Shown here: one piece after another, positions 1-64,000 of the stretch
Layout of the letters: each line of letters starts with the position of its first letter
Position numbering within the stretch: position 1 is the stretch's first letter
Origin: Lentimicrobiaceae bacterium
Lineage (GTDB): Bacteria; Bacteroidota; Bacteroidia; Bacteroidales; UBA4417
Assembly (NCBI GenBank): GCA_028697555.1
Contig: JAQVEX010000002.1
Coordinates: 11,677 to 75,676, forward strand
Length of the DNA: 64,000 nucleotides
Direction: 5' to 3'
Program-made: the position numbers and the translations under genes
The notes under the pieces: model-generated
What the model was told of the DNA's origin: nothing
Databases searched by the model: none
Seen by the model: only the letters and a program-made list of their open reading frames with translations

Positions 1-122
1 ATTTCCAAAATATCAACAAAGTTTATTGGAACAATACAACTGCTAATGTTGTGATATCCCGAACTCAGTTTTTCGGTTATTTGCAGACCAATATTTATTT
101 TAGCATTCGGATATTTTATCAT
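1..122 (-). CDS. ispE: 4-diphosphocytidyl-2-C-methyl-D-erythritol kinase IspE, first 40 codons only; the gene runs off the left edge
   Basis: Not in the ORF track because it is truncated. The reverse-strand ATG at 122-120 translates to MIKYPNAKINIGLQITEKLSSGYHNISSCIVPINFVDILE, which matches the conserved IspE N-terminus (PNAKINLGL...GYH). Confidence 0.7.
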   Translation of the reverse strand, partial: MIKYPNAKINIGLQITEKLSSGYHNISSCIVPINFVDILE

Positions 123-136
123 TGTTGTGGTATAAT

Positions 137-162
137 AAAACAAAAGGCTGCTAATGCAGCCC
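137..162 (-). terminator. Putative rho-independent terminator downstream of pruA
   Basis: GGCTGC (146-151) pairs with GCAGCC (156-161). On the minus strand the stem is followed by TTTTGTTTT. Confidence 0.55.
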
Positions 163-183
163 CTTGTCCTTGGTTAAAATTTA

Positions 184-1809
184 TTACAACATAAACGGAT
201 AAGTGAAATCCGTAGCAGGTTGGAAGGTTTCTTTAATAGTACGTGGATTTGTCCAGCGTATTAAGTTAAGAGCACTTCCGGCTTTATCGTTAGTACCCGA
301 AGCACGTGAACCGCCAAATGGTTGCATTCCAACAACAGCACCGGTTGGCTTGTCGTTTATGTAGAAGTTACCGGCTGCGTAACGTAATATCTTACTTGCA
401 GTTTCAATAGCGTAGCGTTCGGTAGCAAATATAGAGCCTGTTAGTCCGTACGGAGATGTTTCATTACAAATATTTAGATATTCTTCGTATTTTTTATCTT
501 CGTAAACATAAATAGTAATAACAGGTCCGAAAATTTCTTCTTGCATAGAAACGTAGTTCGGATTGGTTGTTTCAATAACTGTTGGTTCAACAAAATAACC
601 TACTTTTTTATCACCCTTACCACCATATACTATTTTACAATCTTTCGATTTCTTAGCATTTTCGATGTATCCCATAATGTTATCGAATGAGCTTTCGTCG
701 ATAACGGCATTCATAAAGTTGCCAAAATCAGCAACATCACCCATTTTGATATTCGAAAGTTGTTCTAGCAATATTTGTTTAATTTCTGTCCACAATGATG
801 CAGGAATGTACGCTCTCGATGCAGCCGAACATTTCTGACCTTGATATTCGAATGCTCCCCTAACTATAGCTGTAGCAACTTCTAGAGAATTGGCTGAATT
901 GTGAACAAATATAAAGTCTTTACCACCTGTTTCGCCAACAATTCTGGGGTACGAAACGTAGTTGGATAAATTATCTGCAACACCTTTCCACAATGAGTTG
1001 AATGTAACGTTTGAACCTGTAAAGTGAATACCTGCAAGGTCTTTGTTTTTCAATATTTCTCCGCCTATAAGCGAGCCTGCTCCCGGAACAAAGTTAATAA
1101 CGCCATCGGGTAAGCCTGCTTCTTTATATATATGCATCAAATTGTAATTCGATAACAAAGCTGTTGTAGCCGGTTTCCAAACTGTGGTGTTACCCATCAT
1201 AATAGGCGACATGTTAAGATTTGATGCAATTGCTGTAAAGTTAAAAGGTGTAACTGCAAAAACAAATCCCTCTAATGGTCTGTATTCCATGCGGTTAAGC
1301 TGTGTTGAATCCGATTTAGGTTGGTCGGCATATATTTTCGATGCAAAATGCACGTTGTAGCGTAAAAAATCAATTGCTTCGCAAGCAGTGTCAATTTCAG
1401 CTTGATATACGTTTTTGCTTTGTCCTAACATTGTAGCGGCAAGCATTTTACTTCTGTATTTTTTCGAAATAAGTTCGGCAGCGCGTAGCATTATAGAGCT
1501 TCTTTCTTCCCATGGGAGGTTTTCCCATTCGGCTTTTGCAGCCATAGCCGCTCTTATCGCCATGTTTACTTCTTTTTCAGATGCTTTGTGGTATGTAGCT
1601 AAAATCTTTTTGTGGTTATGAGGCATTACCACTTTTCCGGTTTTACCGGTGCGTATTTCTTCACCGCCAATAATAATTGGAATATCGGTGGTTTCTTTGC
1701 TCATTCGTTTTAGTTCTGCTACCAAACTTTCACGTTCGGGACTACCTTTTGCAAATTGTAAAATAGGCTCATTATGAGGCTGTTCGAAGTTGTAATTTGA
1801 GTTTATCAT
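184..1809 (-). CDS. pruA: L-glutamate gamma-semialdehyde (1-pyrroline-5-carboxylate) dehydrogenase, aldehyde dehydrogenase family
   Basis: 541-aa ORF with aldehyde dehydrogenase architecture (EETGGKD, catalytic GQKCSA) and the length and N-terminus typical of P5C dehydrogenases. Confidence 0.85.
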   Translation of the reverse strand: MINSNYNFEQPHNEPILQFAKGSPERESLVAELKRMSKETTDIPIIIGGEEIRTGKTGKVVMPHNHKKILATYHKASEKEVNMAIRAAMAAKAEWENLPWEERSSIMLRAAELISKKYRSKMLAATMLGQSKNVYQAEIDTACEAIDFLRYNVHFASKIYADQPKSDSTQLNRMEYRPLEGFVFAVTPFNFTAIASNLNMSPIMMGNTTVWKPATTALLSNYNLMHIYKEAGLPDGVINFVPGAGSLIGGEILKNKDLAGIHFTGSNVTFNSLWKGVADNLSNYVSYPRIVGETGGKDFIFVHNSANSLEVATAIVRGAFEYQGQKCSAASRAYIPASLWTEIKQILLEQLSNIKMGDVADFGNFMNAVIDESSFDNIMGYIENAKKSKDCKIVYGGKGDKKVGYFVEPTVIETTNPNYVSMQEEIFGPVITIYVYEDKKYEEYLNICNETSPYGLTGSIFATERYAIETASKILRYAAGNFYINDKPTGAVVGMQPFGGSRASGTNDKAGSALNLIRWTNPRTIKETFQPATDFTYPFML

Positions 1810-1838
1810 AATTTTATAATTAAATTTTAATTTTTTTG

Positions 1839-1846
1839 CAAAGTTA
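1839..1846 (-). promoter_or_regulatory. Bacteroidota -7 promoter box (TAACTTTG) for pruA
   Basis: Reverse complement matches the TAnnTTTG consensus, 30 nt upstream of the ATG at 1809. Confidence 0.45.
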
Positions 1847-1906
1847 CAAATATTTTTGCATTGATATAAATAATTAATTTTTTGACAGTTTATATCGTAT
1901 ATTTTT

Positions 1907-1914
1907 TACTTTTG
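1907..1914 (+). promoter_or_regulatory. Bacteroidota -7 promoter box (TACTTTTG) for trkA
   Basis: TAnnTTTG match 52 nt upstream of the trkA ATG. Confidence 0.45.
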
Positions 1915-1965
1915 CGTAGTATATTGCAAACAGTTTTTGCATGAATTATTTCCACTAACAGAATT

Positions 1966-3303
1966 ATGAAAATCATTATAGCAGGTGCGGGACAGGTTGG
2001 GGCTCATTTGGCTAAGTTATTATCGCAAGAAAATCACGATATTATGCTGATTGACGTCGATAAGGACAGATTGCAGGCAGTAAGCGAAAAGGTTGAGATA
2101 TTGACATACGCCGGCAGTAGCATCTCTAAAAAAACTCTTACAGACGTTGAGGTTAGCAAGTGCGACTTGTTTATTGCCGTTACGCCGGAAGAATCGACTA
2201 ATATTTTGTCGTGTATGCTTGCCTCTGAGTTGGGAGCAGTAAAGACTCTTGCTCGTATTGATAAAGACGAATATTTACACGGTGTCAATCAGGTGTTTTT
2301 TACAAAGCAAGGTGTTGATTCAATGATTTATCCTGAAAAAACTGCTGCTTTAGAAATTGTTGCTGCTCTTCGCAACCCTTGGACTAGGTCGTATTGGGAA
2401 CTTCTTGACGGTTCTATCATATTGGCAGGTTGCAAAATCAGGAATAATGCTCCCATTTGTGGAAAAACTCTTGAAGAAATATCTAAAAAACGCAAATTAT
2501 TTCACGTTGTTTCAATTAAGCGTAATAATAAGACTATTATTCCTTTCGGTAAAGATAAAATATTGCACAACGACCTTGTTTATTACGCTACGCTTAAAGA
2601 GCATTTCTTAAAACTCAACGAGCCTATGGGTAAAGAGACTTACTACGTAAAAAATGTTATCATTATGGGTGGAAGTCGAATAGGGGAGTGGGTTGCGCGA
2701 TTGTTGGGTAATGATGTAAATGTTAAGGTTATTGAGATAAATCAGGCAAGAGCCGAAAAACTTTCGGAAGATATTGGGCAAAAAGCAACAATCTTGGTCG
2801 GCGATGGCTTAGATAATGAGCTTCTTGTAGAAGAAGGCATTGAAGGAACCGATGCCTTTATCGCAGTTACAGGAAATACCGAAGCCAATATTTTATCGTG
2901 TTTGGCTGCTAAAAATTACGGTGTTAAAAAAACTATTGCCGAAATTGAAAATCTTGACTTTATATCTATAGCTCAAAGCTTAGATATTGGTACTATTATC
3001 AACAAAAAACACATAGCAGCAAGCAAGATATATGAACTTTTGCTGAAGGCTGATGTTTCTAATTTTAAGTGTCTTAACTTTGCCGATGCCAATGTGGGGG
3101 AAATTACAGCACAGCCCGGTTCGAAGGTTACTAAAAGAAAAGTTAAGGATTTAAACTTACCTGCTGATTTTACGTTTGGAGCTTTAGTTAGAGAGGGAAA
3201 ACCAATGCTTATAGATGGCGAAACGCAAATTAAAGAATGGGATCAAGTTGTAGTGTTTTTCTTTAATAAATCGCTAAAACAGGTTGAAAAACTATTCCAT
3301 TAA
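1966..3303 (+). CDS. trkA: Trk potassium uptake system NAD-binding subunit TrkA
   Basis: 445 aa with two Rossmann TrkA-N motifs (IIGAGQVG, IMGGSRIG). Sits immediately upstream of trkH. Confidence 0.9.
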   Translation: MKIIIAGAGQVGAHLAKLLSQENHDIMLIDVDKDRLQAVSEKVEILTYAGSSISKKTLTDVEVSKCDLFIAVTPEESTNILSCMLASELGAVKTLARIDKDEYLHGVNQVFFTKQGVDSMIYPEKTAALEIVAALRNPWTRSYWELLDGSIILAGCKIRNNAPICGKTLEEISKKRKLFHVVSIKRNNKTIIPFGKDKILHNDLVYYATLKEHFLKLNEPMGKETYYVKNVIIMGGSRIGEWVARLLGNDVNVKVIEINQARAEKLSEDIGQKATILVGDGLDNELLVEEGIEGTDAFIAVTGNTEANILSCLAAKNYGVKKTIAEIENLDFISIAQSLDIGTIINKKHIAASKIYELLLKADVSNFKCLNFADANVGEITAQPGSKVTKRKVKDLNLPADFTFGALVREGKPMLIDGETQIKEWDQVVVFFFNKSLKQVEKLFH

Positions 3304-3311
3304 CAAGCGCA

Positions 3312-4784
3312 ATGAAAAGTTTTAATTTCAGATTTGTACTAAACTTTTTGGGATTGCTTATTGTTTTCCAATCACTTATGATGTTAGTGATGGCATTTGT
3401 AGGCAAGCTACTTTTAGACGAAAGTTTTGTAGTTAGTAGTTTTTATTCTTCGGTAATAATAACATTGGCAACCGGACTGATTTTTCTGTTAGCAGGAAAA
3501 AGAGGTACTTCACTTGAAAATTCCATTAATGTCCGCGAAGGTTTTTTTATTGTTACTTTTTCGTGGATACTACTTAGTTTAACAGGTTTATTACCGTACT
3601 ATATAAGCGGATTTATACCTAATTTTGTTGACGCTTATTTTGAAACTATATCGGGTTATACTACAACAGGAAGCACCATACTTAATAATATAGAAGAATT
3701 TCCTAAGTCGTTGTTATTATGGCGAGCTCTAACACATTGGATTGGAGGTATAGGTATTATTGTTTTTGCATTAGTTTTTGTGCCTCTTTTTGGCGGCTCT
3801 GCCGTTTCTTTGTTCAGAGCAGAAGTAAGCGGCTTTTTACCAAATCAAATCAAGCCGAGGGTTGCACAAGTTGCTAAAAGGCTTTTCGCAATTTATGTTG
3901 GATTTTCCTTGTTAGGTTTCTTTTTACTTTGGTTAGGTCCTATGGATGCCTTCGATGCAATAACACACGTTTTCGCTGCCATTGCAACAGGTGGGTTCTC
4001 AACCAAACAGGCGAGTATAGCGGCATTTAATTCATCTTATGTTGAATACGTTTTAATATTTATAATGTTTGTAGGCGGAACTAACTTTTCGTTGATGTTT
4101 TTGTCATTAAGAAATAAAAGTTTTAAACCGCTTGTCCGCGACCAAGAATTTAGGTGGTATTTTATTATAGCAATATCTTTCGCTGTTATTATTGCATTGT
4201 CATTGATTTTGCGAAAAATTATTCCTGATGTTGAATATGCTATTCGTACTTCACTTTTTAGTGTAGTGTCCGTTATGACAACTACAGGTTTTGCAACAGC
4301 CGATTATACTCTTTGGGGAACACCTTATTGGATAGTTTTCTTATTTCTGATGTTGTTTTGTGCTTCAGCCGGTTCAACATCAGGAGGAATGAAAATTTCT
4401 AGGCTTGTTATTATGCTTAAAAGCTTAGGAGTAGAGTTCAAAAAACAAGTGCACCCACAGGCTGTGTATACAGTGTTTTACAGCAAGCATCCTGTTCCAA
4501 AACCGGTGGTTTCGCAGGTCTTCAATTTTGTTTTTATTTATTTGTTTATTTTTGCTATAGGTGCTTTACTAATAAGTATTGCCGGTGTTCCTTTTGAAGA
4601 GGCTATTGGAGCATCTCTAACATCTATTAGTAATGTTGGTCCTGGTTTGGGAGCGAGTGGTCCTTGTGGTACTTTCGCTCACTTCAATGATTTCTCAAAA
4701 ATTATTATGTGTCTGCTTATGCTTATTGGCAGGTTGGAAGTGTTTACGGTTCTTTCGTTATTTATCCCAAGTTTTTGGAAATAA
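3312..4784 (+). CDS. trkH: Trk potassium uptake system membrane subunit TrkH
   Basis: 490-aa polytopic membrane protein with repeated TTTG/TGGFS/TSGG selectivity-filter-like motifs. Paired with trkA. Confidence 0.9.
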   Translation: MKSFNFRFVLNFLGLLIVFQSLMMLVMAFVGKLLLDESFVVSSFYSSVIITLATGLIFLLAGKRGTSLENSINVREGFFIVTFSWILLSLTGLLPYYISGFIPNFVDAYFETISGYTTTGSTILNNIEEFPKSLLLWRALTHWIGGIGIIVFALVFVPLFGGSAVSLFRAEVSGFLPNQIKPRVAQVAKRLFAIYVGFSLLGFFLLWLGPMDAFDAITHVFAAIATGGFSTKQASIAAFNSSYVEYVLIFIMFVGGTNFSLMFLSLRNKSFKPLVRDQEFRWYFIIAISFAVIIALSLILRKIIPDVEYAIRTSLFSVVSVMTTTGFATADYTLWGTPYWIVFLFLMLFCASAGSTSGGMKISRLVIMLKSLGVEFKKQVHPQAVYTVFYSKHPVPKPVVSQVFNFVFIYLFIFAIGALLISIAGVPFEEAIGASLTSISNVGPGLGASGPCGTFAHFNDFSKIIMCLLMLIGRLEVFTVLSLFIPSFWK

Positions 4785-4847
4785 ATTTAATTATTACTGC
4801 CCGATAAAACCTTGAAAAAGGACATCATTCTGCGGCTTGTGTTAATT

Positions 4848-4953
4848 GCCTTTAGCCTTTAGCCTTTGGCTATTAGCCATTAGCCAAACTCAGCCAACAG
4901 CCAACAGCCAATAGCCAATAGCCAATAGCCAATAGCTAATAGCTAATAGCAAT
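4848..4953. repeat. Heptamer-array element E1: 15 in-phase degenerate 7-mers (GCCTTTA x2 ... CAGCCAA x3, TAGCCAA x4, TAGCTAA x2)
   Basis: Read directly from the sequence. The period of 7 is maintained from 4848 to 4953. Lies between the convergent trkH and carbonic anhydrase genes. Confidence 0.9.
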
Positions 4954-4991
4954 GACAATTTATAAAAGGTTAAAACCAAAAGTCGAAAAGG

Positions 4992-5660
4992 TTAGTCTAC
5001 TTTAACAAACTTCTTCAGTTCTTTATCGTAGTTATAAATTCTACCCTCTTCAATTTGGTAGTACCAACCATATACGTTTAGCTCGCCTGCTTTAACTTTT
5101 TTTCGGATATACGGGTAATCCATCAAGTGTTTGATTTGCAGTACTACGTTAAGTTTTTCGGTGTAGGCTTCACGTTCTTCCAATTTCAACTTATTTTTGG
5201 CAATTTTTTTCTCTACACGTTCTTTCACGGGTCTCGCAAGTTCGAGCCAATTTCTGGTTTGGGGTAGTTTTTTCAACTCTTTATCTTTGTACAAAGCTGC
5301 ACAACCGCCGCAATTAGAGTGCCCACAAACAACTATATTCTTTACTTCTAGCTGGTTTACTGCATATTCTATTACTGCAGATGTAGCAACATAAGTAACG
5401 GATTTTCTTTTGTAAAGAGGAACGAAGTTGCCAATGTTACGAACTACGAATAGCTCGCCGGCTAAGCTTTTGGTTAGCATGTGCGGAACCACACGCGAAT
5501 CGGAGCAGCCAATAAATAATGTGTGAGGAGTTTGTTTTTCTTTTAATTCGTCGAAGAGGAGTTGATTGGGAACAAATTCCCGAGTGTTAAAATCGCGGAT
5601 ACCTTCCAATAAACGGTCTTTGTTGGTATCGGGTGTTGGGTTTGATGATGACGTTTCCAT
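4992..5660 (-). CDS. Beta-class carbonic anhydrase
   Basis: 222 aa with the zinc-ligand motifs CSDSR and HSNCGG. Confidence 0.85.
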   Translation of the reverse strand: METSSSNPTPDTNKDRLLEGIRDFNTREFVPNQLLFDELKEKQTPHTLFIGCSDSRVVPHMLTKSLAGELFVVRNIGNFVPLYKRKSVTYVATSAVIEYAVNQLEVKNIVVCGHSNCGGCAALYKDKELKKLPQTRNWLELARPVKERVEKKIAKNKLKLEEREAYTEKLNVVLQIKHLMDYPYIRKKVKAGELNVYGWYYQIEEGRIYNYDKELKKFVKVD

Positions 5661-5776
5661 AAGCTTTATATTTTTTGGGTTGTTTTTTTGAGTTTGCGAA
5701 TTTTTACATTTCGTTTTCCTATTGCCTGCTATGTGTAATAACGTCGCTCAATTTGTTTGGTTTTTTACTTTGAGAT

Positions 5777-5813
5777 AAAAAAAGTTGTCTGTATTACTTA
5801 GACAACTTTTTTT
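5777..5813 (-). terminator. Rho-independent terminator downstream of tsf
   Basis: AAAGTTGTC (5781-5789) pairs with GACAACTTT (5801-5809). Flanked by an A7 run and a T7 run, so it could act in both directions. Confidence 0.7.
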
Positions 5814-5838
5814 AATCAAAGTAAGTCATAAATAAGAA

Positions 5839-6675
5839 TTACGAACCTAACTGAAAGCGTTTCAGGTCGGTAACGGTAAAGTTCTTATCAATTCTTTGCA
5901 AGTAATCTTTAACGGAAACCTTAGCTTCGTTAATAAATTCTTGTTCCAATAAAGTGTTTTCTTTAAAGAATCTGTTAAGTTTACCCATAGCTATTTTTTC
6001 AAGCATTTCTTCGGGTTTACCTTCTGCTCTGGCTTGTTCTTTACCAATTTCAATTTCTCTGTCTATAGCACTTTGAGGGATACTGTCTTTATCAACTGCT
6101 AGCGGGTTCATTGCTGCAACCTGCATTGAAATGTCATTTCCAATTTGTTCAATATCATTTACATCTTTTTTGTTGAAACCAACTATTGCAGATAATCTGT
6201 TATCGAAGTGATTGTAGGCAGCGGTATAAGGGGCAGTAATGTGTTCGTAGTGAGCCAACTGCATTTTTTCGCCTGTTTTACCTATAAGATGTGTAACACC
6301 TTCTTCTACAGTAAATCCGTCAATTTTTATTTGAAGTAGTTCGTCCAACGATTTAGGTTGATGTTCAATTGTTGCATCGCTGATTTTGTTTGCAAAGTCG
6401 ATAAAATCTTGATTTTTTGCAACAAAATCGGTTTCACAGTTAAGCATAATAACAGATGCAAATCCGTTGTCGGCTGTAGTTCTGGCTATAACAATACCTT
6501 GATTTGCGTCTCTGTCGGCGCGGTTTACTGCTACTTTCTGACCTTTTTTTCGTAGTATATCGATAGCTGCTTCAATATCTCCGTTAGATTCAACCAATGC
6601 TTTTTTGCAGTCCATCATGCCTGCTCCTGTTATTTTTCTGAGTTCATTAACTTGAGCTGCTGTAATATTTGCCAT
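5839..6675 (-). CDS. tsf: Translation elongation factor Ts
   Basis: 278 aa with the N-terminal UBA-like motif (ITAAQVNELRKITGAGMMDCKKAL). Downstream of rpsB, as in the usual operon. Confidence 0.95.
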   Translation of the reverse strand: MANITAAQVNELRKITGAGMMDCKKALVESNGDIEAAIDILRKKGQKVAVNRADRDANQGIVIARTTADNGFASVIMLNCETDFVAKNQDFIDFANKISDATIEHQPKSLDELLQIKIDGFTVEEGVTHLIGKTGEKMQLAHYEHITAPYTAAYNHFDNRLSAIVGFNKKDVNDIEQIGNDISMQVAAMNPLAVDKDSIPQSAIDREIEIGKEQARAEGKPEEMLEKIAMGKLNRFFKENTLLEQEFINEAKVSVKDYLQRIDKNFTVTDLKRFQLGS

Positions 6676-6720
6676 AATAGAATTTAAATTTTTAAGATTA
6701 TACGTTTTTGTTTCAGAGGA

Positions 6721-7608
6721 TTATTTTCTCTTGCTGATGTTTTTTCTGGTACGTTGTTTTCTAGAATCTTCTTCGTCGCCTTCGCCTCTAACGATTCTTT
6801 TGCGTTTGCCTCTTTCTTTTTTGCTGTCTTCCATATCGTCATCTTCATCATCGTCGAAGGTGCTTACTTTGGTATCGTCGTCTTCTACTTCAACTTCGTC
6901 TTCAATTTTATCTTTTTCAAGTTTTCTTTCGTTTTTACCTTCTTCAATTGCTTCAATCATTTTAGAAACTATAAGAGCTATTGATTTCGAAGCGTCGTCG
7001 TTGGCAGGTATTGGGAAGTCAACCAAATTTGGGTCGCTGTTGGTATCAACGATAGCAAATGTAGGTATTCCTAATTTTCTTGCTTCGTCAACGGCAATAT
7101 GTTCTTTCATAATATCGACAACAAATAGCGCCGAGGGTAGTGTGTTAAGTTCGGATATTGAGCCTAAGTTTTTTTCTAAGTTAGCTCTTTCGCGTGTAAT
7201 TTGTAGGCGTTCTCTTTTAGAAATACCATCAAAAGCCGGACTGTTCATCAATGCGTCAATCGACGACATTTTTTTAACGGCTTTGCGAATGGTTGCAAAA
7301 TTAGTAAGCATACCGCCGGGCCATCTTTCGGTAACGTAAGGCATTCCTGTTGGTTTTACAAGTTCGGCTACTATTTCTTTTGCTTGTTTTTTAGTTGCTA
7401 CAAACAAAATTTTTCTACCCGATTTAGCAATTTGTTTCATAGCTGCACTTGCTTCATCAAGTTTGGCTATAGTTTTGTATAAGTCGATAATGTGGATTCC
7501 GTTGCGTTCCATAAAGATATACGGAGCCATATTCGGATTCCATTTACGTTTTAGGTGACCAAAGTGGCAACCTGCATTTAATAATTCTTCAAAATTTGTA
7601 GATGTCAT
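6721..7608 (-). CDS. rpsB: 30S ribosomal protein S2 with a roughly 60-aa highly charged C-terminal extension
   Basis: 295 aa with a conserved S2 core (GCHFGH, TERWPGGMLTN). The tail is rich in D/E followed by K/R. Confidence 0.95.
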   Translation of the reverse strand: MTSTNFEELLNAGCHFGHLKRKWNPNMAPYIFMERNGIHIIDLYKTIAKLDEASAAMKQIAKSGRKILFVATKKQAKEIVAELVKPTGMPYVTERWPGGMLTNFATIRKAVKKMSSIDALMNSPAFDGISKRERLQITRERANLEKNLGSISELNTLPSALFVVDIMKEHIAVDEARKLGIPTFAIVDTNSDPNLVDFPIPANDDASKSIALIVSKMIEAIEEGKNERKLEKDKIEDEVEVEDDDTKVSTFDDDEDDDMEDSKKERGKRKRIVRGEGDEEDSRKQRTRKNISKRK

Positions 7609-7716
7609 TTTTTATTCTTCAATTAATTAGTTTACATTCTGTTAATTTCAATTGGTAAGTAGCCATTATAGGGTCTTATCAATTTAGATACTAAACTTCC
7701 TTCAGCAAAATGCATA

Positions 7717-8103
7717 TTAACGTTTACTAAATTGGAAGCGTTTACGAGCTTTTTTCTGACCGAATTTCTTTCTTTCAACCATACGTGGGTCGCGTCTGAG
7801 CATTCCTTTGGCTTTAAGAGCCGGACGTAATTCGGCGTCTTGTTCTATAAGGGTGCGAGCTATGCCCAAACGTAACGCTTCGGCTTGTCCAGTCATACCA
7901 CCTCCTTTTATTGTAGAAACAACGTCGTATTTATCCAAATTTTCGGTAATTTGTAAAGGTTGCAGTATATTGTTTTGTAACATCGGGGTAGGAAAGTATT
8001 CTTTGTAATCTTTTCCGTTAACTGTAATACTACCGTTACCGGGTTTCATAAATACTCTTGCAATTGCTTTTTTACGTCTGCCTACTGATAATATGTTTTC
8101 CAT
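7717..8103 (-). CDS. rpsI: 30S ribosomal protein S9
   Basis: 128 aa ending in the typical KKARKRFQFSKR. Confidence 0.95.
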   Translation of the reverse strand: MENILSVGRRKKAIARVFMKPGNGSITVNGKDYKEYFPTPMLQNNILQPLQITENLDKYDVVSTIKGGGMTGQAEALRLGIARTLIEQDAELRPALKAKGMLRRDPRMVERKKFGQKKARKRFQFSKR

Positions 8104-8105
8104 TT

Positions 8106-8561
8106 TTATTTAATTTCGTTTAAATTGATTTTTACTGGTTTCTGAGCTTCTAAGTTGTGTTCAGGTCCTTCAAAAACTCTAAGGTTTCTGAATAGTTGGT
8201 TTGCTAATTTATTTTTTGGTAGCATTCCTTTAACGGCGTGTTCAACTATGAAGCATGGTTTTTTAACAAGCAATTCTTTAGGAGTTCTAAATCTTTGTCC
8301 TCCGGGGTAGCCTGTATGTCTGACGTAAACTTTATCGGTCATTTTTTTGCCTGTAAAGTTAATTTTGCTGGCATTTATAACAACAACATTGTCGCCACAG
8401 TCCATATGAGGCGAAAAATGAGGCTTGTTTTTACCTCTGAGTATATAGGCTATCTTTGAGGATAGACGTCCTAATGTTTCATTTTCAGCATCAATCAATA
8501 CCCACTTTTTCTCAATAGCAGACTTTGACGGTGTTGCTGTTTTATAACTTTGTGTGTTCAT
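8106..8561 (-). CDS. rplM: 50S ribosomal protein L13
   Basis: 151 aa with a conserved L13 N-terminus (KWVLIDAENETLGRL). Forms an operon with rpsI. Confidence 0.95.
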   Translation of the reverse strand: MNTQSYKTATPSKSAIEKKWVLIDAENETLGRLSSKIAYILRGKNKPHFSPHMDCGDNVVVINASKINFTGKKMTDKVYVRHTGYPGGQRFRTPKELLVKKPCFIVEHAVKGMLPKNKLANQLFRNLRVFEGPEHNLEAQKPVKINLNEIK

Positions 8562-8621
8562 TTTTTCAATAAAATACTGTTATTCAATTATTTTAATTTT
8601 AATTTGGATAAAAACGGTTTG

Positions 8622-8629
8622 CAAAAGTA
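8622..8629 (-). promoter_or_regulatory. Bacteroidota -7 promoter box (TACTTTTG) for rplM-rpsI
   Basis: Reverse complement matches TAnnTTTG, about 60 nt upstream of the rplM ATG. Confidence 0.45.
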
Positions 8630-8700
8630 GATATATTTTTACACTTAACCAAATGATTGAACATTATTTTTGTATTAAAAATCATTGTTGTCCAATAAAT

Positions 8701-8906
8701 GCCATTAGTCCCGAAGTTTCGGGACTGTTAGCCGTTGGCTGTTGGATAGTGATGGGTGATGGGTGATGGCTTGTCCCGAGTATTCGGGAGTGATGGGTGT
8801 GTTTTTAGTTCCTAGTTTTAAGTTATGAGACAAGAGTTGAGACACTCAGAACTCTCCCGAAACTTCGGGACAGAACTATACCCGTAACTCGCACCACGCA
8901 ACACTA
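8701..8906. repeat. Heptamer/palindrome mosaic element E2 (composite, three palindromes)
   Basis: Palindromes: GTCCCGAAGTTTCGGGAC at 8708-8725, TCCCGAGTATTCGGGA at 8774-8789, and TCCCGAAACTTCGGGA at 8855-8870 in the opposite orientation. In-phase 7-mers at 8726-8774 (TGTTAGC ... GGGTGAT x2) and 8878-8905 (ATACCCG TAACTCG CACCACG CAACACT). Confidence 0.9.
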
Positions 8907-8968
8907 ATCAAAAAAAGCTAATGACTAAAAAATATATTTATAAGGCGTTATAAGTAAAAATTTTGCAT

Positions 8969-9008
8969 AAAAAAAACGAAAGCCATAACTAATGCGGCTT
9001 TCGTTTTT
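8969..9008 (-). terminator. Rho-independent terminator downstream of the skp/ompH pair
   Basis: CGAAAGCC (8977-8984) pairs with GGCTTTCG (8996-9003). On the minus strand the stem is followed by a T8 run. Confidence 0.7.
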
Positions 9009-9026
9009 CGCTAATATTATTATGAC

Positions 9027-9545
9027 TTATTTTATATTAAGCTTAGCTTTTACTTGTTGTGTTACGTCTTCGCCACCATCGGAAAACAGAATTAAGTCTT
9101 CAACAAGGTTAAAGATGTAGGCATAGTTTCCTTCTTTTGCTACCTCGTTAATAGCTGCTTTTACCTTTTCAATAAAAGGCTCAATCAGTTCTATTTGTTT
9201 GTTGTTTAATTCTTCGTTTGCCGAACGTTGAAATGCACCAATACGTGTTTCCAAGTCGCTAAGTTCTTTTTCTTTTGTCGATTTTATAATGCTTGACATT
9301 GTATTGACATTTTTTTGGTAGTCAATAGCTTTTGTTTCGTATTCATTTTGCATTATAGTAAGCTGATTTTGCAAGTCGTTGATGTATTTTTCCAACACTG
9401 TTTTCACGGTATCTTGTCCCGGCATTTGTTCTAAAACTTCGTTGAACTTTACGTGTCCTATTTTACCGGCTTTTTGAGCGTACATGCTGCCACTCAATAA
9501 GATTATGCCTGCTAAGGCTAAAATTTTTACAAAAGATTTTCTCAT
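9027..9545 (-). CDS. OmpH/Skp family periplasmic chaperone
   Basis: 172 aa with a signal peptide and a coiled-coil-rich body. Downstream of bamA, as in the conserved Bacteroidota cluster. Confidence 0.8.
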   Translation of the reverse strand: MRKSFVKILALAGIILLSGSMYAQKAGKIGHVKFNEVLEQMPGQDTVKTVLEKYINDLQNQLTIMQNEYETKAIDYQKNVNTMSSIIKSTKEKELSDLETRIGAFQRSANEELNNKQIELIEPFIEKVKAAINEVAKEGNYAYIFNLVEDLILFSDGGEDVTQQVKAKLNIK

Positions 9546-9583
9546 CGTTATTAATTATTTTTTTAGTTCCTAATTTGTTTTTG

Positions 9584-9591
9584 CAAAAGTA
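9584..9591 (-). promoter_or_regulatory. Bacteroidota -7 promoter box (TACTTTTG) upstream of the distal skp
   Basis: Reverse complement matches TAnnTTTG, about 39 nt upstream of the ATG at 9545. Confidence 0.4.
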
Positions 9592-9634
9592 GCAATAAAA
9601 TTATATTAAGCTGTTTTTTAGAAAAAATTAGCAA

Positions 9635-10153
9635 TTATTTGTACGTATAACCTAAATGGTCGAGTATCATTTCGCTGATATCGTATTTTGGATTTGAGTA
9701 GATAATAGTTGCATTACCGGCTTTATCTAAAATAATTGCGTAGTTTTCTTCCTTTGCAATTGCTTCAATGGCTGTGTATATTTTTTCCTGAATTGGGGTA
9801 ATAAGTTCTTCGCGTTTTTTTTGTAAATCGCCATCTTTACCGAAGCGTTTTTTTTGCAATTCTTTTACTTCCTTTTCCTTATTAATTATTTCATTTTCTC
9901 TTTTTTGCTTCATTTCTTCGGGTAGCAAAACCGCTTCTTTTTGGTATCTTTTGTAAAGATTGTCGATTTCCGAAAACTTTTCTTCAATTTCTTCTTGCCA
10001 TTGTACCGAGAAATTTTCCAATTGAGTTTGTGCATCGCCGTACTCCGGAATGTTTTGCATGATGTATGCCGTGTTAACGTAAGCTATTTTTTGAGCCTGA
10101 GCCGACAAAAAACCTGCTAATAAAGCTATGGTAATAATAATGACTTTTTTCAT
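9635..10153 (-). CDS. OmpH/Skp family periplasmic chaperone (second copy)
   Basis: 172 aa with a signal peptide. Paralog of the neighbouring ORF and directly downstream of bamA. Confidence 0.8.
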   Translation of the reverse strand: MKKVIIITIALLAGFLSAQAQKIAYVNTAYIMQNIPEYGDAQTQLENFSVQWQEEIEEKFSEIDNLYKRYQKEAVLLPEEMKQKRENEIINKEKEVKELQKKRFGKDGDLQKKREELITPIQEKIYTAIEAIAKEENYAIILDKAGNATIIYSNPKYDISEMILDHLGYTYK

Positions 10154-10223
10154 TGCTTAAAATTTTTGTTTGAGTTATTATTTTCTTTTTCAAGATATAG
10201 GAACAACAAAAAACTTGCCAAAT

Positions 10224-12845
10224 TTAATCAATAGATGAGTTTATGGAGAAGTGGAACTGACCCTTGTTGGCAGAAGGCATACCAGGGATTGGGTCAAATC
10301 CGTAACCCCAGTCTAAACCAAGCAAGCCGAACATTGGTAAATATACTCTCAATCCCACACCTGCCGATCGTCTAACGTTAAATGGGTTGTAGTCTTTAAT
10401 TTTGTCCCAAGTGTTTCCGGCTTCAACAAAAATAGATGCATAAATTGTTGAATTCGGATTAAGGGTTAGCGGGTACCTTATCTCTAATGTGGATTTGTTG
10501 TATATACTGGCACCCTTTTTAGTTGTGGTTAGTGACTCGTTTTCGTAACCTCTAAAGCCTATAACCTGTCTTCCGTCGATGTAGCCGTAGCCGCTCATTC
10601 CGTCTCCACCCATAACGTATCTGTTAAATGCAGTAATGTTTAAGTCGGGGTTGTATTTTCCTATAAAGCCGGCTTTTGTCCTAACCATAAGCACCAAGTC
10701 GCCTACAATTTGCTGATAAAATGTAGCGTTTAGCTTCCATTGGTGAAACTCAACCAAGCGATATTTGTCCACATTGCTTTTTTGTTCGTAAGCATTAGGA
10801 AACATAATGGAGTAGGGTGGTGTAGCTTCTACCGATACGCTAAATTCGGAACCTACTCTGGGGTAAATGGGCGCATCGTTTGAGTAACGACTTAAACCAA
10901 TTGTGTACGAATAGTTTTGATACAAACCGTTACCGTCGAGAACAGCAAGGTATGGAGTGTAATTTCTTAGTCGATACTGTTGTAAGTTTAGCGAGTGGAA
11001 GAAACTGAAATAGTTGTCGGGCCAATTCAGACGACGACTTAATCCAACACTAAAACCTAAAATATTATATTGTATCCAATCTTCTTTTGCTTCCTTATAG
11101 TTGTGTGTGAGATTGGAATTGTAGATAGAAACGCTAAATTGGTTTGGTCTTTTGCCTCCCAACCATGGTTCGACAAATGATGCTGAAATGCTGTAATAAC
11201 CTCTGCCATACGATTGACCTCTGAGCGATAATCTTTGTCCATCTCCCGAAGGGATAGGTTTCCATGATTCTTTTTTGAAGAATTTTTTAGTGGAAAAGTT
11301 ATTAAAAGAAACGCCCAAGGTTCCTATGAATCTTCTAAAGCCCCATCCGCCCGATAGTTCTAATTGGTCAGAAGATGTTTCTTCAACGCTATAAGCTATA
11401 TCCACGGTTCCGTTATTGGGGTCGATGTTGGTAGGGGTAATTCCCATAGTTTCGGCGTTAAAGTATTTTAGTTGGCTTAAAGATGTACGGCTTCGCAAAA
11501 CATCCGAACGGCTGAATAATTGTCCGGGTCGGCTTGCCAATTCGCGAATTATTACTCCATCGTTTGTTCGTGTGTTGCCCGAAACAGTAACCTTATTTAT
11601 ACGCATTTGCTTGCCTTCTCTAATTCTTATTTGCATATCAATAGAGTCGTTTTCAACTCCCATAATAACGGGTTCAATATTGCAGGTAAGGTAGCCGTCG
11701 TCGGCAAATAAGCTCATTAAATCAACACCTGTAGGGTTGAAGTTTAAGACCGTTTCTAGATATTCAAGGTTGTAAACATCTCCTTTTTCAATGCTTATAA
11801 ACGATGCAAGCTCCTCGGAATTGAATTTGGTGTTTCCGGCAAAAGTAATGTCTCGGTAGTAATATTTATTGCCTTCGTTAACGTGCAGGTCTATATTCAG
11901 GCGTTGTTTGTTGATATTGTAAACCGTATCTTCGGTAATGTGAGCATCGATAAAGCCGTGGTTGTGGTATTTTCTGATTATGTTTTGTTTATCTTCTTCG
12001 TAATCTTTTTCTAAAAATTTAGAACCTTTAAAAACACGCACTTTTATGTTTTGGTCGGCTAAATCGTTTACCGTATTGGGCAATTCGTTAATACTGTTAT
12101 CAAACAGGTGATAGAAAGCCGAGTAAATTGTTTGGTTTGTAAATTTTAAGAAGTTGTATTTTCCGGCTTCTTTGGTTTTCTTCATAGCCGATTTGATAGC
12201 TGTTTGGCTAAGCTTATCGTTGCCGTAGATGTTTATTTTTTCAATTCTAACCTTTTTACCTTTATTTATGCTGATTTTTAAGTCAACAAAATTTTTGAGA
12301 GATGTGTCTTCTACTTGTACGATGTTTACTTTGGTAGCCGAAAAACCCTTATTTTTATAATGTTTTTGAATGGTATTGCTAACTCTGTTGATTAAGTTTT
12401 CGGTAACGACGTCGCCTCTCGATATTTTTAATTTATCGCGAAGGTCGGTGGCTTCGCCTTTTCTAACGCCAACAATGCTGAATTTTGATAATCGTGGGCG
12501 TTCGGTAACAATAATATCTAAAAATATTTGGTCGTTGTGTATTCTGTTAGACACTATTTTAACATCTTCAAATAAGCCTTGTTTCCAAATGTTTTCAATA
12601 GCTTTTTTAATTTTATCGCTTGGGATTTCAATTTTGTTGCCAACACGCAATTCCGAAATTGAAATAAGCATTGAAGTGCTTATATGTTGTGTTCCTGTAA
12701 CCGTTATACCTCCAATTGTATATTCTTTTGGGGCGGCGTAGTTTACTTCCAACTTTTCTTCGCCAATAACAATTTGAGCTTTTATGTTTTGAGCCAACAG
12801 TAGCGCAATGATAATTAAAAGTATGTTTATGTATTTGTTTTTCAT
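10224..12845 (-). CDS. bamA: Outer membrane protein assembly factor BamA (Omp85)
   Basis: 873 aa with a signal peptide, POTRA-like N-terminal repeats and a C-terminal surface-antigen beta-barrel ending in an aromatic-rich motif. Synteny uppS-bamA-skp-skp. Confidence 0.9.
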   Translation of the reverse strand: MKNKYINILLIIIALLLAQNIKAQIVIGEEKLEVNYAAPKEYTIGGITVTGTQHISTSMLISISELRVGNKIEIPSDKIKKAIENIWKQGLFEDVKIVSNRIHNDQIFLDIIVTERPRLSKFSIVGVRKGEATDLRDKLKISRGDVVTENLINRVSNTIQKHYKNKGFSATKVNIVQVEDTSLKNFVDLKISINKGKKVRIEKINIYGNDKLSQTAIKSAMKKTKEAGKYNFLKFTNQTIYSAFYHLFDNSINELPNTVNDLADQNIKVRVFKGSKFLEKDYEEDKQNIIRKYHNHGFIDAHITEDTVYNINKQRLNIDLHVNEGNKYYYRDITFAGNTKFNSEELASFISIEKGDVYNLEYLETVLNFNPTGVDLMSLFADDGYLTCNIEPVIMGVENDSIDMQIRIREGKQMRINKVTVSGNTRTNDGVIIRELASRPGQLFSRSDVLRSRTSLSQLKYFNAETMGITPTNIDPNNGTVDIAYSVEETSSDQLELSGGWGFRRFIGTLGVSFNNFSTKKFFKKESWKPIPSGDGQRLSLRGQSYGRGYYSISASFVEPWLGGKRPNQFSVSIYNSNLTHNYKEAKEDWIQYNILGFSVGLSRRLNWPDNYFSFFHSLNLQQYRLRNYTPYLAVLDGNGLYQNYSYTIGLSRYSNDAPIYPRVGSEFSVSVEATPPYSIMFPNAYEQKSNVDKYRLVEFHQWKLNATFYQQIVGDLVLMVRTKAGFIGKYNPDLNITAFNRYVMGGDGMSGYGYIDGRQVIGFRGYENESLTTTKKGASIYNKSTLEIRYPLTLNPNSTIYASIFVEAGNTWDKIKDYNPFNVRRSAGVGLRVYLPMFGLLGLDWGYGFDPIPGMPSANKGQFHFSINSSID

Positions 12846-12900
12846 TTGGTTTTGCTATGTAAAGCTTATATTTATCAAATTGTTATGCCTAAAAATCTGT

Positions 12901-13665
12901 TTACTTAAGTATTTGTTTACCTGTTTTGCCAAAACGTCTTTCTCTGCTTTGGTAGTTGATAATGGCGTCAAACAAGTCTTTTTTTCTAAAATCGGGCCAA
13001 AGTACGTTGGTAAAATATAGTTCGGTATATGCGCTTTGCCACATTAAAAAGTTGCTGGTTCTAACTTCTCCACTTGTTCTGATCATAAGTTCGGGATCGG
13101 GAACATTCGGGTCGTACATATAACTTGCAATTAGCTGCTCGTTTATATCTTTTTCCGAAATTTTTTGTTCCAACAAGTCCGAAGCTATTTTTTTAACTGC
13201 ACTAATAATTTCGCTTCTACCGCTGTAGCTAAGAGCTAAGTACAAGTGTAGGTTGCTATCTTTAGCATCGGTTTTTTGAATAGCTTGCAAAAGTTTTTGT
13301 TGCACTTCGGGGTATAATCTTTCGGTATCGCCAATAGTTTTTAAGCAAACTTTATTTTCTATCAAGCCGTCGGTTTGTGTATCAATTGATTCGATTAGCA
13401 GTTGCATCAGAGCATCGACTTCACTTTTGGGGCGATTCCAATTTTCGGTAGAAAAAGCATAAACAGTAAGGTACTTAACACCTATTTGTATAGAACCCTC
13501 GATGGTATCTTTAAGAGCGTCGATAGCATTTTGGTGTCCGAATATTCTATCTTCGCCTCTACGTTCTGCCCAACGTCCGTTTCCGTCCATAATAACGGCA
13601 ACGTGTTGGGGAACACGCTCCTTATCTATCATTGAGATTATGCTATCAAGTTTTGTTTGCTCCAT
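12901..13665 (-). CDS. uppS: Undecaprenyl diphosphate synthase (isoprenyl transferase)
   Basis: 254 aa with the motifs HVAVIMDGNGRWA and RTSGE.R.SNFLLWQ. Confidence 0.92.
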   Translation of the reverse strand: MEQTKLDSIISMIDKERVPQHVAVIMDGNGRWAERRGEDRIFGHQNAIDALKDTIEGSIQIGVKYLTVYAFSTENWNRPKSEVDALMQLLIESIDTQTDGLIENKVCLKTIGDTERLYPEVQQKLLQAIQKTDAKDSNLHLYLALSYSGRSEIISAVKKIASDLLEQKISEKDINEQLIASYMYDPNVPDPELMIRTSGEVRTSNFLMWQSAYTELYFTNVLWPDFRKKDLFDAIINYQSRERRFGKTGKQILK

Positions 13666-13674
13666 AATTAATCG

Positions 13675-13682
13675 ACAAAGGT
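13675..13682 (-). promoter_or_regulatory. Bacteroidota -7 promoter box (TACCTTTG) close to the uppS start
   Basis: Reverse complement matches TAnnTTTG. Only 9 nt separate the box from the ATG. Confidence 0.35.
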
Positions 13683-13762
13683 AATATTTATTTTAGCATA
13701 GTATATTTACTTGTGTTAAAATATTTTAATTGCAAAATGACAGTTTGCTGAGAATTATTGGT

Positions 13763-14599
13763 TTAATAGTTACTATAATTCTGTTGATTTAAGCATTTTT
13801 CATTTTTCAATGAACTTAATTTAACAGTAACCGTAAGTCCAGCAAATGAATACCAATCCTTATCTTTTGAGTTACCCCTTTTCATACCGTCCATGTGCGA
13901 TTTGTTCGGGTCGGAGGCTAAGATTTCGTTAGTGTTGGGAGCATTAGGGTTGGAAGCTAAATCCATATAGTATGTGCGACTTACATCATCAAGATAATCG
14001 GTAAAAGTTTTTCGCATGCCCCATTCCAAACCTAATCCAACGTATTTGTTCAAGCTGTACTTAACACCTATTCCAAATGGAATACACAATGAAACCAATT
14101 TGTATTCGTCGGGGCGGTCGTTTCCTGTGTTTTGTCCTTCGGTGTGCAGTGGTTTAAGTTCTACCCAATTGTCGTTGACGTAACCTTTGGGGTTAAACGT
14201 AAAGAAACCAACTCCTCCGAACATGTATGGAGTTATTCTATGCTTGATACTTCCGATGAAGTAACGCAAAAAATTAACTTCGGCTTGAACGCTTCCTTCA
14301 ATAATTTGCGATTTGAAATTAAGATTTCTTTCCAAATTAGCTTTACTCACTGCATCGTCGGCTTGCACTGTTCCCATAAATCCTTGTGCTCTAACTGCAA
14401 CGCGGTCGTTGAAATTGTACCTGTACAAAAAACCACCGGCAGCCTTAGGCATTAAAAACGGTTTGTTCGGATTTAGTTCGCCCATGTAGTACATAACTCC
14501 GCCGGCAAATCCCAACTCGCCGTATCCCTGCGACTTACCCGTTTGTATTTCTATAACTAAAACACATAGCAGTAGTGTGAAAAGGTGTTTTATTTTCAT
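13763..14599 (-). CDS. Small outer-membrane beta-barrel protein, DUF6089/PorG-like
   Basis: 278 aa with a signal peptide and alternating aromatic/Gly beta-strand pattern. Sits between nadK and uppS-bamA, the position I recall for the T9SS accessory barrel PorG in Porphyromonas. The assignment rests on synteny and composition only. Confidence 0.45.
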   Translation of the reverse strand: MKIKHLFTLLLCVLVIEIQTGKSQGYGELGFAGGVMYYMGELNPNKPFLMPKAAGGFLYRYNFNDRVAVRAQGFMGTVQADDAVSKANLERNLNFKSQIIEGSVQAEVNFLRYFIGSIKHRITPYMFGGVGFFTFNPKGYVNDNWVELKPLHTEGQNTGNDRPDEYKLVSLCIPFGIGVKYSLNKYVGLGLEWGMRKTFTDYLDDVSRTYYMDLASNPNAPNTNEILASDPNKSHMDGMKRGNSKDKDWYSFAGLTVTVKLSSLKNEKCLNQQNYSNY

Positions 14600-14628
14600 T
14601 GTTTATATTCGATTATTTTACTTTTTGT

Positions 14629-15495
14629 TCAAATTCTAATATCTTTTCCCCAATTTAGTTTTGTTCGCAATGTAGAGAAAAAGTTTTCGTTCAGTCGTTG
14701 TATAAGTCTGACTTTATGCTCAGACTTGCGCACCAATATAACCGTGTCGTTATTGATGTTAAAACTTTTACCGTCGACAGTAACTAAAGCTATATTTTCT
14801 CTACTTTCAATTTTAATTTTAATTGTACCATTATCAGGAATAACGAGTGGACGTACCGATAAATTGTGTGGAGCTATAGGTGTTATTAAAATAATTTTGC
14901 TGTCGGGTGTAACAATAGGTCCGTTGCAACTCATAGAGTATGCGGTTGAGCCGGTAGGAGTAGCAACAATAATTCCGTCGGCTCTAAATGAGTAAATAAA
15001 TTGGTCATTAACCCACACGCTGTTTGTAAGCATGCTACCGGTGTCTTTTTTGTTTATTGAAATTTCGTTAATAGCCATATACTTGTGCTCGTTAAACAAA
15101 ATAGACAGCAGTGTACGTTTTTGTGTGGTGTATCTTCTTTTAATAATTTCGTTGAGAGCTTCCGAAACTTCGTCTTTTTGGATGCTGGCTAAAAAGCCCA
15201 TACTTCCGACATTAATTCCGGCAATAGGAACGTTGGTGCATTTGACCAAATGCACAGTGTCTATTATAGTACCGTCGCCACCAATTGACAATATCAAATC
15301 TATGTTACTGCATTTGGTTATCGGTTCATCAAAGGTTTCAACATTTTCAATCTCGGGCAATTCCGATATTAAATCATCGTATAATGTATGCCAAATAAGG
15401 AGTTTGCAATTTTTTTTAAGCAGAAGCTTAACAACACCGACAACTTCGGGAATTTGTTCGGGTCTGAGTTTTTTTGAGTACAAGGCAACATTCAT
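14629..15495 (-). CDS. nadK: NAD(+) kinase
   Basis: 288 aa with the GGDGT motif and the conserved ATPTGSTAYS motif. Confidence 0.9.
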   Translation of the reverse strand: MNVALYSKKLRPEQIPEVVGVVKLLLKKNCKLLIWHTLYDDLISELPEIENVETFDEPITKCSNIDLILSIGGDGTIIDTVHLVKCTNVPIAGINVGSMGFLASIQKDEVSEALNEIIKRRYTTQKRTLLSILFNEHKYMAINEISINKKDTGSMLTNSVWVNDQFIYSFRADGIIVATPTGSTAYSMSCNGPIVTPDSKIILITPIAPHNLSVRPLVIPDNGTIKIKIESRENIALVTVDGKSFNINNDTVILVRKSEHKVRLIQRLNENFFSTLRTKLNWGKDIRI

Positions 15496-15506
15496 ATCAC
15501 AAAATA

Positions 15507-17894
15507 TTAAAATTTATAACCAATGCTTAGGCTCGCTCTAAATGGAAGTTTTAGTTCGTTCCATATTATTGCTTTGCCTATGCTTAAATTTACAGGACCT
15601 ATAATAGACATATAGCCAACATTTACACCCACTCCCCAAACCGAAAAATTGTGATTTGGGATATTGCTAAATGCGTTGATATTATCAACGCTCCACGCGT
15701 AGCTTACCATTGGGGTTAGGTATATTTTGTTATACACATTGTATTGTGCGCTTAAAGAAAGCGATAAAAAACCGTTTAACGGTAGTTCTCTATCGTTTAA
15801 GCCTATAAACGATATGTTTGAGCTTAATTCTTTTTCGCAGAAACCTCCCAGAGTAAATATATTGTTAAAATACATGTAGTCGGTAGATTTTAGGAATCTG
15901 CCTTTGGCGATGAAGAAGCCTATAGATGAATTTGCTCCTATCGTCAATTTGGGCAATACCAAAAAGCGGTGTTCGTAGCTAAACAAACCTCTAAAAAAAG
16001 CTTTAGTATTAGGCTTTGTATAAAACATACTGATAGGATTTATATAGTCGTATATTATATACGAACCAGTATCTACAGTGTTAAGTCCTTTTAGCTTGTA
16101 CTCGTTGTTAAAGCTGTATTTTAGTTCAAAATAGGTTCTGTTGCCGCTTTTTGGATAGTACGAAGTTTCAAGATTATTTTGTCGGTAAGTTAAATTTACT
16201 GCAAGCCCAGAGTGTCCGTAAAAGTTACCTGGTTTGTAAACGTCTATAACATTATCGAATGCGTTTTTTTTGGTATTCAAATGTTCAAGTTCGTACAGGA
16301 AATTAAATTCTAAATTAGAGTTGTTGTTTATCAGATATCCTAATCCTACCGAAAAAACCAAGTCGCCTTTGTTGTAGTTGGGCTGTCGGCTCGAGCTCAG
16401 GTCGTCGGTGTTTAAAATAATATTGTTACTGTTTAAATTTTTGTAAGTAGCCTTAATTTTGTACCAATAGTTTTTTGTGGGATCAAAAAACTGATAGTGA
16501 TTTAGCTGAGCTTTTATTCGTTCGCTAAGGTCGAAAGTGAATAAAGAACGAGAACGCTTTCCGAGTAAGTTGTAAAAAGTATAGTTTAAAAGCAGTCCGG
16601 TTTTTTCTTCAGTATCGTAGTGTACTGCTAATTTGAAGATACCTGCTTTTTTTTCTTTAATAAAAATATTAAGCTGTTGTTTGTTGTTGGTATCTTCGGA
16701 AATGTTGAAGTATGCGTTGTGAAACAAATTGGTTCCGAATATTTTATCAACACCTTCTTGTATTTGATAGAAATCGTATTTGTTGTTTGGTTTTAGCAAA
16801 CTTGTACTATTTAAGAACCATATAGTCGATTTATCGGTAATTGGTTGGTTGTTTTGATAGAAATAGTTGATTTTTGATATATCGTTTGTGATATTTTTGT
16901 TTATATCGCGGGTTTCAAAATCACATTCCTTTTGCATATTTGCGATTTCGACAAGCTGCGGCAATATTTTTCGTGCTTCCAGTTCTCCAATTTCTATTAT
17001 TTCCTTGAACGAAGCGAAGTCGGCTACGTTGTATTTGTCTATTGCAACATTCAGATTTAATAAAATATCGCAGTATCGCATTTGGTATTTTGCATCGTCT
17101 ATCGACTTAAGAGCAACTGCTCTTGATAGTATTTGAGCTACATCATCAATATTATCGTCAAAAAACATTTTATATCCGGTGTAGCTTCCGATAACTATGT
17201 CGGCACCCATATTTTTGGCTTCCAAAACGGGAAAATTATTATCTAAGCCTCCATCTACAAGCACATTATCATCTATATAAAACGGTTCGAAAGCTCCTGG
17301 AATTGCCATAGAAGCCCTTACAGCTGAGGGTAATGAACCACTTTTTTGTACTATTGTACCTCCGTTTGTAATGTCGGAAGTCATAATGCGAATAGGTATG
17401 GGCAAACTGTCGAAATCAAATATATTGCTTACGTGGTAAGTATATTCGTTAAACAAGGAGGAAATATAATTCCCTTCGATGATGGAAGTGGGTATTGTAG
17501 GCAAACCTTTTTTTATTGGCAATTCAAACAAATATTGTCGGTACTCGCTTTTTTCGTTGATGCTGATTTGGGATAGAGGCATTTTGTCGGATATAACCCT
17601 TTCCCAATCAATGTTGTAGCATATTGTTTTAATATCTTTTGCCGAAATCCCCGATGCGTACAAACTGCCTAAAATGGCTCCCATGCTTGTTCCGGTAATA
17701 TAATCTATTTTTATATTTAGCGAATCAATCATTTGGAGCAATCCTAAATGAGCTAAACCTTTGGCTCCGCCACCGCTAAGAGTTAAGCCCACCTTAGGAC
17801 ATGTTGTTTCATTTTGAGCAATAACGCCTTGATTTGCAACTAAAAGAAGTAATAATACGAGTAAACTTATTTTTATTGATTTGCAATTTTTCAT
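15507..17894 (-). CDS. Patatin-like phospholipase with a C-terminal Omp85-type beta-barrel
   Basis: 795 aa with a signal peptide, the oxyanion motif GGGAKG, the nucleophile motif GTSMG and DGG. The C-terminal half is beta-barrel-like and ends in F. Confidence 0.8.
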   Translation of the reverse strand: MKNCKSIKISLLVLLLLLVANQGVIAQNETTCPKVGLTLSGGGAKGLAHLGLLQMIDSLNIKIDYITGTSMGAILGSLYASGISAKDIKTICYNIDWERVISDKMPLSQISINEKSEYRQYLFELPIKKGLPTIPTSIIEGNYISSLFNEYTYHVSNIFDFDSLPIPIRIMTSDITNGGTIVQKSGSLPSAVRASMAIPGAFEPFYIDDNVLVDGGLDNNFPVLEAKNMGADIVIGSYTGYKMFFDDNIDDVAQILSRAVALKSIDDAKYQMRYCDILLNLNVAIDKYNVADFASFKEIIEIGELEARKILPQLVEIANMQKECDFETRDINKNITNDISKINYFYQNNQPITDKSTIWFLNSTSLLKPNNKYDFYQIQEGVDKIFGTNLFHNAYFNISEDTNNKQQLNIFIKEKKAGIFKLAVHYDTEEKTGLLLNYTFYNLLGKRSRSLFTFDLSERIKAQLNHYQFFDPTKNYWYKIKATYKNLNSNNIILNTDDLSSSRQPNYNKGDLVFSVGLGYLINNNSNLEFNFLYELEHLNTKKNAFDNVIDVYKPGNFYGHSGLAVNLTYRQNNLETSYYPKSGNRTYFELKYSFNNEYKLKGLNTVDTGSYIIYDYINPISMFYTKPNTKAFFRGLFSYEHRFLVLPKLTIGANSSIGFFIAKGRFLKSTDYMYFNNIFTLGGFCEKELSSNISFIGLNDRELPLNGFLSLSLSAQYNVYNKIYLTPMVSYAWSVDNINAFSNIPNHNFSVWGVGVNVGYMSIIGPVNLSIGKAIIWNELKLPFRASLSIGYKF

Positions 17895-17946
17895 AAACGA
17901 TTTAGCTCAAAAAAACAATAAATAGAAAAAGTCCGTTTTATTTTCA

Positions 17947-17954
17947 CAAAAGTA
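17947..17954 (-). promoter_or_regulatory. Bacteroidota -7 promoter box (TACTTTTG) for the patatin gene
   Basis: Reverse complement matches TAnnTTTG, about 53 nt upstream of the ATG at 17894. Confidence 0.4.
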
Positions 17955-18104
17955 AAAAATATTACAGATAAATAGAGCCTTTGGTGCTTAAATTTATTAT
18001 TTGTGCATTAATAAATTGTTAGGATAATTTGCACTTAATTTTCAGAAAGCATAACAATCGTTTTTAATTTTACTGTAATGCTTTATCTGCATTTGCGGCA
18101 CATA

Positions 18105-18143
18105 AACCAACAAGGGCGGAGGTGAACTCCGCCCTTGTTGGTT
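18105..18143 (-). terminator. Perfect 15-bp hairpin at the 3' end of the EF-G paralog; putative terminator without a clear U tract
   Basis: AACCAACAAGGGCGG (18105-18119) pairs with CCGCCCTTGTTGGTT (18129-18143) around a 9-nt loop. Confidence 0.5.
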
Positions 18144-18163
18144 TTATAAGAAATTTAGAAAAA

Positions 18164-20296
18164 CTATTCGTCGTCTTTTTCTTCTTCTTCGTATGCTTTA
18201 AGCAATTCTGTTTGAATATCGGCAGGAACTTGGTTGTAGTCGCTAAATTTAAGCGTGTAAGTACCACTACCCGATGTAATTGAACTAAGAGCAGTTGAGT
18301 ATTTGTTCAATTCTTTCAAAGGAACTTTTGCTTTAATAATTTGGTATCTGCCTTCGCTGTCCATACCCATAATAACGGCTCTACGTCCTTGCAAGTCGGT
18401 CATTATATCGCCCATTCTGTCGGCTGGAACCATAACTTCTACGTCGTAAATCGGTTCAAGAATTTTTGGTCCGGCGTTTCTAAAGGCTTCTCTAAATGCA
18501 TTACGTCCGGCAAGTTTAAATGCCATTTCGTTTGAGTCAACGGGGTGCATTTTACCATCGTAAATATTGACAACAATATCTCTTGCGTATGAACCTGTTA
18601 GTGGTCCTTCTTCCATTCTTTCCATTATACCTTTTAGAATAGCAGGCATAAATCTGGCATCAATGGTACCTCCAACAATACAGTTGTTAAACACAAGTTT
18701 ACCGCCCCAAGGTAATTGATGTTCTTCGGTTCCACGAATTGGGAATTCGCTTTGCATTTTCATTCCTGGGGTGTATGGCTCAATAAGCATGTGAACTTCG
18801 CCAAACTGACCTGCACCACCTGATTGTTTTTTGTGGCGATACATTGATTTTGCCGATTTGGTAATAGTTTCGCGATATGGAATTTTTGGAGTTAAAAACT
18901 CAACAGGTATTTTGTCGATATTTTCAATATTCCATTTAACTGTATTTATATGAAGCTCGCCCTGACCTTTTATCAAAATTTGTTTCAACTCTTTAGAGTA
19001 TTCAACTAAAAGTGTCGGGTCGGTTTTGCTAATATCACTTAATCTAGCACCCAATTTTTCGTCATCACTTGTGTTTTGGGCTTTTATAGCCATTGTGATT
19101 TTAGGTTCCGGATAAACAATAGGCTCTAACTGTGTTCCTTCAGCTTTTGCCGAAGCCAATGTATCGCCTGTTTTGGTATTTTTTAGTTTAATTGTTGCAG
19201 CAATATCGCCGGCTGAAACTTTCTCTAATTTTTCGCGTTTTCTGCCCGCAACTGCGTACAACTGCGACATTCTTTCTTTTCCTGAGTTGGTCGAATTGAC
19301 AAGGTCTATAGATTCGGTAATATCGCCCGAAAAAACTTTAAAGAAAACAATTTCGCCTAAGTGCTCTTCGGTAGCTGTTTTAAATACAAAAGTTATAGGT
19401 TGTTCGGTTGAGCTACATTTTATTTCGTTTCCTTTTGTGTCTTTAGCAGCAGGAACTTCATCGGGAGCTGGACATGTTTGAGTAATAAACTCCATTATGC
19501 GGTTAATACCTTTATTTTGCTTCGATGAAGAACAGAAAACGGGATAAAAACTTCTGTTAATCAAACCGACTTTCAAGCCTTTTTCTAATTCTTCGGTTGT
19601 CAAAGTACCGTTTTCAAAGAAAGTTTCCATAAGGTGTTCGTCGCTTTCGGCAGCTTTTTCAATAAGCTCATTGTGCAACTCTTCAGCTTTAGCTTTGTGG
19701 TTATCGGGTATATCTACCAAAGTTTGTTTACCGTTATCGTCAAACTTAATCATTTTCATGAGCAAAACATCAATAACAGCATCAAAGTTATGACCGTCAG
19801 AAGCTGGGAATTGTATAATTGTAACTCCGCCTCCAAATTCGTTTTTAAGCTGACGTACAGTTTCTTCGTAGTTGGCTTTTTCGTGTCCCAACTGATTTAC
19901 AACAAACATTACGGGTTTGTTGGTTTTGTTGGTGTTACGCATTGCTATTTCAGTTCCGACCTCAACACCATTTTGAGAGTTAACTGCAATTAAAGCAGTA
20001 TCGGCAACTTTCAAAGCTCCCATTACTTCACCAACGTAGTCGTCGAAACCCGGACAGTCGATAATATTTATTTTTTTACCGTTAAATTCGCTGAAAAGTA
20101 CTGTAGAATAAACAGAGTTTTCACGTTCCAACTCTATTTCTCTGTAGTCCGAAACGGTGTTCTTATCTTCTATTGTTCCTCTTCTGTTAATAACGCCACC
20201 TTCAAATAACATGGCTTCGCTAATTGTTGTCTTGCCCGATTTGGCACCGCCTATAATAGCTATATTTCTAATTTCGCTTGTTTTGTAGACCTTCAT
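18164..20296 (-). CDS. Elongation factor G paralog (EF-G2-like) lacking the catalytic histidine
   Basis: 710-aa five-domain EF-G architecture with P-loop GGAKSGKT. The G3 motif reads DCPGF (F84, codon 20045-20047) instead of DTPGH. The gene is not in a str operon. Confidence 0.8.
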   Translation of the reverse strand: MKVYKTSEIRNIAIIGGAKSGKTTISEAMLFEGGVINRRGTIEDKNTVSDYREIELERENSVYSTVLFSEFNGKKINIIDCPGFDDYVGEVMGALKVADTALIAVNSQNGVEVGTEIAMRNTNKTNKPVMFVVNQLGHEKANYEETVRQLKNEFGGGVTIIQFPASDGHNFDAVIDVLLMKMIKFDDNGKQTLVDIPDNHKAKAEELHNELIEKAAESDEHLMETFFENGTLTTEELEKGLKVGLINRSFYPVFCSSSKQNKGINRIMEFITQTCPAPDEVPAAKDTKGNEIKCSSTEQPITFVFKTATEEHLGEIVFFKVFSGDITESIDLVNSTNSGKERMSQLYAVAGRKREKLEKVSAGDIAATIKLKNTKTGDTLASAKAEGTQLEPIVYPEPKITMAIKAQNTSDDEKLGARLSDISKTDPTLLVEYSKELKQILIKGQGELHINTVKWNIENIDKIPVEFLTPKIPYRETITKSAKSMYRHKKQSGGAGQFGEVHMLIEPYTPGMKMQSEFPIRGTEEHQLPWGGKLVFNNCIVGGTIDARFMPAILKGIMERMEEGPLTGSYARDIVVNIYDGKMHPVDSNEMAFKLAGRNAFREAFRNAGPKILEPIYDVEVMVPADRMGDIMTDLQGRRAVIMGMDSEGRYQIIKAKVPLKELNKYSTALSSITSGSGTYTLKFSDYNQVPADIQTELLKAYEEEEKDDE

Positions 20297-20340
20297 TTTT
20301 TGTTATATATGATTGATTAAAAATTAATTAAAAATGGGTG

Positions 20341-20348
20341 CAAAGTTA
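20341..20348 (-). promoter_or_regulatory. Bacteroidota -7 promoter box (TAACTTTG) for the EF-G paralog
   Basis: Reverse complement matches TAnnTTTG, about 45 nt upstream of the ATG at 20296. Confidence 0.45.
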
Positions 20349-20514
20349 CAAAATGTATCAATATTTACAATGCTTTATTTTATAAAACTCTAACTTTTGT
20401 TGTTTTTATCATTTTTAAAACCACCGTATAGCCTTAATTTTATTGCGCTTTTAGATGTATATTAATTTTTTAAAAATAAAATAAAAAATTACATCTGTAA
20501 GCAGGTTTTTGTAG

Positions 20515-20522
20515 TACATTTG
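20515..20522 (+). promoter_or_regulatory. Bacteroidota -7 promoter box (TACATTTG) for pfkA
   Basis: TAnnTTTG match 26 nt upstream of the ATG. Confidence 0.45.
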
Positions 20523-20547
20523 TACACATAAAAAATCAGTAATAACA

Positions 20548-21552
20548 ATGAAAATAGGAATATTAACAGCCGGTGGCGATTGTCCCGGAATAAATGCCGC
20601 AATTAGAGGGGTTTGCAAAACGGCAATATCTACATATGGTATGAAAGTGTTGGGTTTTTCTTCGGGTTACCGAGGCTTAATCGAAAAAAACTATCAGGAA
20701 CTTAAAGAAGAGCAACTTTCGGGTATACTTACCTTAGGAGGTACGATATTGGGCACTAGCAGAGATAAACCTTTCCAAAGCGGCTCAAAAGAAAGTGTTA
20801 AGCTTATAAAAAAGAATTACAAAGATTTGGGTTTGAAGGCTCTTGTTGTGATAGGTGGCAATGGCACTCAAAAGACTGCTTCGCAATTAGCCGATGAAGG
20901 CTTAAACATTATAGGTATTCCCAAAACTATTGATAATGATGTTTATGGAACCGATGTTTCTTTTGGCTTCGATTCAGCCGTTATGATTGCTACCGAAGCA
21001 ATTGACAGACTGCATACTACTGCCAACTCGCATAACAGAATTATGGTTATTGAGCTTATGGGACACCATGCAGGTTGGATTTCTTTGTATTCGGGCGTCG
21101 CAGGTGGAGGCGATGTTATTCTTATTCCTGAAATACCTTACGATATTAAAAATATTTCCAAATATCTGAAACAGAGAATTAAAGAAGATAAAAAATATTC
21201 TATAGTTGTTGTCGCCGAAGGAATTGAAAAGCCCGAAGACGAGTACGCAGCATCGTATATATCTAATATGATACAAAAAGAAGTTGGGATTGAAACCCGA
21301 AAAACCATTTTAGGCTATATACAAAGAGGTGGTACTCCTTCGCCTATGGATAGGATATTAGCTACCGAATTCGGCTCTCATACTGCAGACCTTATTGCTC
21401 AGCAAAAATTTGGAGTAATGGTTTGCAAAAACGGCAATAACATTGAGTCTATTCCACTTAGCGAAGTTGGCGGAAAGATAAAACTCGTTTCCCCCGACAA
21501 TCCTTTGATAGAAAAATCTAGAAAAATGGGCATTTGCTTTGGCGATTCATAG
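20548..21552 (+). CDS. pfkA: 6-phosphofructokinase
   Basis: 334 aa with N-terminal GILTAGGDCPGINAAIRG plus the PKTIDND and MGHHAG motifs. Confidence 0.9.
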   Translation: MKIGILTAGGDCPGINAAIRGVCKTAISTYGMKVLGFSSGYRGLIEKNYQELKEEQLSGILTLGGTILGTSRDKPFQSGSKESVKLIKKNYKDLGLKALVVIGGNGTQKTASQLADEGLNIIGIPKTIDNDVYGTDVSFGFDSAVMIATEAIDRLHTTANSHNRIMVIELMGHHAGWISLYSGVAGGGDVILIPEIPYDIKNISKYLKQRIKEDKKYSIVVVAEGIEKPEDEYAASYISNMIQKEVGIETRKTILGYIQRGGTPSPMDRILATEFGSHTADLIAQQKFGVMVCKNGNNIESIPLSEVGGKIKLVSPDNPLIEKSRKMGICFGDS

Positions 21553-21632
21553 TCGATAAAAAGCTGAAAAGTTAAGATTTCCAAATTTACATTCGTAATT
21601 TTTAATTACAATACTTGTTAGTGCGATTTTTG

Positions 21633-21640
21633 TATTTTTG
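21633..21640 (+). promoter_or_regulatory. Bacteroidota -7 promoter box (TATTTTTG) for the suf operon
   Basis: TAnnTTTG match 65 nt upstream of the sufB ATG. Confidence 0.4.
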
Positions 21641-21704
21641 CGAAAAAATTGAACAAACTTGTTTGGTTTTAAACGTTATAGTACGATAATAATAGAAGAA
21701 TAAA

Positions 21705-23153
21705 ATGGACAACGAACCAAATAAAATAATAAAAGATTTTACCAAAAGCGACTATAAATACGGGTTCTACACCGATATTGAAATGGAAACAGCCGAAGTT
21801 GGTCTTAATGAGGATACAATAAGGTTTATTTCGGCAAAGAAAAACGAACCCGAATGGTTGTTGGAATTCAGACTTAAGGCTTACCGAAAATGGCTCACAA
21901 TGGAAATTCCCAATTGGGCTCATTTGGAAATACCCGAAATTGATTTTAACGATATAATTTATTACGCTGCACCAAAAAGGAAACCCGAACTTGAAAGTCT
22001 TGACGAGGTTGACCCCGAACTTATTGAAACCTTTAACAAATTGGGCATTTCTCTTGAAGAACAAAAACGCCTTACAGGCGTTGCTGTCGATGCTGTCATC
22101 GATAGTGTTTCTGTTAAGACCACATTTTCCGAAACATTGAGCAAATATGGAATTATTTTCTGCTCTTTTAGCGAAGCCGTACAAAATCACCCCGAATTAG
22201 TGAAAAGATATATGGGCAGCGTTGTACCGCCCAGCGATAACTTTTTTGCAGCCCTAAATTCGGCTGTATTCAGCGATGGTTCTTTTTGCTACATTCCAAA
22301 GGGTGTGAGATGTCCGGTTGAGCTATCCACATATTTTAGGATTAATGCAGCAAATACCGGTCAGTTTGAGCGTACGCTAATTATCGCTGACGAAGGCTCT
22401 TACGTTAGCTACATGGAAGGCTGTACAGCTCCTATGAGAGACGAAAATCAGCTTCATGCGGCTATTGTCGAAATTATTGCTTTGAAGGATGCCGAAGTCA
22501 AGTACAGCACGGTTCAAAATTGGTACCCGGGCGATAGTGAAGGTAAGGGCGGAATTTACAACTTTGTTACAAAACGTGGTATTTGCAAAGGAAGTCATTC
22601 AAAAATATCGTGGACTCAAGTTGAAACGGGCTCGGCGATTACTTGGAAGTATCCAAGCGTAATTCTTGCAGGCGATAATTCAGTCGGCGAGTTTTATTCG
22701 GTGGCAGTTACAAATAATTATCAGCAAGCCGACACTGGAACAAAAATGATTCATCACGGGAAAAATACCAGCAGCACCATTATTTCAAAAGGTATATCAG
22801 CCGGAAGAAGTAATAACAGCTATCGAGGATTGGTAAGCATAAACAAGCGAGCAGAAAATGCCAGAAACTTTTCGCAATGCGATTCGTTGTTGCTCGGCGA
22901 TAAATGCGGTGCTCATACTTTTCCGTACATAAAAGTCGAAAATACAAGTTCAATAGTTGAACACGAAGCAACTACATCTAAAATATCCGAAGAACAGCTT
23001 TTCTATTGTCAGCAAAGAGGTATTGACATGGAAAATGCAATAGGTCTTATTGTAAACGGCTACGCCAAAGAGATTTTCAAAAAACTTCCTATGGAGTTTG
23101 CTGTTGAGGCACATAAGCTACTTTCAATTTCTTTGGAGGGAAGTGTAGGATAA
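21705..23153 (+). CDS. sufB: Fe-S cluster assembly scaffold SufB
   Basis: 482 aa, conserved SufB along its full length. First gene of the sufBCDS cluster. Confidence 0.95.
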
Positions 23154-23187
23154 TCAAATTAATAATAAATTTCACCAAAATTATAAT

Positions 23188-23937
23188 ATGTTAAGTATCA
23201 GAAATTTAAAAGTATCAGTTCAAGATAAAGTAATATTAAAAGATATAAATTTGGACATAAAACCCGGCGAAGTACACGCTTTGATGGGTCCTAACGGTAC
23301 CGGAAAAAGTACTTTGGCTTACGTACTTGCAGGCAGAGAAGGCTACAAGGTGGAAACCGGTTCAGTCATATACAACGGCAAAGACCTTTTGGAACTTTCT
23401 GTTGAAGAAAGAGCTTGCGAAGGTATTTTCTTAGGATTTCAGTATCCTGTTGAAATACCCGGCGTTTCTATGCTGAATTTTTTGCGTACAGCCATCAACG
23501 AACAACGTAAATATAAAGGAATAGACCCAATTTCTGCAAAGGATTTTATGGCTAAAGTTGAAGAAAAAAAGAAATTGGTAGAAATTACCGAAAAAATGAG
23601 CAATCGTTCGGTAAATGAAGGTTTTTCGGGAGGTGAAAAAAAGAAAAACGAAATTTTCCAAATGGCTATGCTTGAACCTAAATTGGCAATTTTAGACGAA
23701 ACCGACTCGGGACTTGATATAGATGCACTAAGAATTGTCGCCAACGGAGTTAATCAGCTTAAACGACCCGACAATGCGGCTTTGGTCATCACTCACTATC
23801 AACGACTTTTAGAGTACATTATTCCCGATAAAGTGCACATTTTATTCGACGGCAAAATAGTTAAATCCGGTGGAAAAGAACTTGCTCTTGTGTTGGAAGA
23901 GAAAGGGTACGACTGGATTAAAAATGAAACAAATTAA
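23188..23937 (+). CDS. sufC: Fe-S cluster assembly ATPase SufC
   Basis: 249-aa ABC ATPase with Walker A GPNGTGKST and signature FSGGEKK. Confidence 0.95.
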   Translation: MLSIRNLKVSVQDKVILKDINLDIKPGEVHALMGPNGTGKSTLAYVLAGREGYKVETGSVIYNGKDLLELSVEERACEGIFLGFQYPVEIPGVSMLNFLRTAINEQRKYKGIDPISAKDFMAKVEEKKKLVEITEKMSNRSVNEGFSGGEKKKNEIFQMAMLEPKLAILDETDSGLDIDALRIVANGVNQLKRPDNAALVITHYQRLLEYIIPDKVHILFDGKIVKSGGKELALVLEEKGYDWIKNETN

Positions 23938-23958
23938 TACAATTGGAGGTTATTTTTA

Positions 23959-25371
23959 ATGAACGCTACAATTATTAATACTGAATACGATTTGAAAAAC
24001 CGAATTGAGCAGGGTTGGGAGCAAAACAGCGAATTGTTCTTAACGGGTTCAACTCATATCGATGATATGAAAAGAGAGGCAATGGAGGTTTTTCAAAATT
24101 TAGGATTTCCTACAAAAAAATGGGAAAAATGGAGAGAAACCGATTTAAGCATTAGTCTGAGCAAGAAGTATAAATTTTCCCATCAAGAACCTGATAAAAA
24201 CTTCGACCCAAATGAAGTTTTTACCTGCGACGTGCACGGACTTGACCTGCCAAAACTGTTTAAATTCAATGGCTACTTTGTAAGCAACGGTTTTGATATG
24301 CAATTGCCCAAAGGCGTTATTATTTGCAGCTTAAAGCAAGCTTTTGAAAACCACCCGCAACTAATTGCCGATAATTTCAATAAAGCGGAAAATGTTTCCG
24401 ACAGTCCTTTTTACAATCTGAATACGGCTCTTTTTCAAGACGGACTTTTCATCTATATCCCCGACAATATTGACTTTAAACCTACTTTGCAATTAATAGA
24501 TTTGGTTATCGGCAATGAAGGTATGATGATTAATTCCCGAAACCTGATTGTTTTGGGCAAAAACAGCAGTCTATCTATGATATACTGCGAAGAATCGGTG
24601 AATATGCTACCCGGATTTATCAATTCCGTTTCCGAAATTGTTGTCGGCGAAAATAGTACAGTCGATCTTTGTCGTATTTTGAACAAAGATGACGAAACCA
24701 CTGTTGTTAGCTCTATTTACGTAAATCAAAACAGAGACAGCAATTTTACGACTTCTTCGTTTTGTTTTAATGGCGGAACAATTCGCAGCGAAGTGTACAC
24801 CGATTTGAACGGCGAAAATGCCAACACCGATATTTCGGGTTTATATATCATGGGCAAGAGTCATCATATCGACAATCAGGTTGTTGTAAATCACAACAAA
24901 CCACATTGCACGAGCAGCCAGCTATACAAGGGAGTGCTAGACGACCAAGCATCGGGTGTTTTCAACGGATATATATACGTTAAGAAAAACGCATATCAAA
25001 CCAACGGAATGCAAACCAACAGAAATATTTTGCTTTCGGAAAAGGCAAAAATGCACACACGTCCGTTTTTGGAAATTTACAACGATGATGTAAAATGTTC
25101 ACACGGCGCTACAGTAGGGCAGTTAGACCCTATGGCAATGTTTTATTTGAGAACTCGAGGCATAAGTCCCGAAAATGCAAATATTTTACTGCTTTACGCT
25201 TTTGTGGTTGAAGTTGTGAATAAAATAGCCGAACCTATGCTGTTTGCTCAAATTGACGATATGGTTAAAAAGCGCCTCAGAGGCGAGTTGGCAATGTGTA
25301 ACCAATGTGTTTTAAATTGCAGAAAGCACGAAAACGAAAGTAAATTATTACAGTTTTTATCTCAAATGTAG
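23959..25371 (+). CDS. sufD: Fe-S cluster assembly protein SufD
   Basis: 470 aa with a SufB/SufD beta-helix C-terminal region. Sits between sufC and sufS. Confidence 0.88.
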   Translation: MNATIINTEYDLKNRIEQGWEQNSELFLTGSTHIDDMKREAMEVFQNLGFPTKKWEKWRETDLSISLSKKYKFSHQEPDKNFDPNEVFTCDVHGLDLPKLFKFNGYFVSNGFDMQLPKGVIICSLKQAFENHPQLIADNFNKAENVSDSPFYNLNTALFQDGLFIYIPDNIDFKPTLQLIDLVIGNEGMMINSRNLIVLGKNSSLSMIYCEESVNMLPGFINSVSEIVVGENSTVDLCRILNKDDETTVVSSIYVNQNRDSNFTTSSFCFNGGTIRSEVYTDLNGENANTDISGLYIMGKSHHIDNQVVVNHNKPHCTSSQLYKGVLDDQASGVFNGYIYVKKNAYQTNGMQTNRNILLSEKAKMHTRPFLEIYNDDVKCSHGATVGQLDPMAMFYLRTRGISPENANILLLYAFVVEVVNKIAEPMLFAQIDDMVKKRLRGELAMCNQCVLNCRKHENESKLLQFLSQM

Positions 25372-26625
25372 ATGAACGAGCATATAAATAATAAACTTGT
25401 ATCTTATAAAGATAAAATAAAGGCAATTCGCAAGGATTTTCCTATACTTGATATTCGTTTGGATAACAAGCCACTTGTTTATTTCGACAATGCAGCAACA
25501 ACTCAAAAGCCGCAGCAAGTCCTTAACGCAGTTGCCGATTATTACAATACCACCAATTCCAACGTTCATAGAGGTGTGCATAGGCTAAGCAATCAGGCTA
25601 CAACTTTGTTTGAGGAAGCAAGAAAAACAGTCGCCGAGTTTATTAATGCCGGCGAAGCTGAAGAAATTATTTTTACAAGAGGAACAACGGAATCTATAAA
25701 CCTTGTGGCTTGGTCGTTTTGCGAACTTTTTTTGAACCAAGGTGATGAAATAATTGTTTCGGAACTTGACCATCATTCTAATTTTGTGCCATGGCAAATG
25801 GCTTGCAAACGCAAAAAGGCAACTCTGAAATTTATTCCGATATTACCTTCGGGACAATTGGATTTGAACAAATTTGAAGAACTTTTGAGCGAAAAAACCA
25901 AAATAGTTGCCGTTGGTCATGTGTCCAACACTCTCGGCACAATCAACGATATTGAAAGTATTATCGAGTTATCGCATCGCAGAAATATACCCGTTTTTAT
26001 TGACGGAGCTCAAAGTGCACCGCATCTTAAAATTGATGTAAAAAGGTTGGATTGCGATTTCTATGCGTTTTCGGGACACAAAATGTATGCTCCTATGGGT
26101 ATTGGCGTGCTTTACGGCAAAAAAGAAATCTTGCAAAAACTTATCCCTTATCAGTTTGGAGGCGAAATGGTAGAAACAGTCGGCTTTGACGATACTACGT
26201 TTAACCAATTGCCGTACAAGTTTGAAGCAGGCACGCCTAATGTCGGAGGTGCTGTAGGTCTTGAAGCTGCAATCAAATACATCAATTCGATTGATAGAGA
26301 TTTTATTTTCGAATACGAAAATCTGCTAAAAGACTATACAAGCAGGCGTTTAAACCAAATTGAAGACCTTGATTTGCTTGCCAATATTGAGAATAAAGTA
26401 GGTGTTTTTTCTTTCAATGTTAAAAATCAGCATAACTACGATGTTGGCGTACTTTTGGACAACTTCGGCATTTGTGTCAGAACAGGAACGCATTGTACAC
26501 AACCGCTTATGCAAAAACTCAACATATTAGGTACTGTAAGAGCTTCGCTAAGTTTTTATAATACGGTCGAAGAGGTTGATTTCTTTATTGAGTCGTTAAA
26601 AAAAGTCATTTCAATTTTAAAATAA
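25372..26625 (+). CDS. sufS: Cysteine desulfurase SufS (PLP-dependent, class V aminotransferase)
   Basis: 417 aa with SGHKMY (PLP lysine) and the active-site loop RTGTHCTQP. Confidence 0.93.
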   Translation: MNEHINNKLVSYKDKIKAIRKDFPILDIRLDNKPLVYFDNAATTQKPQQVLNAVADYYNTTNSNVHRGVHRLSNQATTLFEEARKTVAEFINAGEAEEIIFTRGTTESINLVAWSFCELFLNQGDEIIVSELDHHSNFVPWQMACKRKKATLKFIPILPSGQLDLNKFEELLSEKTKIVAVGHVSNTLGTINDIESIIELSHRRNIPVFIDGAQSAPHLKIDVKRLDCDFYAFSGHKMYAPMGIGVLYGKKEILQKLIPYQFGGEMVETVGFDDTTFNQLPYKFEAGTPNVGGAVGLEAAIKYINSIDRDFIFEYENLLKDYTSRRLNQIEDLDLLANIENKVGVFSFNVKNQHNYDVGVLLDNFGICVRTGTHCTQPLMQKLNILGTVRASLSFYNTVEEVDFFIESLKKVISILK

Positions 26626-26630
26626 AAACC

Positions 26631-27050
26631 ATGACTATTGAAGATAATATACAGTCGATAAAAGACCAGTTTAGCCAATTTGACGATTGGTTAGATAAAT
26701 ACAATTACCTGATTGAATTAGGGAAAGAGCTTCCTTTGATTGAAACTAAAAACAAAACCGAAGATTATTTGATAAAAGGTTGCCAATCGCGAGTTTGGCT
26801 TTATCCCGAAATAAAAGAAGGTAAACTTTACTTTACCGCAGATTCCGATGCTGTTATAACCAAAGGCTTGGCAGCATTAGTAATTTCGGTATTTTCGGGC
26901 AATCCGCCTGCCGAAATATTTAATGCTCCTACGGATTTTATTAACGAGATTGGTTTAACCGAGCATTTGTCGCCTACGCGTAGCAACGGATTAGTCTCAA
27001 TGCTTAAGCAAATAAAATTATATGCTTTTGCGTTCCAATCGAAAATTTAA
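26631..27050 (+). CDS. sufE: Sulfur acceptor protein SufE
   Basis: 139 aa, SufE family, with the GCQS active-site Cys context. Confidence 0.85.
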   Translation: MTIEDNIQSIKDQFSQFDDWLDKYNYLIELGKELPLIETKNKTEDYLIKGCQSRVWLYPEIKEGKLYFTADSDAVITKGLAALVISVFSGNPPAEIFNAPTDFINEIGLTEHLSPTRSNGLVSMLKQIKLYAFAFQSKI

Positions 27051-27061
27051 CAAGAGTAAAA

Positions 27062-27385
27062 ATGCAAAACGATACCGAAAAAAAAGATTTATACAATAAA
27101 ATAGTATTAACTGTAAAAACCGTTTACGACCCCGAAATGCCTGTTGATATCTGGGAGTTGGGATTGATTTACAAAATTGAAATCAAAGACGATTTTACTG
27201 TTGATATAAAAATGACTTTAACTTCGCCAAATTGTCCCGTAGCTGAGAGTTTACCTGCTGAGGTTTACGAAAAAGTTAAAATGATTGACGGAGTAAAAGA
27301 TGTAAATATTACATTGGTGTTCGAACCATCGTGGAATCAAGATATGATAAGCGATGAAGGACTTTTGGAGTTGGGTTTGCTTTAG
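27062..27385 (+). CDS. sufT: SUF-associated DUF59 (MIP18/SufT-like) Fe-S assembly protein
   Basis: 107 aa with the motifs VYDPE.P..I.ELGL and TLTSPNCP. Confidence 0.8.
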   Translation: MQNDTEKKDLYNKIVLTVKTVYDPEMPVDIWELGLIYKIEIKDDFTVDIKMTLTSPNCPVAESLPAEVYEKVKMIDGVKDVNITLVFEPSWNQDMISDEGLLELGLL

Positions 27386-27386
27386 A
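27336..27386 (+). repeat. Direct repeat copy A (3' end of sufT including its stop codon)
   Basis: 46/51 identical to 28477-28527, aligned base by base. Confidence 0.9.
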
Positions 27387-27399
27387 CTAACCCTACAAA

Positions 27400-28293
27400 T
27401 TAAATCACCACTATTTTTTTAACAACAAATTGGTTGTTTTTTAGCGTAACCCGCACAAACAGAACACCTTTTGCTTTAATATTGTCAATTGTGGCAAAGT
27501 CTCCATTAATATCAGTTTTTGAGCATATTTGTTTACCATTCATATCAAAAACATCAACTCTTTTAATGTCCGCACTTGTGTTTATTCTGATATGACCGGT
27601 GCTTGGGTTAGGCGAAATATCAATTTTATTTACCGTTTGTTCCGACAACCCCATATAGTCCATCGTAGAGGGTTCAAAGATGTAATATGGCTTATTGAAA
27701 ATATCGTAATGCACTCTTATATATCCTGTAGTTACAACCGAGTCGAATAAATGATAAAATTTGCCACCAACAGGAATACTATCGTATCCTTCTCCTATAA
27801 AACCAAACCAATAATCATTAATGGTCAAAACATAATAGGTTTCGTCAGCCAACAACTGCCACACCATTCCTGGTAGAACAGGATACGTAGTACCGGGATT
27901 ACCCGAAGGAACTATCACTCCTTCTAAGGTAACATTTTCGGGAGGTGGTGCAAGTTTTTCTATACTTGTTAATTCTATTTCGTAGTAATCTTCGGATTGG
28001 CAATCTTGCTTAACGCTTATTGTACCAATAGCTTTAACACTGTCGTTAATTAAGTAGGTAGTGCCAAAATATTCCAAACCGGCATGTTCGCCATTAATAG
28101 TAGTTATATAGTTTATGTTATTGTAACGTACGGCATAAACCAGATTGTGAAGTGTAGGTATGCTTTCAGGTGGACATGGTCGTGTAGTTATTTTGCCGTA
28201 TATAGTGTCGTAATTTTGCGAATGTAAGCCACCAGTAAAAAACAAAACTACAAACACTAGCAGTATTAATTGTTTTTTGTTATTGTAAATCAT
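27400..28293 (-). CDS. Secreted protein with a T9SS type-A C-terminal sorting domain; function unknown
   Basis: 297 aa with a signal peptide. The C-terminal roughly 75 aa (ISPNPSTGHIRI...GVLFVRVTL...KKIVVI) fit the Por secretion-tail pattern. Confidence 0.65.
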   Translation of the reverse strand: MIYNNKKQLILLVFVVLFFTGGLHSQNYDTIYGKITTRPCPPESIPTLHNLVYAVRYNNINYITTINGEHAGLEYFGTTYLINDSVKAIGTISVKQDCQSEDYYEIELTSIEKLAPPPENVTLEGVIVPSGNPGTTYPVLPGMVWQLLADETYYVLTINDYWFGFIGEGYDSIPVGGKFYHLFDSVVTTGYIRVHYDIFNKPYYIFEPSTMDYMGLSEQTVNKIDISPNPSTGHIRINTSADIKRVDVFDMNGKQICSKTDINGDFATIDNIKAKGVLFVRVTLKNNQFVVKKIVVI

Positions 28294-28367
28294 AATGTTT
28301 AATTTTTAAGGTTATTAATTCTATTATTGTAAATACAATTTGTTAGAACAATGAAACTGAATGACTT

Positions 28368-28375
28368 CAAAATTA
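28368..28375 (-). promoter_or_regulatory. Possible -7 promoter box (TAATTTTG) for the T9SS cargo gene
   Basis: Reverse complement matches TAnnTTTG, 75 nt upstream of the ATG at 28293. Confidence 0.3.
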
Positions 28376-28406
28376 AAAAATATTTACAAATAATTATTAA
28401 AAAAAT

Positions 28407-28414
28407 CCCCCCCC
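28407..28414. repeat. Homopolymeric C8 tract (G8 on the strand of the downstream cargo gene)
   Basis: Read directly from the sequence. Unusual in an AT-rich intergenic region. Lies 114 bp upstream of the start at 28293. Confidence 0.9.
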
Positions 28415-28476
28415 ATAAATTAACAAAAATTAACAAAAAATGCTGTGCTTTTACGCAGGTTAGTTATCAACATAGT

Positions 28477-28527
28477 ATCAAGATATGATAAGCGATGAAT
28501 GACCTTTGGAGTTAGATTTGCTTTAAA
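28477..28527 (+). repeat. Direct repeat copy B (decayed duplicate of the sufT 3' end)
   Basis: 46/51 identical to 27336-27386. Would read ..QDMISDE-stop. Confidence 0.9.
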
Positions 28528-28644
28528 AACAGTTTTTTCTTCTTTGCAAAGCCCACTAATTATTTATCAGGCTCTCAATCCCTTATAAAATAAGGGGAAA
28601 ATAAAAAATATGCAAAAAAGCTTGACTTCGGCTTCAAATTGTAT

Positions 28645-28652
28645 TACCTTTG
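28645..28652 (+). promoter_or_regulatory. Bacteroidota -7 promoter box (TACCTTTG) for queA
   Basis: TAnnTTTG match 33 nt upstream of the ATG. Confidence 0.45.
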
Positions 28653-28684
28653 CACACTTCTTTTAAAAAATAAAAAACTAATAT

Positions 28685-29740
28685 ATGAAACTTTCGCAAT
28701 TTCGTTACCATTTACCAACAGAACTTATAGCAAAATATCCTACAACCCACCGCGACGACTCAAGACTTATGGTCGTTGATAGAGCAACCAAAACCATAGA
28801 ACACAAGTTGTTCAAAGACATTATAAACTACTTCGACGAAGGAGATTGCTTGATAATGAACAATACCAAAGTGTTTCCGGCGTTGCTTGTAGGCGAAAAG
28901 GAAAAAACTGGAGCTCAAATTACTGTGTTTTTACTTCGTGAGTTGAAAAGAGAAAGCCGTTTGTGGGACGTACTCGTCGATCCTGCTCGCAAAATCAGAA
29001 TAGGAAATAAATTGTTTTTTGGCGAAAACGATGTGCTGATGGCTGAGGTAATTGATAATACTACATCCAGAGGCAGAATCCTACGTTTTTTATTTGATGG
29101 AACCGACGAGGAATTTAAAAGCTTGATAGACAGCTTGGGCAGAACACCTTTGCCAATCGAGTTGCAAAGACTCAGAGACATTGAAGATGAAGATAAAGAA
29201 CGCTACCAAACACTGATTGCAAAACACGAAGGAGCTGTTGCTGCTCCATACGCCGGACTGCATTTTAGTCGTGAATTATTAAAACGTTTTGAGATAAAAG
29301 GTGTTGATGTTGCCGAAATTACTCTTCATTCGGGCTTAGGAAATTTCCGACCAATTGATGTTGAAGATTTGACAAAGTTTAAAATGGACTCGGAAGAGCT
29401 GATTATTGAACAAGACACTTGCGATACCGTAAACAAGGCAATTGAAAACGGTAAAAAGGTTTGTGTTGTTGGCGTTACATCACTAAAAGCTGTAGAATCA
29501 TCGCATACGATAGACGGCTTTTTGAAACCCGGACATCAGTGGACGAATAAATTTATATTTCCACCTTACGATATTACCGTACCTACAACAATGGTAACTA
29601 ACTTCCATTTGCCACAATCAATAATGATGATGACTACCAGTGCTTTTGCGGGCTATAATTTACTAATGACTGCATACAAAGAAGCCGTTCAGCAGAAATA
29701 CAGATTTTTTGCCTACGGCGATGCAATGCTTATTTTGTAA
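28685..29740 (+). CDS. queA: S-adenosylmethionine:tRNA ribosyltransferase-isomerase
   Basis: 351 aa with N-terminal MKLSQF.Y.LP.ELIA..P. Conserved QueA along its full length. Confidence 0.93.
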
Positions 29741-29746
29741 TATCTA

Positions 29747-30412
29747 ATGGAATTATATACCGCAATTGTATTAGCTTCGGGCGATGGCACAAGGTTTGGC
29801 GATAAACCCAAGCAGTTTGCAATGTTTATAGATAAACCATTGTTGCTGCATTCTATCGATGTGTTTTTGTCAGATGAAAATTGCGATAAAGTAGTTTTAG
29901 CCTTATCGGAAAAATTATTACCCCTTTGGAAAGAAATAGTAGCTAAAAATCCTGAATATTCCGCAGTAAATGTAACAATAGGCGGCGACACCCGATTTAT
30001 GTCGGTAAAAAACTCCATAGCTCTTGATATTAACACCGAGTACATTGCAGTGCACGATGCGGCTCGTCCTATAATCACAAAACCATGGCTTAAAGATATT
30101 TTTTCGCATGCAGTAAAAAACAAATCGGCTGTGCCGGTTGTTGATTTGGTTTATTCGATTAGAGCCGTAAAAAACAATACTTCGGAAGCTGTAAACAGAA
30201 GCGATTACAAAATAGTACAAACTCCGCAGTTTTTTCAGACAAGTATTTTAAAAAAGGCTTACCAACAACCATATACCGAAAAGTTCACCGACGATGCATC
30301 GGTAGTTGAAAATGCAGGATATTCGGTATCGCTTTGCGAAGGACTGAATAGGAATATAAAAATTACGTATCCGTATGATATTGAAGTTGCTAAAGCAATT
30401 AGTGAGTGGTGA
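29747..30412 (+). CDS. ispD: 2-C-methyl-D-erythritol 4-phosphate cytidylyltransferase
   Basis: 221 aa with A.GxGxRFG and VHDAARP motifs. The last three codons and the stop codon lie inside heptamer array E3. Confidence 0.88.
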   Translation: MELYTAIVLASGDGTRFGDKPKQFAMFIDKPLLLHSIDVFLSDENCDKVVLALSEKLLPLWKEIVAKNPEYSAVNVTIGGDTRFMSVKNSIALDINTEYIAVHDAARPIITKPWLKDIFSHAVKNKSAVPVVDLVYSIRAVKNNTSEAVNRSDYKIVQTPQFFQTSILKKAYQQPYTEKFTDDASVVENAGYSVSLCEGLNRNIKITYPYDIEVAKAISEW

Positions 30413-30555
30413 GTGGTGAGTGGTGAGTGGTGCGACATTTTCGGTCATTGAGTGCCGATGTTGAGCGAAGCGAAATATCGGTGTATCGAAATGCCGAAAA
30501 TGGAGAGTAAGATGAGGTTGCGGGTTACGAGTTACGGGTTTCGAGTATCCGCGAA
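30402..30555. repeat. Heptamer/core mosaic element E3
   Basis: GTGAGTG x4 plus GTGCGAC at 30402-30436. Structured core at 30437-30506 with the inverted repeat CATTTTCGG/CCGAAAATG. Seven in-phase 7-mers at 30507-30555 (GTAAGAT GAGGTTG CGGGTTA CGAGTTA CGGGTTT CGAGTAT CCGCGAA). Confidence 0.9.
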
Positions 30556-30793
30556 TTTGTTATCTTATTCAATATTTCTATAACACATACTTTGTAAAAG
30601 ATTAGGCAATGTTGTTTAAAAAAGCAGCATTAATTCATCATAAACAGAGAGTTGAAAAACAGAATACTTTATTCATTAGTGAAATAAAATATAAAAACTT
30701 TTCTATAATAAAATGCATATTTGTTATTTATGGTGTGCTTTTTGTGCAAAAAAAGTTAAGTGAATTATATATTAACAAAAAAATAGAATAGGT

Positions 30794-31492
30794 ATGAAAA
30801 AATTGGTTTTATTAACAACGATTATTGCGTTACTTTTTACAGGTTGTAAAAAGGATAACGGCACGGAACAGCAAAATACTAAATGTGATTTTGTAGGTTT
30901 TATGTATTATTATGGTGAGCAATATGATTTAGGAGAAATGCAGAATGATTATATTTTGCTTGGTATTGACAGAAAATACAGCGACGAGCAAATTAGAAGT
31001 TTTATTTCAACTGTGAAGCAATTTGACCAGAACTACGAGTATATAATCTACGACCAACAGCATTTCGATGCCAAAGAAATTCCTATAAAGCTTAGGACTG
31101 CTCAAACTTGCGAACAAATTACCCAACTAATTTCCTACTTGAAACGAAACCCGATAATATTGTATGCTCATTATACTATGAAGACAGACGATTGTACAAA
31201 CATGATTTTTGAGAAGATGGGAGATTTATGTGTAAATAGCTACACAAACAATTTTTATGTTTCAGTGTTTGACGAAAACGATTTAACTGCTTTAAACCAA
31301 ACAATTGAAGAAACAAATACTGAATTGGTAAGACAAAATGGTTCTAGACTTACCCTGTTTACTGTAAGAGCTACCAAAAACTCTAAAGGAGATGCTTTAA
31401 AAATGGCAAACTATTTTCAAGAAACAGGTCTATTTGAATATGCCTACCCTCAAAGTGTCAAATATCCTGTTGAATTTGAAATAGAAAAATAA
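30794..31492 (+). CDS. Hypothetical lipoprotein
   Basis: 232 aa with a lipobox (LLFTGC). No family recognised. Confidence 0.5.
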   Translation: MKKLVLLTTIIALLFTGCKKDNGTEQQNTKCDFVGFMYYYGEQYDLGEMQNDYILLGIDRKYSDEQIRSFISTVKQFDQNYEYIIYDQQHFDAKEIPIKLRTAQTCEQITQLISYLKRNPIILYAHYTMKTDDCTNMIFEKMGDLCVNSYTNNFYVSVFDENDLTALNQTIEETNTELVRQNGSRLTLFTVRATKNSKGDALKMANYFQETGLFEYAYPQSVKYPVEFEIEK

Positions 31493-31520
31493 GTGCTAAA
31501 AATCTTGCCAAAATACTTTT

Positions 31521-32711
31521 ATGAAATTTTTGCAAGCCGATATTATTTTCCCTGTCTCGTCGGAACCAATTACCAATAGCGTTTTGGTAATTGATGATAG
31601 GAACGTTGTTGTAGATATTGTTAGTGCCGACAAAATCGGTTTGCGTGATGATGTAATTTATTACAAAGGGGCGCTTTGTCCGGGTTTTGTTAATACGCAT
31701 TGTCATTCGGAACTAAGTTGGGCTAAGGGTTTAATTCCTGCCAAAACCGGATTGGATTCTTTTATTAAAAATTTGGAAAAGGCTAAGACTGAAATTAGTA
31801 ACAGTACGAAAATTGAAAAAATATCGTCGGAATTAGATTTGGCATACAAAAGCGGAACCGTTGCTATGATTGATATTTGCAATACCGACATAAGCATTTC
31901 TCCAAAATTAAAAAGTAATATTTTGTTTTACAATCTTATTGAGTTGTACGGTTCTGAAAGTGAGCATGCTGATAAAATTTTCGCCGAAGGACTTAGTTTG
32001 AAAAACAAATTCCAATCGAACCAATTAATTTCTGAAATTACCGCTCACGCACCTTATTCGGTGTCGTTGGAGTTGATGCAAAAAATTAGCGATAACAATA
32101 AATCTCTGCAAAGTATTCATCTGTTGGAAAACGACGACGAAAACGAACTTTTTATAAAAGGAACGGGAACAATCGTAGAAAGGCGAAAGTATTTCAATCC
32201 GAATTACGCAGGTTGCGATGCTACCGGAAAACGTTCTTTACAAAGCGTATCCGGCAATATGAGCAGAGATGTAAGCACATTGTTTGTCCACAATACTGTG
32301 GCTTTGGAAGAAGATATTGACTTTGCACTTCAAAATTTCAGCGATTTGTATTGGGCGTTTTGTCCGAATTCAAATTTGCACATAGAAAATAAGCTTCCCA
32401 ACGTTCCATTATTCGTCGACAAAAATACCAAAAACACTATTGGTACCGATAGTTTGGCTTCTAATACGGAACTAAATATGCTATCGGAAATTATGACCTT
32501 TATGAATAATTTTCCGCAGTTGAAATTTAATCAACTATTACGTTGGGCAACCTTAAACGGAGCGGAGTTGATAAAATTTGACAAGATGTTAGGTAGTATC
32601 GAAGTTGGGAAAGCTCCCGGAATTGTAAATATTCCGAATTTTGATGTTGAAAAAGGAGTTCCGACGAACAGCAAGTGCAGTTTGGTATGTGCCGCTAATA
32701 GCTATTTGTAA
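31521..32711 (+). CDS. Amidohydrolase-superfamily metal-dependent hydrolase (chlorohydrolase/deaminase-like)
   Basis: 396 aa with the HxH metal motif (VNTHCHSELS) and a later conserved H and D (HNT, GTDS). Confidence 0.6.
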   Translation: MKFLQADIIFPVSSEPITNSVLVIDDRNVVVDIVSADKIGLRDDVIYYKGALCPGFVNTHCHSELSWAKGLIPAKTGLDSFIKNLEKAKTEISNSTKIEKISSELDLAYKSGTVAMIDICNTDISISPKLKSNILFYNLIELYGSESEHADKIFAEGLSLKNKFQSNQLISEITAHAPYSVSLELMQKISDNNKSLQSIHLLENDDENELFIKGTGTIVERRKYFNPNYAGCDATGKRSLQSVSGNMSRDVSTLFVHNTVALEEDIDFALQNFSDLYWAFCPNSNLHIENKLPNVPLFVDKNTKNTIGTDSLASNTELNMLSEIMTFMNNFPQLKFNQLLRWATLNGAELIKFDKMLGSIEVGKAPGIVNIPNFDVEKGVPTNSKCSLVCAANSYL

Positions 32712-32716
32712 TTTAA

Positions 32717-35692
32717 TTAGTCGCCTATAGATAGCTGAATATCGGAAATTTCCACTTTGCCACCTTCGGAAAAAATAATTATCCAATTATTGTCTTCGCG
32801 TTGCCATTTGGTCTGGGCGCTAACTCCGATAAGGTATTCGCTATATTCGCCCGGTTTAATATCTCTAATAACAAAACCGCCGTTTTTAATGCCGTCTTTA
32901 CCGTAATTTATAAAAATGTTTGGGTTGCTGTTATCGGCTGCCTTTGCCTTAATTATGAGATAGTTGTTTTTGCGAAGTCGGAATTCTACAACATTGAAAT
33001 CAAATTTATGTTCATCTCCAACATTAACAACAATATTCTGATTAGCAATGTTAATAATTGCGTGGTCGGCTAAGTATTTTCTAATCTTTGCAATTTGATT
33101 TTGCGGATACTTGTCGGTAGGTACAATCAATATTGCACTTTCGTAAGCTTCTATTGCTTGGTCGTAAATTTTGTTTTTGTACAAATTGTCGGCTTTGGCA
33201 ATGGCTGCGTTAAACTCTTCCGAACGTTGAGCTTTAATTTTTTCTAACAATGTATTTATTTTCGAAATTTGCTGATTAGGATAGCTTTCCGATGGCTTGA
33301 CTTCCAAAGCTTTATTATAATAGTTTATGGCTTCGTCATAATCTTCTATCTGCATAAGCCCGTCGGCTGTGCTGATGAGTGCATTGTACTTATTGTTAAT
33401 TTCGTCGATGATAGCCTGTTTTTTAGCTTTTATGTCGTTTATTTGTTTTTTCGGATATTCTTCTTTTGGTTTAAGTTCGGAGGCTGACTCGTATTTTTCA
33501 ATAGCTAGGTCGTAGTCTTTGTTTTCAAAAGCCAAATCGCCGGCTTCTATAAACAAATTGTAATTTTTATCAATATCGGCGATGATGGTATTGATTTCTT
33601 CGATTCTATCGCTTGCAAACTTATCTTTAGGCTTGTATTCTAATGCTTTGTTGTATGCAGCAATAGCTTGCGAGTACTGCTTTTGTTCAAACAAAGAGTT
33701 AGCTTCCGAAATATTCTGATTGTAAGCCTTGTTTTTAGCTTCAATATCGCTTAATATTTTTTCGGTTTCAGAAATTCTACCAATAACATATTCATCGTTG
33801 CTGTTAAGTTTGTTCAGGTTTTTGTAGCCGGTTAGAGCTTCGCTATACATTTTGTTTTCAAAATTTTTATCAGCTTCGGATAGAATGCTGTTATATTCTT
33901 TCTCTCTATTTTCTATATCCTTAATAATTTGGTTTATTTCGGCAATTTTACTATTAGGGTAAGTTTCGTCAGGCTTGATAGTTAGCGCTCTGTAGTAGGG
34001 TTCTAATGCTTCGTGATATTTTTCATTGTTGAAAAAATTGTCAGCCAAACTGATAGCTTCGTTGTACAGTCTGTCGTTTTCTGCGTTTTTATTAATAATT
34101 GCTTGTAGTGTCGAGATTTTTTCTTTTGGATAAGTTTCGTCGGGCTTTATCTTCAAAGCTTCTTTGTACGAACTAATAGCATCTTCAAGTTTGTTGCTTT
34201 CGGCAAAACCATCAGCGCTGGCAATTAATGAGTTGTATCGCTGAATGGCATCTTTTTGTTCGGTTATTAGTTTTTCGGCTTCAGCAATTTGTTGTTTAGG
34301 ATAGGTTTCGCCTTGCTTAATTGCCAATGCGTCTTTATATGCTACAATACTGTTTTCGTACAATTTTTTATTAAACAGCGAGTCGGCTTTATCTATGGCT
34401 GCAATGTATTTTAATTCCGTTTCCGCTTTTTGAGCCATAAAATCTTTTATTTCGGCTATGCGCTGAGCATGTAGTTTTTCCGAAGGTTTTATTTTGATGG
34501 CAGTAGAATATTCGGCTAAGGCTTCTTCCCATTTTTGTTTTAAGTAAAAATCGTCGGCTTTTTCAATAATTCTATTGTAATTTTCTTCAATATGTCTAGC
34601 TTCGGCAAATATTTCTTCTATTTCCGAAATTTTAATTTTAGGATATTTTTCATCGGGTTTGATTTCAGATGCTGATTTATAGCTTGTAATAGCGTTTTGA
34701 TAATCTTTCAAATCAAAGAATTTGTCGGCACTTGCGATAAAAGAAAAATATTTTTCATCAATACTTTTCTGTTCTGCTACCGCCTGATTAGCTTTTTCCA
34801 ACATCTCTTTCGGGTATACGGCATCAGGGTTAAGGTAAATGGCTTCTTTGTAAAGTAGGGCAGAGGCTTCAAAAAGTTTATTCACGTACAAACTATCGGC
34901 ATCTTTAATTGCCTTATCGTAGTTGGCTTGTATGTTTATCCTTTTGTTGATAATGTCTTCGGTTTCGGATAATTTTTGTAAAACTTCGGCATTATCGGGA
35001 AACATCTTCAACACAGCTTTATATTTATATAGAGCCAGTTCAAATTCGTTTTTTTCAAAAAGTCTGTCGCCTGCAGCCATCAAATCGTTTACTCTAACTT
35101 CATTATCTTCAACTTCATTTAGCTTAAAAATTGCATCTTCAATTATTGATTTTACGTTTCTATCGCCTGGTCTAACAATGTACGCCTTTTCGTATTCGGC
35201 AATTGCCAACTTGTATTTTTTTTCTTTCATAAGCTGGTCGCCGGAGTTAATAGCGTTCAAATAATATTGTTTATGGATTGGATTGGTATAAACTCTACCA
35301 ATAGATGTAAGCCTGTCTTTTATAAACTGAGATTCGTGATTTAGTGAAAGAGCTTGTAAAAACAGAGTTTGAGCCTGTTCGTAATAGCCGTCTAAGTAAT
35401 ATTCTTCTCCTTTTATTACAATGTTTTCAAATATGCTGTTTTTAATGTTAGGATCCTTTTCAAAAATTTCATCAACTTTGTATTTCATTTTTATTGCTTC
35501 AATAGACTCCTGATCCATTTTCAAAGCAGTTTCAAAACAATAATTTGCTTTTGCGTAATCCTTATCATTAAATGCTGCATTGCCTTGTTGCATCAGTGTA
35601 TGAAAATCAAAAGATGAATTTTCTTGTGCTAAGACAAAAGTGTTTATTAATAGCGTTGCTGTCAGTAGGCAGAATCGTTTTAAAAACTTCAT
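32717..35692 (-). CDS. Large secreted TPR-repeat protein with about 12 tandem units of roughly 57 aa and a beta-rich C-terminal domain
   Basis: 991 aa with a signal peptide. Recurrent unit: Y...I..AD..F....Y..AI..Y..AL.IKPDE.YPK..I. Confidence 0.7.
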   Translation of the reverse strand: MKFLKRFCLLTATLLINTFVLAQENSSFDFHTLMQQGNAAFNDKDYAKANYCFETALKMDQESIEAIKMKYKVDEIFEKDPNIKNSIFENIVIKGEEYYLDGYYEQAQTLFLQALSLNHESQFIKDRLTSIGRVYTNPIHKQYYLNAINSGDQLMKEKKYKLAIAEYEKAYIVRPGDRNVKSIIEDAIFKLNEVEDNEVRVNDLMAAGDRLFEKNEFELALYKYKAVLKMFPDNAEVLQKLSETEDIINKRINIQANYDKAIKDADSLYVNKLFEASALLYKEAIYLNPDAVYPKEMLEKANQAVAEQKSIDEKYFSFIASADKFFDLKDYQNAITSYKSASEIKPDEKYPKIKISEIEEIFAEARHIEENYNRIIEKADDFYLKQKWEEALAEYSTAIKIKPSEKLHAQRIAEIKDFMAQKAETELKYIAAIDKADSLFNKKLYENSIVAYKDALAIKQGETYPKQQIAEAEKLITEQKDAIQRYNSLIASADGFAESNKLEDAISSYKEALKIKPDETYPKEKISTLQAIINKNAENDRLYNEAISLADNFFNNEKYHEALEPYYRALTIKPDETYPNSKIAEINQIIKDIENREKEYNSILSEADKNFENKMYSEALTGYKNLNKLNSNDEYVIGRISETEKILSDIEAKNKAYNQNISEANSLFEQKQYSQAIAAYNKALEYKPKDKFASDRIEEINTIIADIDKNYNLFIEAGDLAFENKDYDLAIEKYESASELKPKEEYPKKQINDIKAKKQAIIDEINNKYNALISTADGLMQIEDYDEAINYYNKALEVKPSESYPNQQISKINTLLEKIKAQRSEEFNAAIAKADNLYKNKIYDQAIEAYESAILIVPTDKYPQNQIAKIRKYLADHAIINIANQNIVVNVGDEHKFDFNVVEFRLRKNNYLIIKAKAADNSNPNIFINYGKDGIKNGGFVIRDIKPGEYSEYLIGVSAQTKWQREDNNWIIIFSEGGKVEISDIQLSIGD

Positions 35693-35876
35693 TTGTAAAT
35701 ATTTTTGTGCAAAAATTTTAGTTTAAGTTGTTATAAATTACATGTATAACGTAAAAAAGTTAATATTATTTGCAAATTTTATACCAATCGACAAATTATC
35801 AATAAGATTTACCGTAAAATAATACAATAAATGTCGCAAATCCATAACTAATTAAGGGTTTTGAGCTAATAATCGA

Positions 35877-36551
35877 TTAAACAAAAACTCCGTCTTTCAT
35901 TACAAGAGTTCTGGAACTGATATTGCTTAAATCTTTGTTATGAGTTACTATTAAAAAGGTTTGTTTTAGCTCATCTCTGAGGTTCAAAAACAGGTTGTGC
36001 AATTCTAAAGCATTTTTTGAGTCCAAGTTTCCCGAAGGTTCGTCAGCCATAATAATTGCAGGCTTGTTAACTAGAGCTCTGGCAACTGCGACACGCTGCT
36101 GTTCGCCACCCGAAAGTTCCGAAGGCTTGTGCTCGCTTCTATCCGACAGGTTTAGCATGTTTAATAAATCGCGTGCTTGGTTTTTGGCTTCTTTTAAGGA
36201 TAATCCCTTTATAAGAGCAGGCATTGCAACGTTTTCAAGTGCGGTAAATTCGGGTAATAGGTGATGAAACTGAAAAACGAAACCTATCTTGGCGTTTCTA
36301 AATTCCGATAGCTTGTTGCCACTAAGTTTGTGGACTTCAACACCATCGACAAAAACTTCTCCTTTAGTAGGCTTGTCCAACGAACTAAGTATTTGCAACA
36401 GAGTCGTTTTGCCGGCTCCCGAAGCTCCCATAATAGTAACTATTTCTCCTGCTTGAATTTCAATATCAATGCCTTTCAGGACTTCTAAAGAGCCGTATTG
36501 CTTGTATATGCCTTTACCTTTTATCATATGTTTTTTTACAAAAGTATGCAA
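35877..36551 (-). CDS. lolD: ABC transporter ATP-binding protein, LolD/MacB-type
   Basis: Walker A GASGAGKTT, signature LSGGEQQRVA, Walker B IIMADEP. The true start may be the internal Met at 36527. Confidence 0.6.
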   Translation of the reverse strand: MHTFVKKHMIKGKGIYKQYGSLEVLKGIDIEIQAGEIVTIMGASGAGKTTLLQILSSLDKPTKGEVFVDGVEVHKLSGNKLSEFRNAKIGFVFQFHHLLPEFTALENVAMPALIKGLSLKEAKNQARDLLNMLNLSDRSEHKPSELSGGEQQRVAVARALVNKPAIIMADEPSGNLDSKNALELHNLFLNLRDELKQTFLIVTHNKDLSNISSRTLVMKDGVFV

Positions 36552-36626
36552 TTATTTACAAATCGTTATTAATGAGTTTGCGTTGATAATATTTTTTTGA
36601 TAGTGTTTTTATAATTAAATTTATTA

Positions 36627-36634
36627 TAGATTTG
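36627..36634 (+). promoter_or_regulatory. Possible -7 promoter box (TAGATTTG) upstream of sucC
   Basis: TAnnTTTG match, but 156 nt upstream of the ATG. Confidence 0.3.
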
Positions 36635-36789
36635 CAAAAAATATATCTTGTTGTGGTGTTAGAATAGATATAAATTTAAAAAAATACTTAATGGCTATTT
36701 TAAACAAACAACAGTGGTAAGTACAATTGTTATATTGAAATACGTATAGTTGTTGGCATTATTAATCATTTTAAAAATATAAATCGCAA

Positions 36790-37980
36790 ATGAATTTACA
36801 CGAATATCAGGCAAAAGAAATATTAGCATCCTATAATGTTGATATTCCTATAGGAATAGTAGCTCACAACGTTAGCGAAGCCATTGAAGCTGCAAAGCAA
36901 ATAAAAAAAGAAACCAACTCCGATTTTTGCGTTATAAAAGCGCAAATACATGCCGGCGGACGCGGAAAAGGCGGCGGCGTTAAACTTGCAAAATCTTTGA
37001 AAGATGTTGAAGAAATAGCATCGCAAATACTTGGTATGACTTTAGTTACACCACAAACTGGACCCAAAGGCAAACTTGTAAGAAAAGTTTTGGTGCAGCA
37101 AGATGTTTACTACCCGGGTAACTCGCCAACTCAAGAGTTTTACGTTAGTTTGCTTTTAAACAGAGCCGAAAATAAAATAATGATCATGTATTCGCCCGAC
37201 GGAGGTATGGATATTGAAGCCGTTGCCGAAAAAACTCCCGAGCGTATATTTATTGAACTAATTGAGCCAAGTATAGGTTTGCAAACGCATCAATGTAGGA
37301 AGGTGGCTTTTAACTTGGGGTTGAGCGGATTGGCTTTCAAAAACATGGTAAAGTTTGTTCAAAACTTGTACAATGCCTACATTGGAGCCGATTTTTCGCT
37401 GTTGGAGATAAATCCTGTGCTTAAAACCAGCGACGACAAAATTTTAGCAGTTGATAGTAAGGTTAAAATAGATGATAACGCTATGTATAGGCATCCGGAT
37501 TTTGTTGAGCTCAGAGATATACACGAAGAAGATCCTGCCGAAGTTGAAGCCGGAAAACACGACCTTAACTACGTTAAATTAGATGGCAACGTTGGCTGTA
37601 TGGTAAATGGAGCCGGACTTGCAATGGCAACAATGGATATAATAAAACTTAGCGGTGGTGAACCTGCTAACTTTTTAGACGTTGGAGGCTCGGCAAATGC
37701 CGAAAGAGTTGAGCAAGCGTTCAGAATTATTTTGAACGACAAGTCGGTGAAGGCTATTTTGGTTAATATTTTTGGAGGGATTGTCCGTTGCGACAGAGTT
37801 GCACAGGGTATTGTAGATGCGTACAAAAACATAGGAAATATTGAAGTTCCAATTATTGTGCGTTTGCAAGGAACCAACGCAACTGAAGGCAAGGAAATGA
37901 TTAAAAATTCGGGGCTCAACGTACTGCCGGCTATAGAATTGCAAGAGGCAGCCGATTTAATTAATCAGGTGCTGAAGTAG
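36790..37980 (+). CDS. sucC: Succinate--CoA ligase (ADP-forming) beta subunit
   Basis: 396 aa with N-terminal MNLHEYQAKE, an ATP-grasp domain and a C-terminal ligase-CoA domain. Confidence 0.93.
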   Translation: MNLHEYQAKEILASYNVDIPIGIVAHNVSEAIEAAKQIKKETNSDFCVIKAQIHAGGRGKGGGVKLAKSLKDVEEIASQILGMTLVTPQTGPKGKLVRKVLVQQDVYYPGNSPTQEFYVSLLLNRAENKIMIMYSPDGGMDIEAVAEKTPERIFIELIEPSIGLQTHQCRKVAFNLGLSGLAFKNMVKFVQNLYNAYIGADFSLLEINPVLKTSDDKILAVDSKVKIDDNAMYRHPDFVELRDIHEEDPAEVEAGKHDLNYVKLDGNVGCMVNGAGLAMATMDIIKLSGGEPANFLDVGGSANAERVEQAFRIILNDKSVKAILVNIFGGIVRCDRVAQGIVDAYKNIGNIEVPIIVRLQGTNATEGKEMIKNSGLNVLPAIELQEAADLINQVLK

Positions 37981-38041
37981 GGAAATATCTCAAAAAAATC
38001 AAATTTTCTTACAATTTTTTATTTCATAATTAACAAAAAAT

Positions 38042-38049
38042 TACTTTTG
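38042..38049 (+). promoter_or_regulatory. Bacteroidota -7 promoter box (TACTTTTG) only 7 nt before the antiporter ATG
   Basis: TAnnTTTG match. The spacing implies a leaderless or near-leaderless mRNA. Confidence 0.4.
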
Positions 38050-38056
38050 CAAAATT

Positions 38057-39565
38057 ATGAACATATCGGTAGAATTATTTTTATTAGTTGTTTCGATTCT
38101 CGTCTTTGTCAGCTTAGTGGTTGGAAAGATGGGAAGCCGATTTGGTGTACCTACGCTGTTGCTTTTTTTACTCATTGGTATACTGTTTGGCTCTGATGGG
38201 TTAGGTATTCAATTTCATTCGCCAAAGATAGCCCAAGCTATAGGCGTAGTTGCTCTGAATATTATTCTATTCTCCGGTGGATTAGATACTCGAATGTCTG
38301 AGATAAAGCCTGTTGCCGTACAGGGCTTTATACTTGCCACTGTGGGAGTTTTGCTTACGGCAGTTATTACAGGAGTTTTTATATATTGGTTAACCAACAA
38401 CTATTTTAGTGCCGTAACATTTACGCTTCTTGAATCTCTGTTGCTTGCCAGTGTTATGTCATCTACCGACTCAGCTTCCGTATTCTCTATCCTGCGTTCA
38501 AAAAACCTTTCGCTAAAAGAAAATCTGCGCCCTTTGTTAGAGTTTGAGAGTGGAAGTAACGACCCAATGGCGTACATACTTACAATTGTATTCGTTCAAC
38601 TTATTCAGTCGCCCGAAATAGATACTTTGAAAGCAATAATAATGTTTTTCCAACAGTTAATTTTAGGCGGATTAGCAGGTTATTTGTTAGGGAAAATGCT
38701 ATTTGTTCGCATTATTAATAAAATTGAATTAGAAAATGATGCTCTGTACTCTGTACTGCTTATTACGCTCATGTTCTTTTTGTTCGGAATTACAACATTT
38801 ATCGGAGGTAACGGATATTTGGCAGTTTATATAGGAGGTCTGTTTATTGGTAATAGTAAATTTGTGCACAGACGTAGTACGCTTAAGTTTTTCGATGGAA
38901 TGACTTGGTTGGTGCAAATTCTGATGTTCCTTTCATTAGGTTTGCTCGTTAATCCTTCGGAGTTGTTGCTGATAGCGAATGTGGGAATTCCTATAGGATT
39001 GTTTATGATTTTTGTTTCGCGTCCTATCACCGTTCACGCTTGCTTATTGCCATTCAGAAAAATGACTCTAAGAGCGAAGCACTACGTTTCGTGGGTTGGT
39101 TTACGCGGCGCTGTACCAATTATTTTTGCCACATATCCTTGGGTAGCAGAACTTGAACATGCTAAAACGATTTTCAACATTGTGTTTTTTATAACTATCA
39201 TATCGCTTTTGGTACAGGGAACCACAGTTGGCGCTATGGCAAAATGGCTAAAGCTATCGGAAGTGGCACCTAAAAAAAGGAAGTTAAAAAAGTTTGATGT
39301 AGAGATTGCAGACGAAATAAAATCTTTTATGAGCGAAATATCTATAAAGGAGGAGTACTTAGCCAACGGCTCGCAATTAAAGGACATAAAAATACCGGAC
39401 AATACGCTAGTTATAATGGTAAAACGTGATGAGCATTTTTTTGTCCCACGTGGTAACACAGAGCTAAAGGTTGGAGATGAAATTTTGGTTATTACTGACG
39501 ACGAGGAAGCTTTGGAAACAACCTACGAGTTCATTAAAGGCGAAAACTTTTTTGAAGAGATATAG
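38057..39565 (+). CDS. K+/H+ (cation:proton) antiporter, CPA1/NhaP2 type, with a C-terminal TrkA-C domain
   Basis: 502 aa with about 12 predicted TM helices and the ESGSND motif. The soluble C-terminal domain is of the RCK_C type. Confidence 0.8.
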   Translation: MNISVELFLLVVSILVFVSLVVGKMGSRFGVPTLLLFLLIGILFGSDGLGIQFHSPKIAQAIGVVALNIILFSGGLDTRMSEIKPVAVQGFILATVGVLLTAVITGVFIYWLTNNYFSAVTFTLLESLLLASVMSSTDSASVFSILRSKNLSLKENLRPLLEFESGSNDPMAYILTIVFVQLIQSPEIDTLKAIIMFFQQLILGGLAGYLLGKMLFVRIINKIELENDALYSVLLITLMFFLFGITTFIGGNGYLAVYIGGLFIGNSKFVHRRSTLKFFDGMTWLVQILMFLSLGLLVNPSELLLIANVGIPIGLFMIFVSRPITVHACLLPFRKMTLRAKHYVSWVGLRGAVPIIFATYPWVAELEHAKTIFNIVFFITIISLLVQGTTVGAMAKWLKLSEVAPKKRKLKKFDVEIADEIKSFMSEISIKEEYLANGSQLKDIKIPDNTLVIMVKRDEHFFVPRGNTELKVGDEILVITDDEEALETTYEFIKGENFFEEI

Positions 39566-39607
39566 AAAAAAACAAGTTTGGAATAGAACAAAAAAACAAT
39601 TTTTCTT

Positions 39608-39615
39608 TACTTTTG
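39608..39615 (+). promoter_or_regulatory. Bacteroidota -7 promoter box (TACTTTTG) for tRNA-Lys
   Basis: TAnnTTTG match 14 nt upstream of the tRNA 5' end. Confidence 0.5.
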
Positions 39616-39629
39616 CAAACTCAAAAAAT

Positions 39630-39702
39630 GACTTCGTAGCTCAGCTGGTAGAGCAATTGACTCTTAATCAATGGGTCGAGGGTTCGAATCCCTCCGAGGT
39701 CA
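39630..39702 (+). tRNA. tRNA-Lys (anticodon CTT)
   Basis: The cloverleaf can be read manually. Acceptor GACTTCG/CGAGGTC, anticodon arm ATTGA-CTCTTAA-TCAAT, T arm GAGGGTTCGAATCCCTC. No CCA is encoded. Confidence 0.9.
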
Positions 39703-39715
39703 CTTGATATACAAA

Positions 39716-39750
39716 GGCTTGCATTGTTACAATTGCAGGTCTTTTTTTTT
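39716..39750 (+). terminator. Rho-independent terminator after tRNA-Lys
   Basis: GGCTTGCA pairs with TGCAGGTC (includes G-U pairs), followed by a T9 run. Confidence 0.65.
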
Positions 39751-39776
39751 GCTGAAATAGAATATAAACGTAGCAA

Positions 39777-39812
39777 TTAAAAAAGCACCTACCGATAATT
39801 CGACAGGTGCTT
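39777..39812. terminator. Bidirectional-looking terminator hairpin; terminates the minus-strand tRNA-Val
   Basis: AGCACCT (39784-39790) pairs with AGGTGCT (39805-39811). T runs follow the stem on both strands. Confidence 0.6.
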
Positions 39813-39819
39813 TTTATTG

Positions 39820-39897
39820 TGGTGGGAGCAACAGGAGTTGAACCTGTGACCCCCTGCTTGTAAGGCAGGTGCTCTAAACCAACTGAGCTATGCTCCC
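39820..39897 (-). tRNA. tRNA-Val (anticodon TAC), CCA encoded
   Basis: Reverse complement reads GGGAGCATAGCTCAGTTGG...CCTGC-CTTACAA-GCAGG...GGTTCAACTCC...TGCTCCCACCA. Confidence 0.9.
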
Positions 39898-39997
39898 AAA
39901 AACAGAGTGCAAAGATAATATTTTTTTAATATACAGACCAAAAATCAGAAAAAAAATAAAAAATTTTCATATCAATCTGTTTATTACGGTAATTACT

Positions 39998-40005
39998 TAA
40001 ATTTG
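39998..40005 (+). promoter_or_regulatory. Bacteroidota -7 promoter box (TAAATTTG) for the TamA-like gene
   Basis: TAnnTTTG match 21 nt upstream of ATG 40027. Supports that start over the TTG at 40003 used in the ORF track. Confidence 0.45.
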
Positions 40006-40026
40006 CAGTCGTTACTTTTCTGTTTT

Positions 40027-42369
40027 ATGAAGATGAAGAAATCTTTTGTCCTGCTTTTTATAATATCGTTGCTATTTGTTTCGTGTACAAGTACTAAAAA
40101 TGCGTCACAAAAGAGAGAGTATTTATTGATAAAAAATTCAATCAAAGTCGATAAATCGTATGTTAAATCCGGCGACTTATCCGGACTTACCACACAAAAA
40201 CCTATCAAAGGCATTACATCTTCATTTTTCAGACCCGGAATTTGGTTTTACAAAAAAAGTATGCAAGGCAAAGAAAACGGTTTTAAAAGGTTTCAACGCA
40301 AAGCCTTTGGAAAAGAGCCAGTGTACATGGATTCGGCTCATATTTCGCAAACCATAGATAACTTTAATGCATACCTGAAAAATAAAGGCTTTTATCACGC
40401 TTCTGTAGATTATTCGGTTAAGTTGTCAAGAAAAACCGCTAAGGTGTATTACAACGTTTTGTGTGGCTCGCCATGCATTGTAGATACTATCAACTATGCT
40501 ATTCCCGATACGAATATTATTAATCTCATTAAAGAGCAAGGAACATCGTCCAAACTTAAGCCTAAGATGATTTTCGACACCTATCTTTTGAACGAAGAAA
40601 GAACATATATGTCGGATATACTCAGAGATAACGGCTATTATTCGGTTTCGCCAAACGAAATTTACTATGTAGTAGATATGTCGGACGATAAAAGCGTAGC
40701 AGATGTTGAAGTCAGGATGAAAAAGTGGAAGCGAAAGAGTGACACAAGCGATGTTGTGCAAGAACTTTCACATCCTAAATTTTACATAAATAAAATAGAT
40801 ATTATTACTAATGCCAAACCTGAAGTAGGTTTTCAGCAGTACGATTCGCTTACGGTTCATTATAAACCCAGAAGAAAATCTCCCAATGTCAACACTGCTA
40901 ACGTATTTTGGCAAGATAAGTTGCAGATACGACCATCGGTTTTGACCTCTATTTTACAAGTGCACGACAATCAGCTGTTTAGCCAGCAAAACGTAAATAA
41001 TACTTACAAACGTTTTATAAAGTTGCCTATAATAAAAAGTGCAAGTATTACCATGCAAGAGTCGAAAAAGCACAGTCCCGACTCAAATTTCGTCGATTGT
41101 AGGATTAGATTGTTGCACAACAAGAATAAAATTTTCAATTTCGGTGTAGAAGGTACAAACTCGGCAGGTATGCTCGGTACCGGAATTAGAACAGGAATAG
41201 TGCACAAAAACATTTTCAGAGGAGCCGAAGTTTTTTCGTTCAATTTGAGAACCAATGCCGAAATTCAGCCATTAACAATGAGGGAAGATGCCGATAATCT
41301 ATTCCTCATTTTCAACACTTTGGAAGCAAGTGGCGAAACTAGTTTGTCTTTCCCCAGCATATTATTGCCTCTAAAATTAACAAGCGGTTGGGGTATTCAA
41401 GAGGCAAGTTCATCGCTGAATTTTGGTATAGGATACATGTTGAGACCTCAATACTCAAGAAGTCTGATTTCACTTTCGTGGAACTACAATTGGCAGTTTC
41501 ATCAAAATTTAAAACACACATTCACTCCTGTAGAACTTAGCTATATCAATGTGTTGAACATTAGAGAGGATTTTCAAAACTACCTCGATTCCTTATCCGA
41601 CCCGCATTTCAAATCGGTTTTTACCAATCACTTGCTCACAACTATTAGGTATAACATGGTTTTGACCAACGATTTCGACTCAAAAAGTGCCCGGCAATAT
41701 TCCGTACGTTTCAATATTGAAACATCGGGAAATGCTTTTTACTTGTACGATAAGTATATAACTAAACTTGCTACAGAAGACTATTATAGTCGTTTGGGCG
41801 TTAGGTATGCGCAATATTTCCGCACCGATGTCGATTACCGTTCATATTGGAATTACGCTCCTGACGCCAATGTAGCTTTCAGGTTTTTGGCAGGTATATC
41901 TATTCCTTACGGAAATTCTCAAGTTGTTCCGTTTGAAAAAAGTTTTTGGTTAGGCGGAGCTAATGACATGCGTGGCTGGAAGCTTCGTACGCTTGGACCT
42001 GGTAGTTATTCGAAAGAAGGGACTAATGTTTTCGATAAATCGGGTAACATCGTACTTCATAGTAGTATTGAGCAACGTTTTCCAATTTATAGCTTCTTGA
42101 ACGGAGCTATATTTGCCGATGCCGGTAATATTTGGATGCTAAATAAAGTAGAAGATTTTGAAGGAGCCGAATTTAATTTCTCCGAATTTTACAAGCAGAT
42201 AGCCTTGGATGTTGGTCTTGGCTTGAGGTTTAATTTCAACTTTTTTGTTTTCAGAGTCGATTGGGCTTTACCTCTATCGTATCCCGACGACAATTCGGCA
42301 TTTATCAATGTCGATAAAATTAAATTACGCAACGGAAACTTTAATTTTGGGATAGGTTATCCGTTCTAA
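40027..42369 (+). CDS. Omp85-family outer membrane protein (TamA/BamA-like, surface antigen D15 barrel)
   Basis: About 780 aa from MKMKKSFVLLF..SC (signal/lipobox). The C-terminal barrel carries the motifs F.LGG...RG and FNFGIGYPF. Confidence 0.7.
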   Translation: MKMKKSFVLLFIISLLFVSCTSTKNASQKREYLLIKNSIKVDKSYVKSGDLSGLTTQKPIKGITSSFFRPGIWFYKKSMQGKENGFKRFQRKAFGKEPVYMDSAHISQTIDNFNAYLKNKGFYHASVDYSVKLSRKTAKVYYNVLCGSPCIVDTINYAIPDTNIINLIKEQGTSSKLKPKMIFDTYLLNEERTYMSDILRDNGYYSVSPNEIYYVVDMSDDKSVADVEVRMKKWKRKSDTSDVVQELSHPKFYINKIDIITNAKPEVGFQQYDSLTVHYKPRRKSPNVNTANVFWQDKLQIRPSVLTSILQVHDNQLFSQQNVNNTYKRFIKLPIIKSASITMQESKKHSPDSNFVDCRIRLLHNKNKIFNFGVEGTNSAGMLGTGIRTGIVHKNIFRGAEVFSFNLRTNAEIQPLTMREDADNLFLIFNTLEASGETSLSFPSILLPLKLTSGWGIQEASSSLNFGIGYMLRPQYSRSLISLSWNYNWQFHQNLKHTFTPVELSYINVLNIREDFQNYLDSLSDPHFKSVFTNHLLTTIRYNMVLTNDFDSKSARQYSVRFNIETSGNAFYLYDKYITKLATEDYYSRLGVRYAQYFRTDVDYRSYWNYAPDANVAFRFLAGISIPYGNSQVVPFEKSFWLGGANDMRGWKLRTLGPGSYSKEGTNVFDKSGNIVLHSSIEQRFPIYSFLNGAIFADAGNIWMLNKVEDFEGAEFNFSEFYKQIALDVGLGLRFNFNFFVFRVDWALPLSYPDDNSAFINVDKIKLRNGNFNFGIGYPF

Positions 42370-42378
42370 AAATATAAA

Positions 42379-43797
42379 ATGCAAAAACAATTACTCGAAG
42401 ATGCTATTATTTCAAATATCGGTTATGTCCCAACCGATAATCAAAGGAGTGTTGTAGGCAAAATTTCGGATTTTTTGTTGCAAAAAGACCCGTACTCGCT
42501 ATTTGTACTCAACGGTTCGGCTGGTACAGGTAAAACAACCTTGATAAATGCAATTGTAAAAACTTTAAAAAACACCAGAACTCCTTATGTGCTATTAGCT
42601 CCAACCGGAAGAGCAGCTAAGGTTATGGCAAACTATACAGGAGAAACGGCTCTTACCTTGCACAAGTTTTTGTATTACTACAGCTATGATGAGTCGGGGG
42701 ATTGGAAATCGCAGTTGAAAAATAATAAATCGGAAAATGCAGTTTTTATGGTCGATGAAGCCTCGCTACTTTCGTACAATGCAAGTGCCTTTGATAACTA
42801 CCAACAAGTTTTACCCGACCTGATTAATTTCGTTTTTTCAAAACCTAATAATAAACTCATTTTTATAGGCGACACTTGTCAGCTTCCCCCTATTGATAGC
42901 ACTATAAGTCCTGCCATGGATGCAAAAACAATGGAGTCGTTGTTTTCGTTAAATGTCTCCGATTCGAATTTAAGTCAGGTTGTGCGGCAGTCGGAAGATT
43001 CGGCAATTCTGTCGCTCGCCGAATTTGTCAGAACCAAAATATCAAATAATAATGCAGATTTACCATATCTAATGATTGAGGAAAATGCTGCAGATGTTAC
43101 TGTTGTTGATGGATATGAATTTATAGATAATTTGGAAACAGCATATTCTCGTTTTGGGAAAAACGATGTGGTCCTGGTTACAATGTCGAACAAACGAGCA
43201 AATTTATTCAATAAAACTATTCGCGAACGCGTTTTTTATCAAGATTTTGAAATCAACGCAGGCGACATGATAATGGTGGTAAAAAACAATTATTTTTGGC
43301 TCAAAGATATTGATCAAGGTGGTTTTATTGCCAATGGCGATATAGGCGAAGTGCTGAGCATCAGAAATTTTGAAGAAATTGGCGAATTCAAATTTGCCGA
43401 TGCTCAAATTAAACTCATCGATTACGAGCAGCCGCTTACAGTTGAAGTTAAAGTTTTGCTCAATACTTTATGGTCGGAGCAGGCAGGACTTGGTTCCGAC
43501 AAAAGTTATCAGCTGTACAATATGGTAGCTCAAAAGTATGCTCATATTGCTTCTAAAGCCAAAAGGAACGAAAGTATTAGAAACGATGAGTATTACAATG
43601 CTCTACATATTAAATTTTCGTATTCGCTAACTTGCCACAAAACTCAAGGCGGACAGTGGAAAGCGGTGTTTGTAGAAAATCCTTTTTACAACGAGAGCAT
43701 GCAAACAGTTGAAAATTTAAAATGGTTGTACACTGCGATAACCAGAGCAACCGATAAATTATATTTGGTTAATTTTGAGAAACAATTTATAAAATAA
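42379..43797 (+). CDS. RecD-like superfamily 1 DNA helicase (AAA_30 plus UvrD_C-like)
   Basis: 472 aa with Walker A GSAGTGKTT, Walker B FMVDEAS, and C-terminal T.HK.QG..W / LYTAITRA. Confidence 0.75.
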   Translation: MQKQLLEDAIISNIGYVPTDNQRSVVGKISDFLLQKDPYSLFVLNGSAGTGKTTLINAIVKTLKNTRTPYVLLAPTGRAAKVMANYTGETALTLHKFLYYYSYDESGDWKSQLKNNKSENAVFMVDEASLLSYNASAFDNYQQVLPDLINFVFSKPNNKLIFIGDTCQLPPIDSTISPAMDAKTMESLFSLNVSDSNLSQVVRQSEDSAILSLAEFVRTKISNNNADLPYLMIEENAADVTVVDGYEFIDNLETAYSRFGKNDVVLVTMSNKRANLFNKTIRERVFYQDFEINAGDMIMVVKNNYFWLKDIDQGGFIANGDIGEVLSIRNFEEIGEFKFADAQIKLIDYEQPLTVEVKVLLNTLWSEQAGLGSDKSYQLYNMVAQKYAHIASKAKRNESIRNDEYYNALHIKFSYSLTCHKTQGGQWKAVFVENPFYNESMQTVENLKWLYTAITRATDKLYLVNFEKQFIK

Positions 43798-43803
43798 TTA
43801 ATT

Positions 43804-44283
43804 ATGAGAATAGGTTTAGGCTTTGATGTGCATGCTTTTGAAAAGAACAGAGAATTTTGGTTGGGCGGCGTTTTAATAGACCATTACCAAGGTTTGGCTG
43901 GTCATTCCGATGCCGATGTGCTTATACACAGTATTTGCGATGCATTGTTAGGAGCAGTTAATTTGGGTGATATAGGCTCCAATTTTCCTGACAGCGACCA
44001 AAAATACAAGGATATCAGAAGTATGGTCTTGCTTAAGGCAGTAGCCGAAAAGTATAAAAACATAGGATACAAAATAGTTAATATAGATTCGGTTGTAGTG
44101 ATACAAAAACCAAAGATAGCACCGTATATACCGCAGATGAAAGAAGAAATTGCTAAATGCTTAGGTATAGACGTAAATCAGATTTCTATAAAAGCCACAA
44201 CTACCGAACATCTTGGTTTTGAAGGTCGTGAAGAAGGAGTTTCGGCACAAGCTGTTGTTTTGGTTGAAAAGGAATTTGTGTAG
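43804..44283 (+). CDS. ispF: 2-C-methyl-D-erythritol 2,4-cyclodiphosphate synthase
   Basis: 159 aa with the motifs GFDVH, GHSDADVL.H and the downstream FPDSD. Its stop codon TAG is the first 3 nt of element E4. Confidence 0.93.
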   Translation: MRIGLGFDVHAFEKNREFWLGGVLIDHYQGLAGHSDADVLIHSICDALLGAVNLGDIGSNFPDSDQKYKDIRSMVLLKAVAEKYKNIGYKIVNIDSVVVIQKPKIAPYIPQMKEEIAKCLGIDVNQISIKATTTEHLGFEGREEGVSAQAVVLVEKEFV

Positions 44284-44483
44284 TGTTTCGGGTTGCGTGG
44301 TGCGTGGTGCGGGTTTCGGGGTGCGGGTTACGGGTTATCCCGAAGTTTCGGGAGTCACTGAGTGCCGAAAGCGTATCGAAGTGCCGAAAATGGAGAACGC
44401 TTTGGACTTCGGCTCTTCGACAAGTTTAGTAACCGAAGTCTATCACCCACCACTCATCACTCATCACCATTCACCCAACACTA
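44281..44483. repeat. Heptamer/palindrome mosaic element E4, filling the whole ispF-porV convergent gap
   Basis: Eight G-rich 7-mers at 44284-44339 and the palindrome TCCCGAAGTTTCGGGA at 44338-44353. A core shared with E3 at 44355-44396 and the hairpin GACTTCGG/CCGAAGTC at 44405-44440. Six C-rich 7-mers at 44441-44482. Both termini read TAGTGTT as an inverted repeat. Confidence 0.9.
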
Positions 44484-45635
44484 ATTAATATCAAACGATA
44501 GGCTAAAACGCATTGTATTTGCAAGCGGGTGTTTAGAGTTGGTTGTGTAGTTCACTACAGGAATAATGTACGAAACGTCAATTCCAATTACGTTGTATTT
44601 AAAACCGGCTCCTAATGTAGCAAACGACCTTCCACCTTTGTTTTTATTTTCGTAAAAGAAACCGCCTCTTAAAGCAAACTGTTCAGCGTACCAATATTCA
44701 ACACCGGTAGCAACGTTATATTCTTGCATTTCTTCTTGAAAACCGCCGGGAGCATCATAAAACGAGTGAATAATTCCCACAGGAACCGAAACATCGTCAT
44801 CTAACCCAAGTAATGTGCCGTCTTCTCCAACCCTTCTGGGTGTTGGAACCAATAGTTTATTGATTTCCAACATAAAAGTTGCTTTATTGTAGTTGTCAAA
44901 ATCAATGTGTAAAGCAGGACCTATACGCAAGTTTGCCGGAATAAATTCTTTTTCGGTATTATCGTCGGTATAAGATATTTTACTACCGATATTAGAAATA
45001 TTGACACCCCATGCAAAATAACCTTCGTAATTTGAAATAACTATGGGCAAACGTTGATATACCGATACGTCTGCCGCAATTGAGTTGCCAGGTTTAGTGC
45101 TTTGCGACCCAATTGATTGTCCCAAAGTCAGATTTGAGTATATATATCGGGCTGAAATACCTCCCGACAATGTAGCGGTAAGCATTCGAGAGTAAGTTAC
45201 ATCAAAAGCAAATTCGTGTGGAACATAATTACCTATGCTATAATTGTATTCGTCGGTAAATGCTATATTTCCTAAATTAAAATATCTTAGCGAAGCAGCT
45301 ATTACCTGATTTCTATCAATACGAGCGTATCCCGACAGGTAAGCTAAGTCTATGTCTTTTGCTATACTTGCAAGCCAAGGACTATATGCAACACCTACAC
45401 CCATTTTGCTTTTTGTATAAGCATATTTTGCAGGATTGTAGTGCATAGAAAATGCGTCGGGTTCGGAAGCAACGCCCATATCGGCAAGTGAGCCGCCGCG
45501 TGCATCAGGCGATATAGTTAAAAATGGAACTGTTGTAGTTATTGGATTATAGGCTCCTGTATATGAGTTTTGTGCTGAAATCCCTATAGTTGTTAGAGTT
45601 AAAATAGCTATAAGTAACTTGTTTAAGTATTTCAT
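44481..45635 (-). CDS. porV: Type IX secretion system outer-membrane shuttle protein PorV (LptO)
   Basis: 384 aa with a signal peptide and a conserved PorV N-terminus (VPFLTISPDARGGSLADMGVA). FadL-like barrel. Immediately downstream of porU. Confidence 0.85.
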   Translation of the reverse strand: MKYLNKLLIAILTLTTIGISAQNSYTGAYNPITTTVPFLTISPDARGGSLADMGVASEPDAFSMHYNPAKYAYTKSKMGVGVAYSPWLASIAKDIDLAYLSGYARIDRNQVIAASLRYFNLGNIAFTDEYNYSIGNYVPHEFAFDVTYSRMLTATLSGGISARYIYSNLTLGQSIGSQSTKPGNSIAADVSVYQRLPIVISNYEGYFAWGVNISNIGSKISYTDDNTEKEFIPANLRIGPALHIDFDNYNKATFMLEINKLLVPTPRRVGEDGTLLGLDDDVSVPVGIIHSFYDAPGGFQEEMQEYNVATGVEYWYAEQFALRGGFFYENKNKGGRSFATLGAGFKYNVIGIDVSYIIPVVNYTTNSKHPLANTMRFSLSFDIN

Positions 45636-45699
45636 TATGTTTTTTTTGTTATAGTTTTTAATAATTTATTTGCAAATAATTGTTTATCGGATAACGGTG

Positions 45700-45707
45700 C
45701 AAAAGTA
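45700..45707 (-). promoter_or_regulatory. Bacteroidota -7 promoter box (TACTTTTG) for porV
   Basis: Reverse complement matches TAnnTTTG, 65 nt upstream of the ATG at 45635. Confidence 0.45.
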
Positions 45708-45733
45708 TAAATATTGTGCTTTTAAACTAAAAA

Positions 45734-64000: not shown

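Follow-up and report, generated by a model that had tools for sequence, protein, structure and literature searches.

In a stretch of 64,000 nucleotides from a Lentimicrobiaceae genome (hereafter the window, 64 kb), the 3' end of sufT occurs twice, and the DNA between the two copies separates sufT from queA. How did a second gene end come to lie at this junction, and what does it enclose? The genes on both sides are conserved core genes, as the original prediction stated: sufBCDSE-sufT lies to the left of the junction and queA-ispD to its right. sufT (27062..27385, plus strand; MDD3737762.1) is the final gene of the sufBCDSE-T cluster, following sufB, sufC, sufD, sufS and sufE. It is intact and encodes a 107-aa FeS_assembly_P/DUF59 protein (Pfam PF01883, 65 bits), named iron-sulfur cluster assembly protein in the source annotation. 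queA (28685..29740, plus strand; MDD3737764.1; Pfam PF02547, 405 bits) is preceded by the native sufT-queA intergenic region (28528..28684, plus strand), which is collinear with that of genomes whose site is empty, as aligned to L005.

The two repeat copies, both on the plus strand, lie at 27336..27386 and 28477..28527 and are identical at 46 of 51 positions, exactly as predicted. Their first 23 nt are the same, and the mismatches fall at repeat positions 24, 28, 38, 40 and 50; a repeat search extends the similarity to 58 nt at 86% (27327-27384 vs. 28468-28525). A match of at least 46 of 51 is expected by chance about 7e-10 times anywhere in 64 kb, and no third copy is present in the window. 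Copy 1, which is attL-like, provides the functional last 16 codons of sufT and its TAG stop (27383-27385). Copy 2, which is attR-like, is a sufT end that has been displaced and no longer codes; it contains a premature TGA together with a TAA stop and a TTA codon, both of the native type. Its decay, also part of the prediction, is evident from the sufT frame, which reads Y-Q-D-M-I-S-D-E-stop and has an additional in-frame TAG just upstream.

The interval between the repeats (27387-28476, 1090 nt) contains one credible gene, which, as anticipated, lies on the opposite strand (27400..28293, minus strand) and encodes a CTD-tagged protein of 297 aa. At the left island end, a 13-nt spacer, CTAACCCTACAAA (27387..27399), separates the sufT stop from the convergent stop of this cargo gene. 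The region directly upstream of the gene (28294..28330, minus strand) is homologous to the last codons of a 937-aa peptidase gene and the intergenic spacer in a larger form of the island, carried by contig L085 (L085:3177-3221). Next to it is a deletion scar (28331..28416), consisting of ~90-100 bp of AT-rich DNA without a significant match, where L085 has ~3.05 kb (blastn and local alignments). An attempt to read 28331-28416 as a remnant of the 5' end of the peptidase gene, with its signal peptide, was abandoned since the alignment is not significant (p = 0.12). The C8 tract noted earlier at 28407-28414 is indeed present, and its length varies among assemblies (8, 9 or 10). The right island end (28417..28476) is homologous to L085:68-125 and includes a conserved block, AAATTAACAAAAATTAACAAAA. 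The right end itself reads ...CAACATAGT or ...GACTATA.

In base composition the insert resembles its flanks (GC content of 0.36-0.38 in the gene), so a compositional difference from the flanks, which the original prediction had suggested looking for, is not seen. Promoter and terminator scans gave counts no better than in shuffled sequence. The insert is unlike a transposon or insertion sequence: there is no transposase, the duplication is 51 nt long, and the only terminal inverted match (ACTAACC/GGTTAGT, 7-8 nt) is absent from L085 and was dismissed as chance.

An empty site with a single copy of the 51-mer had been predicted for related genomes, and it was found, as sufT, a 158-bp spacer and queA, in genomes of the L005, L098, L099 and L107 types. 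These represent four Lentimicrobiaceae lineages and 12 contigs (L005 and L098-L108), in all of which the repeat occurs once, without a scar, and the target gene is intact. All 12 empty sites have a TAA stop and none of the substitutions of copy 2. TAA is also the stop in all displaced copies, and the sufT end on the island side has TAG in three of the four occupied lineages (the window, L085 and L109/L110). On the haplotype of the window's clade, an empty attB junction would take the form sufT ... TTTAA-AAACAGTTTTTTC. Among 79 sufT loci from other Bacteroidota (SufT identity of at most 64%), queA or the cargo gene never occurs within 6 kb of sufT, and a duplicated sufT end is found at none (0/79). 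Thus, these outgroups do not polarise the change, and sufT is no general hot spot.

Occupied sites occur in four lineages, namely the window, L109/L110, L111/L112/L087 and L085. Those three whose flanks are sequenced group together in one clade, and the four lineages with empty sites make up another. The 13-nt spacer is identical in L085 and L109; in L111/L112/L087 a 131-nt spacer is found instead. The latter was considered as a mobile miniature element and rejected, as no other copy was found in any sequence examined. The L111 lineage also has a probable third, decayed copy of the repeat. Copy 2 of the window differs from that of L111 at 6 of 50 sites, a neutral-like rate, and the displaced copy evolves in the manner of a pseudogene.

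The L085 contig spans a 4.1-kb island between the same repeats, and the sole genes of this island encode a C25-like cysteine peptidase of 937 aa and the 297-aa protein. Both ends of the island are shared by the window and L085, and the window lacks L085:126-3197 (blastn), i.e. it has lost ~3 kb including the 937-aa gene. Distant paralogues (54% and 43% identity) keep the two genes in this order, which indicates that the single-gene state is derived. In general, the 297-aa gene usually accompanies a C25-like peptidase gene. Of the two options left by the original prediction, a minimal cassette or a remnant island, the remnant stands, and to speak of a minimal cassette is misleading, the single-gene state being secondary. 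A distant paralogous gene pair is located elsewhere in the same metagenome-assembled genome, without sufT-like ends.

Mobility genes, reported earlier as missing from the 1.09-kb insert, are missing from the 4.1-kb L085 form as well, and no integrase, transposase or recombinase domain was detected in any ORF of at least 130 aa in the window. Site-specific integration, as originally proposed, was not corroborated by searches of viral, plasmid, phage and JGI metagenome collections, in which no integrase, attP-bearing element or circular form of the island was found. When the core 21-mer MAAGAWATGATAAGCGAYGAA was used to look for a free attP, one viral and seven metagenome matches were returned; all have unrelated flanks and were rejected as chance. 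The whole L085 island gave no blastn match in plasmid or phage collections. In a literature search, sufT was not paired with ‘integration site’ or ‘genomic island’ among the matches listed.

The explanation that we favour, and consider probable, is that the locus is a decayed, integrase-less islet at the extreme 3' end of sufT, comparable to a cis-mobilizable element or CIME (a class defined for remnants of ICEs and IMEs in Streptococcus, PMC5704250), and that it arose by single-crossover (Campbell-type) integration. The incoming DNA would have been a circle carrying the genes of the 937-aa C25-like cysteine peptidase and the 297-aa protein with two OB domains, in convergent orientation, together with a duplicate of the final ~51 nt of sufT. 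One Campbell-type recombination between this circle and the chromosomal sufT end would have produced both repeats. Copy 1 would then be a hybrid end that kept sufT intact, now terminating in the island-derived TAG followed by ACTAACCC. Copy 2 would have received the native TAA and the queA-proximal flank and, being untranslated, would be drifting as a pseudogene. Later, an internal deletion of ~3 kb in the window's clade would have removed the peptidase gene, leaving one cargo gene that is still under purifying selection (dN/dS of 0.17-0.24). To move again, the islet would depend on a recombinase acting in trans, as CIMEs do, or on homologous recombination by the host between its 51-nt repeats.

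The differences between the repeat copies, when viewed along their length, point to a crossover within the last ~10 nt of sufT. The candidate segment is TTTGCTTTA (27376..27384, plus strand); provided that the left part of copy 2 is island-derived, no other stretch would accommodate a single fixed crossover in the window and in L085 alike. The 5 differences that separate copy 2 of L085 from the sufT end of L099 all lie within repeat positions 1-36, with none over the following 33 nt; the statistics for the crossover position are based on 5-6 substitutions. Furthermore, the junction between island and copy 2 is the same in the window and L085, which are two diverged island variants, and a derived CTT to CCT change is common to their copy 2 sequences.

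A different history, possible but in our view doubtful, is that of a single ancient insertion, by any mechanism, into the common ancestor, followed by vertical inheritance and no movement since, with empty sites generated by recombination between the 51-nt repeats or by replacement with an empty allele via homologous recombination in the flanks. Such a history fits the synonymous divergence: dS of the cargo gene between the window and L085 is 0.50, the same level as dS of queA between occupied and empty clades (0.47-0.55). For the same reason, we withdrew an argument for independent acquisition that had been built on raw nucleotide identity (86% for the cargo gene vs. 92-93% for the flanks). 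Because occupied lineages (the three whose flanks are sequenced) and empty ones (all four) fall into separate clades, one change on one branch would cover most of the pattern, and the island/copy-2 junction common to the window and L085 is likewise in line with one event. There are also signs of frequent recombination around the locus. In L111, moreover, a GAT to GAC change is found in copy 1 as well as copy 2, a sign that gene conversion has acted between the repeats.

Several results speak against an ancient insertion. Between the window and L085, copy 2 differs at 6 of 50 sites (12%), far below the synonymous sites of the cargo gene (0.366, i.e. 37%; binomial 1e-4) or the adjacent non-coding DNA of the island (18/65, 28%; Fisher 0.03). 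This comparison suggests that copy 2 turned neutral after the island variants had diverged; gene conversion between the repeats could be an alternative cause of the slow divergence. Moreover, given that none of the 12 empty sites has a scar or any copy 2 substitution and that every one ends in TAA, their origin by loss would limit the crossovers to the last 9-13 nt. Finally, the right flank of L085, whose chromosomal background is known from only 19 nt, is the haplotype of L099, a member of the empty clade.

Another alternative, which we likewise regard as rather unlikely, dispenses with a dedicated recombinase at every stage and attributes the locus to host homologous recombination alone. The captured sufT end would have arrived on a circle or DNA fragment from a donor in which the cargo pair was already a neighbour of sufT, the 51 nt would have served as the homology, and subsequent spread would have exploited the more extensive homology offered by the suf operon and queA on either side. 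The absence of a recombinase gene from either island version and from the window is as expected here. In addition, the island-borne sufT end differs from the native one only at the third base of the stop codon, a pattern more suggestive of an end captured recently from a close relative than of a dedicated attP of long standing. The homology stops exactly at the stop codon, as it should if donor and recipient differed downstream of sufT, and the shift in the divergence pattern at the junction shows that it is where tracts of homologous recombination terminate. However, a homology of 51 nt is short if a non-replicating circle is to integrate with the help of RecA, and the crossover appears to lie in a 9-13-nt block in both lineages rather than in the longer identical block of 17-23 nt that host recombination would favour. 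The probable third, decayed copy in L111 suggests, moreover, repeated events at one fixed point.

A bolder version of site-specific movement, which we hold to be improbable, is that the 4.1-kb island is a self-contained secreted-protein cassette without its own recombinase that moves repeatedly between chromosomes of Lentimicrobiaceae at one fixed site of ~10 nt at the sufT end, changes only TAA to TAG, is served by an unlinked, putative recombinase in trans, and leaves decayed copies behind as in L111. The remaining possibility, that the repeat is a functional or dispersed sequence (a terminator, small RNA or regulatory box) or an assembly or binning artefact and not an integration scar, draws on a sub-threshold Rfam match overlapping copy 1 (gut-2, 18.3 bits vs. 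a gathering score of 39.8; the only hit to known RNA families), and it is effectively refuted, with next to no probability left to it: the 51-mer, correctly predicted not to be dispersed, has two copies per occupied contig, one per empty contig and none elsewhere in the window or the 113 loci examined, chance matches aside; copy 2 decays freely, with its premature stop and 6/50 differences between sister lineages; none of the 79 outgroup sufT loci has a second copy; and the sufT-cargo junction is also present in assemblies made independently from three further sequencing runs, one of these assemblies spanning the whole arrangement with both repeats, so that it is not an assembly artefact.

Under the favoured explanation, a decayed islet left by single-crossover integration, the closest known counterpart is the CIME. 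The 51-nt repeats are present at both ends, copy 1 is the 3' end of sufT, the target gene is intact, and the islet is small and decayed. It lacks integration and transfer genes (one cargo gene in the 1.09-kb form, two in the 4.1-kb L085 form), and the possible extra repeat copy in the L111 lineage is comparable to accretion tandems. Unlike for CIMEs, no integrase-bearing relative was found in the viral, plasmid, phage and metagenome scans, the decay observed is an internal deletion of the peptidase gene, even the full 4.1-kb form is without a mobility gene, and the host belongs to an uncultured lineage of Bacteroidota.

IMEs and genomic islands are also found at the 3' ends of housekeeping protein genes, namely rpsI, rpmG, rplL, guaA and trmE (Table 1 of PMC5704250). 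In common with these, the sufT islet targets the 3' end of a conserved single-copy gene, duplicates that end as a direct repeat, has empty sites in relatives and carries accessory cargo. Those elements, however, encode a tyrosine or serine integrase beside the att site, which the islet does not, and the 51-nt sufT repeat reaches ~40 nt upstream of the inferred crossover. The ssrA-specific islands of Dehalococcoides (PMC3146451) are similarly strain-variable and lie between the target gene and a direct repeat of that gene's 3' end, with a diagnostic base marking the functional end; about half of them have no integration module, and tandem repeat arrays occur (PMC3146451). They differ in that the target is a tmRNA gene, the repeat is 20 bp and 16 of 31 have a CcrB-like serine recombinase module (PMC3146451), whereas no sufT variant with a recombinase was found and each sufT site holds one island.

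Integron cassettes resemble the islet as small, promoter-proximal, single-gene mobile units without a recombinase of their own. In contrast to the integron situation, the window has no intI or tyrosine recombinase, and the islet repeats are copies of a host gene end and not cassette recombination sites. Furthermore, the islet gene is preceded by an upstream region of its own and runs counter to the operon beside it, and the islet is the deletion product of a two-gene island at the core suf-queA junction.

The locus is a clear yet fairly ordinary case of DNA integration at the end of a housekeeping gene. Presence and absence of the insert make a clean polymorphism at this core-gene junction in an uncultured Bacteroidota lineage of anaerobic digesters, in which the empty site, the two-gene island and the deletion remnant are all visible, and sufT joins the housekeeping genes that take up foreign DNA at their 3' ends. 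Should the element indeed move with no recombinase of its own, a trans-acting integration system of Bacteroidota would have been overlooked by annotation pipelines. If it does not, the case illustrates a familiar process in good resolution, and its use lies mainly in marking strains and in warning that duplicated gene ends can reveal integrase-less islets.

What appears to be exchanged as a small module is type IX secretion system (T9SS) cargo, i.e. a peptidase of the gingipain family and a partner protein. The partner, the 297-aa protein, has a signal peptide, with an N-terminal hydrophobic helix at residues 5-19, followed by a pair of OB-like beta-barrels, at residues about 28-113 and 119-215 and each ~90 aa long, a domain repeat that is also present in relatives. 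Its type-A C-terminal sorting domain (residues 222-297, encoded by 27403..27630, minus strand) matches Por_Secre_tail (PF18962) over residues 226-296 with 33 bits against a cutoff of 27. In the AlphaFold model (pLDDT of 82.5), this domain superposes on the CTDs of substrates bound to the SprA translocon, 8gl8_D and 8gl6_D (Foldseek; TM 0.85-0.87, rmsd 1.3-1.5). The predicted sorting domain, the signal peptide and the T9SS genes nearby mark the protein, on its modelled structure, as genuine type-A CTD cargo; these genes, namely porV, two PorU-like C25 genes and porP, are located at 44481-54390 of the window.

The last 51 nt of sufT (107 aa; MDD3737762.1) lie at 27336-27386 (copy 1), including the stop codon TAG at 27383-27385, and recur at 28477-28527 (copy 2, the displaced end) with 46/51 identity, as the original prediction had it. 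The mismatches fall at repeat positions 24, 28, 38, 40 and 50, with no difference in the first 23 nt; about 7e-10 matches of this quality are expected by chance anywhere in 64 kb, and a 64-kb search of the window did not reveal a third copy of the 51-mer. Copy 2 lies outside every ORF, and its reading in the sufT frame, Y-Q-D-M-I-S-D-E-stop preceded by an in-frame TAG, bears out the decay ascribed to it. The 1090 nt between the copies contain a single credible gene, which is encoded on the opposite (minus) strand as anticipated (27400-28293) and specifies a 297-aa T9SS-cargo protein with a Por_Secre_tail domain above the Pfam threshold. The predicted flanks were also seen, namely sufB-sufC-sufD-sufS-sufE-sufT on the left and queA-ispD on the right (QueA, MDD3737764.1; the window's protein sequences match an NCBI Lentimicrobiaceae MAG). 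The identical sufT-cargo junction is found in Logan assemblies of three other runs, one of which covers the entire arrangement, and therefore it is not an assembly artefact. The C8 tract noted earlier is at 28407-28414, roughly 115 nt upstream of where the cargo gene starts. Its length is 8 nt in the window and L001, 9 nt in L111 and 10 nt in L087, and these differences could stem from slipped strands or from sequencing errors in the homopolymer. Copy 1 is overlapped at 27324-27378 by an Rfam match to the gut-2 RNA (RF02990) that stays below threshold (18.3 bits, E = 0.56; gathering score 39.8) and is probably due to chance.

When SufT was used to scan species-representative genomes, one close relative was recovered (L005, 94% SufT identity), in which 158 bp separate sufT from queA and the 51-mer is present in single copy. 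Eleven further contigs (JGI, NCBI and Logan), reached via members of the window's QueA cluster, represent three more lineages (L098-type, L099-type and L107-type) and all lack the island (11/11). The predicted empty site is thus found in 12 contigs of relatives, and sufT ends in TTA-GGT-TTG-CTT-TAA in 12/12. Four lineages are occupied, namely: the window; L109/L110; L111/L112/L087; and L085. Two groups emerge over sufS-sufT, one made up of the three occupied lineages for which flanks are sequenced (94-96% identity) and the other of the four empty lineages (93.5-95.6%), with 92-93% identity between them. Among 79 more distant Bacteroidota sufT loci, none has queA or the cargo gene near sufT and none duplicates its own sufT end. 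These 79 loci are unable to polarise the change, but they show that the event is specific to this lineage and that sufT genes in general do not behave in this way. A Logan contig of another run (L113:1-45) starts exactly within the repeat (ATGATAAGCG...), whose copy here shows no decay and leads into queA; this break may reflect co-occurring GAT/GAA strain variants or a mixture of occupied and empty sites in the sample.

The L085 contig (4160 bp) starts inside the copy-2 equivalent (ATCAAGAAATGATAAGCGATGAAGGCCCTTTGGAACTAGGTTTGCTTTAA, then queA-proximal sequence) and ends inside the copy-1 equivalent (...TTTAG-ACTAACCCTACAAA), and therefore covers the entire island. Between the repeats are two genes on the same strand. 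The product of the first is 923/937 aa long, has a T9SS C-terminal domain and belongs to a family with Peptidase_C25-bearing members; this family contains a Porphyromonas gingivalis protein (31% identity, full length) that its source calls a C25 family cysteine peptidase. The second is a homologue of the 297-aa gene (85% identical). By blastn, L085:3198-4160 matches window 28316-27355 at 86.6% and L085:12-125 matches 28531-28417 at 79%, while L085:126-3197, including the peptidase gene, corresponds to about 100 bp of the window without significant match. The same deletion is present in the L111 lineage. A distant paralogous pair, encoding a 939/981-aa C25-like protein and a 306-aa protein (MDD3739062.1 and MDD3739063.1; 54% and 43% identity to the island pair), lies on another contig of the window's MAG (L096) and in L097 and L086, at an unrelated locus without sufT-like ends or repeats. 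Since the two-gene order is kept both in this pair and in L085, the single-gene state of the window is derived, and its insert is a deletion remnant of a two-gene island. Of the original alternatives, a remnant island thus stands, given the larger form in L085, and a minimal cassette does not.

In the account that we favour, and consider probable, the chromosomal sufT end would have recombined with a sufT-end copy on incoming circular DNA by a Campbell-type single crossover, so that a two-gene island of T9SS cargo came to lie between attL-like and attR-like repeats, and an internal deletion would have followed in the window's clade. Within this account, the involvement of a dedicated recombinase, either one that acts in trans or one that was later lost, is a tentative proposal that we rate slightly below even, and host homologous recombination alone is rather unlikely. 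As predicted, Pfam scans found no integrase, recombinase or transposase among the island genes or window ORFs of at least 130 aa. Gene lists surrounding the empty sites contain no mobility genes, the core 21-mer gave chance matches only in viral and JGI metagenome collections, and the L085 island has no match in plasmid and phage collections. The GC comparison put forward in the original prediction revealed no anomaly, as the insert resembles its flanks.

Cis-mobilizable elements (CIMEs) are defined as keeping att sites while integration and transfer genes are absent (PMC5704250). The islet has this anatomy, with att-like ends and no integration or transfer genes; we draw a likeness only and claim no membership, which would imply descent from an integrase-bearing parent. 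Further likenesses are to the islands that sit at housekeeping-gene 3′ ends (PMC5704250, Table 1) and to those at ssrA in Dehalococcoides (PMC3146451). Accessory DNA flanked by duplicated gene ends, relatives with an empty site and remnants that lack an integrase are already well known. New here are sufT as the target gene, the very small size of even the full island, the T9SS cargo module and the host lineage; among the top matches listed, no literature pairs sufT with ‘integration site’ or ‘genomic island’.

In the window, L109/L110 and L085, sufT stops on the island side with TAG, and ACTAACCC comes next. Because TAG occurs only on the island side, and TAA in every empty site and every copy 2, the island brought at least the third base of the sufT stop and all sequence rightward of it. 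The right flank of L085 (TAATAACACTCATATTTCT) is the haplotype of the empty L099 genomes; its copy 2 differs from the L099 sufT end at five sites, all within repeat positions 8-36, with none in the following 33 nt (probability of all five falling in the left part about 0.04, a small-number inference). A CTT to CCT change is common to copy 2 of the window and L085 and occurs in no functional sufT. As the stop codon, the L099-type flank and the shared change all fit, it is possible that the left ~40 nt of copy 2 are incoming DNA and that crossover fell within the terminal ~9-13 nt of sufT (TTTGCTTTA, window 27376-27384). It may instead have fallen at the left edge, with the displaced native end decaying afterwards.

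Between the window and L085, copy 2 differs at 6/50 sites and the adjacent island non-coding DNA at 18/65 (Fisher P = 0.03); in the cargo gene, the proportion of synonymous sites that differ is 0.366 (binomial P about 1e-4 against copy 2). It thus seems that copy 2 escaped selection only after the island variants had begun to diverge. This favours islands that had diverged beforehand and integrated separately at one and the same point, and counts against a single movement with all variation due to loss. This argument is weakened by two observations that fit one ancient insertion and later losses: copies 1 and 2 of L111 have a GAT to GAC change in common, suggesting gene conversion, and cargo dS (0.50) equals queA dS between the two clades (0.47-0.55). 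On balance we consider a single movement, with loss accounting for all variation, rather unlikely. In comparisons among occupied lineages, copy 2 behaves as neutral DNA (6/50 differences between the window and L111, with a cargo dS of 0.12). We rate as improbable a recombinase-less cassette that keeps moving by way of one fixed site at the stop codon of sufT. Explanations that invoke an artefact or a repeat that is functional or dispersed are effectively excluded.

The 297-aa protein consists of a signal peptide, two copies of a ~90-aa domain, which is also found singly in ~200-aa relatives, and a C-terminal domain. Its AlphaFold model (pLDDT 82.5) has two beta-barrels with weak OB-fold (SSB-like) matches, and the modelled C-terminal domain superposes on the SprA-translocon-bound T9SS substrate CTDs 8gl8_D and 8gl6_D (TM 0.85-0.87). 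With a dN/dS of 0.24 against L111 and 0.17 against L085, the gene is kept by selection even without its peptidase neighbour. From the conserved gene pairing, our guess is that the product is a putative partner or regulator of the C25-like peptidase. PorV, two PorU-like C25 proteins and PorP are also encoded in the window. The PorU-like genes are large and in tandem (45734-49552 and 49561-52959, minus strand), immediately upstream of porV (44481-45635) and near porP and a GldK-like FGE-sulfatase gene; such a PorU duplication is unusual.

In the L111 lineage (L111:1102-1232, L112:1130-1260 and L087:1199-1247), the sufT stop is TAA and the gap between it and the cargo gene is 131 nt, not 13. This spacer holds a perfect 11-bp hairpin (GGCATACGTCT / AGACGTATGCC) and an apparent, heavily decayed third sufT-end copy (GAATTAAGATATAATACG...; gapped alignment beaten by 0.2% of shuffles), and may be the trace of a second event at the same site. 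When window ~19500-37500 is compared with L098, L099, L107 and L005, divergence shifts at the insertion site. On the upstream side, in the suf operon, identity is 92-95% between the window and the empty clade and 94-97% within that clade; on the downstream side, these values are 85-91% and 97-100% (dS 0.27 for sufS vs. 0.5 for queA). A recombination-block boundary appears to coincide with the sufT/queA junction. Furthermore, queA is 99.7% identical between L099 and L098, but the sufT-queA spacers of L099/L102 and L098 are clearly different (TAATAACACTC... vs. TAAGAACCC...), and the L099 type flanks the L085 island, suggesting that recombination carries the junction haplotype from one lineage to another. 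Finally, a G-rich intergenic repeat family, in which GTGAGTG or GGGTTGCG-like units stand in tandem ahead of a TGAGTGCCGA motif, occurs at 30395-30560, 44283-44396 and 53109-53139, and also downstream of the paralogous peptidase/306-aa pair in the window's MAG (L096:4060-4183).

Follow-up and report, generated by a model that had tools for sequence, protein, structure and literature searches.

A composite quasi-palindrome of inverted heptamer arrays fills the convergent ispF-porV gap of a Lentimicrobiaceae bacterium and may have displaced an ancestral terminator

In a stretch of 64,000 nucleotides from a Lentimicrobiaceae bacterium (the window), two genes converge on a structure that we call E4. 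The first, ispF (43804-44283, + strand), encodes 2-C-methyl-D-erythritol 2,4-cyclodiphosphate synthase and matches TIGR00151 (E 1e-63, model positions 1-155 against residues 2-156 of 159). The second, porV (44481-45635, - strand), encodes the T9SS outer-membrane channel protein and matches NF033710, T9SS_OM_PorV (E 2e-139, model positions 9-367 of 367 against residues 16-383 of 384). Both proteins are complete, since the NCBIfam models end no more than 3 residues (ispF) and 1 residue (PorV) short of the stops. E4 has a length of 203 nt and fills the gap between the two genes exactly, as an earlier note on this DNA had claimed. The coordinates of the reading frames confirm that its termini carry both stop codons, the TAG of ispF (44281-44283) forming the first three bases of the element and the TAG of porV lying at 44483-44481 (CTA on the + strand). 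TAG accounts for only 9 of the 47 stops in the window, which makes its use at both ends less likely to be due to chance.

We found the parts of E4 to be as that note had described them. The left arm (44281-44336, + strand) consists of eight degenerate G-rich heptamers with a consensus of about GCGKGKT, in the order TAGTGTT, TCGGGTT, GCGTGGT, GCGTGGT, GCGGGTT, TCGGGGT, GCGGGTT and ACGGGTT, where the first unit is at once the terminal inverted repeat and the ispF stop. It is followed by the 16-nt palindrome TCCCGAAGTTTCGGGA (44338-44353, unstranded), a small module with a distribution of its own, and by a core (44354-44404, + strand), which is a truncated and diverged copy of a conserved hairpin 3' of ispD (30436-30502). 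Next comes a private hairpin (44405-44440, + strand) with a perfect stem of 8 bp, formed by GACTTCGG (44405-44412) and CCGAAGTC (44433-44440) around a 20-nt loop; no paralogue of it was found in the window or in the related loci compared. The right arm (44441-44483, + strand) holds six C-rich heptamers (TATCACC, CACCACT, CATCACT, CATCACC, ATTCACC and CAACACT, followed by a final A). Within its terminus AACACTA (44477-44483) lies the complement of the porV stop; read as the reverse complement, the right end is TAGTGTTG. The terminal inverted repeats TAGTGTT/AACACTA are short, with 7 bp, three bases of which are the stop codons. TRF detected period 7 at 44285-44336 (7.4 copies) and at 44442-44467 (3.7 copies). 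The two arms are built from different units on each strand and pair largely via G-U. A reading frame of 91 aa that runs through the element (44213-44488) was rejected as coding, being a by-product of the open heptamer frame whose sequence is replaced in other alleles.

The geometry of a long, REP-like hairpin that had been proposed for E4 was borne out by folding, as the element folded end to end on both strands and was stable in comparison with shuffled sequences. The + strand RNA forms one long hairpin closed by the termini (-78.3 kcal/mol, z -3.9), and none of 200 shuffles was as stable; the - strand RNA reaches -66.4 kcal/mol (z -2.4). Among all intergenic gaps of the window, this one has the highest fold-energy density. 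In a scan of the window for self-similarity, 118 positions reached the threshold at period 7 and none at periods 5, 6, 8, 9 or 10. The 16-nt palindrome occurs at five loci in the 64 kb, where 0.12 would be expected. E4 is identical base for base in two independent assemblies from other samples and is therefore no assembly artefact. At the gathering threshold, Rfam returned only two tRNAs for the whole window, and in E-value mode the matches around E4 and around the ispD element were at chance level; E4 thus belongs to no known RNA family.

Besides E4, the window contains five further heptamer elements, distributed over gaps of convergent, tandem and divergent type; all six fold as hairpins. 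Orthologous sites are empty for two of them: E5, in a divergent promoter gap, is absent from L066 and L067, and Ea is absent from three related genomes, where the gene ends are unchanged. A third, Eb, lies beside a separate canonical terminator and carries TAGTGTTG at its right end, as E4 does. Otherwise the ends of these elements are unlike those of E4, and most are located away from stops. Elements of this kind other than E4 do not start at stop codons, and they also occupy divergent and tandem gaps, both of which speak against the insertion of one unit at TAG. The number and the sequence of the heptamer units vary between close relatives in Eb, as they do in E3 and E4, judged against flanking genes that are 97.5-99.4% identical. 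Two other convergent gaps in the window measure 5 and 14 nt, so this genome tolerates converging genes that have no intergenic structure between them.

The element 3' of ispD, E3 (30394-30552, + strand), is composed of a TGGTGAG array that includes the ispD stop (TGA, 30410-30412), the 67-nt conserved hairpin (30436-30502) and GTTRCGR heptamers. With the stop inside the array, the ispD product ends in ..AISEW* in one lineage and in ..AISNYQ* in another. The hairpin is invariant over 72 columns in five lineages, while the adjoining spacer varies by about 9%, and it folds with -29.3 kcal/mol (z -5.8). The core of E4 aligns with 30483-30506 over 24 of 24 positions at 96% identity, a 16-mer matches with one mismatch, and both copies share the box CAYTGAGTGCCGA. 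It is possible that the invariant hairpin 3' of ispD, partly copied 3' of ispF, represents an undescribed RNA element. We rejected a widespread core family, as a metagenome search with the core 20-mer gave eight matches, all in GC-rich coding contexts. A link to phages was rejected as well, since the matches in viral contigs (12 for the core 16-mer and 20 for the palindrome 16-mer) all lay in unrelated contexts without heptamers.

All copies of the 16-nt palindrome are found within or beside heptamer arrays. A 20-nt module, CTTG followed by TCCCGAGTATTCGGGA, is present in Eb of the window and missing in L104-L106. When the palindrome is removed together with a 5-nt flank, the heptamer register is restored at two sites. 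A 5-nt duplication fits the copy at window position 61483 and the one in L072; there is none at 8709 and none for the 20-nt CTTG variant, so that the sites do not agree on a target duplication. We infer from just two or three polymorphic sites that the palindromic modules may be mobile.

Within the genus, five alleles were available at the ispF-porV junction. All of them keep the ends TAGTGTT(G)...(C)AACACTA and both stops, and they differ in their interiors. V1 is the allele of the window and, in identical form, of two other samples. V1b shares palindrome and core with V1, its inner heptamers being different. In V2 and V2b the heptamers are AT-rich, and the hairpin CCCCGCAGGTGCGGGG replaces palindrome, core and private hairpin. 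V3 (L072) corresponds to V2 with the 16-nt palindrome inserted inside the left arm, where V2 (L067) has none. The E4 core is absent from V2, V2b and V3, and the terminal repeats in this other clade comprise 8 bp (TAGTGTTG/CAACACTA).

The arrays and the centre of the structure change very quickly, as the comparison of these alleles shows. Identity between L067 and L072 is 99.4% for ispF and 99.1% for porV, yet their alleles differ, and in the inner units of the left arm 6 of 28 bases differ between the window and a strain with a 97.5% identical ispF. The same comparison shows that the structure at this junction predates the split of the two clades of the genus. The window differs from L067 and L072 by 12-13% in ispF and porV, and the divergence at third codon positions between the clades is about 29%; the last ~33 nt of the outer right arm are identical between them apart from one 1-nt indel. 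Moreover, each of the four complete alleles folds on both strands as a single hairpin closed by its termini (z -2.7 to -6.1). G-U pairs favour the + strand in V1 and the - strand in V2 and V3; a consistent strand preference was thus rejected, and the folds say nothing about which of the two mRNAs matters. The conservation of the outer arm could come from slippage being rare in degenerate units, and selection need not be its source.

In sister genera, where PorV is about 60% identical, E4 is missing and a bidirectional intrinsic terminator lies at the ispF-porV junction. In L003-L006 and L011, a 7-bp stem stands between an A-run and a T-run in a convergent gap of about 115 nt, and L002 has the same stem without the A- and T-runs in a gap of about 300 nt. 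A stem-loop is therefore present at the junction in every sister genus examined, with full A/T runs in five of six. These terminators were read directly from the sequence; the scanner found the one in L004 and missed the one in L005 owing to its GC-pair rule. The stops at the sister junctions are TAA or TGA, and the C-termini differ from those of the window. The earlier note had named element-free relatives with identical gene ends as evidence against an insertion, and because the stops and C-termini of the sister genera differ, such evidence did not appear.

E4 itself shares with intrinsic terminators a stable GC-rich stem-loop and lacks the U-tract, the sequence after the hairpin being AUUAAUAUC (+ strand) and CACAAAUUCC (- strand). 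A scan for intrinsic terminators over 43700-45000 gave no terminator-like site in the E4 region, and with the scan empty and no U-tract, a canonical terminator within E4 was rejected. Terminator-like sites in the whole window barely exceed the shuffled expectation, so the scan cannot show how this genome terminates transcription. The earlier suggestion that selection for a shared terminator explains the arrangement fits the bidirectional terminator at the same junction in the sister genera. Since Eb lies beside a separate canonical terminator and E4 has no U-tract, a terminator role is plausible for E4 without being a property of the family.

Taken at the level of its composition, the alleles show E4 to be a mosaic of inverted heptamer arrays and exchangeable centre modules. 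We consider it somewhat better than an even chance (a probability of roughly 0.55) that E4 is a resident composite quasi-palindrome with exchangeable modules, which displaced an ancestral terminator and likely took over the formation of 3' ends. Replication slippage and homogenisation of units would change the arms. In the centre, small palindromic modules would be inserted or exchanged, and sequence would be copied in from other loci with repeats, such as the ispD locus at a distance of 13.8 kb. By extending to the coding limits, the palindrome would have given both genes one and the same stop, TAG, because any stop within one arm has to have its mirror image in the other, where the converging gene reads it as that same codon. 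With the ancestral terminator displaced, both mRNAs would most likely share the ~200-nt hairpin as the structure at their 3' ends; it might act as a pause or termination site, as a barrier to 3' exonucleases or as an insulator between converging transcription. Against such a role of E4 in 3'-end formation it counts that its family shows no link with 3' ends, given E5 in its divergent gap, the empty sites of Ea and the terminator next to Eb.

Alternatively, E4 may be functionless, which we regard as unlikely although it carries real weight. Slippage-prone heptamer arrays and tiny palindromic insertions, neutral or selfish, would then accumulate in any intergenic DNA that tolerates them. Here they would have occupied the gap as far as the coding sequences allow, at the cost of the old terminator; the fold would be a by-product, and 3' ends would depend on Rho or form within the gene opposite. 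A by-product does not readily account for foldability from end to end being kept in all alleles despite their differing content, nor for a closing helix and an outer right arm of ~33 nt that show no change between clades whose third positions diverge by ~29%. It also leaves aside that the element stands in for a terminator exactly at the junction that has kept a stem-loop in all sister genera examined. Nevertheless, turnover is very fast, even between genomes that are ~99% identical, and elements occur in all types of gap, one of them divergent. Empty orthologous sites are tolerated, Eb adjoins an intact canonical terminator, and convergent gaps of 5 and 14 nt occur; the lack of a U-tract in E4 fits here as well.

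The earlier note had considered a MITE-like geometry and an insertion targeted at TAG. In full, a non-autonomous transposon with TAGTGTT inverted termini would have entered whole at TAG (or TA) and created both stops, which we find improbable. There are indeed terminal inverted repeats of 7-8 bp, but the arms are tandem heptamers of variable number and sequence with no fixed TIR. E4 ends in TA...TA, as after a TA duplication, and only this TA within the termini can be read in that way, the flanks ...TTTGTG and ATTAAT... holding no direct repeat. The end TAGTGTTG recurs at the right end of Eb, but the other elements have different ends and mostly do not lie at stops. C-termini do differ in genomes without the element; however, these are sister genera at ~60% protein identity, and the alleles of the same genus offer no case of presence or absence of the whole unit. 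Alleles at this one locus have common ends and unlike interiors. A second copy was found neither in the window nor in ~0.5 Mb of related loci nor in scans of public collections for the core, and there is no transposase among the window genes scanned. Hence the insertion of one unit at TAG was not supported, with no second copy in the sequences searched, differing allele interiors and no direct repeat outside the element.

We attach very little probability to the proposal that E4 acts as DNA, be it as a cruciform, as a G-quadruplex (for example GGGTTTCGGGGTGCGGGTTACGGG, 44311-44334) or as arrayed protein-binding heptamers that affect replication, supercoiling or recombination. The single-stranded DNA does fold (-36.5 kcal/mol, z -2.7), but the arms pair far better as RNA with G-U pairs (-78 versus -36 kcal/mol). 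The left arm of V1 has a canonical G3N(1-7) x4 motif, and G-rich heptamers of Xanthomonas and Nostoc form G4 in vitro; the motif is not conserved, however, with a single GGG run in V2, and the G-quadruplex was rejected as a conserved feature because that allele is without the G-runs. Elements are present in gaps of all orientations, as a role in DNA would allow, but no candidate binding protein was identified. Least probable of all is that the core is the functional part, a 3'-UTR RNA of the MEP pathway common to ispD and ispF with the heptamers as mere packaging: each of the two core copies in the 64 kb directly adjoins a MEP gene on its 3' side and the ispD copy is an invariant, strong hairpin, but the ispF copy is truncated, with neither the inner hairpin nor the 5' half of the stem, the core is absent at the junction in the other clade, Rfam gives no match, and the exact 20-mer has no meaningful context in public metagenome or viral contigs.

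A composite quasi-palindrome of this kind has counterparts in other phyla. Xanthomonas (GGGAATC) and Nostoc (GGGGA(C/T)T) have intergenic G-rich tandem 7-mers, often as two convergent arrays able to form stem-loops, with a strong bias to positions within 50 bp of a stop codon or overlapping it (Rehm et al. 2015, PMC4692102). They occupy the same junction in related species, where the type (single or inverted pair) is kept and length and sequence are variable, and starts or stops of transcripts coincide with them more often than with controls (PMC4692102). E4 resembles them in its head-to-tail 7-nt units, present in at least three copies, and in its inverted array pairs; it overlaps both stops, and E3 overlaps the ispD stop. 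In contrast to these heptamers, E4 belongs to Bacteroidota, in a Lentimicrobiaceae genome of 36% GC, and its hairpin nests several unrelated heptamer families (G-rich, C-rich and AT-rich) as layers. Its arms are unlike units that pair via G-U, small palindromes and modules are embedded, and the potential for G4 is not conserved.

Cyanobacterial STRR heptamer arrays, as Elhai and colleagues reportedly described in 2008, hold very small hairpin-forming SDR modules that are polymorphic between orthologous loci of close relatives. SDR modules have a length of 21-27 nt. The palindrome resembles them as a tiny dispersed hairpin module in heptamer arrays that is polymorphic, in V3 versus V2 and in the window versus L104-L106. 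The modules here differ in that they measure 16-21 nt and occur in another phylum; the sequences appear unrelated.

MITEs such as Correia or ERIC are ~200 bp long, have terminal inverted repeats, can fold and can overlap gene ends. E4 is like them in all these respects, but it has no family of near-identical copies and no clear target duplication, and its interior varies among the alleles of one locus. REP/BIME elements and GTAG-tagged REPs are extragenic palindromes that occur in mosaics and often abut or overlap ORFs, and in many cases the ends of GTAG-REPs give the flanking ORFs their TAG stop (Di Nocera et al. 2013, PMC3733652). REPs are units of 20-40 bp with a conserved GTAG or CGTC head, mobilised by RAYT transposases, for which roles in termination and mRNA stabilisation have been proposed (PMC3733652). 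The termini of E4 supply TAG stops too, here to both genes. Unlike REPs, however, E4 is a composite of 203 bp with tandem-heptamer arms and a 16-nt palindrome that has no GTAG head, and GTAG is found at its left end only, with TTAG at its right end and in Eb and E3. No RAYT or transposase domains were detected in the genes scanned (the 64-kb window and related fragments). With bidirectional intrinsic terminators, finally, E4 shares the position seen in the sister genera and a symmetric hairpin usable from both strands; it differs in having no U-tracts, in a hairpin that is ~10 times longer and in beginning at the stop codons.

These orthologous alleles show a fast-evolving repeat that appears to have replaced a conserved bidirectional terminator at its site and to set the stops of two essential genes. 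The case bears on the evolution of 3' ends in Bacteroidota, where terminators are poorly charted, and V1, V1b, V2, V2b and V3 form a natural series for testing termination or stabilisation by long hairpins without U-tracts. It also extends inverted heptamer repeats and tiny palindromic modules in arrays, until now seen in Xanthomonas and cyanobacteria, to a new phylum. A broader proposal, which we hold to be doubtful, is that a repeat-building process in Lentimicrobiaceae, combining heptamer slippage with palindromic modules of 16-21 nt (with a 5-nt duplication at two sites), assembles layered hairpins that replace terminators and rewrite the stops and last residues of ispF, porV and ispD. If true, these would be the first SDR-like 'very small mobile elements' outside cyanobacteria, and terminators would be evolving by repeat accretion.

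Two further observations concern the handling of such loci. Short-read assemblies break at heptamer elements, and many contigs stop within one. Such elements also give rise to C-terminal tails that are specific to a lineage and that annotators may misread.

E4, the 203-nt heptamer-repeat hairpin between the convergent genes ispF and porV (44281-44483), lies in a housekeeping-gene stretch of a Lentimicrobiaceae (Bacteroidales) MAG (window GC 36%). We were able to locate by coordinates every part of it that the earlier note had described, and the gene ends confirmed that its termini are the stop codons of both genes. The ispF gene (43804-44283, plus strand; product identical to NCBI MDD3737774.1) stops with the TAG at 44281-44283, and porV (44481-45635, minus strand) with a TAG that reads CTA at 44481-44483. 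Matches to curated models end at most three residues from the stop for ispF and at most one for PorV; hence both proteins are complete and E4 starts as near to functional coding sequence as possible. The left arm consists of eight G-rich heptamers (TAGTGTT TCGGGTT GCGTGGT GCGTGGT GCGGGTT TCGGGGT GCGGGTT ACGGGTT), followed by the palindrome TCCCGAAGTTTCGGGA (44338-44353), a 51-nt core (44354-44404), a perfect 8-bp hairpin private to E4, in which GACTTCGG (44405-44412) pairs with CCGAAGTC (44433-44440), and six C-rich heptamers, the last being AACACTA. This structure is real and non-random. Self-similarity at period 7 amounts to 118 positions and at periods 5, 6, 8, 9 and 10 to 0, and two independent assemblies of other samples carry the same sequence without a single difference.

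The ispF homologues form one tight cluster of six variants, at least 90% identical, and the next relatives share 62-66%. By fetching the variants we obtained five junction alleles. V1 (window, L032 and L033) has the architecture just described; V1b (L076-L078; ispF 97.5% identical) has the same palindrome and core, with 6 of 28 inner-arm bases different. V2 (L066-L071) has G-rich heptamers, AT-rich units (CAATTAT), the hairpin CCCCGCAGGTGCGGGG, TTAATTG and C-rich heptamers, and neither palindrome nor core. V2b (L001) resembles V2 with other unit numbers, and V3 (L072) is V2 with the 16-nt palindrome inserted into the left arm and with changed units. The frame TAGTGTT(G)...(C)AACACTA and both TAG stops are kept in all alleles. 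The window differs from the L067/L072 clade by 12-13% (third codon positions ~29%), and between these clades the closing helix and the outermost ~33 nt of the right arm show no change beyond a single 1-nt indel. L067 (V2) and L072 (V3) are 99.4% identical in ispF and 99.1% in porV, yet their E4 alleles differ, so that the interior evolves much more quickly than the genes do. The left arm of V1 also contains a canonical G-quadruplex motif, GGGTTTCGGGGTGCGGGTTACGGG (44311-44334), which is not kept in V2.

Five loci from sister genera (L003-L006 and L011; PorV ~60% identical) also have the two genes in convergent orientation, and their gap of ~115 nt holds a bidirectional intrinsic terminator made of A6-9, a 7-bp GGYWRCC-type stem and T6-8. 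The ~300-nt gap of locus L002 has the same stem, with the A/T runs absent. E4 is predicted to fold into a single hairpin closed by both termini on either strand, as the earlier note had expected (RNA, plus strand -78.3 kcal/mol, z -3.9; minus strand -66.4 kcal/mol, z -2.4; ssDNA -36.5 kcal/mol, z -2.7). Each of the four complete junction alleles folds along its whole length, whichever strand is taken (z -2.7 to -6.1), and their energies show no consistent strand preference.

E4 is thus a composite of inverted heptamer arrays and exchangeable modules with both stops in the closing helix; its ends are old, its interior is quick to change, end-to-end foldability is preserved, and the classical terminator has been displaced. 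The arrays would grow and change via slippage and unit homogenisation, and small modules may be inserted or exchanged within them. The hairpin would now most likely be the shared 3'-end structure of the ispF and porV mRNAs, acting through pausing or termination, exonuclease protection, or insulation. To this whole statement we give a probability of about 0.55, and the terminator role that had been proposed for E4 is plausible. That E4 is non-functional filler is a tentative alternative of clearly lower probability. Function is the weak link in this reading: we looked for a U-tract at the hairpin and found none, members of the heptamer family are found in divergent and tandem gaps as well, element-free orthologous sites are tolerated, and two convergent gaps in the window measure just 5 and 14 nt. 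These points hold our estimate for the whole statement at its level and keep filler in consideration.

The earlier suggestion that E4 was inserted as a MITE-like unit is not supported, since it fails on copy number and shared ends with differing interiors do not fit a single inserted unit but a resident structure with a rebuilt centre. A paralogue search for the private hairpin found none, nor was a transposase found among the genes of the region. Element-free sites were found in the sister genera, and there the gene ends and stops are different: ispF ends with ..VVLLEG* or ..LLA* (window ..VVLVEKEFV*) and PorV with ..RFSLLINFDSPSVR* (window ..RFSLSFDIN*), the stops being TAA or TGA. As TAG accounts for only 9 of 47 stops in the window, both TAGs are derived together with the element. 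Because a stop lying in one arm of a palindrome has to reappear as the same stop for the gene facing it, growth or symmetrisation of the hairpin as far as the coding sequences allow would explain the twin TAGs better than an insertion targeted at TAG. The TAGTGTTG end recurs at the right end of the element Eb, 120 nt from any stop, and the element E3 begins with TAGTGAG. TAGTG thus appears to be a form that the G-rich unit takes at the boundary (TGGTG changed to TAGTG) and not a target site.

Five other heptamer elements are present in the window: Ea (4839-4960, convergent gap), Eb (8698-8910, tandem gap upstream of rplM), E3 (30394-30552, 3' of ispD), E5 (53107-53275, divergent gap) and E6 (61470-61640, tandem gap). 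They too form long hairpins on both strands (z -2.3 to -7.9). Their heptamers are GCCWWWA, GTGATGG, GTGAGTG, GTTRCGG, AATTAAC and CACCCAT; what the window elements have in common are small modules and not overall sequence, and by this comparison they are not copies of one unit. The palindrome CCCGAAGTTTCGGG occurs at five window loci (0.12 expected) and the core twice. Removal of the 16-nt palindrome with a 5-nt flank (TGGTG or KGTTG) restores perfect heptamer register at 61483 and in L072, and at 8709 it does so without a flank. In their behaviour such small palindromes within heptamer arrays resemble the SDRs reported from cyanobacteria.

Ea lies in the 207-nt TrkH/carbonic-anhydrase gap (4785-4991) and three related genomes (L104-L106) lack it; their gap measures 45 nt (L104 14542-14586), has the same TAA stops and shows no obvious terminator. 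Every lineage has Eb, with differing numbers of units. Between its whole GTGATGG units, the window only, and not L104-L106, carries a 20-nt module, CTTG+TCCCGAGTATTCGGGA (8769-8788). A near-identical module occurs at a different locus (L103 ~10673-10692) in a GTGAGTG-type array, likewise exactly between whole heptamers. The form across both is CTTG+TCCCGAG(T/A)ATTCGGGA, which has the appearance of a very small, self-contained insertion module. A canonical bidirectional-type terminator (8968-9010; A-run, CGAAAGCC...GGCTTTCG, T-run), conserved in L104-L106, lies between Eb and the 3' end of ompH and is separate from Eb; hence the heptamer family as such is not the terminator of this genome. E5 (element ~240-290 bp), in the divergent PorU-like/PorP gap (53030-53310), is absent from L066/L067 (gap 135 nt, L067 19139-19275). 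In L072 (19122-19546) its outer GTTGGCT/AGCTAAC layer is the same and the inner layer, of AATTAGA/TCTAATT heptamers, differs; imperfect direct repeats, ~ATATTAAATG, border the insert. Large heptamer arrays also occur upstream of ispF in other Lentimicrobiaceae genera (L002 5926-6209; L003 5712-5943), one of them an inverted pair with GGTTTCG-type units opposite 27 CATCCGA units; 19 Flavobacteriales-type loci are essentially free of heptamer arrays. Interspersed CGAAGC-rich modules in the L002 and L003 arrays are reminiscent of the E4 core.

At ispD, the stop codon is a TGA, of which the window has only three, and it falls within the E3 array (30394-30412); in another clade a different array (GCAATTA type) gives the enzyme another tail and stop. 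A comparison of the window with L093 (10648-10669) and L103 (10645-10666) showed that the last 3-4 codons and the stop are array-encoded and lineage-specific (..AISEW*, ..AISNYQ*, ..AMSDW*); turnover of the repeats thus changes the C-terminal residues with which an essential enzyme ends. Within E3, a 67-nt hairpin (30436-30502, plus strand; -29.3 kcal/mol, z -5.8) shows no variation across 72 alignment columns from five lineages, beside an adjacent spacer that differs by ~9% and an upstream heptamer array that is entirely replaced. Two possible readings are a structured RNA not yet described and a 3' hairpin under unusual constraint. Its sequence recurs, truncated and diverged, as the E4 core; neither the hairpin nor the core had a match in Rfam, and public viral and metagenome contigs gave only chance matches to the core. 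The ispD locus of the other clade has the order palindrome, G-rich units, core, which E4-V1 shares with two deletions, suggesting copying from an ispD-like locus through the common heptamers. The ispF junction lacks the core in V2 and V3.

Among known systems, the arms of E4 have all the characteristics of heptameric simple-sequence repeats. The nearest counterpart described so far are the inverted GGGAATC pairs of Xanthomonas. Like E4, these pairs are located at stop codons or overlap them; from species to species their type is preserved while their length varies, and transcript ends coincide with them (Rehm 2015). This kind of heptamer hairpin is already known, but it has not been described before in this phylum. 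REP termini have been documented as suppliers of TAG stops (Di Nocera 2013), yet E4 is without the REP unit structure. From a MITE it is set apart by copy number and alleles, and from a canonical intrinsic terminator by its lack of a U-tract.

A large number of short-read (Logan) contigs stop within a heptamer element or directly behind one (L071, L073-L084, L095, L097, L098, L100, L101 and L107-L111); in this genus the repeats are a systematic cause of broken assemblies. Upstream of porV lie tandem genes for PorU-like C25 peptidases (45734-52959; 1272 and 1132 aa), the first of which matches the T9SS sortase PorU model. A ~1.14-kb segment (27327-28525) with a T9SS-cargo gene (27400-28293, minus strand; Por_Secre_tail) is lacking in L093 and L103 at the position between queA and the Fe-S assembly gene. 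It is bordered by the copies of a 58-nt direct repeat (86% identical), a duplication of the Fe-S assembly gene's 3' end. Finally, 87-nt (29-aa) tandem coding repeats were found at 61783-64000, in and after an RHS-repeat/Por_Secre_tail gene (61806-63179), with blocks at ~62100-62790 and ~63560-64000 that are 65-75% identical.
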